DNA of 64,000 nt from Sphagnum compactum (taxonomy: Eukaryota), in contig OZ234494.1 in assembly GCA_965153455.1 (NCBI GenBank), forward strand, positions 3,658,001 through 3,722,000. The letters are read 5' to 3'. Shown piece after piece: positions 1 through 64,000 of the stretch. The notes under the pieces are model-generated. The model did not search any database, was not told the DNA's origin, and was given only the letters and a program-made list of their open reading frames with translations. Each line of letters opens with the position of its first letter. The stretch's first letter is position 1. Made by a program: the position numbers and the translations under genes.

Positions 1-863
1 CAAACTGCCACTGAAGCACATTAATGTGACTAGAACACCTCCCAATGGCAGTCAGGCAGGTAAGTGATCACTTTAACAACAAATCTTGCATACAATACTT
101 GTAGAGTGCCGTTGTTCTTCATGCTCTACTTGCATGCTGGCTGAGTGAGCTTCAGCTGAGCTCCAACTGAGCTCTTTTTGCAGGCTGGGCCAGGGAAACT
201 TACTCACAAGATTGGATGTCCCAGTGAACCATCAGAACCCCACCAGTGCACCATGGAAAAAATATGGATGATGTGTCTGAAAAGGAAATACTTCTTCATT
301 GAATTCCTTTCCCATGCATACATAGCGAACCACACCTCCAGAGTTAGCCATGTATCAAACCATCCATCCACATATCTAGTATCTATCTATAATTGTTGGT
401 CGGTTATTGAGAACATGAGCTCTTCACAAAATGAAAGCCTCCTGAGCTTCAAACCAAACCTCCCTTGACATCTCACCTCTTATTGCTATGAACTTGCAAA
501 CAACAGTTGGGATAGTCATCAACCTCTTGGTGCATTTGGTTCAGACCAAGCCTTTTTTTTTGTAGAAAGTTCTGTAACTAGATAAGCTCATATCACCCAT
601 TGTCTCGTTCTAGGCCCTTCCTTGTTTATACCATTGTTGTCTGGCAAATTCTTGCTATTTTGAGAAATATTTTTTGAGAAAAACATGCTTTTTAAAACAT
701 AAAAATGTCTTTTACCAAAAAAAAGAATGCACCACTTTCATTATTATTATTTCTTCAATGAGCTTGACTTCAGGTTTTTTTTTTTTAATTATGAAACCTC
801 TAGTGCAATTTTGTGAAGTGTATTCTTAATTCTTAAACCTCCATATCCATTGTTCTTTCACAA

Positions 864-1135
864 AATGGGTCCTCTAGGATTGCAGATAGTACAAAGGGTA
901 CTACTGTCTGCTCCTTTTTTCCCTGACTACCCAATTGCCCAACCAAGATGTGTCTGGTGCTGCCAAGACACAATTTTTGTGTCTTATTATTCACACTTTG
1001 GGTGTGTGTAACAGGACCCAAATTTGTGTCTGGGCATCATCCATCTTTTTCTTTAAAACATGGATTGGACCAAGAGCAGACAAGAACCAAAAAAAGCAGA
1101 CATTACTTTTGTACTATCTGCAATAAGGACCCATT
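864..1135. mobile_element. MITE-like foldback element with ~45-bp imperfect terminal inverted repeats
   Basis: Left end aatgggtcct..ttgcagatagtacaaagggtactactgtctgct (864-912) is the imperfect reverse complement of right end agcagacattacttttgtactatctgcaataaggacccatt (ending 1135). No credible coding capacity inside. Confidence 0.6.
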
Positions 1136-4100
1136 GTTGACTTAAGATCCTTGACTATAAGTAGGTAACAAACCAGTGTTGTGCAGTTATCTCCCCCCCC
1201 CCCCCCCCCCGCCCCCACGGTAATCTTGAATATGTTGGATTACATATCCAAAGCACATGTGGATAGAATGGATGGACAAATCTTGGTTATTTTGAAGGAT
1301 GTATTTGCCTTTGAAATTCTAACAAGTTTCAAGTGTTGTTCAATGCAATAATGTGATTTAATCAACTCAAGATGACAATTGAAATTTTTCTATGCATCAC
1401 TTTGAAACCAATACTAAGGACAGCAAAGCGTCATAACTAGCATCCATGAAATGAGATGTTGAAATTCTTGCAATTAATTCCAAAGTGAATGATTTAGTTA
1501 CAACTAGAGTATATACACGTGATTCATGAAAGATATGATGCATCATAACTTACAAGTTTGGACACATAGGCATTAAGAAGACCTTAAAACGGAAGACCTT
1601 CAATGACAAATCAACTATTGTTGGTCGTTGAAGGTTTGCCATTGAAGGTTTGAGTTTGAGCCATCAAGATTTGGTTGAATACATTCACAACACAATGCAT
1701 GCATTTGAAATGGAAGGTGACTTCATTATATTTCAACATCTCAAGTGTTGAATATTTCTACTTTGATTCCATGGATTTCACATTTTGGGTTACATGTTTA
1801 AATGCCCATGGTGAGAAGATCCATGTGTCCCAAAAGGTTTTGACTAGTTTTGTGGATGATGCAAAACCATCTTGCTTGGTTTTTTTAAATCAAATTGTAT
1901 TTTGTTTCCATCCTTGAATGTTCTTTCAATTTTGTACACTTGAATTGAGTTTATGTCCAGTTGTTGGTTGGCATTTTTTTTCCTTGCTTCAGTCCAAGAT
2001 GTTATTGCATTGGTGCAAATTTATCATCTACTATTGATAAGTGTAGGTTTTACCAGTTGAAGGTTTGCTTTGTACACATGTTTGATGTTTCCATTATACT
2101 TTTTTTAGTTCTTGAGGTACTATCATTTGTTGGTGCACAATTTTTCTGTTTTGATTTTTATCATTTTGATGCACATTTTGAACTACCACCCACCATGCAA
2201 GTTTTTCTTCATTTCTATCGCTTACAAACATTTTGATCAAAATAATGCTGAACCAGCACCTTGTGGATTGTTGGTTTGTGATGATTTTACAATGTTTTAC
2301 AATGAGAGATTTTTATTAGCTTGTGAATTCCATGTTTTGTTCACCAACTATGTGAAATGTAAATGTTGTAGTAGCATTGTTCACAAAATCAAGCAATGAA
2401 TTGTTTGGGCTTGGACATTTAACTTGGTACATTATACAAAGGCTTTGAATTATGACTCAAACATTTAATCATTTATTTCAATTGTAGTTAAGTGTTTTTG
2501 GACGATTTAACAATGCTTATGAATATTTGAAGGTCTATTTATGTGTCCAAGAAACATTTATCATTTCAATGAACCAAATATTCCTCCTTGTTTTGAATGC
2601 AACCCATTGATTGCACTTAAAACTAGGAGGAATATTGGTCTTGTCACCTTCAACAATTCTACCCCACCATCCTAATTTTCAATTGATTAATTATGTAGAA
2701 GAATATAGTAAATTTTGGTAGTCATGTGTATATTGCAACCACCAACTATAGTTCAAACAATCCCATTTTTCTTCATTGTTGCAAGTTTGTTGATACATCT
2801 TTGCTACTAGAAGTTTGTTGCCACATGTTTGTTGCTGCATGTTGTTCATTATAAATGTAGGTGTTGAATCTTGATTCAACGACCAACAATAGACCTTCAA
2901 AATCACAAATAAAGATGTTTCACTTTTGCACAAATGTGATCCATGCATGGATTATTTACAACATATGCAACAAACAAGAAAGAAAAATGAATAAATTCAT
3001 ATAAGAAAGAAGTCCAAAATTCACCTTGGGAGCCATGAAAGATGGACTATTTTCAACCATTTTTGCAATTAATGGCATGTACATTAATTCATTTTTCTAA
3101 ACTAAACATGTTAAATGCTATGTAATCCTTCTTATCCATTTTCTAATCCCTCGCTTGTTCTTGATTAACATTATTTAAAATCAAGAAATTACGAAGGCCA
3201 AATCAAAATTAATTGATTATTAGTCCATCTTTCCATCATTGGAACCGTCCGAAAACACCATGTTACCTAGTTTCATCAATTAGACATTTTAAATATTCAT
3301 AATTTCAATTGGCCCCTCCATTACTAATTATGTAATTAATCGAATTACAAGCATATAAAAAGGATTTTGTGTTGTTTCTATTTTCATGTCTAGTACCTAG
3401 CCAAAATTGTATAAATCATCTTATACATGATTGCCATTTTTGTTACGTCACAAAATTGGAAAAACCTAGTTGTAGGTTTTACAAACACAATGCACATGCT
3501 TAAACTATTTTCATATGTACTTTTTCATTGTACTATGTTGGATTTTCATAAATTGAAAATTATAATGCAACATGGATTTCAAAAGTCTGTCAATGAATGA
3601 ATTTATCATTTCCAATAACAATGTTTTATGCAAGGTCATTAGCTTGTCAATATACTGGTTTTTTTCGAAATTTCATCAAATTTCAACCTGAAAAAACGAT
3701 AATCAACCTATACAAAGGAATTTGATGTGGAAAAGATGGCTTGAATATGCCAAATTTGAAAAAATAAATTAAATTGTCATATTTTATGATAAGTACCAGC
3801 AGGTAGCTAATTTTACATTGAATACCATTATAAAAACTTGATTAGGTAGCTAAGAATATGAAAAGATTTCACATTGAAAACCATTGTAAAAACTTGATTA
3901 TTCTAAAAGAACACGAAAAGAGTATGAAGTTGAAGAAGATTGAGAATTGTCAAATTGTTAGCATAATAATATCTATAATTTGAGAAACTTCTTTTGCTCT
4001 CTTATGGTGAAATCCATTAATGATGAACCTAATGATAAGAATCAAAGCAATTCCAATCTATTCAAAGAAAGATATAACCAAATTTCAAATGCAACTATTG

Positions 4101-4539
4101 TTTGCATAATTGTTACACCATCACGTTCAACAAAATTCATCTTCACACAACTCTCTTGACTTTAACTTGAATCTGCATAAGAGTTTGTTTGTAAACAAAT
4201 GTTCTCAACTTGTAAACCTCTTTCTCTCCTTGTTTTTGCTTGTTTGCTTTTCAACATAGAGTAAGATGAGAAAATAAATTTCATAGAGAACTTGCACAAG
4301 AAACTCTTATGGTAGAGAGGTTTTTAAAAAAAACTCAAACAAAAAACTCTCACGCCCTTCCATGCATTTTGGACCTTCACACATGAAGTTTTGTTGTGGG
4401 CTTCAACATCAAGAAACACCCAAACTCAAGGTGAAACTTGGAAGTGCATTTCATTTCAAAGAAATTTTGAGTTTGTAAGAAGAGGTTGCACATTGCTTTT
4501 GCACTGAAATCCAAGAAACCAACAACCCAAGATCTTCTA

Positions 4540-4620
4540 CCCTAAACCCTATAAAAATCATGAACCCTACACACCCCCATGATCTTCTTCTACCCTAAGC
4601 CCCAAACCCTAAAACCCTAT
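4540..4620 (+). promoter_or_regulatory. Telo-box (AAACCCTA) cluster upstream of the SMYD gene start
   Basis: ctaaaccctat (~4542) and ccaaaccctaaaaccctat (~4602-4620) lie 100-180 bp upstream of the ATG at 4724. Telo-boxes are known plant promoter/5'UTR elements; function here is inferred. Confidence 0.4.
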
Positions 4621-4723
4621 GAGATTGCAGACAAAACCCCCAATAACAACACAACCGTCTCCTTCAACATCCCTTCCAGAAACAATTTTTCGAGGTCCAA
4701 GGGTTAGGTCTGATTGATGGGAG

Positions 4724-7700
4724 ATGGACGGTGTGAAGGCTAGTTTGCCTCAGACACTGGTGCAGGAGATTGAAAGCGGGTTGAGCTCCGTGGAGTCGAC
4801 TTGCACTGCTCTTGCTTCCCATTTCTCTCACAACCATGTCTGCTTTCAGGTCTGTAAGCAACTTTTTGTTCAGTGGGCGATGGTTTTTTTTTTCCTCGCA
4901 TCTCTTTTTTTCTCCCCTCGGATGATGTTCTTTGGGTGATGTTTTCTGGTCTCTCATATTCTTCCTTGGGATGTTAATTGCTGATTTTCTGATCTATGGG
5001 ATTCATTGCTGAGATCTCTCATGTTCTCTGATTTCTTAGATTTTTTCATCTTTTTGTAGTAAAATGCCATGTGCCTTCCAGTGTGCTTGTGAGAGAAGAA
5101 GCCTCTTGTTTTCAGAGGTTCCTTCTTTTAAATCAATCTACACTGGTGCATTTTCTTGTGGTCCAGTTATTGCAGCAGTTGATAGAACCAGGTATGACAA
5201 GCTGTGCCAAAGACCGACAAACAGCCCTTGATTGTAAGGGTGAAGGCAATGCTGCTTTTGGCAGAGCATCTTTCAAACATGCACTAGACTGCTACACTAA
5301 GGTTTGCATGCAATCTATCAAACCTTGTTTGATTTTGTTGCCTGAATCTGCCAGCTGTTTTCCCCTGAACATGCAGTTTCTCTTAAGGGAACGTGGTTTT
5401 TTTTTCAATCCAGGGACTGCGCTTCATCTCACTGAACACTCAGATTGATGCGTCACATGCTGCTACACTTCTAGTCAATCGTGCAGCAACTCTGCATGTA
5501 AATCATCAACCCTGATATTCACAGTCTTGTTGTGTAGCTCACTGCCCATATGCAGTATGGAATGCTCAGAATGGGTGTGAAGATTGAACTGCTGTCTTCT
5601 TGTTGTTGGCCACTCTCGATTTGATGAACATTTTTTTAGGGTTTAGGGTTTTTAGTCTTGGTATTTGTATTGACTTCTGTATTGCAATAAACTAGAACAG
5701 AAAGTATTATTGCAGCAGCTGAAAGAAGGCACTGACCTTGTAAGGTGATGATATCAGCGGCTTGAGTTGCTGGATGCTGCAGTGCAGGATTGCACTTGTG
5801 CGATTGAACTGCAGCCAGACTACGCCAAGGTGCTTTCCTTTTCCAGTTGAGGATGACATTTGAGTTTTTCTTTTCTTTTCCCCTGCCATTGGGGAGCAAC
5901 AGTAATTACTCCCCCAATAGTCACAAAGGTGGTGTTCTCTTTACAGGCATGGTACAGAAGAGGGCGAATACAGGCTGATTTGAGAAACTATGAGAATGCC
6001 ATTGATGATATGAAGAAAGTGCTCTCTCTTGAAAGCTCTGTTGGTGGTCGGAAACAAGTGACAAGAGAGATGGCAGACTTGGAAATTTTGATGTCAGAAA
6101 TGACAGTCATGGACGAAGCATCACATATGATACCTGCTGTGGATTCCAGGTTATCATTGATTGTTTGGTCTTTCCTCCCATCAAAGCTTGTCTGCCTTTT
6201 TGCACTGTGTGTCATATTATGCTTGTGGCTGTGCATGTGTATTTTACTTGGATTGCATTTGATATTCTTAACCTATGTTGCTGTGGTAATACAGCCAGCC
6301 TCAAGTAATTAGGGGTTTTTCCAGGAAGCAGAAAATGGGAACCAAGAGTAATGGAATCAGTCATGGATACCTCCTCAACTTGGACGCCAGAGAAACAGTG
6401 GGGACTGTCTACAGAACAGAACCTTGAACCTGGTTCTCTAATTCTTCAGGAAGCACCATATGCAGCTGTGAGTCCCAGAGCTCTTTGTGGAAAAGCATAT
6501 TTCATTTCCATTGTTGGAATCCTCTCAAAATTTAGAAGATTATTTTAGGTTGTGTTGCTTTGTTGCTTTTTTGGTAATTGTTTCTTCTTGCATCACAGCA
6601 TGATGATGATGACGACAGTGGTCATTGCAGATAGTATTGAAGGCATGTAGGAACTCCCATTGCCACTACTGCTTTGGGCAGCTACCAGCCAATCCAATGG
6701 CATGCAATACATGTGCTATTCCACTTTACTGTACAGAGGCCTGCAGAGACAAGGCATTGGGCTGTGGTTCTGACAGTGCCACTGGAGGCAGTTTGCACCT
6801 CCAGAATGACATATTGTCAGGAGAACATAAGCATGAGTGTGGAGGTGCAAGCTGGTCTGCAGTGCTCCCCACTGATGCAGTTCTGGCTGCACGCATTTTT
6901 GTCCGATCCCAAGCTTTAGGCCACCTGGACAACCAGGTCAAAATACTTGAACCCAATCTGGTGGATGTTGTCATCCAGGGTCCCAGACAATAGACACCAA
7001 GGGCTAACCTATTGATATCATACTGGTGGTGCAGCTGGATCGATTTTGCCATCACTATGAGAATCTGAGTGGCATGGATAAGTTAGATTTGCACGTGCTT
7101 GCAGTGGTGATGGCTAATGTATTGAAGTGCAATTCTGGAGAAGCAACAGACAGTGTAGCTGCTAAGGTATGGCAGTTATCCTCCTGCAACTTGTGAAAGA
7201 ACCTTGTGTTGACTGAAGAGCACTACCACACTCTGCAAAATACTTGACTCTTGGGCATGAGCTAAATTTAGTCAAGATTGTGTTGCTGTGCAGTTGGTGC
7301 TGTTGATAGCACGTGTGCGGGCCAATGCCATGGCTATTGTCTCAATTTCATCTCCTGATGCTGCAGTTCCCATGACTGAACTCAGTGCTCCAGATGTCAG
7401 CTCCTCAACATCCACCCTACTCTCAATTGAGCAGGTAACAGAATCATGTATATGGATTTGAGATTATTACTTCTTTTGAACTTCATGTGGTAGTCTTACT
7501 ATAGAAGTGTAAATGCAGGTCAAGGTAGCACAAGCTGTTTATGTGAAGGCAAGCAGAATGAACCATGCATGCAACCCCAATGTGCATGTTTCATTCCAGT
7601 CACGTTGCCTGAGTGCACGGACCATCAAATCAGTACTGGCTGGTGCTCCTCTGGAAATTTCGTATGGACCTCAAGTGAGTCTGATTTTGATCCTTGTGCT

Positions 7701-9273
7701 ATAGAGAAGGGGTAGCAATTCTGTATGAGCTGTGTGCTACTGGTTTCTCGATGGTTGTGAAGTAGAACCCACTGCTCTAACTTGAATTCCACTAGCCCAA
7801 AGCTCTATATTGTACACAGGGAGACACACAACAACTCTGAAACCTCAACTGTAGGTCAAACTTCTAGATTCAGGAGTGAGGATGATGAAAGAAATATCTG
7901 CTGGGATATATTGTAACATGCCCAGTGTTTTGTCTGTGCTTTGGCAGTTAGGAGAAATGTTTTATGATGACAGGCAGGCATGGCTGAGGGAGCGCTACTG
8001 CTTTACATGCACATGCAGTGCATGCAAGCAGATTACTCACTCAGATCTCCTTCTGATTGCATTGCACTGTAGCAAGGCTAGTTGTGAGGGTGTGGTGCCT
8101 GGTCCAGCTGTTAGCCCTGCCACTGAATCAGAAGCTTTTCAGGTATAGTCTCCGAGATCAGGAGACAATGAAGATTCTGGTAGTCCTCTCTATATTTTCA
8201 TAGGTTTTCAGTAGAAGATAATGTTCCTGTTCTTGTAAGACAAGCAGCAAAGTAGCAACTGGATGTAAATCGAAAGTAGACTTGGTTTCACAGGGAGTAA
8301 AAGGTTGTGGATGCTACAGAGAAAATTGCAGAAGCAAGCCCGATGCTTAGGCTGTGGAACACTGGTGGATGTGGCAACAGTGTCTATTGCAGCCAAAGAA
8401 AGCATGGAAGAACTTGAGAGGTCAGATTCCTCACCTCTATTCTAGGTTTTGGTAGGGAATTTTGGATCAGATAAGAGATGTTTATGGGCTTTTTCTGGGG
8501 TCTGCAGGATTAAATCTGAGCTTTCTTCACCTTCAGCAGGCAAAAATTTGAAGGTGATGGTGGCTGCAGTACTGCACTTGTTGGGTTGTTGCAGGGATGT
8601 CTTGCATTCTTCCAGCAAGCAACTTGCTAGGGTATGTATGTACCTGACTTCAGTGCTGCTTAATCAACTGCTTTCCTCAGGAATGACAAACTGGAATGGT
8701 AACATGAGTAATGTCTAGACTGGGTTGAAAAGCAGGTGGAGGATTTGGTAGCACAAGTATTGTGTACTGCAGATCAACCCCAGGATGCAATCTCACACTG
8801 CCAAACTTCCATTCAGGTAAGATGGAGGAGTAAAACCCATGTTTCTAGTCACGACATACCTATTGTGTGAAACTTCCCTTATCCAACTCTCATCTTTTAA
8901 CAGGAAGAAAAAGTTACCAGTGAACAAGTTGCATGCTTCAGAGCTGTGCCTTATGAGCACATTGGGTTTTAGGAGACAAGTTCTTTTCCTGCATTGCTGT
9001 GTTTTTGGTGTTGCAAGTTATATTGACAATCCTGGATGGTTGCAGATTCTTGAACAGGTTTATAGCAAGGATCATATAGCAGTGGCAAATGAGCGGCTGA
9101 AGCTGACTTCCATTGCACATGCTGCTGGTGACACAAAATGTGCTCTCCTCAACCTTAGCATAGTAGACAGAATCATGCAAATCCATTATGGACCACATTA
9201 TTCTGTCATGTTCCCCTATATTGCTAGCCTGCAGCAAGTGCTTGATAAATCTGGTAGTTTTGTTAAGAACTGA
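4724..9273 (+). CDS. TPR + SET and MYND domain protein (SMYD4-like lysine methyltransferase), 15 exons, ~735 aa
   Basis: Hand-spliced GT-AG exons: 4724-4849, 5167-5301, 5414-5497, 5758-5829, 5947-6149, ~6332-6467, 6631-6936, 7035-7166, 7294-7434, 7519-7674, 7948-8142, ~8332-8420, 8508-8631, 8736-8816, 9046-9273. Acceptors of exons 6 and 12 are uncertain. Motifs: TPRs (KGEGNAAF..ALDCYTK; LLVNRAA; DCTCAIELQPDYAKAWYRRG), MYND finger (HCHYCF..CNTC..YCTEAC..HKHEC), SET (SRMNHACNPN, LEISYG), post-SET (YCFTCTCSAC), C-terminal TPR-like helices. Confidence 0.9.
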
Positions 9274-11689
9274 ATCCCAGGGCAATGGTTTGAAGGGTGG
9301 GAGGTATCACAGTGCACATTCCAAGCTCATCTATAGCTGTACTCTCAAGATTTCCTTCAAGAAAATCCATTAAATGGGTCTCTTTTGTTTGCTCAACACA
9401 ATCTGCCTCTATCCCCTAACCTGCTACATGTTTAAGTAGTTTTTGAAGGTTTTGATTGTGGGCAAACCAAGGAGGACCACCTGGCAGACCACTACTTGCG
9501 TGGGACTTGGAAATTGTGTATGGTACCTGGTTCTGGTGTAGCAGCTCATTATGTTGATTTTGTGTCCCACACTCCAAAGGAATCTGGCAACAAACATGCT
9601 ATTGGATATTGCCCTGGAGATTCATCGGCTGCATGCTGCTCTGAATCTGCCTTTCCATAGGTGTGCTTGTGTGGTCATGATTCAGTCTGGGCATTACAAA
9701 AGTTGTTCAATTGTAGTTTGCAGCTATCCGCAGGTTCTTACAATTCAACATATTCTATGGAGCATCACAAGTGCTAAAGAAGTCCTACTTGGAGTCTTTC
9801 ACATGGGTGTACTGTCCAACAAATACACCATTCTATGGTTTCCAGTACATGGCCACTGTTAACACAACAGCTTTTCAAGCATAAAGATTGTTGATTAGTT
9901 GGTTCAGAGAAATGCTGGCTTACTTGGTAGTATTCTGTGCTAATTTCTTGGTGGGGGTCATTAGAATCAGACTGACTGTTGACCCAAAGAATGGGCTAAA
10001 ACTGCACAAATGGGCTTACTGCATTAAACTAAAAGGTCTTCACCAGATGTCAGATTTGTCTTGGCAAAACAAGTGACAGTGAGAGAGCATGACTAACAAC
10101 CATGTGTTGAATGTTGAAGTTCTCAAGCCTTATTCCACAAAGAAGCATGGATTTCTCTTAGAATTATGTGTCAATTCACAAAATGTAGGTTGTTAGTCAG
10201 GCTTTAAATCTGACATTCACTGCTGTTGTTTGATTGCAATTTTTAAGTTTAAGGTTTGTGCATATCTGAAGAGATCAACAACAATTTGGGTGGGGGTTAT
10301 GCGATGGGTTGGTGACATTTTTCAACTTATGTGCTTTATGTATTAGAAAATCACTTCGGTTCTAATGAAATCTTTTTTTAAGTTGTCACATCTGGACACA
10401 TCAACAAATGAAAGCAAATTATGGTAAATGTAGATGATTTCAACTAGAGCATATGGTTTGAAGATTCTCCATTGTTACATGTATCAAATGCAAGATGCAC
10501 CCCTTTGAATTGGGTGTTAGAAACTCAAGTAGAGCGCTTCCCATTTGAATCTTTAGAAACCTTTGCAGCTAAGTAGTTTCATGCTTTGTTTGTCCATGTG
10601 CATTGTATAGATGAGTAGAAACATAGAAGTTGATAGGGCCATTGCCAAGGAGGCAAATTTGCAAAATGCTCTAAGCAATTCACTCCAAGCAAGAACTTGG
10701 GTATCTTTTTGGGCTTGGAATGTTACAACATGGTCATAGTTTGCAAGCATCATTAGCAATGAGTTTGTCATCTTGGATACATCATAGGATTTTTGTTGCC
10801 TCTGATGTCATGACATTCCTTCTATGTCATCTTAATATCTCAACACATAACTAGATTTAGAAAAGTTGTGATTACACATGTCAAAAAGAATGCTAATAAT
10901 GCAATATTTGCTTTTGTGCAAAGCCACATGTTTGCAGTGCACTTCCACGTGGTCACCATAGGACAAGGACTTTTGTTTCTAATCCATTCCATCATGCATC
11001 CCAAGTTGTCTACATATATTCTTGAGAGCTGCCAATTTTAGAACTTTATGTGGATGATACTTGTCATTCTTTTCAATGTGTGCATCCTAGAACCACAAGC
11101 AACAAAGGTTAATTGTAGATCGCTCCAAATTAGATTTTCATCTATGTTGTGTTTGTAATGTGGGTTCCTTTCACATTGAATAGTGAAAAAAATGGTTCTC
11201 CAAAATGAAGCACATGTCATGCTTCACTTTTTTTTCTCATAGTTGAAGATGGTCCATTTTTCAATACATAAGATCTTAAATTTTTCCTACCAAGTGTTGT
11301 GTCAAACATGTCTCATGAGCTTTGTAATGATACTTTGAAGATTCCTAATTAGGTCTCTCCAACTTTGCCATAAAGAATATTGTTTTGAAGTAGAGATGCA
11401 TTTCAACACACATTGCTCTTGTAGATTAATAGTACTAGGTAGACAAAATTGCAAGGGATTGTCCATAATTTTCAAGATGTTTAATATAATTTTTTTGATG
11501 TGTGCACCTTGATTTGGGTGTGTTCATATATGTGCAAAGTGAATATGGTTTGGGTGTAGCTCATGTTAGAATTTCCATGTGGAAAAGGAAGAGGGAATGT
11601 CGCATGAGAATATCACTTGTGCAAAGGCAACAATAAGAGTCATTGAGGGTAATAAGAAGAGATTGATAACCATTGAAAAAAAGTTTAAA

Positions 11690-12170
11690 CTGTTGCCAAC
11701 TTGTTCCTCTATGTTGACCATGATCACATTGGCCAATTTGACATGGTACATGTGGCACACACCAATTAGCTATTTAGTTAAGCTAAACAAAGATTTTCAA
11801 CTTGGTACAATCAATTTTTCTGTGCAACAAACAATGTAAATTGAAGCATTTGCAATATCATTTGTTCAATTATTTGCCAAGTTGATTTTTTTTTTGGGTT
11901 ATTTTTCAAGTTGATGTTCCCTTTTTGCCAAAATGCTAAGTTGACATCCACTTTACTATTTTGCCAAGTTGATTTTACTAAGAGGCCAAGTCCACATTGC
12001 CATATCGTCAACTTTACATTGCCAAATTTCCAACTCCACATCATTAATGGAGTTGCCAACTTGCCAGGTAGAATTCATCTTGTGGATTGTGTGAATGCTC
12101 TTCAAATTGCTCAACATTAAAAAATTTATAAGTTGCCTAATGCCTAAAATTCATTTTTTCTGCCAACACT
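11690..12170. repeat. Dispersed array of TTGCCAA(GTTGA)-like motifs, resembling a subterminal repeat array of a decayed DNA transposon
   Basis: About ten variants (ttgccaac, tttgccaagttgat twice, ttttgccaaaatgctaagttgac, ttgccaaatt, gttgccaacttgcca) within ~480 bp of AT-rich non-coding DNA. Confidence 0.4.
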
Positions 12171-13384
12171 TCTACCCCAAAAACTAACAATTGTTAGATA
12201 GATAGGAAAAAATTACAAGCTAAAAGAATTCTCAATAATCTGTTGGAGTTTTTATAGTTGAAGGGTGGGAGTAATAAGTGTTCAAAAAACTCATTGCATT
12301 GTCTAAAATGTTAGCTAAAATTATTGACATTTGCTAAGGACCTAATGTTGTTTTTTCCAATGTTTATTCGACACGCTCTTTTCTCAGGGTTCTGGGGAGG
12401 AGATTAAGGTTTTTTCCCTCCTTAATAATCCACTCCTAGGATTCTAAATGCATAACATTATAATAGACACATTTACATAATAGTAGCCATGTGATGCGAT
12501 GGAAAGGAAAAATAACAAACCGTGTAATTTTGTGTATTGATGACTACATAATCCCACAAGAAGACATGTTTTAGCAATCCAAAAATAAATAGCTGGTCTT
12601 GTGAAATTTTAGAAGAATTTCCAAGAGTTAAAATTGATAACCCAATTGAAAGAAATTCTAAGAAGAAAAGAAAAAATGTTTGTGGCAAGTTTGTTGTTTA
12701 GTACTTGAATACCACCAAGTGGTCATTAACACAACCATATCAAGCCATGAAATAAGTCAACAATAGGTGATAAGAAGGATGGAAAAAATCTTCAAGAAAA
12801 ATTCACATTGTTTGGAGTTCCAAAGCTTGCGTAGTAGCATGCTTACAAAATTATGCTTGTAAGGGGCTAGAGATTTGGAACTCTAGTGCTTTGAAAATGC
12901 TTGACCATGGATGACCAAGGGCTGAAAGTGTAAATTTTGTAGGTTATTGCAGATTGCACACTTTTGGTTTACTATTAGTGATGGGCTTACCTTGGATGAT
13001 TTTGAAACATGGGGTGTACATGAGTTGATTTGCTTATGACCATGGCAACAACATTTTGAAAGCACACCACATAGTGATGATGAAGGTGGCCATGGTCAAA
13101 GACATTATTAACATTTGTATCATAAAGACCTTGTTCCACCTAATGAAATAATTCTAAGGTGTGATACGTTAATCTACCATATGGGCAACATGATTGGAGT
13201 TGATTTTTCACAATTGCAACAAACCATTTCGCACAACTCCTTTATTGTCACACCTACAACAATAGCACCATCACTTGACTATTGGAAAACCATCAACAAA
13301 ACAATCCCCATTTCATATGTCATGAAGTCACGTATAGCCTTGGATTTGCTTTGTTGAAACTTTGTGTTTTTTTATTGCACTAAA

Positions 13385-16300
13385 AAATAGAACAACATAT
13401 TCCAAACCCTTTGTGCTTGCTTAAGCCCTTATATGGCTTTGTTTAGTTTACAAATGAGGTATTTATGCTTAGCAACTTTGTAGCTTTTAGATTGTGTCAT
13501 GTAAATTTCTTCATCCAACTCTCCATTCAAGAAAGCACATTTGACATCCATTTGATGGATCTCGAGTGCTACTCCAAGTGACAAAAGTGCGTGGATGGAA
13601 ATTATTACATATTTTTGTTATGGATGTACAAGTTTCTTTGAATTCAATGTTGTAAGCTTGAAAAATTTCTTGAGTCACCAATTTGGCTTTATATTTGTCT
13701 ATCTTTCCATTTGCCTTCCATTTTATCCTAAAAACCCATTTTGTCCTAACAAGTTTTCTTCCGTTAAAAAGAGGTACAAGCTCCCAAATCTTATTTTTCA
13801 TTAATGAACAATTTTTTTCATCTATATAGTTTTTTTCCAATTTTTCACCATCTACTTCAGTTGGGGCTTTAATTAGGGTGATTAGTTTGCTAACAACAAC
13901 CATGCCAAAAAAAATGGTCCACAAATCTTGCTAGTGCTCTTTCGAGTCACTCTCATCTTGGCCTTGTAATTTGTATATGCAACTTTACAAACTCTTCTTC
14001 ATGTAGTGAGTTTTCAATGGGTAAAATTATTTCAAGCTCATGATCTTCCATGATTGCATCTCCTTTTGCACATTCCAAGATTGGATCAATTACTATAGAT
14101 TCAATGACATTATCATTTGTAAGTTCCCATTATCCTTTTTAAAATAGTTCAACTCCCACTACTAATGAAGGCTTATCATCTTCTAAGAAATGTTTAGCAA
14201 TCATTTGTCCTTTTTTTGGCTCCCTTTCTAAATCAAAAGAATGGATTTCTCATGATTGAAAATCATGTTCATATTAATGCTTTTGATTAATTTTTTAATT
14301 TTTAGAATAAATAATCCATAACCTTTTGATCAGGGGTTGTAGCCTACAAATATGCACTTTGGAGATTTTTATTCCAATTTTGCTTTTGTTTCAATTAGTG
14401 TTTTTCCTACTCCATGTTGTTTTAGAGTAATTTGATTCAAGGACTTGGGAGGATTTTGCACCTTGAGATATGTGATTGTGTTGACAACTTATGCCCAAAA
14501 TTTTGTGCTTAATGTAGGTTGTGGGTGTAACATGCAATGAGTAGCTTCAATAATTATCTAATTCACCCATTTAATAATGCCATTTTGTTGTGGTGTGTAT
14601 GGTGTAGATATTTGATGCACACTTTCATGAACTTTGAGAAAAATTTCAAACTCTCATGAACAAAATTTGCCACTATTGTCAGTCTCCTAATTAATACGTG
14701 TTTTAGCAAAGTCTTTCCACTTTCAAAATTTTGTGAAACACTCCAAGTTTGCTTTGCAAGAACTCACAAATGTCCTTCTTGAAAAAAAATGTGTGAAGGT
14801 GATAAAATACCTTGAACCATTAAATGATGTCACTTTAGTTGGTCCCCAAACATTTGAATGAACAAGTCTAATTATTTCAATAACACAAGAAACTTCATCC
14901 ACAAAAAATGGCTCCTTGTGTTGCCAAGAGTGCACACTTCATAAAATGTCATCTTAATTTTGCTCTTGTTTGGAAGTCCCTCTACAAGCTTTTGTTTGGA
15001 TAGTAACTTCACACTCCCATTTCTAAGATGACCTAGCCATTGGTGCCAAAGGTTTAGATTTTTGGCTTGGCATTACTTGCTACTTATGCAAATTTTGTAG
15101 TAATAGTCATAATCTCACATTTTAGCTTGTAAAGTTGGTTGTCTTGCCTTCCTTTTATTATAATGTTCTTTTTATTATTTATAATGACACAATGAATGCC
15201 TTTAAACTCAATTATGTGACCCATGGAAACATGTTTTTACTAAAAAGAGGTGCGTATAACACATTAAAGAATAAGGCAAGTGCTTTCTTTTCTCCAACTT
15301 TCAAAGACACCATGATCTTATTTCTACCAATAATTTCTTGTATTGAATTATCTCTAAGATATATTTTGGGTGAAAACAAACTATTGGGGGGCAGGGGGGG
15401 GGGGGGGGGGCGACTAGGGTAGTTTCATAACATGTGTGTAAGGTATACACCTCCAAAATGTGTTGCATTTAATTTTGGGATTTAATTTTAGTGTTCGGGC
15501 TTTATATTTTGATTTTCACAAATTTAATGTTATTGAATACTTTTTTTTAATTTAAAAAATCAAAGAGAATGGGTGTATTTATGGTATATGTAATATAATA
15601 AAATTCATTTCTCATTTTAGATTACACCATGTTTTTGTTTAAATAAGTTAACCCAAAAAGTTTGAAATGGAATTTAAGAAATATTATTCTTTTTTAACAC
15701 ACATGAATGTCAAGAAACTCAAATTAAAAATCCATTTGATTCAATTTTAGGTTTTGGTTTAATTAAGGACTTTTGAAAATGAAATTTTTTGAAATTAAAA
15801 AATGAGATTTTAACAAAGGACTTTTAAATGACTCATATAACAAAATTAAGTTGATATTAAAAAAATGAGATGATAATAACCTATTAAATTTATAAAAAAA
15901 AATTCACAATTTTAAAAATGTGGAATTTTAAAACTTTGAAAATTCAAAGTATGTACACTTGAAAATTCAAAATTTCAAAACTTCAAGAGTGTTTTATCAC
16001 ATATAAATAGGTCATAATGTACATGATGTATTGAAAAAAAGAGAGTTTATATTACATTAAATTCAACTTTAATATATTAACATTTTTTGGTATGATTTCA
16101 AATTATCATCTTTTTCAAGATGAAACATAAAATTTCTAAGGAATTTGTACATTTTTACAAATTCATATTTATTAAAAAATTATTAAGAAATTTTTTTGAC
16201 TTATTGGGGAAATTTTAATCATTTTTCATATTAACAAGTTGCAAAAAAAATCATTCAAAAAATCTTCATGTATGAAAAAGTTATTTTTTGGAAAAAAACA

Positions 16301-17392
16301 TGCATGACTAATGTAAAGTAACGCTTGTGGCTACTTTGACTGCATTTTGACCCAAAAATATTGTGAAAATCCTCATAATAATGACATCGTTGGATGTTAA
16401 ACATGATACCCATGAAAAATAATGCAATGTGATAATAATTTTGGCCCCCCCATAATGTGTTTTCACCTTCTTAACAGATAGGATTTCTTCAAAAATTTTG
16501 AACCATTCACATTTGTGCCAAAGGTGCACTTGTGTTTGGGAATCAACATACCATGCTTGATCATCTAAAGAAGCAAACAAGGCTAAAATGAATGCCTTTC
16601 CACAATTTGCATTGTTGCCATTTTTCGTTGGTTCACAAATGTCTTGTGTGTTTTATTTGCAATCTCTAGCCCAATGTCCTCACTCTTTACATTTGTTGCA
16701 AGTATCCTTACTTTGATCTTTGTCATGTCTAAGGCTTCATCTTTTGTCATCAATGCTACAACTTCTCCTCCGTACTAGACTTTTCCTTTCTCCTTCCTCA
16801 TAAGCTTTTCATTCAACAACCTTGTGCTCATTGCATCTAACATCTAACAACCTAGTTGAAAAGTTTCCAAGGTGGTGATCAAATTTTGGAAATTGTTTGG
16901 TGGACTTATGAGAAGGACCATCACTTTCACTTCACTCAATACTATTGCCTTTCGATAGCTTCTAGCTCATTTGCTATTACAACTAACTTATTGAGATGAA
17001 CTTCCATGGTGTCAATGGGCTTCATTTGGGACACGAAAAATTTATAGGTTAAGAAGATCTTGTTAGCCAATCCTTTGTGAACATGACAATTGGCAAATGC
17101 TTCCCAAATCCTTTTCGTAATTTTGTTTTTCCTCATGATCATTAGTTGGCTATCAAATAGACTTTTGAGCAAGTAACTTCAAAGCTTTGTTCTCCTTTTT
17201 CACGTAGGCTCGTAATGTAACTACATTTCCTTTAGGCTTCACCTTCATGCCATCAACGAATCCTCACAACTTCCTTGCTTTCAACAAGATTTCCATCTTA
17301 AACTTCTAGAACATGTATCATTTTCCTTCAAACTTTTCAATGATTCCATATTGTGGGCCTATGACTTGTGAGCTTTCTACTACATTCTCCAT
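13385..17392 (-). mobile_element. Degenerate Ty1/copia LTR retrotransposon (gag-PR-IN-RT relic; many stops and frameshifts; RNase H and LTRs not recognised)
   Basis: Minus-strand translation gives gag start MENVV..IEKFEGK*YMF*KFKMEILLKARKL*GFVDG (from 17392), zinc knuckle CNKCKE*GHWARDC (~16700-16660) and protease AWYVDS (~16555). GAG-pre-integrase LWHQWLGH is at ~15050. Integrase segments LVHSNVWGP..GSRYFITF, STPYTPQQNG and KCIFVGY span 14900-14340. RT segments IWELVPL..KWVFRIK..DKYKAKLV and HQMDVKCAFLNGELDEEIYM..GLKQA span 13800-13410. The IN-before-RT order defines copia. Confidence 0.9.
15368..16468. mobile_element. Non-autonomous TIR DNA transposon (~1.1 kb) inserted in the copia protease region
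   Basis: Left end gggtgaaaacaaactattggggggc and right end gcccccccataatgtgttttcacc are ~24-bp imperfect inverted repeats. The copia protein resumes across the insertion (..EEILSVK / KIYLRDNSIQEIIG). The AT-rich interior is similar to 41350-41740 (same strand) and 33300-33860 (opposite strand). Confidence 0.75.
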
Positions 17393-18826
17393 GGTGCAAC
17401 TTGATTGATTTACAACACAATGAAGATGAAAAAACTAGCTTGAAGAAAATATAATACCATAGAAGTGAAGACACAAAGAAATAACTATGAGTTGCAAGAT
17501 GTATTACTAGCAAAATAAGCCAAGCAACACGTTGCATGATGCATCAACTTATACAAAAAAGGAAAAAAACTAAACTAATGTTAAAAATACTACTAGATTT
17601 TGTTTAAAAAATTACTTGAAGTTTATCATCACCATCACTATGGTTCGATCATAACTTTAGTCATTGTGAAATCACCATGAAATCATTAGTGATCTACCAT
17701 AAGTTATAATCATTACAAATGTTCCCACAATTTGTTCAAAATAAATTGACTTGAAACTAATTAATCACTTTATCTCTAACATGAAATGCTTTTTGATAGT
17801 GTGCCTTGACACAAATGTCACCCACCCACAAAGATGAGCCATAGATAGTGGAAAAGGTGAAAAGATGTTGAAGGCATGCCAAGGTTAAGTTCATTCCTAG
17901 ATCCAGTAGCAAATCCTTTGGGTGGGAAATAAGGCTGAAAAGTTTTGCATCATTGACTAATTCCATGTCTTGAGACCATACATTCAATCACTTCTGTCAC
18001 ATGTTGGATCCATTGCATTCTTCAACAACCTGTTTTGGCCCCCCCCGACCACTGTAACTTTGCTATGGAGTTATTATTGTCCACTGCTCCAATACAAGCA
18101 AACGTACAGGGCAAAGGAGAAAGGAGGAAAACAATTCAGGATTTCAGCTCTAAGGTGAAAATCTTGAGCTATCAGGCAGAATTCCCACTAGTAAAGTATA
18201 TTTAACTCACATTCACAGACCAAAAGCACCCAGTTTCCAGAACACAGTTTCTGGAAGTGTAATCACAAGAGTGAGACAGTCTGGGAGACATGTGGACTGC
18301 ATGTCGCATCAAACCTTCACACAAAAGCTTGAATGACATTTAAAATAAGGTGGAGTGACTTAAATCAGGTTGCCCCTGCTTACTAATGTACATATAGCAA
18401 AATGCCATACAAAGACTACAAGTTCCAGTTTCCTATGCCAATGTGCACCCCCTCCTCCACCCCCCTTTCAACTTCTATTTGTGTTTGCTTCATGCTGGTG
18501 GCACTATTCCCAGCCATAAGCTGAACTGCAAAATGTCACCCTTGTTCACAGATACCTGCCCTTGCAAGCATGCCTCCAGTTAACATAAGGCATTCATCCT
18601 TGCCATGATTGCTTCTATCCAGAAACATCTCATTCTTTTCATCTCCACCAACACTTGCAGCTACTTATGAGTCAACATGCTTCACACTGACCTTTCTCTG
18701 GTATAATGCCTCCTCAGTCATGCACAAGGATAAGAATAGTGCTGGAGGCTTGGAGACTGTTGAGAGGACAAGGTCTAGTCTTCAAAAGTCTTCAAAAGTG
18801 CTACGTGTAGGCATATCTTTCTTCTA

Positions 18827-21800
18827 TTATCCCTGCCCCTTAAACAAAAACGATTCAGTTACAACAAAAAGCACTGAGTCCAACTCACAAAAGTTATCTT
18901 TCCAAGACAGCATCCTGCTCCATAGCAAGAATATAGGCAACAAGCAGCAAACAAAATTGAGCTAAAAAATTACCTTAACTGTGCGGGGAGGTGTGCCTGG
19001 TCTTGCTGCATTGTTGCCATAAGTGCCAAATTTTTGTTTCTTCTCAGCAGGCTTGAGAATTTGAAAGGAGCACATGAGAGTGTCATCAACACTCATCATT
19101 GCTCCAGCATTGTCAAATTCACCACAGTAGTTTGGAGCAGAGAATATAGTAACAAGCTGGCGCTTTGCGAAAAACTCATAACCATCCTCAACTACCTGCA
19201 CCAACAATGCATTTGTCAACTCAAGACAGGAAGATCAACCCTTGGTTTCCTATAACTTTTTTTACCAACCAACCACACCTTTGGATACACCTAGCTTATC
19301 TTTAAACTTAGAAACTGCAGTTGGGGCAGAGTTTGCCACCCTTTTCAGCAAGGTCTGCAAAAGAGCAAAGGCTCTTCTGCAGATAGGGCTCTTTCAGTAT
19401 TCCTGTTAGGGATCCTGAGACTAAGGCAACAACGCCATAATTATGCTCAAAAGCCAAAAGCAGTGATGTATCTGTCATTTCTTGTTCTTCATTAAGGCCT
19501 GCTTCCATTGAAACATAGGGGCAGTTCACACTTGAGTGTTTGTCCCATGGCCCATGGAACCACATGGTACCCCACTTTTTGGATGAGTTCATGGCAAAGC
19601 CCACAGGTCATGGCCCAAGGGACTTTGTTCCTAGTGTAAACCTGAATTGGAACAGAGAACACACCATAGAAAACCTCATGATTGTAGGGGTGGTGACTTT
19701 TGGGGGCTTCCCCCAAAAGTTCATTCCAACTTCACCAAACTAGAAAATTCATAACAACTAATAAAGTACTATAAATTGTTGACTCTGATTTTTTGGCTGC
19801 CATGGGCTGCTGCAAATTCCATCAGACCCACCTTAAAAATTCCCCTGCATTGTTGGACACCATCTATTTCAGCCATGTAGGATTCCATGTGGATCTTTCA
19901 TCCACTGCGATTTGCTTGGGCTGCGACCTATAACTACCCTAGTGTAAACATAAAGCAAGAGCCCAAGGCTGTGGACCAATGAACAATATTAGATTTCAAT
20001 GGGCCATTGCCCAACTGCTCAAGTGTAAATTGCCCCTTAGTGCAAAGTCTCATCCACAAGGTCTGTTTTGGAATCTAGGAAATTTTCATGAGCACTTCCC
20101 ACCCAGATTTAAGATCTTGTGATCCAGAAACATCTTGTTTTAGGTGGTTTGGCATTTTAACAGTCACACTGTCTCCATCAGAGACATCCCACAAATTGAG
20201 CCAATGAAAGCCACTGCTGGACAAGGACAAAAATAAGAACACAAGTCTAGTTTCAGCAACTGATGCTTTTGGCAACTCTTATTGACTGCCTACAAAGCAT
20301 TTGCTTGTGGCTACATGCAAAGAACTCTTTGTCAAGGAGTTCCTTCTTAGAGACTGGAAGGTATGCAGGGGTGTTTCCTCCTGCAACCTCTAATCCCTTT
20401 TCATAGTTAGTAAAACATCTCTGAAACACAGATCCTTCAGTTGCAGATTTCTCCTTGGATTTTTGGTTAGTACTTGCTCTGAGTGTAGAGCCCCTTGCTT
20501 CCACTTGTTTTGCAAGGTTACAGCAACTACATTTTTGCTCCTGAATGTCCCCAGATATGTTCTTAAATTGAAGATAGAAGAAGATGAATGGTGGGGAGAA
20601 GGAAGTGGGTGAGGGGTTTGGAGGGGTGGGGGGGGGGGGAGGATATGGGGGCATTCGAAAACACACCTGATGTGCTCTGCAGATGAGATCCAAGTCATGT
20701 TTCTGGAGGAAGTCTGAGACTGTGTCTGGACCAAATGTGAAGGAAACACCTCGGTCATTTTCTCCCCAACCTGCAACTTCTTTATCAGGGTCTGCCCATA
20801 GCAGATCACACAATAGTCCAACATCCGGTACATCAGTTGGCCGGGCAATTTTCTTAATCTGGTCCAAGTTCTTGAGATCAGGAGAAAGGCCCCCATGCAT
20901 ACACAGAATCTTCTCATCAATCAGAGCAGCCACAGGCAAACAGTTGAAGCAATCTGTAAAAGTCTTCCACAAGCGGATGTTGAACCGACGCTTACACTCA
21001 TCGTAGAATCCATATATCCGGTTGATTGAGGCACATTCATGGTTACCCCTCAATAAGAAGAAGTTTTCAGGGTACTTGATCTTATATGAGAGGAGAAGGC
21101 AAATGGTTTCTAGACTCTGTTTCCCACGATCCACATAGTCCCCTAAAAACAAATAATTTGCTTCTGGAGGAAAGCCACCATACTCAAATAGCCTCAACAG
21201 GTCTGAATACTGCCCATGGATGTCACCTGCAAATTTACACCCGCAAATTCTCTCAAGCTTGTTCGTAACATGGTAGATCAATTCAATTCAAAATGGCCAA
21301 TACACCTGATTCAATGCTCATATGCAACATGTCTGGTATTGCTTCTTAATGACAATGAGATAGAAACCCTGCAATCTCACATGTTTAGAAATTAGGGCAA
21401 AAATCTTTATTTTCTCACCATGCGTATATCCAGTTTACCCAAACTTTCTCTCCCTCAGCACAAGAATCAAAAGAAGCTGACAGGTCACAGACTACAAGAA
21501 AGCCAATGCTGTGCTTCAAACCATGCAACAACTACCACCTGTTTGCACAAACATATAAACTGTGTAATGTCCTAATGCAATCCTCCGTGAGCTGCTGGTA
21601 AATGAACAAAATTTGAGGCGGCCAGTAACTGCTGAATGAAATACAGCAGATATACCAAAAAAACTACGTCAACACAACATTCACGAGAGTGATCCGCGGT
21701 TAATATCCACCACGACCATGGATAAATGCTCCTGAGGCCTTTCTGACCATTTCCCGAAAGTTGCTCCAGGCGTATTGAGTGAAAAGACGAGACGTACAAG

Positions 21801-22065
21801 AGGGAGGGAAAAAAAGAAATGACAAAACCAGGGACAAAACCTTCCTCCTGAATGCTTGCCGAGCGCGAAGGGAAGGGGATAACCTACCACAGATCTTGAT
21901 CGGAGCTTCAAGCTCGAGGAGATTCGGCTGGGCAAGGAAGATGTCCTTAGATGCTAGACATAGCTGCCGAATCTCCGCCTCCGACAGCTGCACCTGCTTC
22001 CCGGGTCTGCCGCTCCGCACATCAAGCAGCCTAAGTATGATGTCGTCCAGAGTCGTACTATCCAT
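18827..22065 (-). CDS. PP1: Serine/threonine protein phosphatase 1 catalytic subunit (TOPP/PP1c), 4 exons, ~323 aa
   Basis: Exons 22065-21888 ([17 protein letters not shown]), 21226-20667 ([22 protein letters not shown], ..ICRAHQ), 19195-18974 ([34 protein letters not shown]) and a probable terminal micro-exon 18838-18827 (GQG*). Splice phases are consistent and all PPP signature motifs are intact. Confidence 0.96.
19518..20036. mobile_element. Tourist/PIF-Harbinger-like MITE in PP1 intron 2
   Basis: Left ggggcagttcacacttgag..catggcccatggaac and right gatttcaatgggccattg..ctcaagtgtaaattgcccc are ~45-bp imperfect TIRs starting GGGG. Flanks are ata / tta, compatible with a degenerate TWA target duplication. 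Confidence 0.6.
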
Positions 22066-23204
22066 CCCTGCTTTTCCTCCCCCTCCCCTCCCTCCCGGTT
22101 GGCGTCTCGTTCCCCGTCCCTTCCCTCCTCTCGATGCTCTCCGGGTTCCTTCCCTCAACTACAACGAATCCGTTTCGCCGATTCTTTTCACAAACCGGAA
22201 AAACCAGTACGAAGAAGAAGAACCAGAAGCAGCAGAAGAAGCAGAATAAAACATAGATGTTGCTTGGGGTAAGACGAACACAAAATAAAAATGGCACACA
22301 GAACTGGCCACAGTGGGCAGCTAGGGTTGACAAAACGCTCCTCGGTACAGGACTGCGGTAAACCGCGCAAGAGCAGAAAGATTCAAGAAAGGAGCAAAAC
22401 CGGATAGGCCAACCAAGAAGAAGAGGAAAGAGAGATCGCGACAGCAGGCCTTACAGGAATACAACGACGACGAAGAAGAAGAAGAAGAAGAAAAAGAAGA
22501 AGAAACAACGAGAGCGCGCCACCGAAAGCAACAAACAAACGAGCAAACAATCAAAGCCGCAGAAGGGACAGTAGGAGCAGCTCAAACAAACGGCCTCTGG
22601 CACCCAAAATCTACCAATTTGCTAGATTCCATCTCCTCGTCCACCTCCTCCTAAATCTACTAAACACTAGCTTATCACATTCTGTATCTAGCAATTGAGT
22701 GGATTGTACAAGATCTCCAGAAGGATCTAAATAAACCTAACCTAATTAATCAGTTACGTAGTTAATTATCATTTCCCAATCATGGTTAGGACTTGGAACT
22801 TGGGTTGGTTGGTTGGTTAGTTTGAGAAAGGGGGAAAAAAAAAAAACAGAGTAAAAAAGTACTGTGATAACTCTAGGTATCTTTAGGAACTCTTAGGCAG
22901 GAGTATGGTAAAAAATTAGCCGAGGTAAAAAATGGTGACAAATAGTTTTAGAAAAAAAAATGATTCAGCCAATGAGAAGGCTCAAAATGCCCCCCTTTTT
23001 TTTCCTTTTCTTTTGGGTTTGGTGGTGAGAGGGATTTTTTAGTTTTTTCTTCTATTCCCGATGTGTTCCTCAAAGATGTTACCAACCGCACCACCACGCT
23101 TTTATCCCGTATGCTTTGGCCAAAATTGAACTTTCATGGAAATCAAATCTAAAGATTGGCCAAAGTGAAGCACCTTTGTGCTTTTATTTTGGCGGAAGGA
23201 GGGG

Positions 23205-23236
23205 TAGGGTTTAGGGTTAACCCTAACCCTAAACCC
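23205..23236. repeat. Short head-to-head interstitial telomere-like repeat (palindromic)
   Basis: tagggtttagggtt|aaccctaaccctaaaccc: G-strand units switch directly to C-strand units around a palindromic centre ttagggttaaccctaa. Confidence 0.6.
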
Positions 23237-25314
23237 AAATTTTTTTTTGAAAAAACTTGATGATGGGTCAATGAAAGTGATTCCTTCCAAATAATAACAT
23301 AACCTTTTTTTTTCTTTTTTCTTTTTGGGGGTGCACACCCCCTAACTAATTAATAGAAGCAACAATAGGTAGGTTCCTAACAATTTGCCTACCAAAATTG
23401 CACCTAAATATGGAGGTAACTGCCATTGCACATCAGTAGTCCTGGATGGCCTTTGAGGATGTGTACTAAACTCCTTTGTTGTTGTAGTAGGAGGGGTAGT
23501 GGTAGTAGTGGTGGTGGTGTTGGTGGTAGAGCATCAAATAATGTAACTCCTTCCTTCTTTTCCCCCTTTCCTTTTTAGTTTTGGGTTTTGCCTTTTGTGA
23601 GGTTATGGGCCTCCAATGGAACAAGGTAACTTCACCAAGTTGACATTATAGAAAAATTCTCGAATCTAAATTATATTTCTACCAATGTGAAGAAGAATCA
23701 CCATGATTGTTGCATGTATAGACTTGAAGGTGTGCATAGTAGTAGTAGTATGGACCCCAAAGCAAGGCCGGATGAAAGAGGGATTCCCAAAAGTAAGGGC
23801 ATGCCATGACGCAATAGCCAAGCACATGGGCCCCTAAATTTCTTTCCCGTAGTTGGGAACACCCTTGTAGGGAAGCCATGCATTAACAGGTGCAATAAAT
23901 TAAATGTGTCATAGGGCTTGATGTTACTACAAGGCAAGTGCTTGGGTGTCAACTCGAAAGTATTTTCTGAATATGTTTTACAATAAACTATACCCAAGTT
24001 ATGATAAATGTGTTAATTAAGTTTGATATTAAATAATTATTTGCAAATTTAAAAAATGGTTGGAATACATTCTATCTAAAAAGGAATGTTAGAAAATGAA
24101 GAAAAAACTTCCAGGAATCACAAATAATAACCAAAGGAGGAATCTATTACAAAAGAAGGTAATAATTGAAAGATACCCATGATAATAAAAAGTAAAGAAC
24201 CAAGTGCGAGTTGGAAAAAAATGAGGAAGAGAAGAAGGAAAAGCAGTTCTTGCAAAGGTTGAAGAGCATCTTTACCCATGGCCTTGAACAAAAGTGTCAT
24301 GAAATGATTGTGATGACCAAAGTGTCAGCGTTTTCAATCCAATTCTCAAATTGAAAATTGCCATGTATTGCATTTGGTGAAAATCGGGTTGAAAATTGAC
24401 CCCCATGTTCTCCCAAGAGTAAGAACTGGTCTCAATGATTTTTTAAAAAAGATCGAGACTTGGGTTCACATATGGGTTAAACTTGGGTCCAATTTTTAAC
24501 CCAATAGGTAGTAGAGTTTTCCATAAAGTAAAGAATAACAATTATAAATTCATAAAAAGGATGAGATTTAAAAAACCTAGTGAAAAAATACAATGGATTT
24601 AAATGGAGCTCAATGGGAACTCAAATTCTAAATTTCATCATGTCTGTCATTGCCTTCAACTAATTAGTATTGTTCATTAGCAATGCTGGTTGTATTGCAG
24701 CTATAATTGTTTTCAAACCATGTGTATTAAATCCTAAGTTTCAACATTTTATATCCATATTTAAGAAAATTTCATTATTTTACAACAATGAGCTTAAAGT
24801 TTGAATGAGGGTCAAGGGATGAAAAAAGGGCCCCAAACAATGTCAAAGCAAGGTCATTTTATGGAAAACTCTAATAGCAAGGATTTTATTCTTTTAATTC
24901 CTTATTTTTATAAATTTTAAAAGAAAATAGAGAACCGGATTTGTGAGAACTAGTTTTGAAAATTGACTATTCTCAAATGAATGAGAATCAAATACCTTGA
25001 GAACCAAATTATAATATATTTAAAAATATGGAAAATTGGGTTGGTTCTCTCCAACACTAATGTAAACAAATAAATCAAGAATTGACTTGATTCTCACATA
25101 GAGGCATAAAAAACCGAAAATCAACAATTTTCGAAAAAAAGTGAGAACCACCCGACATTGGTGTAAACTTCTCATTCACATCCATGGAAATGTAAATGTA
25201 AAATTATGTAAATCCATGTAAATGTCAATGTAAAACCGTTTGTGCAAAGTTGTGCAAATCAATTTAAAAAAATAAAAATAAAAATTCATGCACAAAATGT
25301 CAAGATGGGGTTTT

Positions 25315-25570
25315 TAACAACCATGATCATGAACATGATGATGACAACCATGATCATGAATAAGGTGACCACAATCATGAACAAGGTGACCACAACAAGA
25401 GTTGTTCCCTATTATTATTGTAAACACAAACATGATGATGAAGATGACATGAATGACATGGTGGCTATTGTTGCCATTGACACAAACACAATGAAAATGA
25501 TTACAATGATAACAAGGACCTTGACCATGACAATGATAACAAAGACATGAACAAACAAAGATCATGTAAA
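25315..25570. repeat. Degenerate ATG/ACA-rich low-complexity repeat
   Basis: Recurrent catgatcatgaac / atgacaac / acaatgataacaa units. These create the spurious Met/Thr-rich and His/Cys-rich ORFs on both strands. Confidence 0.55.
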
Positions 25571-26669
25571 ATCTAACACATGAATGAATAGGGAGACCAA
25601 AGGCAAGGGGGTGGAGTTCAATTGAAGTTGCATTGAGCCAAGATGATCACAACATGAGTTGTGTTCCACACCTTAAGCTTGTCACATACCATGCAAATTT
25701 GAAAACATCTCAACCTATAATCATGAAAAACAAAGTAATCTTTGTGCAAACCTTCGATTCAGGTGAGGTCTAAAACAAAGTTATATCTCTTGTCGAGATC
25801 TTTCCAACGGTATGTGGCACAATGAGGTGTCAGCTCCCTTGCACTCTTGGAGCTCCAAATGGAAATGATGAGAGCAAAAATCATATAGAAAATTTGATGG
25901 ACTTCTTCTTCAAAACCTAGTCCATTTACACTTACCTCTTGCCAAAGACATTTACGTGGGCCATGTAAGTGTAAATGAAAATCTTTTTATATTTTCTTAT
26001 GTAAATGTAAAAGAAAGCACCTATTGACATACAAGGTAAAATGTAAATCCCAAACGTGTGGTTGTGATCTAAGGGTGAGAGATAGGCTAAGATGATGATG
26101 GGTATTGAGCATTCTGCACACATTCATTCTATTGCATACAATTGTTGATGGGAGGGGAGGCCGATTCCGCTCTGTTGTGGCCAGATTTGGAGCCCAAATT
26201 GACCTCTCCTTGCTGATTCTGCAGAGGTGCAATTCTGCAGAGTTCCCTAAGAGTTCCCCAAGACTTTCCACGAGTTCCCCAACAATTCCCAACCTTTAAC
26301 ATGACTCAACGGCTGCCCAGGGTGAATATCGGGTACTAGCATGTCCCTTGCCCGTTATTAGGCTGCGGGTGAACCGGCACCCACTCTGGTACCATCTCTC
26401 GTACAAAAAAAAAAAGAGAACGGCATGGTGTCTCGCAGTTTTGTAACTGACCGAACGGAGAATCTCGATGCTCTGATTGGCTATAAGGTCACGATTTTTT
26501 TCATACACATAATAACCTTCAACCAATGGCACCAACATGCCCCCGGGATGTTTCTTATTTTTTTTGAAGGGGTGAGCCAATTGGGTGGTGCAAACATGCC
26601 TCCAAGGGATGTCTATTATGTTTTTGAAGGGGTGGGTGCTTGATTTCCCATAAGTTCCCAAATAGTTGT

Positions 26670-27062
26670 TCTGTTCCCATTAGTATCCCATCAAAATCCT
26701 TTTGTTCTTGTCAAGTTCCCAAACAATTTCCATCAAATTCCTCTTGTTCCCAATAATAACCCATCAAAATTCTTTTGTTCCCATCAAGTTTCAATCAAAT
26801 TCCTTTTGTTCTCATCAAGTTCCCAAACAATTTTCATCAACTTCCTCTTGTTCCCAACAATGACCCATCAAAATACTTTTGTTCCCATCAAGTTTCAATC
26901 AAATTCCTTTTGTTCCCATCAAGTTCCCAAAAATTCTCATCAAATTCCTCTTGTTCCGATCAATAACCCATCAATATCCTTTTGTTCTCACCAAGTTCCC
27001 GCACAATTCCCATCAAATTCCTCTTGTTCCTATCAAGTTTCCATCAAATTCCTTTTGTTCTC
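26670..27062. repeat. Tandem minisatellite with a 104-bp higher-order period built from ~11/21-bp (T)TCCCATCAA / TTCCTTTTGTT subunits
   Basis: tcaagttcccaaa recurs at 26711, 26815 and 26919 (period 104). Subunits cccatcaaattcctcttgtt recur throughout. Confidence 0.85.
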
Positions 27063-27084
27063 ATGGCTATGGAGGATAGGCAGG

Positions 27085-27392
27085 TTTTCATCCGTTGAGG
27101 GAACACATCAAAATCGTAGTCAGTTTTCCATCCATAGTCAAAATGCATCCAACAAGAAGCTTTCGTGCATCTGCGTTCATCCACGTTACAAATTTGTTAA
27201 CGTAACCATCCATCTGAGCTTTATTTATTTCAAGCAATTATGAGCATGCGATATTTTTCATCCGTTCAGGGAACACATCCGAACTTGTAGTCAATTTTCA
27301 TCCATGGTCGAAAAGCAATCCAACAATAAGAAGCTGTCGTGTATCCATTTTCATCCACGGTCATCTGTTACACATCTATTCGAGCTTTATTT
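27085..27392. repeat. Imperfect ~140-bp direct duplication (period ~170) upstream of hslU
   Basis: ttttcatccgttgagggaacacatc..ccaacaagaagct..gagctttattt (27085-27226) versus ttttcatccgttcagggaacacatc..ccaacaataagaagct..gagctttattt (27255-27392). Confidence 0.75.
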
Positions 27393-27681
27393 GGACCACT
27401 ATTATCATCCGTTTTGAAAGCGCATCATCGAAAGTGGCCGGCGAGATATCGACTGGAAACCTTGAGTCCGTGTTCTCATCACACCGGAAAGCACACACCG
27501 CAGCGTAGGCGGGTACTTTCAGATCTGGCGCAGAATCGCAGAAAGATTCTCCAACAATTTTGCTGCAAATCGCCAGCAAAAACCACTGACGGAAGGCGAG
27601 GGTTGCAGGATTATTTCTCCAATTGATTCCAGTGATTTGCGGTGGACAAGAGAACAGAGAGAAGTTGGAGTGGTTGGTGCC

Positions 27682-30600
27682 ATGGCGACCTCGGTGTACA
27701 GGCTACTGTTCCGGCAGAGTATGAAACCTGGGGTTGTCAGAACGGGTAGCTGGAGATGGGCTTCATCTCCCTCCTTTTCGACGTGAGTTCTCATGTTCCA
27801 CCCATCACCCCTTGTTTTGGACGTGTGTGTGTGTGTGTTTTTTTTCTTAGGGCCGGGGAGGGGTTGTCTATCATGGTTATGGCTCGCCTTTTCGTGGTGT
27901 GACTTGACCATGTATGGGAAGTATAGGTAGAAGTTGGACAACAGATTTGAGAAGGAGTCAGTCGGTCACCATTTTGTGCCACTAAAGATTTACGGAGCTC
28001 AAATCCTCCTGTGGTGCAAAATACCTTCGCCTAACCTAATAGCTTTTGATCTCAACCCTAATTAGGGTTCGATCTACACAAATAAGATATCTGAGACTGG
28101 TATGACCAGAAATTGAGTGGGAGAATGTTACATAACCTTGTGTGGAATGGGAGAATATGTGTGACTTCTTTTCTCATTCAAGTGTACATGTATCTGAATG
28201 GGGTGAATGCAGATCCGTCCAAAGGGATACCACAACTGAGACTGAGCTACCAGTGGTCACCACCAGTGCTCTTGAACCAGGTTTGTAAGATGAAATGCAC
28301 AGGTTCGCAGATGTGTATTGAGTAAAATGACTGCCCTGGTAGAAGTTTTTATGATTGGAATAGTGTTAAGATGCGATTGTGGATGGCAGATGAGGGAGGA
28401 GAGGATGCGCTAACACCAGCCAAGGTGGTAGAGATGTTGGACCGCTACATAGTTGGGCAACGGGAAGCTAAACGGGCGGTCGCGGTGGCACTGCGTATGC
28501 GCTCCCAGCCTCTTGTCTGACCTGCTTCACAAACTGGTGGGCTTATGGCTGTGTCCTAAGTCCTTATCTACAGCCACACATCTCATCAGTGCTTCACCCC
28601 CATCACTCTAGTACACACACTTATGTATCTCTGGGCTCTTCCCTTCTTGAACCATGAGTCAACTCTATCATTCTTGTATGGAATCTTCACTAAGTCTTCA
28701 TACAACCTTTTTTTGGGTGAAGTAAATTTGGATCCAAACAGGTCTGATTGCAGTTGTCAGCCCATCAGATTTGTGTAGATTTTTTCTGTGGTCGTTCAAA
28801 ATGTGAATAATGGAGAAACTGGTTTGAATTCCAATCTGCAAAATCTTTTCTTCTCTCTCTGATTTCCCCAGTTTATATGAATGAAGATGCATGGATTCTC
28901 TGCCACTGCAGGAAATAGATGGCGTCGTCATCGGATTCCCGAGGGGCTAAGGGAGGAGATTGTGCCAAAAAATATACTCATGATTGGCCCAACTGGTTGT
29001 GGGAAAACTGAAATTGCCCGGCGCCTTGCCAAAATAGCATATGCACCTTTTGTCAAGGTATGCCATCTTGTGTTTGAGCATCATAGAGATTGCACCATGG
29101 TATTCAATTGTGTTGTGCTGATTTTGATAGTGGATTTCTCAAAGGTCTGCATGTGTGAAAAGTTCTCAGGATTTGGCACAGAAGTTTTCAGAGTTTTGGA
29201 CTGCCTGTTGGATCCCTCTGTGCAATTTTACCCCTTCACTGTTTCACTTGCACATGGTAACAAGTGGGGGAAAATCTATGGAGGCGTTCAGTTCTAGTTG
29301 GAGATGCTTTGGGAGACTTGTATACTAACAGTAGTTAGTGGGCCAGGTGGAGGCAACAAAGTTCACTGAAGTAGGCTTCCATGGCCGAGATGTGGACCAG
29401 ATTATCAGAGATCTAGTTGACAATGCAATTTCTCTGCAACGTCAGAAGGTATCTACTTGGCTTTTTACAGCATGGCATGATTGCTTATTGTAGGATCCTG
29501 GTGTGGATTTGTGACAGCTTGTTGGCACTCAAAAACTTTGACACTTTGGAAGGAGAGCACTTGGATGTGCTAGGCCATTTTCCATCCTCATTACTTCCAG
29601 CTGGACGTAGACTTTTGGAAAGTTCTTAGCTATTTTTGTGTCTTTCTTCAAGTTGATTACACTCCATGATGTCTGATTGCCGTAATGAGGGCTGCATGGT
29701 TTGGTTGTTTTATGACTTCTAGGTCCTTAAAAGGATTTATGATGTTGGATTTTTCCTTATTCTGTTATGAATGTGCAGGTGCGAGCAAGGGTGGGAAAGG
29801 AGGTAGAGAAAGCTGTGGAGAATCGAATTGTCAACATGGTAGTGGGTCAACAGTGCCCTGCTGAGGTTAGATTTCAGTCTCTTATCACATCAAGTTTTCC
29901 TGCAGTGGTAAAACCTGAACTTCCCTGCTGGACTGATGGGTTGGATTTGTAAGCTGTGAGGCATGTATTTTTACTGTATTCAGCTAATCTGTAAACCCAT
30001 TTGTTTGGATCTGTAGAAGTTCAGTGGTATTGGCAAAAGCCCATAACAGGGCTGGGAGATGATCTTTGCGGTGTGGTAGATGATTCATATTTACTTCTTT
30101 ATGAGCAGGGTGATGCAAATGTAGAAGCACCCCCTGAGAACAAAGAGGAGGTCAGAAAGCTGTATTGTGAAGGTGCACTTGACAATCGGAAGATTCAGAT
30201 GGATGTGCCAGATGGAAGATCACGTCCTTCTGTTGAGATTATTGGTGGTGGCAGTGGTTTTGCAGTTAATGAGCTTATTCACAGGGTATGTGACTGTAGT
30301 GTAGATCTATTTCAGGCTTTATCTTCTTTTTCTTTCACAGCCTGGATCTGATGCTTTGTTATCAATTTATGCATTGACAAATTGTTTGTGGTGTAGATGG
30401 AGAAGGTATTCAAGGCCCAGAAATTGGAGAGGCAGGAGATGACCATTAGAGAGGCAAAACCACTCCTGATAGAGATTGAAATGGAGAAGTATCTGAACTC
30501 AGATCAAATAAGCAAGGATGCAATTCAGGTCAAAAGTCCCATTCTATCTCTTTGCATGTCATGTTTGTGTCAAAAATTGAACCTAGAACAGTGTTTCTGA

Positions 30601-32470
30601 ACCCTGAACTTTAGAAATGATTCTATCTTCCTGCATACTCAGAGTTAACCAAAAAGAACTGAGGCTTGAAGACTAAGCTGAAAGCTAGAGGTTTGGGAAC
30701 CATCCCTGTGCCAAGTCGTGAATAGAGGGTTGTCTTTCTTTTGTGAGTCAGTTTTTCTGAAGTTGGGTTGGGGTTGGATGAGCAGTTAGCAGAGTCAGAT
30801 GGAATTGTGTTCATCGACGAGATTGATAAGATTGTCACAAATCATGAGACAAGACACGGAGCAGATGCAAGCTCTGAAGGTGTACAAAGAGATTTACTGC
30901 CAATTATTGAGGGCAGGTAGAACTTCAGTTCGCAATTTACAAAGCTTCTTTAGCGACTCTTGCTCGAGCCTTGCTGCTCTTTTCTCTAATTATCTCACTG
31001 GGTATGGGTGTTTTAAAAGTTTGAAAACCCATGCTTGTGATCTGTTAATCTTATCAGTGGGAATCATTTCTGACGTCTGGGCTGTCATGTCTCTCCTGTC
31101 AGTATGTTACAAACAGGCATGACTCCTGTGCTATGCATTCTGCCTTCTGCTTTAGACAACCAAGGTCTTTTATGGCTATTAATCACTCACCTGCTTTCCA
31201 GCAAATAAACTAGCACATCTTTGAAGGATATGTTAAGAGTTTTGCTGGAACTGACAGAATGGTTACCTTCAAAGTGTCAGTGTGGAGTTTTCTCTGCACT
31301 CACACAGATATTTCTATGTGGGTTGTAGGTCACAGAAAGGTCATGTAATGTCCCTGCACTCTGCATTTCCATCTTGTTATGTGGGATTTACATCATGATT
31401 TGCATTGCAAAATGATGGGTGGTGGGGATGGGATGATGCAGTATAGTGTCAACCAAGTATGGTAATGTGAACACGGATCATATCCTTTTCATTTGCAGTG
31501 GTGCCTTCCATTCGTGTAAACCTAGTGACATGTTGGCAGAGTTGCAAGGGCGCTTGCCAATTCGTGTTGAGCTCAAAGGCCTCACTCGTGAGGTACAGCA
31601 ATCCAATTTGCAGATTTACACAAATCATGGTGTTGTTATCATGGACATAGACTTGTGTCAACTTCAAGCCTATATTCAACTCTGGAATGTGTGGGGCTGA
31701 TGGTGCAGGACCTTTATCGGATATTGACGGAGCCTGAGACAAATATGATTAAGCAGCAACAATTGCTGATGAAAACAGAAGATATAGACTTAGTATTTAC
31801 AAGTGAAGCAATTCATGAGCTGGCTGCTGTTGCTGCTGAGGTACAGACTACAGACAGGGTGTCACCCCAAATTTCTCTTTCTCTTCTTCTCAGGATATGG
31901 TGTGGAGAGATTGCCAGAGATTGATGAGAGTTTGTATGTAATTGAACAGGTGAACAGGTCAGTTGACAACATTGGTGCCAGAAGGTTGCATACGGTACGT
32001 GCTCATGCTTTCATTCTCAAATCATTTCCTTTGTACTTTAGGGTACATGGAGTTGGTATATGGATGATGTGTTTTATATGCAGTAAGTGAGAAGTTTCAG
32101 GTGTGGAGCTTACTTCTTGCAGATTCTTGAGAGGGTCGTGGAGGATATAAGCTTTCATGCCCCTGAGAGGGCAGGTGACACTTACACTGTTGATAAAGAG
32201 GTCAGTTATGTGGTATTTATCTGGCCTCTTTGGCATGTTTTGTGGTATTTATCTCTTCAGTTCTCAAAGTGGATTGCTGAAATTACTGCCTACTGATGTT
32301 GTTTAGTTGTGACCATGCTTTGGAGAGGTGGCTACAGGCAAGCATTGTCTCTCATGTAGCAGGGAATGCTAATGAGCTCATTGATGCATTATTCTTTGTG
32401 GTGGCAGAAAGTGAGGCAATCTGTGGGAGATCTTCTTCACAAAACTGATCTTTCAAGGTTTGTCCTATGA
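27682..32470 (+). CDS. hslU: ATP-dependent protease ATPase subunit HslU (ClpY), nuclear-encoded, predicted mitochondrial; 14 exons, 505 aa
   Basis: Exons 27682-27782, 28213-28280, 28390-28494, 28912-29057, 29347-29448, 29779-29865, 30109-30285, 30397-30528, 30786-30916, 31442-31592, 31709-31840, 31950-31994, 32123-32200, 32408-32470 give 1518 nt with phases closing. Motifs: [34 protein letters not shown], Walker [25 protein letters not shown], Walker [44 protein letters not shown]-terminal DLSRFVL*. Confidence 0.95.
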
Positions 32471-33299
32471 GGTGGTTGATGAATTGACCATAGGGCTCCA
32501 TTAGGGTTTCCTTATTTATGAGGAGCAGCAGCTATTATAATGAAAAAAGGAACCTGCTCACTGCTACCCATGTCACTGATCAAAGTGCCTTGGTTACTTG
32601 GTGAATTGACAAGAATATGCAAGGCAGTCAAGAGTTCCTTCTGATGCAACCAGCTTCCTTGCTGTATTGTTACTCCTTTCAACATAAGGCAGCATTTGGA
32701 CTGTAGGTTTCTAGAATGGATGACAAATCTGGAGATCTCTCTCTCTCTCTCTCTCTCTGGTAAGATGTCTAATGAGACTCTTGATTGACAATTGGTTAAG
32801 CTCAATATGATGCATTCTCGACAGTATTGAAATGTGACTGCATGGAATAGGTTTGTAGATTGCAGCAGCAACAGTTTCTCTGTCATGAGCTTGTGTTTGA
32901 CAAAAGGAGTGCTTGCAGTGCGATCTTGTGCCCTGATTAATGAGACCAAGTAACAAAGGCTGCTGCTACGCTATGGTGCTATGCATATTTGTAGAAGTCC
33001 ATGGTATTTGATGATGTGAACGTTGAGAGTTCAGAGGAAGATGGAACAAAATTATAGCTACAAGAGACATCAAGGATTGTAAATATTGAAAGACAATGTG
33101 TGACCAATTGGATTGTGACAAAAATTTGCTCAACACAGAATATTATCACGACTTTGCATGGGACAAACATTTTAGAGGCGGTTGCAATTATAATCAAATG
33201 AGCCAATAGTAACAAAGGATTCACGCACAAATGAGCCTTTTATGATCATTTTGACTTTTTCATTAAAAGGAAAATTTGAAGGATTTTTTCTTCAACATG

Positions 33300-33860
33300 T
33301 TTTTAAAAATGTTAATAATTCCTCAAATAAATACATGATTTATGTTAATTATTTTTGAATAAATATGATTTTTTTAAAAATGTACAAAATTTGTCAAATT
33401 TTTTATTTTGTCTTCAAAAAATGATCATAATTTTAAATTATGCTAAAAATATGCTAACTACTTAAGCTTTTGTATCACAAGTCACAACTTTGTTCATATG
33501 TAATACACATATATGACCCATTTACATCTATAAAATGATTATTGGATTTGAACAATCTGAAATAATATTTTGAATTTTTAAAGATTTCAAATATCACAAT
33601 TTTAAAATTATGAGTGCTTTTCAAATGTGGATGGTAGGTTATCATCATTTCAATTTTTTTCCCAATCAAAATTTCTTCATCAAAAGAGTCTTTAACCTAG
33701 TGCTTTATAAAATTAAATTTTTGGTGTTAAATTTCAAAAGTCCTTTATTAAAACAAAAACTCAGTTTATTAAATTAAATACTTATTTTTTGAATTTTGCA
33801 GCACTCATATAAATCATTTAACACAAATTTCCTTGACATTAAAGTGACATTAAATAAATA
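33300..33860 (-). repeat. Reverse-orientation copy of the AT-rich TIR-element family seen at 15368-16468
   Basis: tttttgaataaatatgattttttt..aaatgtacaaaatt and aatttcaaaagtcctttattaaaacaaaaac are approximate reverse complements of 16142-16178 and ~15750-15782. Confidence 0.6.
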
Positions 33861-34879
33861 TGTGATTAAATTGATAGTTTTTTTGTTGTCCAACATGGTT
33901 TCTGGCTCATTCGAACATGATCGCACCTAGGTGGAAAAACAGTGCAATGGAGATGATGACAATGACACTGACATTAATGATGATGGTGGAGAGGCCCCAA
34001 ATGACAATGACTAGCATGAACCACAACCCAAAAAATATTGACTTCATGATTAGTCATCCTTCCATGTCTAGAATCATTATGGCATCACAATCTCACATTA
34101 TTTAAGGGGATTAACCATTTGGCATTAAGCAATACACACAAATTAATTCATTTGCATATGATCCATATGAGGGTTTGTACACATCTTGTCTAAATTGTGT
34201 GCTTTGGTGTAAATAAATTTGTAGCCATTTGATTTTGGATTTGGTGCTCATCATAATTTTGCCACATGTTTAAACTATGGTAAAGTTGTAATATGTATTA
34301 TAATATGTGTGCAATTATGAGTTTCCCAATCACATTGCAAATGTAATTTGTCATTCAAAAGTTCAAGCACATGAAAAATAATCATTTAAAAATTATGTTA
34401 AACTTTACAAATAATTGCAATTTGCAAAAAAATACATCACTTGGCCATCCAATTCTTTTCCCCATTGTGTGCCATTTAATGTTCATAAATATTAGATGTA
34501 CAACATCTTGGCTAATACTTTTGTTAGATCCTCTTAAATCCTCACCCTAAATTTTTAGTCTTAAGGATTATTGATTCACTTATAACTACCTTCCCCAAAA
34601 TTTATTTGGCAAATTGATTTGGATTGTGGCCTTGATTGACCTTGCAACCCAATGGGTATCCCTTGCAAAATTGCATTCAACACAGTAAGATTGTTTATTT
34701 CATCAATTATTGTGACCACGTGTGATGATACTTTAGCTAGGAATGCAAATGTTCTATCATCCTTCAAGTGTTGTCCATTGTTGGTTTCTTTTATCATTAA
34801 ATTCAATTGGATTTCTCCATTGAGTTATGTTAGATTGAACATTGCTTGACTACATCACCCATGGAGTTGTACCAAATGT

Positions 34880-36120
34880 TGTGTGAGTTATGACCAAATT
34901 TCAAGTATATTGGTCCTTGGGTTAAACCACCCCCAAAATATTTGGTAAAACCAATTGTGTTTCAAATAAATCGCCCTAATGTATAAGGCCTTGCACACCC
35001 TTTGAATCATGGATTCATCATATTGCCATTCATCATATTGATTGCCCATGTAATAAATGGCATGCCCACTTGTCAAACGCACGTCATGTTTGCACCCCAA
35101 GCTTGTGACCGATTAGGGACATTATATTAATTGTATTCCCAATGTTAAGGTGTGGTAGCTTGAAGGTTAAACTATTCATACAAATGCCAATGGAATGGGG
35201 CCCTACATAGTGGACATCTTTTCCTTTCCACCATTAGTGTTGTTGAATGTTGCAAATGGTATATGTGTTGGCAAGTGCCTGATTGCCACACTCCTTGTCC
35301 AAATGGGTTGTAATAAATACGACATTGGTCCTCATTTTTAGTGAAGGGTTGAGCATGTGACCACAAGAGTACCCTTGTTTTTTTAGAAACTTGGGTGAGA
35401 TATTCCCAATCTAGATTGGGGTGTGTTGGCCAATCCATGCTTCCGATATCCTATAGTCTCGGTAAGCTATTGGGAAAGTTCATTTTAGAAACCTTGGGCC
35501 ATGACGTTAAACAGTGTGATCAAAATCTCCAATTATCATGGTATTTCACTTGGATGTGTACTAGCTTTGCTTCCATTTGTGTAGCTTGAGATGCACCCAA
35601 AATACATGCAAGTTGTTTCTTCATGTCAATCAAAGTTTGATTGTAGTGTTTGACACCTTCCATAGAATTTAGGCGTTCTTTTTTAGCCTCCTTTGCCCTT
35701 GTTTAACTTTTGGTAATGCTTCTTGTTTAAGAGCAGACTCTTGTTTTAACATTTCAACCTTTTTTGGTGTCCCAACTAATTGTTCATGCAACACATTCTG
35801 TTCCATTATTACCTCATTAAGTTAGACATGCATTGAAGCCATTTCCTTTGACAACGTTCGAAAACATATTTTGCAATTTTGACCTTTAAGTTTGCTTCTT
35901 CAAAATATTGAATTGACCTCAATGTGTTTGCCCCTTCTGCATGTGCCCCTTGTTGCATTCTTATTTCAAATGGATCAAATAATGCCATTTGAACAACAAC
36001 ATCCAAATTTGCCTCCATTTGCTTTTGGGGCGTGATGTTTCCATCCATGGCCTCATCCGTGTTTAAGTTTTCATGGGGGATTTTGCTCCCATGGGCATTG
36101 TACAAGTCGATCAACAACCC
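34880..36120 (-). pseudogene. Degraded intronless gene relic with coiled-coil-like region and RING-finger-like motif (probably TE or virus cargo)
   Basis: Minus-strand fragments DQCRIYYNPFG..GTCQHIYHLQH..ERKRCPLCRAPFH (35330-35190) fit a decayed C-x2-C..C-x-H-x2-H-x2-C..C-x2-C pattern. Upstream fragments are helical and charged (35600-36117). Multiple stops and frameshifts. Confidence 0.45.
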
Positions 36121-37084
36121 TAAGAATTATATTTCGAAATATGGATGGTTCTTGCTACAATCGATATTTGTGGTACTTGTTGAAAAGGAACTTGGGGATG
36201 TGGTGGAACAACTAAAGGATGTGCTTGAGCTACTTTTGTTTGATACAAAGGCACATTGCCCCCTTGGCCACCTAGAATAGTCCTTTGATTGACCTAAACC
36301 CCAAACGCCACCTCCGCATGCACCATTCATGCCATAGTTGATGGAATTAGTTTTTTTGAAAATATTAGACTCCTTGTCATTGTAATGGGCATCTCCAACA
36401 TGCATGCTTTCATGTGGTCATCAAAGGAACTTGTAAATTGAGAGAAATTATTTTTGCAATGTGTTTCATGTCAAGACAATCGCCATTTCTTGTTAATGTG
36501 GCACCACCACACATGTTAGGAACATAGTGTGCATGACCATGGATGGGGTAGGTTTTGCCATCTAGAATTTGTGAGCACAACTGCGTTTTAGGAAAGAGTT
36601 TGGGGAGAGGAAGAAGGAAGTAGATACACCCACTTTCCAGCTCCGTGTCCAAGAACAGCATTTGATTGCCTCAAGCTTTGCATCATGGCGTTTTCCTTTC
36701 ACCCCATGGCCCTTGATCACTTTCCTATGTTTTTCATTGTTCGCCATGGTACCTTATTACCAATATTCCACTTGCACTAATAAATGAGTGCTAAAATATT
36801 CAATGTTAAATATAATGGGGGTGGGATATTCTAGGTCCATTTAATGTTATTAGGGTTAAAAATTTATGTAGTAGGGGGTTGGGGTCTTTTAAGAGGTTCA
36901 ACAATGAAGTCCAACACACAATTATTTTCACAAGTCTTCAATGTCTTCCACAAGGGTCCCACTTTCTTTTAGGTGTATGGCACTGATTGTTCAAAATATA
37001 TAGAGTCTTGACATGGGGGGAAAAAAATTGATAATGGAAAAAATGTGGGTAGTGGATCCATTCATTTCAAAATACATACTTATG

Positions 37085-37630
37085 CAACCTAAAACAATTT
37101 CAATCACTTTCAGTCACCATTTAATCACCTTTTGGTTGCTTTTGATTGCCACAAAATGGCGAATTTTATCACCAATTAGGAATGACTTGCCCAAATTGAA
37201 TGGCAACCAAACTATTTTAGTCACCATCTAACAAACAAGATGGTTGGGTTGTATATAGTCATTAAATGGCAACCAAAATATGTTTGGGTGTCACTAAACT
37301 AACTGAAACAATTGGTGATTGAAATAACTTTGGTCACCACTAAACATTATAATTCACTTCATGACCAAAACATTTAGTCATCATTTTAGCCAATTGAGAC
37401 AAGTGGCAACTGAAATTTTTTGTTCACCATGGGGATAATTGAATTAGGTGGCATTTGAATTTTTTGGTTGCCATATCAGGCAGTTGGGTTTAGTGATGAC
37501 CAAATTTTCCAGTTGCCATCTAATGGCCCTGTATTATTGATGTATGCTAGCCATTAGATGGCAATTAAAATGTTTTAGTCATTAGGTGATTTACCACTTG
37601 GTGTTTGAACTCAATTTCAATCACCATTAT
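37085..37630. repeat. Array of GTCACCA / TGGCAACCAAA-type short repeats
   Basis: Repeated ttcagtcacc, tggcaaccaaa, tttagtcacca, ggtcaccact and tggcaactgaa in both orientations. Related in motif to 42215-42555. Confidence 0.45.
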
Positions 37631-39253
37631 GCTTACATAGGGGTTTGAGAATGGAATTTGAAGATTCTTTCTTTGATGTGTATGGTTTAGATTGTGGGTG
37701 GCAATCAATGTGATACATTTGGAAAAAACTATTCATTCCTTCAAGCAATTTGAGTTGCCTTTGTGATTTCAAAAGTGCTTGCAAATATAGTTATCCTTTG
37801 TTTTTACACACATTTACAACCACGTCAAGTAATCAAGATGAAGGTGAAAAAGGTGAATAGGTCGGTTCAAACATGGTTCTTGATTATAATCACTTGGGAG
37901 GATCACAACATCATGACATGGGATTATGAGGGAGTAGATGTCATATATTTGCTAGGCGAGGAAAAAGAAAAATATCATGTGGATATTGCTCGGTTATCAA
38001 AGGACTTGTTGTACAAGGACATCCCAATGACCTATGTCAATAGTGAGAATGTTGTGAATGGGGAGTGAATGTTCATAACCTGGGATCACAATGGTGTGAA
38101 TGGCAAGTATCTCTTGCGCACATTTGAAGGTGTATATGTTTAAATGTAACAAATATGCTTGAAGATTTTTTATACAAACACATCCTCGTGGAACTTCATG
38201 TTTATGACACACATGACTATTTGAGCACAATATGACCATCAAAATAATGTCAATAATATAAACGCATGATTTTATTATGAATGTACAAATGCACATTTAT
38301 GTAAATAAAGGATAATGGTATTCCCAAACGTTAAGCATGCAAACCATGATTTTAGTTTTCAAAATTTTTTTATTTGAAAAATTGTGAAATTTTTTTGAGT
38401 GATTTTTCTAGAAACATAGGCCACTTTCTATATGTGGAAGAAGTATCCCCCCCTAAATACATAATTTAAATAAATAACAAAAGACAAAGGAAAAGAAATG
38501 AAATAACAGAGAGAAATAGGGGGTGGGGGGAAAAAGGAAGAAAAAATAAAAAACAAACTGCACAAGTACTATGTTAGAACCCCATGTGTAAATAGTAGTT
38601 ACACATTGATTAAAGTGAAAAAAATTAGAATGGGGAAAAAACTCCTAAAAAAGGAAGAAGAAGACTAAGGAGAAGAAGGGGGAAGGGAAAAATAAATAAA
38701 CACGAGAGAAAAAGGAAGAAGGAGAAAAAAGGGGAGGGGGAGCGGAGGAGGACACAAAAAAATATTATAAAACAAGAAAATAGAAATAAAGGTGAAAAAA
38801 AACAAAGAAAAGAAAAGAAAAAGGGTGCAAGAGAAGGAGGGAAATTTTTTAAAAGGGGGAGGAAGGAGAAAGGACAATATAAATAAAAAACTAATTAGGG
38901 AAGGAGGTGGGAAATTTTTTATAAGGAAGAAACAGAACAGGGAGAAAAACAAAAATTTAAAGGAAGAAGAAGAAGAAGCAGAAGAGGGGATGAAGAAGAA
39001 GAAGAAGAAGAAGAAGAAGGTGGTTCGCAAGGTTTCAGATGTAGTGCCCAAAGTAACATAATGATTTTAGATGCGATGTCCAAATTGATGTAATGGTGTC
39101 AAATGCGGTGTTGAATTTGACGCAATGGTTTGAAGTTTTTTATTCACAAAAGGATAAAACACATTGGACTGTTGAGGTGATGGACTTGTGGGATAATGTA
39201 ACATGGTGGGCCAATTAGTAAATATGTTTTGAAGAAGAAGGTGTGGTTATAAC

Positions 39254-40103
39254 TAGTGTTGGCGGGTATCAAAAATATCCTCGGATCTCATTCATGTAGC
39301 ACCTAGGTATCATTATTTGAACCCCTTCTGACTGAAAACTTGATCATCGATTTTCAATTGTGTGAGAACTAGATGATGAAAATTGGCTTAAGTAAGAAAA
39401 ACTAAAAATATTAGAACACAAGTGAGGTAAAATTCCTTTATTTGGGCCAGGTTCTCAAATTATTGTGTACAAGCTTTAATACAACATTTAATGGACAAGG
39501 CTTGAGAGTAATTATGATAGTTGTATACGTAGATATATGTTATAGTAGTGGAGGCATTCATGAAAAAAAAAAGACAACTAATTAGTTACAAATAATGATG
39601 GTTTTTGAGTTTCACCCCACCTTTTGAATTATAATGTATTTTTTTGTAGGTTTTGTTTTGAATTTCAACCTATGTATGACGAAACTTAGGGTTAGGTTTT
39701 TTTTTAATAAATTTTAAAATGTGACCCCCTATGAAGGGCTAGGATGGATTTTGCGAATGAAATAAATTTGTAGTGTAGTCGTATTTTTTAATTCACCTTT
39801 TGGTGAAAATTCACAAAAAAAAACCAATAAAAAATTGATGTTTTTACTTTTAAAAAAAAATACTCAATATTTTTTTTGTAATTTTAGTTATGATTTTTTT
39901 ATTTGAAAAAAAAAGTAGTAACCAATTTGTGAGAATTGTAAAATGATAGCCAATTGTTTTCAAATTTAGGGCATTGTGAGAATTGGTAAATTTTTAAAAT
40001 AAAAATATTGATACCATGACCTAGTTTATAATTTCTTAAAAAATTAAAAAGTCAAAACTAGATCCTACATGTATCAAAAAATAATGATACCCACCCAACA
40101 CTG
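39254..40103. mobile_element. hAT-like MITE (~850 bp)
   Basis: TIRs tagtgttggcgggtatca (39254) and tgatacccacccaacactg (ends 40103). The 8-bp flanks gttataac / gttagcgc match at 5 of 8 positions (degenerate TSD). Internal tgtgagaa(c/t) motifs also occur in a more decayed copy at ~24320-25160, which ends ccacccgacattg. Confidence 0.6.
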
Positions 40104-40199
40104 GTTAGCGCCATGGATGGAATAATGGGTTTCAAACCTTTTTTTCTAAATTGGAAACTAAGGTGTCTTGTAGATTTCAAGCATGCCAAATGTGTAGCC

Positions 40200-40487
40200 T
40201 TTGTTGGGTGGGGATAATTAAGGTGGTTATGGTGTGGTGCACAAAGTGTGAATTGAAATGTTTAATCACATCCCAAGTGTTATGAAAATGGTGGGGAAAA
40301 CACCCAAAACGGATGATAAAGGAAAAGTGCACAAACAATGTTTGATTGAAGCATTTACATGCCCATGTGAACATCCATGTGTTATCAAGTTCCTAGCCAT
40401 CAATTTATACAACATGGATGCTTACACATTGTGGTGGAATGGGGGCACATTTTGAGAAATGTTGGATTACAATGCAAAGTATTCACA
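40200..40487 (+). pseudogene. Protein kinase N-lobe pseudogene fragment (subdomains I-V), intronless, truncated
   Basis: One frame reads *GGYGVVHKV*IEMFNHIPSVMKMVGKTPKTDDKGKVHKQCLIEAFTCPCEHPCVIKFLAINLYNMDAYTLWWNGGTF*EMLDY. This gives a Gly loop, VAIK-like Lys, alphaC Glu, HPxVI and the NGGTL-like hinge in correct order, with three in-frame stops. Confidence 0.7.
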
Positions 40488-41279
40488 TGTCCAAATATGT
40501 TAAGAGGAGCCACTTAGTTTAAAACCAAAGTCAATTTTTTTGGTATGACATTCATATAATTTCCACATACATATCTAGATGCTAATGGCATGGAGTTCAT
40601 TCATTTGAATGATCATCCATGACTTGTAATAAACTTGTACCTCACTTTTAATTTAGTTTCATTTCATTTTTAGTTAACTTCCAATTAAGTATTGATTCAT
40701 TTCCATTTGAATCATAGGTCATTTCTAGTTGACTCTAAGTAGAGTCTTAGTTAAGTTTTACTTCATTTTTAATTAAATTCTAGTTAAATTTAAATTAACT
40801 TTAATTTCACTATTAGTTAAGTTATATTTAATTCCAATTAATTTCGAGTTAATTCCTAGTTAAGTCCTAGTTAACTTTCAATTAAGTTTCAGTTAATTCA
40901 AAGTTGCTTTTTAGTTAGGAAGGTTTTTAAAAAGCTTCTATTTGATGCGCATATAGAAACGGTTTTGAAAGCTTCCTTGAGCTAGGTCCCCAAAGGGGTA
41001 TAAATAAAAGTAAGACCCTCATTTCCTTCAGTCTGTTCAACAATAATCTTAGGCATGATTTTACACCATAGCCTTGTCATGTTCTTTTTATGTTCATATT
41101 TGTATATGTTAACATAATAAAGATTCGTTTCCGCGTTGGTCTCGCACATCTCATCTTCTTGTTCTTAGTTCTTGTGTTTTTACTTTTGAATCACATAATT
41201 TTGTTTTGTTCCTTGTTTGATAGTTAGATTTAAAGCTCTATTTTAGCCTTTGTTTTTGTGCATCTTCGTGTCCTTGACA
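40488..41279 (+). mobile_element. Possible solo LTR (~790 bp) truncating the kinase relic
   Basis: Begins TGTC and ends GACA. Contains a TAGTTAA-rich repeat tract (40650-40920), TATAAATA (~40999) and AATAAA (~41115) in U3-R-U5-like order. No matching TSD found. Confidence 0.35.
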
Positions 41280-41339
41280 ATACCAAATGAAATTTCCCAA
41301 AATTAAAAGGATAAAAAATTATTAACCACATTAAAAAAC

Positions 41340-41750
41340 ACTCATACCCCAAGATATGTGGAATTGTAAAACTTTAAAAATTCAAAGAACTTTCCAAAAT
41401 TGATCGAGAATTCTAGAACTTCAAATATCCTTTGCCACACATAAATGGGGTAAAATGTACATGATGTGTTAAGAAAATTTGTATTTTATTATACAAAAAA
41501 CATAAAAATGTTAAAAAAAAGAATTGGTTATGATTTGAAATTATTATCATTTTTAGAGACAAAACATTGAATTTACAAGGAATCAGGAAATTTTCAGAAA
41601 TTCACATTTATTCAAAAATGATGAAGAAACAAACATGTCATGTTTATGGACAACTATAAACATTTATTATAACAAGTTGCAAAAAAAATTGTTCCAAAAT
41701 GCATTCATATGAAAAAGTTTTTTGGCAAAAAGGACATGTAGTCCTTTTTT
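41340..41750 (+). repeat. Copy of the AT-rich TIR-element family seen at 15368-16468
   Basis: atgtggaattgtaaaactttaaaaattcaaag, aatgtacatgatgt, tatgatttgaaattat and aacaagttgcaaaaaaaat..tatgaaaaagtt align colinearly with 15918-16300. Confidence 0.7.
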
Positions 41751-42214
41751 CCAATAATCCTGTTGGTTCATTGTATCCCATTTAAATGTTGCATTTTTGA
41801 CAGACAAATGAAATTTTGTGTACATTGACATGTATGATTGGGGTGAAACTAGACACATGCAAGAGGTGACTTCATCTTTATATGCATTTGTCAAGGAATA
41901 AGATTTCATCAATGCGAGGAAAATGTGTTGGTGGGTGGCCCTAAAACTCCAAAGTCCCCTTGACAAATGGCCAAACAACACCAAACATCTTTGATGTATC
42001 CCATCATTTCATTTTTTTGGTGTGGAGAATTTTTTAAAATTATAATGTAGCAAAAATATTGGAAAATTAATTGAAATTCCATTTTAGAAACAAATTTTCC
42101 CAATAATTGTTTTTCCCAAAATGTTTGGACAAAAAACAAAAAATTTTGCCAATAAAAAAAACATGGGAAGAAATCTTTTAAACCCCTTGTTGTCCATTGT
42201 GAAAGTTTGGTCAT

Positions 42215-42555
42215 TAGTCATTGTGTAGTGATGAAAAATGTTGGCAATTGAAAAAGGTATGTGGTGACTAAAAAATGATTGTGGCAATTGAAAAAAGGAC
42301 TGTGGTGACTAAAACTTTGGTGATTGAAAAAGGTTTGTTGGTGACCAAAATTTTGACTATCGAAAATGTTGGTGATCGAATTTTTGGCAATGAAAAAATT
42401 AGCAACGATAAAAAAATGTGGCAATTAAAAAACTGGACTATGGTGACCAAAAATTCATGATTGTGGTGATTGAAAATTCATAACTGTGGTGATAGAAAGC
42501 CATTTAGGTCGCCACGTGGTGTATGGTCATCGAAACGGGTGTAGTTTTGGTCACC
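42215..42555. repeat. Tandem array of TGTGG(C/T)(A/G)A(T/C)TGAAAA-like units
   Basis: tggcaattgaaaaa, tgtggtgactaaaa, tggtgattgaaaa and ggtgaccaaaa are repeated more than 10 times at ~16-22-bp spacing. Confidence 0.6.
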
Positions 42556-43803
42556 TTTATCCCTACCTTAGGCCATTCAATATGGGTTTTGATTTAGGCT
42601 GACCTAGGTTGACCTTATCCTAATGTGACATTGGGTTGCATTTGTGTCCAAATAGATGTGTCATGTTGCAATTGACGTTGTGACAACCCTGTTTTATTTT
42701 GGACCATTTGACAAAAATCATTAGTCAATCTTTGTTAGTCATAGATTTTGCTTATGGCAATTGTGTTGACCAAATGTCATGGAATTTTTGACAAAGTTCA
42801 TAATTCTACTTCTTGACAACAAATTCTTGAATTTTAGGCACATGTTCCAAATCTATGAGATTTGTAGTTCAACAACATTGGTTGGATCAATAGCCTTTAC
42901 ATGCATTTTAAGGGGTTATTGTTTAGGGGGAAGTAGGAATTCTAGTCCCAAATAGGGCCTTATACCTAAAGTTTTAGTGGGGCCATGACAAACTTACAAA
43001 ACAAAACAAAAATCTAAGAAAAGGATCAACAATTAAACCAATCAAATTCACAAATCAAACCTCCGAATTTCAATGTTGAAAACCATGTCAATTCACAAAT
43101 CACAAATCACAAAATGGAAATTATTTTGAAAATGAAAACTTGAATATTTTTATAAAATCATGGCCATGGTCATGGGGAATGAGTTTGTGATTTGTGGAGT
43201 TTCAAATTTGGATTTTGGAGCTTTTGCTACACCAAGTTTGGGCTTGTAAGTTGGAAGTTTAGGGACTAAATGTTGTAGGTTATAATCATCTATGGTGACC
43301 TCTTGGGATTGAGTCCTTGCATTCACTATATGTGTTGTAGTGTAATTTTGAACAATCCTTTGGGCCCCACCATGACCTCCCCATGTTCATTATAGGCATA
43401 ACGACACAATAGGCCCCCCACAATCCATTACCCTTTAACAAATCAACCTACATTATGTAGGTTACTCAAATTCACCCACCCTTGGGACATAGTACAAATC
43501 CATCACAACAACACATGGGCCTATTCATTGTTCATGTTGTTAATTTACAAAAATGTTACAAGCTTCAAGGTTCGTTGCTCCAAACTTCGAATTACAACTT
43601 GTTACAATGTGCACATAACGCATTTAGACTTCAAACTTGAACTATATATGCAAAGTTCAAAAAAATTCAAAACAATTACAACTCAAGCAAACTTGCAAGA
43701 TTGCAAGTTCCCTCAAGTAGGGTGAGAGCACATTAAATGTCGTAACCCCAATCTTGAGAGAGTGTGAGGATGAAGACTCACACTCCCGAAATGGGAACTT
43801 GGG

Positions 43804-44623
43804 TGACGCACTCCTTGGTCCCGGGGTGAACCCACTTGAGGGTTCACCAATGTGAAGTTGCGGAAAGTTGGGACCAAAGGGCACGCTCCCGACTTCCAAC
43901 TCTAGAAAGGGGTAGAGGGTCAAGTTGGAAGCCCCGGGATTAGACTAGGAAGATGGACTAGTAGATCAAGCACGAATCTGCATACAAAACCAACCACAAA
44001 TGGGTTAGTTCACATTCGGGAACAGCCTTGGGTGTTGGGACAAGCCACGGGCACTTTGGACTACTTGACTCACCACGGCCCGGACTCGGGGGAAGCCACC
44101 ACCTTCCCCCTTATAGTATTCTCTGCAGCTCACCACGGAGGCTACATCCAAATGGCACATTTTCTTGGGACTCCCGAAATGGAGTCCCGAAACTGTCCTG
44201 GTGGGACTCCCGGAACTTTGAACGGTCATAACTCTCGATTCTGGAGTCCGATCACAACGAGGTCTAAACCAAAGTTGTAGCCCTCGTTGAGATCTTTCCA
44301 ACGCCATGTCGCACTCCCTCAGGCGACGTCGGGAAAGGGTCGATTCCCGACTTTTAGTGGTCGGGAGTCAAACTGCCAGTTTGACTCCCGGCCTTTCTTT
44401 TGCCCATAACTTGGGCTGCAGATGTCCGAATGGCCAATGCGAGGCCATTTTCGATATCTACGTTTCAAGACCTTTCCAATGACACCAAGAACACCTCAAT
44501 GCGAGGTGTTTTGGGCCTTGCTGTCGAGCTCTGAACATTCGGGAGTCCCGGAGGACTCCAAGTCTCCAACTTTTCCAAGTGTTGGGCTTCACCCCCACAC
44601 TTGGACAAAGTGGGGTTGCGACA
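43804..44623 (-). repeat. 3' LTR of the gypsy element
   Basis: 820 bp; on the minus strand TGTCGCAAC..GCGTCA. 16 substitutions versus the 5' LTR by manual comparison. Confidence 0.95.
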
Positions 44624-44635
44624 CTCTCCCCCACT
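44624..44635 (-). promoter_or_regulatory. Polypurine tract (PPT)
   Basis: Plus-strand ctctcccccact reads AGTGGGGGAGAG on the minus strand, immediately before the 3' LTR. Confidence 0.85.
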
Positions 44636-45402
44636 AGAAGAAAGAAGTCAATGTCCTCATTGACACTTAGAATTTTCCTTCATACAATTTCAATTGCTTT
44701 CTTTTGGATCCTCGGCCATTTGCCGACTCTTTGCGACTAGGACCTTGTCTCAAGCTAACTTAGGCGTCCCCAAGTTTCCAACACTTTCTTGACAAGTCCA
44801 AGAGGGTCTTGTAGGAAACCCTCTTCCTTTGCTTCGTCAAAAGACTAAACTAGCCTAATTGACGAAGCCCTCATTTGGGAGGAACCTTTTTCCATCCTTC
44901 CCCTCATGAGGACTTAAGTCAAGTCTACTCTTGACCTAAGCTATTTGACATGACTCCTTTCCCTATCTTGCGCCTTGGTCACAACAACCAAGTCTTAACT
45001 AAAAGATTTGCTTATCAAGGTACGAGAAAGAACACCTAGGTTTGCCAAACCCAAGTCCCAAACTACACTTAGAGTATGTGAGCGGGGTCATGACTTCCCG
45101 TATTGGCCACACTACCAACCAACCCTTCGGGATGCACTTAAGGCATGTGCATGTCCCCGCAAGCTCACCTTGCTTGCCTCTTCCCTTGGGGCCAAGTTTC
45201 CTCAACCCCAAAGTAGGAGTCCGATTTTGATTTGGGCCTACGCAAAAAAGTTCCATTTGTCCATGCCACAACCCTATTTGCCTTAACAAATTTTTCATGA
45301 TACAATCTCTTGGAAGTTTTAAAGCCCTTTTTATTTCACTTGCAACTTGATGTGGTACATTTTATGAAACTCTCCCCCTCTAAAAGAAAGGTGATGTCTT
45401 CA

Positions 45403-48400
45403 TCACGCTCTACGTCTTTTCTTCGCCGGTCTAGTGTGGAATTCTTCTATGGCTTCTTGGGCATGTTCCATGTCGGATTCGTTCACCCAAGAAGCCTCTA
45501 TTGCATGGTAACCTTTCCACTTAACTAAGTATTCCCGCTCTCGCCCTCTAAGTTGCCTTGATTTGAGCACGGCCTTTACTTCAAACTCTGGTTCATTATG
45601 AACCAAGTCCGGTGGAGGCCTTGAATGATGCTCTCTATTAGGCCTTGAGGCGTCGTGGGAGACCGGCTTCAAAAGGGAAACATGAAATGTGGGATGAACT
45701 CTAAGATTTTCCGGTAATTCTAATTTATAAGTGTCGGAAAGTTTCTTTTCCAACACTTTGAATGGACCCGCATATGGGCCCATAAACTTATGATTTAACC
45801 GTTCGGGCAACCGGAAGTTCTTGATGTTCAACCACACCTCGTCTCCTTCTTGAAACTTCACCTCTCGTCGGGACTTGTCCGCAAAATCCTTGTACCTTTT
45901 GTGCGCCTTTTCCAAGTTGGCTTTTGCCAACTCCCATAAGCGCTTCCTTTCTTCATCAAGTTGTGTGACCATTAGCACTTCCTCACTTGCATCAATCGAA
46001 GGTTGTCCTTGTGCGGCCCAAGTCATGGGCACAATTGGTGACTTGCCCGTCACCATTTGGAATGGGGTGGATCCCGTTGCGGAGTGTACCGAGTTGTTGT
46101 AACAAAACTCGGCTAACTCCAAATGATCCACCCAATCTTGTTGATCCGCCGGCACATAATTCCTTAGGAATTGTTGGATCACCAAGTTCACCCTCTCGGT
46201 TTGTCCATCGGTTTGGGGGCGGAATGAAGTGCTCATCTTGAGTTCCAACCCCATTCGCTTCCACAAGGCCCTCCAAAACTTACTCATGAACTTTGGATCC
46301 CGATCCGACACTATGTCCTTTGGAAGGCCATGATGCTTGAAAATGTGGGAGAAGAACAACCTCCCCGTCTCTTGAGCCGTGGCTTCATCCTTTGTGGGAA
46401 TGAAGTGTGCCATTTTGCTAAATCGATCCACCACAACCATGATGGCATCGAACCCCTTTGAAGGGGGCAAACTTACCATAAAGTCCATTGACACACTTTC
46501 CCACGGCCCTTCGGGAATTGGCAAAGGTTGCAACAAACCCGCTTGCTTCTTGTTGAGGGTCCGGTTTTGTTGACAAGTTAAACAAGTCTTCACGTACTCC
46601 TCCGCATCATCCTTCAAGTTGGGCCAATAGTAGGACTTCTTTAGGAATGTTGTGGTGCGCTTTGCACCACCATGGCTCGCAAGCGGTCCATCGTGACATT
46701 CCTTCAAAAGTGTGTCCCTAATTTTCCCTTCCGGCACATAGAGTCGGTTTTGCTTGTACCACAACAATCCATTTTTCAAATGGAAGTGGGACTTGGCTCC
46801 ATTTTGGATGCTTTGCCTTGCTTCCTTGGCAAAAGCATCCCAGCGGTTTGCTAATCTAACTTCCTTTTGAAGTTCCGACTCTCCCACATACACCACTCTA
46901 AGTTGGTGTTTCCGGCTCAAGGCATCGGGGACTATGTTCTCCTTTCCCGGCTTGTGCCGGATGTCCACATTGAACAAGGCCAATGTGTCTTGCCACCTTT
47001 GTTGTTTTGATGACAACTTGGGTTGAATTGCGAAGTACTTCAAGGTCACATTGTCGGTCCACACCACCACATCTTTGGAGCCTATGTAATGGCCCCAAGT
47101 CTTGAGACAATGTATGACCGCCCACATTTCCTTCTCGTGAGTTGGCCACCTTCGCTCCGTCTCACTCAACTTCTTGCTTTCAAAGGCCACCGGTCTTCCA
47201 TCTTGCACTATGACACCCCCAATTGCAAAGTCGGAGGCGTCGGAATGGATTTCAAACTCCTTGTCAAAGTCGGGCAACTTCAACACCGGCGCCTTCACCA
47301 AAATGCCCTTCAATGTTCCAAAGGCTTCGTCGCATGCTTCATCCCAATCATAAGTGACGGCGGACTTCTTCAAGAGGTTTGTCAAAGGAGCCGTTATTCT
47401 CACAAAGTTCTTTATGAACTTGCGATAATAGGAGGCCAATCCTAAAAAGGATCTCAAGGCGGGAACCGAGTTAGGCGGCTCCCAATCCAAAATCGCCTTG
47501 ACCTTGTGATCATCCATCATCAACCCTTCTTGAGTTATCCTATGCTCAAGGAAATCCACTTCCGTCACCCCAAATTCGCACTTCTCGAGCTTGGCATACA
47601 ACTTGTTTTCCCTTAGCCTTTGGAACACCTTGCGAAGGTGCTCCGCATGCTCCTCCATGGAGCTACTATAAATCAAAATGTCGTCTATGTAGACGACCAC
47701 AAAATCATCAAGCCATTCGCGGAAAATGTCATTCATGAGGGTGCAAAATGTTGCGGGTGCATTGGTGAGCCCAAAGGGCATCACCAAGAACTCATATGAC
47801 CCATACCTTGTGAGACAAGCGGTCTTTTCTTCGTCCCCTTCCGCGATCCTTATTTGGTAATACCCCGAACGTAGATCAATTCTACTAAAAACCTTGGCTC
47901 CCGAGAGACGATCAAATAGATCATCGATGCGAGGTAAAGGATAACGGTTTTTCACTGTTGCCTTATTGAGTGCTCTATAATCCACACACATCCTCAAAGT
48001 CCCATCCTTCTTGTGAACAAAAAGGATGGGTGCCCCATATGGCAACTTGCTTGGTTTGATGTAACCTTTCGCGAGGAGTTCTTCAAGTTGAACCTTGAGT
48101 TCCTTCAACTCCTCGTGGCTCATTCTATATGGGGCCTTGGCGGGCGGTTCCACTCCCGGTATCACTTCAATCGCATGATCAACTCGTCTTCTCGGGGGCA
48201 ACTTTTCGGGCATCACATCTGGGAACTCTTCCAAAACCTTCCTTATGCACTTGGCAGAAGTCACCAACTTGGTGGCTTCCTTGGGCTCATACTCATCCAA
48301 CACCCGCATGACACACATCATGCCAAAGCCCCCCACGAGTTCTCTTTCCCAAGCTTTTCCTAACATAAAGTGGATGGTTGGATCACCCACACAAGGCAAC

Positions 48401-49871
48401 TCATGTGCCTTGACTCGCACAATCCCACTTTTAGATGGGATTCTAACTAACCTATTGTGCCCTTCAATGAGCACATTGTTTTGGGTAATGAATTCCATTC
48501 CCAAAACGCACTCCATTCCACCCAAGGTGGAAACTAACAAATCCACTTTTCCTCTCCAATTTCCTAATTGGAGAGGCACTCCCTTTGCTTGTAGTGTAGT
48601 TGGATGGGGAACCCCATCCGCGAAATGCACCTCAATGGGTGCCTTGAGTTCCTCCAAGTGGAGCTCCATCCTTTTGGCGCTCTCACGAGTTATGAAGTTG
48701 TGAGAAGCCCCTGTGTCCAAAAGACATAAAATTTCCCGCTTAACAATCTTCCCCTTCAAGAAGATAAGTCGATTGCATTCCGGTTGGGCTAGAGTGGCAT
48801 TGAGAGCAAGTACCTTAGAGCTCCCCACTCCCGATTTGGATTTGGGCCAATCTTTGGAGTAGTGCCCCACTTTGTTGCAATTGAAACACGTTCCCTTGGG
48901 TTTTGCTCCAAAATCTCCCTTGGGTTGGCTCCCTTTGAAAAAAGCCCCCTTCTTCACCAAGCTACCTTTTGGTTTGAACCCCGAGCCTTGGAATTGTTTT
49001 GGTTTATCCTTGGTTGGGCTACCTTGCCCCCGGTTCCATTCCCCCTCATGCCTTGGCTTTTTGTGAAGGAACTTGTTGTCCTTCTTGAACCCGGATTTGT
49101 TGCTCCGCCCCACATCCGAGAAGTTCTCCACTTTCGTGATGGCCTCGGATAATGAGGCGGGCCAACTCTCCTCAAGCTTTCGCTTGGCCCAAGTTGGAAG
49201 CCCCATCACAAATTGGCACACACGATCCAACTCGTGCATGTGCCGGATCTCTAACATGAGCTTGGAATAAGCCCTCACATATTGCCTCAAGTTCTCATTT
49301 GTGGCATCACAAGATCTCGGAGCTTGCACCTCGAGATGTAGTCGGAGTTCCTCGGAACAAACTCCGACTCAAGGCGCTCCTTAAAGAACTCCCACGTGTA
49401 GCCATGGTTTTTGCCCTCCTCTTGTCTTACCGTCCGCCACCATGTGGCGGCATAGCCTTTCAAGTAGGATTGGGCAAGCTCCACGGCGGAATTCCGTCCA
49501 ACCTTGGCGGCATGGATATAATCGTCCATTTCCGCAAGCCAAACATCCACCACCTTACGGTCTCGGGCACCATCGAAATTCCCGGGCTTGGCCGGTTGAA
49601 ACCTTTCACCTTTGGAGGTCCCCGTTTTGAGGGCCGCCACCAACTCACCAAAGTCGGGCCTATTCATCTTGAGGAGGACTTCAAGTTGCTCCGGGGTGAA
49701 TAGGACCGAGCTCCGTTGTTCTTCCTCACTTTCGGGTTCAACCTCGGGCTCATCTTGGTCCTCCCGGAAGTTTGGTTCCTCCCCAATTGATTCGGGCGGG
49801 GCTACTAGGTCATCGACGGGCTCCTCGGACCTAAGCTCTGGAGCTAGCTTCTGATTCTTCTTGGGTGCCAT
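45403..49871 (-). pseudogene. gag-pol polyprotein of the chromovirus, broken by a 1-nt frameshift near 49307
   Basis: Gag starts MAPKKNQK at 49871 and stops early at [10 protein letters not shown]. The other frame continues [13 protein letters not shown] into a 1308-aa ORF with knuckle [14 protein letters not shown], protease [21 protein letters not shown], RNase [10 protein letters not shown], integrase HHCC plus SMDF/SDRD/GQTER, GPY/F, and chromodomain [19 protein letters not shown]. Confidence 0.93.
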
Positions 49872-49899
49872 CCCAAAATGTCGTTGAGCTTCACCTTGA

Positions 49900-49911
49900 G
49901 CTCTGATACCA
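49900..49911 (-). promoter_or_regulatory. Primer binding site for initiator tRNA-Met
   Basis: Plus-strand gctctgatacca reads TGGTATCAGAGC on the minus strand, 2 nt inside the 5' LTR end. Confidence 0.92.
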
Positions 49912-49913
49912 CG

Positions 49914-50733
49914 TGACGCACTCCTTGGTCCCGGGGTGAACCCACTTGAGGGTTCACCAATGTGAAGTTGCGGAAAGTTGGGACCAAAGGGCACGCTCCC
50001 GACTTCCAACTCTAGAAAGGGGTAGAGGGTCGAGTTGGAAGCCCCGGGATTAGACTAGGAAGATGGACTAATAGATCAAGCACGAATCTGCATACAAAAC
50101 CAACCACAAATGGGTTAGTTCACATTCGGGAACAGCCTTGGGTGTTGGGACAAGCCACGGGCACTTTGGACTACTTGACTCACCACGGCCCGGACTCGGG
50201 GGAAGCCACCACCTTCCCCCTTATAGTATTCTCTGCAGCTCACCACGGAGGCTACATCCAAATGGCACATTTTCTTGGGACTCCCGAAATGGAGTCCCGA
50301 AACTGTCCCGGTGGGACTCCCGGAACTTTGAACGGTCATAACTCCCGATTCTGGAGTCCGATTGCAACAAGGTCTAAACCAAAGTTGTAGCCCTCGTCGA
50401 GATCTTTTCAACGCCATGTCGCACTCCCTCAGGCGACGTTGAGAAAGGGTCGATTCCCGACTTTTAGTGGTCGGGAGTCAAACTGCCAATTTGACTCCCG
50501 GCCTTTCTTTTGCCCATAACTTGGGCTGCAAATGTCCGAATGGCCAATGCGAGGCCATTTTCGATATCTACGTTTCAAGACCTTTCCAATGACATTAAGA
50601 ACACCTCAATGCAAGGTGTTTTGGGCCTTGCTGTCGAGCTCTGAACATTCGGGAGTCCCGGAGGACTCCAAGTCTCCAACTTTTCCAAGTGTTGGGCTTC
50701 ACCCCCACACTTGGACAAAGTGGGGTTGCGACA
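49914..50733 (-). repeat. 5' LTR of the gypsy element
   Basis: 820-bp direct repeat of 43804-44623, adjacent to the PBS. Confidence 0.95.
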
Positions 50734-53700
50734 TTGGGAGTCCGCCGAGATCCCGAAACGTCAGAGAGTAATTGCAGGGGTCAAAACACCTCGCATTGGA
50801 AAGTTCTTTATATCATTGGAAAGCTATGGAAGTGTAGATGTCTAAAATGGGCTCACATGACCCATTTGGACATCTACAGCACAAGTTATGGCAAAAAGAA
50901 AGGTCGAGAGTCAAACTGGCAGTTTGACTTTCGACCACAAAAAGTCGGGAATCGACCTGACCCCTGTGTGTGCAGATGGAGTGCAACGCACCATTGAAAG
51001 CTCTCGATGAGAGTTATAACTTTGCTTCAGACCTCATCCTGATCAAAGGTCTGAGCAAAGAGTTATAGTCCCGCAAAGTTGCAGGAGTCTAAACCTTGGC
51101 AGTTTCAGGACTCCTCCTTGGGAGTCCTGGGACAAAAAACCATTCGGATGTAGGTGCCGCGGAGAGATGCAGAGAATACTATATGGCGGAAGGTGGTGGC
51201 TTCCCCTGAGTCCGGGCCGTGGTGAGTCTTGTGAGTCCAAAGTTGCCCGTGGCTCGTCCTAGCACTAAAAGGTGCTCTAAACAGTATTCTAACAAACTTG
51301 TTGGTTGGTTTGATGCAGATTCGAGTGAGTAACTAGAATGCTTGTCACTCTTCTTAGTCCCATCCCGGAGCCTCAGCACGCCCCTCTACCCCTTTGAAGT
51401 GCTGAGAGCTGGGAGCATGCCCCGAGCTCCTAACATTTCCGCTGTTCATTACCTTAGACTCTCCTTGAGTCTATCAAGGAGCTTGGGAGCATGTCATTAA
51501 AGGTGACTACATTGTAATCTTGTCAAAACTTGCTAGATATGAATTATTGGCCATGGAATAAAAAAACAATGAATAAGATGTGTAAGGGATTCAAAAAAAA
51601 TAAAATTATATGATATTGTCACATTTTATATGAATGGATTCATATGATGGCATCATATGAATGGATTTCATGAATGGATTTTGCATTGCCATAATACATT
51701 GGATTGTCGAAGTGTTACAAAAACTACATCACAATCCATATTATAATATGATTATGGATCCAACATTATGATTGAAATGCTTATTTGATTGAGTGATTTG
51801 TTTTTGACATGGAATGTAATGCAATGCCATTGATACAAAAGAGGACAAATTTGAAGGATTTTGATGACCATAATATTCAAATATATATGATGGAATATAG
51901 AGCTTTCCATAAAGTCCTTTATTCATTTAAATTAATAATTCCACTTCTTATTTTTTAAATGTAAAATTTTGATGTATTTATATATTGATCAAGTTTAAAA
52001 ACAAAAAAAAACTTGTTTAGCCTTGCCATATGACTTGTGCAATACAATGTATCTAACTTATAGTGTATTTACAACATTATTTTGGTCATTTCTATCCTTG
52101 GTTTGGACTCCACATGCAAGAAAGTACTAGACCTTGGTGTGTTTTCTAGTAGCAACAACAACAAGAAGCTTGTGAGTCCCTTAAAGCTACATCTTGCAAC
52201 TTACAAGCTTGTTGTTGCTTCATGCTTGTGGCCCATGTTGCATGTCACATTTGTGACCCATGTCATGTCTCAATTTTGTGCACTTTTAAGTTCACATTAA
52301 CATGCTTCAAGCTTGTTATTACTACAACCAAACTTCACAATGTTCACCATTCACATAAACCAATGTGATTAATGCTCAATGTTCACATTTGAATAAAAAC
52401 ACAGTCAAAGGAGCCACCCAAGTGAATGGACACTCCTTATAATTGCATTTTTATATGTTTGAAAGATCATAAGGGAAACATAACAGTTTGGATTGTCATA
52501 AATGTTTTTGAAATATCTTTCGTTAATTGTAAAGTTTACATGTTCAAAACTTGACACAAATCAAAAATGTTTTTGTATGTTCAAAGCACTCAAACTTCAA
52601 AAGTGGACAATCTTTATTTTTTTCAAATGTTTCTTTTTTGTACCAAATGTGCATCATTCCTTTTGAAAATTGAAGAGGATGACACTAATAATTAAAAGGG
52701 AAAAAGGATTTGAATTGATGAAGTTCGTTTTTATAACCAATTTTGAGCAAAATTGGTTTAAACGTGCTTTTGACCTTGAAAATTATGAATTTTGAAAATG
52801 TGGCCTGAACAAAAGTTGTTGATATTTACGTGATAGAGGGCATAAATGCATTATATATCTCATATAAAATCAATTTTTAGTCAAAACCAATATATATCTA
52901 ACATGCAATGTTAAATTGGATATCCAAGAAGACTTTTACCTTAACACCCTTAGTTCCTTTTACTATGCTTTCACCCATTTGCAAAACATTTTTGAAGCAC
53001 TTGAGGCTTGAATGTTGAATGATAATTCTTCAAAAGTTAGGAATGAGGGTTGAAGCTTGAGAGTCCAAGACTTGGCCTTGATTCTTGTTGCTTGAATCCC
53101 CAATGTTCATAAGTTGTAACCCATTAGGTTACATGGTGGTGAACATCATCCATAGGGATGGCAAATTTTGGCAAATCCAATAGCCCTAATTGTGAAAAAG
53201 GAGACCTAATGGCCTTGGATGGTGATTTTTTTGCAATTCCAATCCTTCATGGCTTGAATTTTTAATAACCTCCATTGTCAACATATACTTGTTTGGCAAG
53301 CTTTGGGGTCTTTTTTCTTTCCAACACTTGTCATAGTTTGAATGAGCAAGTTAATACTTCAAAAGTGATTTTTTTTAGAGAACCTTTGATCCTAGTTTTG
53401 ACATTTAAAAGACTTTGGTAGGTTTTTTAGATTTGGGTTTGAATAAGAAAGGTTTTCAAATTTCTAAACCTTGTGGTTCTAGTTTTGGTACATTTTTTCA
53501 AATTCAATAACCTTTGGGATTGGTTCGAAAACTAAGTTTGGTTACTACACATTCTTCATGACTTGAGAGATAATTATAAAGTTTTAAAACAAATTGAAAT
53601 TGGGGATTGTATAGGTATTATAATATTATTTTTTATTTTTTCAATGTTGTAATGTTGCTCAAGTGACGATCATCCATAAGTATCTTTAGCCAAATTTGCC

Positions 53701-55564
53701 AACATTCAAATTATGAAGTAGAAAATCTTAAGCACCCTATCATATTGTAGGCAATTTATGGTGATTTGTAAAAAAAAAATTCATTTTTTGAAAATTTAAA
53801 AAAAATTTGTGGTAAAACATTCCTTTTTGGAAATGATTTTCTGATTTTGGTGAAAATTTGCCAAAAAAAAAAGCACTAATAGGTATGTAGTTCTATAAGT
53901 AGGTAAAACTTTAATCAATTAGTTACAAAGTTTAACCTACTTGTCAACTCTTTAAATTTTTTTAACTTGCTTACCTATCAAAAGAATTTGAACATGTGTC
54001 CAAGGGTTCTTTTTCACCATTCCGAATTTAATTCCACTACTAGCAAAAAGGCTAAGTCCAGGTTCTTACACCGGTTCCACCAAAAGAGTGTGGTGGGTTT
54101 GGAGCTGGGCCACAAGAATTTGAACATGATCCTCATGTTCAACAGTGCACAAAACTGACCTGCCAACATCTTAGGAAGAATTCCCTATCTTGAAATAGAC
54201 TTACAATTGTTGTGACCTAGCTATTGCCAAGTACTACATATTCTAAAATAGTATTGTTTGGCAGCTCATTACAAAATAAGTAGATGTGGAACAAGTGCGA
54301 AGCACCAAATAACTCACCATGAAGTTGGTGATGGTGTACTTTGAAGATTGCAAGAAATTGCAAAATTAAAGATAGGAAGTTGATCCTATAGATAAAAAGC
54401 AAAAACTTTTGGGGAGGTGGGGGAGAGCTTGGGAGGAATAGCCCAAGTAGAGAACCCTAGTTGGGTAGGGTCTCATATCCTATGCTTGGTCTTTGAATAG
54501 GAATGCCATGGATGTGTACTCAAAGCACATATTTTGTAGAGCCAAACCTGGCTCTAAACCAGATATGAAGGACAAATATTTAATCATCCTTCCATATTTT
54601 TGGCTACATATAACTGAAAACAAAATATAAGGATGATTTGGTGACTTTTACTATTTTCATTTCCAACTTCTAGCAATTGAAACACCCTAAAATCACTAAT
54701 TGATTTTTTTTGAAATGTTCATTTTTAATTTCACTTTTTTGTGAAATTTCACCATTAGAAAAAAAAGGCTGGTGCCAGGAATAAGTTAAAAGCCCAGGAT
54801 GTTTGCAGACCAGCATCACCAAGGGTTATGAAATTTAAACTAGAGTTAGAGGGGACAGGACTCTAGGGCCAGGCCAAAAGTGGCCAATCCAAGGCCAAGA
54901 TCTTCATGCCACAGGTCCTTGGGGTCCTCATATTGTAGGCCCTTAATCTTTCATGTCCCAATCCCTTGGACCCTAATATCTCAGAGGCTTTTTACTTCCA
55001 GGTCCTAATGTCCTAGGCCGTTGAAAGTGTGAAGTCAGGAACTTAGATGGGTAAGGACCAGTGTACCCTAGGCCTGGTCATTGCCTTTTTATGAAACTTT
55101 ATTATATTATGTATGTCCATAGGATTCAACCCTAAAACCAATCCATCTGTATAGGCCACAAGAAACCAGTCTGACCCTTGTTGTGTTCCCTAGGAAGGTT
55201 ATACTGTAATGCCCCAGGCCCTGTAACCCCTAATAGTCTCTGAGCAGTTAAAAAAACACATACTTCCAAGTTTCCCGAGCGGTCAGCTTAGAAAACTTAC
55301 CACATGGTCTCTGTAAAGTGAAGGCACTTGCACCAAGTTCAGCTAGGCTTATTGGGCAGGCTGGAGAATGTTTTCCCCCTGGCCAGAGAGCATGGAGGAG
55401 CTGCCCAAAATGGCTCATAGAAATTGGCTGGCACTACCTTTAAGGGCTAAGTAGGGGTCACATTCTTTGCTGGCAAGGGGATCCTAAACCCAAAATATCT
55501 ACAAACCATCAATGAAATTATATGATAGTTTCTTATACCAATGTAGGGAGGCCTAGTTATTACA

Positions 55565-55850
55565 ATTTTTTTAATAAATAAATAAATAAATAAAGGAAAA
55601 ACACCTGGCAAGGGAACAAGAGAAGAAAAAAAGAAAGGACTGTAGTTGAAACAAAGGATCGCACTCGAAAATGCAAAACGCACAATGAGGAGCCCTAACA
55701 GGAGAAAACCCGAAACCTTGGACCTAAACCCATCATCAGCAGCATTAAGCAAATCATGCAAGGAGATGGGCAAGGAACCTGGAAGGACACCAAGCCTAGA
55801 AGAGGCCTCTCCTGCTGCCACAACTGCCAATGCAAGATATTACAACTCTT
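55565..55850 (-). mobile_element. Possible 5'-truncated 3' end of a non-LTR retrotransposon
   Basis: Minus strand reads AVVAAGEASSRLGVLPGSLPISLHDLL, then a T-rich UTR ending (TTTA)n-AAAAAAA. From memory this resembles the C-terminal tail of RLE-type (CRE-like) non-LTR elements in mosses; unverified. Confidence 0.35.
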
Positions 55851-58800
55851 TTGTGGGATTATGTGACCCAGCAGACACCAGTGCAGCATCCCATTTTAGC
55901 TCCATTCCAGTTGATGAACCAAAACCGAGTTATCACGGTTCCACCTGCAGGACCTATCCTATAAACTCTCCTAATCCTCCCTTCCCTACCCAACTAGCTA
56001 CCTTGATGTAAGTGGGCCAATATCATAGGTACAAGTAGCACAACAAACTTAATACAATGCTCCCCTTATTTGCCAATAAAACATTGAAATATTGAATCCC
56101 ACAATCCCTTTGGAGAGTTTTCCAAGTGTTTTGTTAATTCAACTTCAAATTTGTTAGAGGTTTCCACTGTAATCCCTACAGGGAATGCCAAAAACTTTGT
56201 TGTGTAAGTATGGAATGTAAGTGGTTACTATTTAATTTATCAGTATAAGAATCCACCCTGGTGACTTATCCTATAAACTCTCGGCTTACTCCCCACTTGC
56301 CCCCCACCTAGTTTGTTACTACCTATGTCCGTGGGTCAGTATCATATAGTTAAGTAGGAAGGGAATGTACTTGGTTACAATTTAGGTACGTAACTTGGAG
56401 GTAAGCCACCAGGTAGGTAGATGGATGTGGATGGTTGGTGCTTAGTTAAACTACTCTCCTTAGGAATGGGACCTAAAAAAGTGTTTCCTGTCCACACACC
56501 ATCCATCCTGCATGGTGCACTGGTGGGTCAGCACCTTCACTCTGGCCATCTTTCTGGCCATTTTTTTTTTTTGTTATTGCAGAGCTTAAGCAGTTCAATT
56601 TGGGCGCTGGTGGGTGCTGGTCCACTCTAGCCCTCTTTTGTGTACTGCTTAAAAGCTGTCCTTAATTAAAAGATGTAAACCAGAGCTTTGCAATGTAACA
56701 TCTGGTACAGAAGGACCCACTGGGATGGATCCAGGAGCCACAGTTTTGTGCATTCTGTTTTACATGTTGTAAACACAAATTCCGTGACCTCTAAAACGTT
56801 TTACCAGCTTTCAGCAGACCACAAAAGGAAAGAAAAAAAGATCCAAAGGAGAATATCTGCAAACTACGCAGATGAGAGCTTACAGTAATCACATGAGAGC
56901 TTACAATTAGAATTAAGTTGCAAGCAGGCGCATTTGCAAAAATTTAAGCCTTAATTTATTCATCAGCTGGCTCTGCTGCATTTGACTTACAGATGCGGAA
57001 GCAAGAGCCGGCCTCACACCAGAAATGCAGGTCCAAGCAATATTATTAACATCATCCCAATATTGCTCCACCGCTTTTACTATCCACCTTGTTGCAGAGT
57101 AATAGATGAACAAGTCCTTTCAAGCTAATTCAAGAATGCTTGCAATCGCACAGCTTATAGGGTACTGCTGGTTCACGGATTGGAATACCTTAAGTTTAAT
57201 TACATATGTGAGAAGAAAATGCGTGTTAATGCCCTGGCTCCAAGGACTCATGCAGTGTACTAGAGAGCAGGTATAAGCTCCTCCAGCACTGTTAACGTGC
57301 ATTTAAGTAACACGGCATTGAACCCAGCACGACCAGCTGGTGCAAAGCTGAAATTGCTATCAGACAGTACAGCTATTTGGGATAATGCGGATTTGACCCA
57401 GCGCGGTAGTAAAAAATTCTGGAAATGCAGGATGATCATAGTGCAAATGCTTAATGATTTTCTCTCTCACTAGTAGGAAAAAAGATTAGCGTCTCTTAAT
57501 TGATTAAGCGGCAGTATTAAGTAATTAACAGATGATTAATCTTCACATTAAGATCTGGGGTGGCAGATAATTATGTCATTTTCTTGACCAGATTATACGA
57601 CATAATGGGCAGGGGCTTGACAATTCCATAGAATATTATGTATCATACAGCTAATTGCATGAAGTGAGAACGCAATAATTTGTTGTCAATTTGTCGTAGA
57701 CTGCAACCTGCCCGCACGTATTTTGGCAACCGGAGCATATGCTTATACCTACTACTACGTACGTCCTCGTCACTAGGACCTTCCTCAGCCTTGATCTTAT
57801 GTGCAAACCTGCTTGCTTGTAGGACCTCTTCTACGGACTCATGAATGCCCCCCCCGCCCCCAGCCCCACCCATACCAACCCTCCCCCGCTTCTGCCCCAT
57901 GCATATAATGCAGGGACATTCACAAGCTAGTAATAAACATGTATTGGGTACAGTACTATTTATATACAAGAGAAATAGTACTCATGTATCTTTCCTTTGG
58001 GCCATATTGCCGTTGAAATGACAAGCCGTGAACTGCATGTTGGGGACTCGTCATTACGACAGTACAGCTCCTGAAGGGAAAAGTACTTAGTAAGCCTGCA
58101 CCGACCATGTCTACTAGGGGGTCCTTTTAGTGTAGTTCACGTCATGGCAGCTGGTGGAGAGAAGGTACCCATTTGTATTTCTAGGTGGTAGTTGTGATGT
58201 TCCATTCGTGATGCTGCATGCAGGTCCAAGTACCTTGACATGCAGGCTTAATTAGCATATAATTAATTGAGTTCCCTTTCGACCTCTCCGGCCACCAGTA
58301 GTACCCTAGCAGCTAGTGGTCCCTACTACAAGACAAAGTCTAGTTCAGCTCATGAATAAGTTGCATCCCTGCTTGGTTGGTAGTTGATGGCCTCCCAATT
58401 ATGCCCTGTATCAATCAGCTGGTGGGTCCAATCCTATCAGCCCAGTACTAGTGCTCATGATCTGCACAACCTGCTTTTGTATTTAACAAGATTGAAACAC
58501 TTGGTTAATTGTTAATTATTGCCACTGCATAAGGTTACCATTTTTTTTCCTGAACCACCGCCAAGGATTTAACTTGGTCCTTGCCCCTAGGTGGTTCCCA
58601 AATTTTGGATGGTTAACATGCCCATCACTGGCATGACCCGCCTGCACCTTTCCAATATGGAACCTAGATCGATTTTGAACACATGATTTCTTATTTAAAT
58701 TATCACGACGATGAGTTCTTTTATTATGCACTGGATAAGGCTGTCTGCATTGGCTTGAAACGCATGTCGATGAATTGGACTAAACCCATCGAACCCATAC

Positions 58801-61800
58801 AGAGGATATCCTCCTTGTACCAGATGGAATTATGAGTAACTTGTCAATATTGTAGCTGCCCACCAGGACAATTATGCATTAGAAAGAAATTTAGGTTCTC
58901 CACATTGTTTTCCCAAATTCCTATATATCATCAATCGGTGAACATTTTTTCTGTAAATTTGAAGCCAATCTGCCCAAAAGAAGATGTACATTATATGTGA
59001 CACATGACATGTAATCTTGTTTCAGATGTTCCCAAAAAGTAAGGTCACCAAAATATGTTTGAACAATGGAGGATTTTTACCCAGGTCTAACTGCATTAGG
59101 GCCAAATCTGTTGTTCTATTTCAGTTTAACGTTACTCATCAAAAGATAAGTTGCACTGAAATGCTATGCACCATAAGCTGTTATATAGTCAATAAAACTT
59201 GCTAAAACTCAAAAAAAAATTCATTCCTAGAACTATAAACCCATGTACCAAATATTAGATTCACTCAGTGTCCTGTGTATTTAGCTGCTTAGCACTAGAA
59301 ATTGCTGTAGACAAGTTTAGTATAATCTGAAACAGATGTCTGGAGCATATGTTTTATTTTGTATATAATTGTAAGAAGGCTGATTGTAACATATACAAGC
59401 TCACAATAGGCGAAAAGGTGTATTAATTGAGTCATTAAGATATATTTTGGTCATTAAATACAGTGGTGATTTCACATGGGAAACATAGACACCTCATGAT
59501 TAGTTCCTTTCTTGTGTACCAATTAATTGATTAACAATGTAGACTGCAAGAGCAGCAGTGATGGGCTGGGATACTTTCCTTTCTATTTTTTGGTTGTGAG
59601 AATTAATTGAACTCTCTAGGATGTGATCAATTCTCTTCCACTTCTTAATAATGGTATTGGAAGAAAATTGTTGAGTGTGGTGAAACTTTCACCCAAAAAA
59701 CACTTTCACATGTGTGACCTGCAATGTGAGGGAAATGGTTTTTGACAAGTATAGTTCCCCAAACTGTGTAATGAGTGATCACCATTATAGTAGTCACACT
59801 CGCTGCCAAGTTGAACATCTCTACTCAATGTATTCATTGCACTTAGCCAGAAGGTGGTACTCCAGATTCAATTTGCTTGCCAACTTGACATAAACCCAAG
59901 AATCATTAACAGTAATCCTCCAATCAGTAAATTCCCACCAAGCCCAGAAATTAGGTCTACAGTACCAGGTTCTATAGGAGAGGTAGAATATCAGGTTGCT
60001 GCTATCAGTGTTCAGTTTCTGGCATCCTCCTGCAATATTGGTGGCCCTTATAATTTATAAAATGCACCACATGAAATCTCAAAATCAGTTTTGACAGTTG
60101 GGAATCAACCGCCAAACCCTGCCCAACAGCTACCTCAGATATGTTTGCCTAGAGGGGTGTCCTCATGATCCCATTTGTTTCAATTTCTTCAAATGACGTA
60201 CGAATTACATCCAACCAAAGATACAATCTAGAAACAAATTGGTGAGAGTAGTTTACAATCTCAATTATAGTAGTCACAATACTAGTGCCGCCCTGCAGGT
60301 AGGTTAGAATCGTCTTTACTAATTAACCTAGGATTTTCCAATTTGAGTTGCCGACTGAAATGAAGAAATATTGCAGGAATATGAACATGTAAGGACTATA
60401 TCTATTAAAAATGTTTCAAAAAACAGAAAGAATTTCACAAACCCCCAGGGGTTTTGTCTGAACATCCCATTATTTGAAGAGGATTCTATACGGTGGGTCA
60501 TGCCGTTATATTGAACACGTGCGCGTTCGTGGAAAACGTCAGGTGCGTTCAAATCTAAAGTTCGCAAATTGGCCGCACCACCATTTTGTTGTGCATTGAA
60601 ATACGGCTCATGATCATTGGGAATGAATTTGTGTCACAGGCGTTTGATTAGACACGTGCATTTGTCGCAAACGGTTGAATCGCGCCTCCGTCCGTCCGTC
60701 GGTCCGTCAAAGTTTCAAACCAGGGGTTTTTTGGGGGTCCGTGTTGTTTTGAATAAGCATTCCTCGTGCGCTAGGGACTTTCTAAAGCGGTACATTAGCG
60801 GAGAATCTTTGGTCGAGATAACATTTTTTTGATAAAGATAACTAATAGTTAGAATATTTTTTGATCAATTCTAAAGAGCATGTGAGACTTTACGTTTGAA
60901 CAAGTATTATAACATCATTTGTGGAGAACTTATTAGAAGTGTTGTTAAATTGTCTTCGAGCTTGTTCTTCCCTCAGACTCATTTGCATTCCTTCTAGGAA
61001 TCTAGTTTATAGCACATCCTCTAATTTATTTCTTTCGGACATTTATGATCTGAATCGCTCCTGCCAATCGATGTTCCTCTGATCGTAAACCTGTTTTCGA
61101 ATTACAGCGTCTGTTCATTAAGGCCTAATCATAAAACAAACGGACTAATTCTAGAAACTGCCCATGCAATATAATCACGAGGGTGGCAAATATGAGGCAT
61201 TGCCTGAGCACACCTAATACTCATTCCCTTTCCGAATCCCTTCAGGGTTTAGGTATTATTCAAATCTCGTATGATGATTGTACCTGGCTGTTGTCGAAGT
61301 CATGATCATCAGAGGATACTCTGAATTTAGATTTTCTTTTAAAAATCAATTTTATAGGATTTAGAGAAAAAAACATTCCTTCAAGAGTTGGTAATTATCT
61401 CTAGATCTATGCTTAATGTAATGCGAATTTCCAAGTTGAAGTCATGGCAAATTCAGCTGGTCCTTCACAAACCACAGTCTGGACAGCTGGGAAAAAAAAG
61501 GAGAGAAAAAACTAGGGCTCAAACCGAAAAGAGTTGGAATGACAATAAAACCTAGGGTACAACTTTTACGGCAGCTATTGCTCTCTGGATGGACGTGCCT
61601 TGTCCGACAGATGTGATTTCTTTGGATGGTTTGTCACATGGGTATTGAAATCAGTTGAAGCACTGTGCATCCATTCATCCATTACGTCGCTTGCACAGAT
61701 CCGTGCATCGAGATTGCTATATAGTTCTTCCCAGAAATGAGCTCGTCACTCAGTTTTCCGAAAGCACAGAGCTTGTAGCGCTGTTGTTTGCATTTGTGGT

Positions 61801-61913
61801 GGTTTGCAGCTGCTAGCTGTTCTCTGAGTTGTGTTCTTGAAGGTTTTTCCATTTGATTGAGAGTTATTTGTGCAGTTCAATATAACTGATACTTTCATGA
61901 GCGAAGGTGAGAA

Positions 61914-63296
61914 ATGGAGTTCGAGATTGATGAGATTGGCAATAAATCCGTCACTTTCATTCCTCCCGGAAGAGACGGAAAAGTTCCAGAGAAATTCAGG
62001 CTGATGGCAGCTCTGTACAATGAAACACGTAAGTAGTTTATTATATTCTGAGCACATGTCTGCATCGGCTAATTCATTTGGCATGCAATATTGTCCTTGA
62101 GCATCATGCAACGCCTTGTTTTCTATAGCCGATTGATCTGCATGTCTGCAACACTTGAAGAAATTCAGTGTAGTGCAAATGGTATACATTCCGTTGAGGT
62201 TGACGGTGATAATGCATTGCACGGTCCAAAGTTCCTGACAATTGAAAAAAGAAGATCTCCTCTGACTGATCATTCTAATTGTTTGGTGCATTCACCCACA
62301 TGCAGCTCAACTTCTCCGGTTGAAGAGTTTCGTCGCGAGTTTGCATACCCGATACGGACTGGAAGCCGGTGGGGCAATCTTGGAGCACATGGTTCCCGAG
62401 CCGAGGAGTCGCGCTCATGAAATGCATCCCAATGTACTCTTCATAGAGTACGTTGCATGGGTATGCGTGACGTCTGCATCGTCTTCACCCTATAGCATGT
62501 GGCTCCAACCGCCGCAGATTCTCACACGCCGATTAATCCCGTCCTCTGTCCTGGACGTTGTTCTGGGCGCGCTTCTTACTGCCGCGGACCTTAACAACAA
62601 GTACCATCCGATCAAAGTCGAAAAAGCGCATGTATCTGGAAATTTTTTCCTGGTGGGTACTTTCTTATGAGCTCTCACCATTTTCTAAAATTCCAGACTT
62701 ACACAATGCTGCTAATCTAGGTCGTCATTTTCTTCTTCTCAAGTTCTGTAAGTTTCTTCCACTGACTGCAGCGTTTCTGCACATGTCTTCTGATAAAAAA
62801 AATTTGTCCCTCAGGCAAGTTCATCAGTATATATAACACTTGTTGTTACAGACTCTTTACACAACACGGAGTTTTCAAGCTGTAGTTGCAGGTCACGACG
62901 TATAATGTCATAGGGTTTAGGGTTTAGATCATGGCTTCGGCCCGTGCTAGATTTGATGCTAATTTCTGTGAGCTGATTCCGAGTTATGTTTTGTACTTAA
63001 TGCTGCAGCCAATTCGGGAGAGTAGCTTCAGAGACACCCACATGTCAAGAGGCCACGCAATGGTGGACCTGGTGAACGTGATGGGTTGCGAGTGGCAGGA
63101 TGTAACCTGGCTAGCACCGCCGGTAGCCGTTCTCACCGGCGATAACTGGAGGAGATTCGCACAAGACAATCGCGTGGACGATGGGGACGTTTGCGTGTTG
63201 GAAATTGAGCGCGGACATGCCTACATCAGCCGCAGTCTCAGCTCACCGCGCAAACTCCAAATCAAAGTCCATGTTTTCCGCATGGGCTTCCCTTGA
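61914..63296 (+). CDS. Divergent B3 DNA-binding domain protein (REM-like), 3 exons, ~242 aa
   Basis: Exons 61914-62028 (donor C|gtaagt), 62306-62631 (acceptor tgcag with upstream ctaat branch point; donor |gtatct) and 63009-63296 join in frame to 729 nt. An in-frame TGA at 61908 precedes the ATG. The C-terminal half shows a B3 pattern: LLTAADL..VDLVNVMGCEW..LTGDNWRRFAQDNRVDDGDVCVLEI..LQIKVHVFR. Confidence 0.7.
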
Positions 63297-64000
63297 AGAA
63301 GACAAAGTAACTAGTGCATGATCAATGGCGTGGATCCATCAACCTTCGATGGAATTAGTTGGCTGTAGTAGCTGAATTTGGCGACAGTAGCTGCCATCTG
63401 CACAGCCTCGTCCGCTAAATTTGGGCTTGGTTTTTAGCAATTGATTTCAATGGTTAGAGAAGAGCATCATGGATTGTTCAACTGTTGCTTTTGTTGTTGT
63501 TTTTGCAGTAATTTTCTTCCCTAAATTTGGTTCAGTCCTCACTGTGTTCAATTTTGATTTCTCTTTGGGGCAATGGTAATTGGGGGATATAAAGCTGGCT
63601 AACTAGTAGTATATATCTCATCATGCTAATTTGTCTGCAGGAATTTTTGGAACAAGTTTTGGCATTTCCAGCTGATCAGCTGATCATCCCCCATGAACCT
63701 TTTGAATTGTGAATTTGGTATTTGTGAAAATTCAAAACTGTTCTTTGAATTCTGCTGTTTGTTGGTTGCACAGTGAAGTTTGCCTTTGCTCAGTCAATGG
63801 GCAGCTGCAAATTCATTTTTTGCCAATTTTCAAATGATTCAACTGCTAATTCGACTTGTTGGACATAGATAAGAACTTAGCTTGTAACAACTCTTTGTGG
63901 TACGCAGTCTAGCTCTGTGAAAATCTATATTGAAAAATATAGATCTTACTTACCCTGAAGAGATGTGAAATATAAAATCAATTTATGTAATGTATACAGA

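Follow-up and report, generated by a model that had tools for sequence, protein, structure and literature searches.

The unfoldase ClpY (HslU) occurs in bacteria (PMC7412383), and protist HslUV is treated in PMC1586193, PMC12699882, PMC4106860 and PMC6429459. The HslVU complex of Trypanosoma is mitochondrial (PMC2277460), and the HslV of T. brucei responds to the Tyr-tailed HslU2 only and not to the Phe-tailed HslU1 (PMC4106860). In Chlamydomonas, HSLU1, HSLU2 and HSLV1 are discussed alongside mitochondrial chaperones (bioRxiv 10.64898/2026.04.02.716084). The 7097 proteins identified by mass spectrometry in Physcomitrella include A9RCS3, which carries the labels HSLU and "mitochondrion" and was measured at ∼0.024 uM without and 0.021 uM with heat priming (both quantification p near 1; PMC8359368 supplement); no HslV entry appears among the listed rows of that proteome table. 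A 2020 paper states that plants are without HslUV, and our search, which had most subscription journals outside it, found no paper describing a land-plant HslUV.

In this work we analyzed a window of 64,000 nt of peat moss DNA (G000:C2:3658001-3722000, from a genome of 382 Mb in 702 contigs) that carries an hslU gene, hslU-A. The first-pass annotation of this DNA had named trypanosomatids and Plasmodium as eukaryotes with mitochondrial HslUV. It did not recognize the plant as a moss; the green algae were already known to have the system (Chlamydomonas), and many non-flowering land plants share HslU, which, judged from the protein matches, is not peculiar to peat moss. Our reading, to which we assign a probability of about 85%, is that hslU-A specifies a nucleus-encoded, organelle-targeted HslU. 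It would form a HslUV protease driven by ATP, for which the matrix of mitochondria is the most likely site.

The hslU-A gene and its product

The features of the gene are as follows.

27682..32470, + strand: hslU-A, 14 coding exons and 13 GT-AG introns, 505-aa HslU/ClpY AAA+ unfoldase (exon model, RNA reads, match to P0006)
27682-27782, 28213-28280, 28390-28494, 28912-29057 and 29347-29448, + strand: exons 1-5 (exon model)
29779-29865, 30109-30285, 30397-30528, 30786-30916 and 31442-31592, + strand: exons 6-10 (exon model)
31709-31840, 31950-31994, 32123-32200 and 32408-32470, + strand: exons 11-14 (exon model)
27682..27782, + strand: exon 1, Arg/Ser-rich, acid-free N-terminal extension, by composition a probable mitochondrial presequence
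28986..29009, + strand: Walker A GPTGCGKT, aa 117-124, exon 4 (motif search, coordinates from exon model)
29374..29385, + strand: pore loop 1 GFHG, aa 150-153, exon 5 (motif search)
30810..30830, + strand: Walker B FIDEIDK, aa 315-321, exon 9 (motif search)
32447..32470, + strand: stop and C-terminal tail DLSRFVL, putative dock for HslV, exon 14 (alignment to DLSRFIL of HslU 1g3i; role of such tails, PMC4106860)

The joined exons make 1518 nt in a single frame of 505 aa plus stop, ending in DLSRFVL. The introns measure 109-525 nt, all 13 with GT-AG borders, and the sole ATG within 27450-27690 is the start at 27682. The neighbors of the gene are plant genes, and the contig is chromosome-scale. 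Transcription was followed in 4 of the 23 RNA runs listed (X1, X2, X3 and X23, the last by its species label); X1 and X2 gave identical numbers and were counted as a single data set. In the raw poly-A reads of X23 all 13 junctions were present, each in 7-28 reads whose strand fits a plus-strand transcript, and 366/442 aligned reads were at least 99% alike. Contigs of run X3 reproduced 12 junctions exactly and one with a shift of two bases. Use of a minor acceptor 5 nt downstream in intron 9 (5 reads vs. 26) brings in a stop codon at residue 356. We concluded that hslU-A is transcribed and spliced into the 505-aa frame, which bears out the 14-exon structure first read from the letters together with the spliced transcripts that it called for.

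A Sphagnum database protein of 505 aa, P0006, found with exon 4 as query, is identical to HslU-A at 499/505 positions, which marks the plant as a peat moss; it is the nearest protein that carries a name. It scored 545 bits against TIGR00390 (hslU; cut-off 362) with 441/441 positions covered, stayed under the cut-offs of both ClpX models, and aligned with solved HslU from residue 64 to the C-terminus. Besides Walker A and Walker B, the Arg finger (LQGRLP at 384) and sensor 2 (GARRL at 453) are intact in HslU-A. Between the ATPase halves lies an inserted I-domain, at residues ∼170-305, which aligns with its counterpart in solved HslU 7mhb and 1g3i. The tail DLSRFVL, present as first noted, aligns to DLSRFIL and by this comparison would fit the HslV-activating type. 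The earlier claim that all HslU motifs are present thus stands for the ATPase motifs and the tail, but not for the pore loop, which reads GFHG instead of the GYVG of bacterial matches (the aromatic residue is kept and Val is replaced by His). Among 220 collected proteins with the motif, a set biased by the queries chosen, 143 carry FH and 77 YV. The GFHG loop was common to all named plant and green algal HslU matches inspected, and the nearest ESM Atlas clusters are mostly chlorophyte.

A peptidase partner and a second motor

A TIGR03692 profile search of the genome returned two loci, on contigs C1 and C8, and a full-length HslV relative used as query returned the same two. PF00227 gave 30 matches in the same genome, only one of them at the hslV locus; TIGR03692 was the useful probe. 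The C1 locus supplies the intact hslV that the first-pass annotation expected elsewhere in the genome.

G000:C1:30458894-30455914, - strand: hslV, 9 exons, 255 aa (TIGR03692 match and exon model)

The HslV protein has a 59-aa leader ending in Gly, followed by the catalytic Thr1 (residue 60), and Asp17 and Lys33 are present. Its frame requires a 5-nt microexon. An intron-less contig from a close relative (L059, among 33 metagenome loci fetched) encodes the whole HslV at 98.4% identity and contains the five microexon bases; the genomic contigs L060 and L061 show the same microexon context. The L059 protein scored 249 bits against TIGR03692 (cut-off 158), also passed NF003964, and its alignment to E. 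coli HslV had an E of 1e-58. A model lacking the microexon (acceptor 17 nt upstream) would read EPFWWQ where L059 has EEHSGQL, and was rejected for this reason. The Spirogloea and Closterium gene models depart from the HslV consensus at the same spot, as if annotation were being misled by an intron or microexon at that position; the files searched among the supplements of a plant microexon paper (PMC8831610) gave no match to the terms used. HslV is confirmed in peat moss only and was seen in algal gene models. The C8 match was rejected as a second hslV: it contains a stop, comprises two exons only, and was read as a pseudogene fragment.

A second motor gene, hslU-B, lies on C10. It is intact, reading without interruption from exon 2 through to the stop; its intron positions are those of hslU-A, 11 of the 13 exons compared are equal in length, and an exon-1-like leader stands upstream. 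HslU-A and HslU-B (P0016) share ∼81% protein identity, and 30/63 four-fold sites differ between the genes; this combination indicates selection. The tails are DLSRFVL and DLSKFVL, respectively, both with Phe, which the active E. coli tail also has. The two motors, hslU-A on C2 and hslU-B on C10, would share a single HslV. Two further hslU copies on C11 contain several stops, leave the first 92 residues unmatched, and were set aside as pseudogenes of hslU-B (82% nucleotide identity to hslU-B, 96.7% to each other); with the C8 fragment, the genome holds three decayed copies of the system. A match on C203 was weak (26-36%), intron-poor and ClpX-like by inspection, and was not accepted as HslU.

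Targeting and proposed function

Among the first 33 residues of HslU-A, 7 are Ser, 4 Arg and 1 Lys, and none is Asp or Glu, the first acidic residue being number 39, in agreement with the first description of the extension as Arg/Ser-rich and free of acidic residues. The extension ahead of the HslU core spans ∼63 aa (exons 1-3), and the hydrophobic moment of the N-terminus, 0.66, ranks no higher than the 95th percentile of values within the protein body. All 16 streptophyte HslU proteins examined begin with a basic extension, 57-165 aa long, and 15 of them have Arg within the first 12 residues. An Arg-2/Arg-3 cleavage pattern occurs in 8/16 leaders against 3.2 expected by shuffling, a weak excess since the rows are related, and lends modest support to mitochondrial import. 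As a presequence the HslV leader is less typical and longer, with two acidic residues.

Ser/Thr-rich leaders also suit plastid or dual-targeting peptides, and this, together with the 59-aa length of the HslV leader, was counted in favor of HslUV acting in the chloroplast or in both organelles. The Chlamydomonas HSLU and HSLV also rise upon depletion of chloroplast HSP70B (bioRxiv 10.64898/2026.04.02.716084). Against a chloroplast site stand the early Arg residues of the streptophyte HslU leaders and the mitochondrial location of the orthologs of plastid-free protists (PMC2277460). Synechococcus gave no HslV family match in the control set, so a cyanobacterial source is unlikely. We consider a plastid or dual location improbable.

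The presence of two motors for one peptidase, and the altered GFHG pore loop, could also mean that hslU-A works by itself, as an unfoldase or chaperone in the manner of trypanosome HslU1, with only hslU-B, or neither, driving HslV; the trypanosome Phe/Pro-type HslU1 does not activate HslV (PMC4106860). The tails speak otherwise, however: both moss paralogs share the same tail type, and the tail is nearly invariant over the 16 streptophyte proteins, including those of liverworts, for each of which one hslU copy was found (the Ginkgo tail has Tyr). The tree, moreover, places the hslU-A/hslU-B duplication inside the mosses, unrelated to the trypanosome pair. A solitary role for HslU-A is, on this evidence, very improbable.

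Under the preferred reading of a mitochondrial HslUV protease, the basic, acid-free N-terminus would import HslU-A into mitochondria and then be removed. HslU-A would assemble, as family knowledge suggests, into a hexameric ring that unfolds substrates at the expense of ATP and threads them through its pore. With both leaders removed, the DLSRFVL tails could dock into the HslV rings and so activate Thr1. Such an enzyme would most likely police protein quality in the matrix and turn over regulatory proteins, beside ClpXP and Lon. Points that weigh against this reading are the T. brucei precedent for a Phe-tailed HslU (although the active E. coli tail has Phe as well), the GFHG loop, the hydrophobic moment of the HslU-A N-terminus, the less typical HslV leader and the lack of an HslV entry among the listed Physcomitrella rows.

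Descent, intron 3 and comparison with known systems

The HslU tree was built from 62 hand-picked rows, with fragments and most unnamed near-duplicates left out. It recovered mosses and liverworts (100/99 each), bryophytes (95/82), lycophytes (99/91), vascular plants (97/96) and, inside the streptophyte algae, land plants (98/89). P0097, which has the GFHG loop, groups with the eukaryote rows. The bacterial rows are the nearest matches only, so the donor cannot be named; Ruiz-Gonzalez and Marin reportedly argued in 2006 that HslUV descends from the alphaproteobacterial (mitochondrial) endosymbiont. The tree follows the species tree, which indicates vertical inheritance and not contamination or recent transfer: HslU has passed vertically down the line of green algae and land plants. 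One might cite the 54% identity of HslU-A to an Acidisoma HslU and the three decayed copies in favor of contamination by bacteria, a recent horizontal transfer or a relic in decay. These readings are refuted by the 13 spliced introns and by the position of the gene amid moss, liverwort and vascular-plant HslU, with a long branch to the bacterial rows; the plant neighbors on a chromosome-scale contig and the signs of selection between the paralogs also speak against them. The first-pass annotation had argued from the introns against contamination and proposed a phylogeny, and both point the same way.

Named land-plant relatives of HslU were found in Sphagnum, Physcomitrium, Ceratodon, Marchantia, Riccia, Calypogeia, Selaginella, Diphasiastrum, Adiantum and Ginkgo biloba (Gb_31797), and named algal relatives in Chara, Closterium, Klebsormidium and chlorophytes. 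This range comes from three protein searches and a cluster look-up; the search was word-based and most rows are unnamed. No flowering-plant or conifer name occurred among the matches listed (best 120 of 458, best 120 of 7970, and 10/10). This suggests that HslU was lost in flowering plants, says little on conifers and hornworts, and falls short of proof of absence.

One intron of hslU-A stood out in the comparison with its paralog.

28495..28554, + strand: conserved element at the 5' end of intron 3 (paralog comparison, RNA, database proteins)

The first 60 nt of intron 3 are identical between hslU-A and hslU-B at 56/60 positions, with a score of 107 against 28 for the best shuffle. Introns 2 and 4-13, the other 11 that were compared, do not rise above shuffle level. 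In the genome the 60-nt stretch was found at the two hslU genes only. Reading through intron 3 adds 12 residues past residue 99 and then meets an early stop. Intron 3 is often retained: one RNA contig has introns 1, 2 and 4 removed and keeps intron 3 whole. In X23, intron 3 has only 7 spliced reads and a depth of 3.4 in a wholly intronic bin, vs. 0 in such bins of introns 1, 5 and 6. In five database proteins introns 1-2 are spliced out and the sequence terminates within the read-through of intron 3, and a Selaginella model shows similar first few residues at that point. Against a special role of intron 3, intron 9 also has some reads, X1/X3 contigs holding introns 5, 6, 8 and 9 exist, the region 27300-32900 gave no Rfam match at E<=1, and folding of the element was no better than that of shuffles (z 0.03 to -1.6). 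The 5' site does not follow the U12 consensus. The element is possibly a splicing switch, and intron 3 retention would probably lower or tune the level of full-length HslU. Gene conversion between the paralogs could yield the same likeness.

A broader scenario is offered tentatively, and we think it somewhat doubtful as a whole: a mitochondrial HslUV may have persisted in bryophytes, lycophytes, ferns and, at the least, Ginkgo, and have been lost towards flowering plants, and the peat moss motor may be gated by the intron 3 cis-element through regulated retention and an early stop, possibly in response to heat or proteotoxic stress, as a eukaryotic replacement for the heat-shock control of bacterial hslVU. 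If the loss towards flowering plants is true, non-flowering plants own a matrix protease system that is missing from Arabidopsis-based inventories.

Descriptions of plant mitochondrial proteases have been based on flowering plants. Organellar HslUV was already known in protists and Chlamydomonas; the land-plant range corrects its stated absence from plants, the finding of both subunits in peat moss and of HslU up to ferns and Ginkgo clashing with the published statement. The surprise is moderate, as hslU genes are already in public annotations (a Marchantia gene is named HslU). The substrates and role of eukaryotic HslUV, so far studied mainly in parasites, can now be approached with Physcomitrium or Marchantia knockouts, and the question is raised of what replaced HslUV in flowering plants.

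Compared with bacterial HslUV (ClpYQ; TIGR00390, TIGR03692; solved 1g3i, 1e94, 1ned), the moss proteins match both models full-length above cut-off and retain the ATPase motifs, docking tail and Thr1. Unlike the bacterial operon, the moss genes are nuclear, intron-rich and unlinked on different contigs, with N-terminal leaders; the proteins differ in the GFHG loop, in a tail ending FVL and not FIL, and in having two motors per one peptidase. The mitochondrial HslVU of T. brucei and Leishmania major resembles the moss system in its nuclear, leader-bearing genes and in two HslU with one HslV, whereas the moss duplication is independent and both moss tails carry Phe. Moss is without kinetoplast DNA, so the trypanosomatid role in control of minicircle replication cannot carry over. 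Chlamydomonas HSLU1/HSLU2/HSLV1 and streptophyte algal HslU belong to the same gene lineage, within which land-plant HslU nests, and green algal HslU shares the GFHG loop with moss. Relative to this green algal system, the moss is a land plant with a retained, conserved intron 3 and a 5-nt hslV microexon, and it has close relatives with gene-targeting tools.

Copies of hslU and hslV in the moss genome

The second hslU paralog is intact and has its introns at the same positions as the gene in the window (hslU-A), a longer leader and the tail DLSKFVL. Besides a fragment of an hslV pseudogene, the genome (G000) carries two hslU pseudogenes on C11, about 52 kb apart and 96.7% identical to each other.

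G000:C10, about 4957030-4962709 (+) (L055): second hslU paralog, intact
G000:C11:9552000-9560000 (L056) and 9604500-9612500 (L057): hslU pseudogenes
G000:C8:6793000-6799500 (L034): hslV pseudogene fragment

Locus L058 (G000:C203:14000-22000), on a 25-kb contig, gave a weak AAA+ match, nearly intron-free and 26-36% identical to HslU, which we read as ClpX-like; its source may be a different eukaryote whose DNA entered the assembly. The metagenome protein P0100 (629 aa) combines proteasome (PF00227) and HslU AAA domains and is possibly an HslV-HslU fusion or a read-through gene call.

Splicing of hslU and hslV

Window 28495-28554, paired with G000:C10:4958728-4958786: start of intron 3 in the two hslU paralogs, from their comparison
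Window 31238-31300: short dispersed repeat within hslU-A intron 9
Window 31442-31447: minor alternative acceptor of hslU-A intron 9, 5 nt downstream, from X23 junction reads
L033 5650-5646 (minus), G000:C1:30457149-30457145: 5-nt hslV microexon, from spliced contig L059

At the 5' end of intron 3 the two hslU paralogs, diverged elsewhere, are identical at 56/60 positions, which would reflect either a regulatory element or gene conversion; retention of this intron is frequent and leads to a stop after residue 99. The downstream acceptor of intron 9 was used in 5 of the 31 junction reads of X23 (poly-A RNA) and shifts the frame. For many RNA reads that stem from other loci, the repeat is the only matching part of intron 9, and related stretches are present in other loci examined. 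The hslV microexon was confirmed by the spliced, intron-free contig of a close relative (L059); the hslV gene models of the algae Spirogloea and Closterium are in error at its position.

Surroundings of hslU-A and its pore loop

Window 4600-9300 (+), 18600-22200 (minus) and about 62000-63300 (+): plant genes
Window about 43700-50600 (minus): element of LTR retrotransposon type that has repeated ends, a gag-like frame and a pol-like frame of 1321 aa
Window 29374-29385: GFHG pore loop

From their motifs, we take the neighbours to be, in the order listed, a TPR/SET-MYND-like protein, a PP1-type phosphatase and a B3-domain-like gene, and the element presumably belongs to the LTR retrotransposon class. 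No link between hslU and these three neighbouring genes was seen. An array of 'ttcccatcaagttccc'-like low-complexity units at 26650-27070 precedes the start of hslU by about 600 nt. Green-lineage HslU carries the pore loop GFHG, whereas the bacterial loop is GYVG; this change may alter the substrate grip of HslU.
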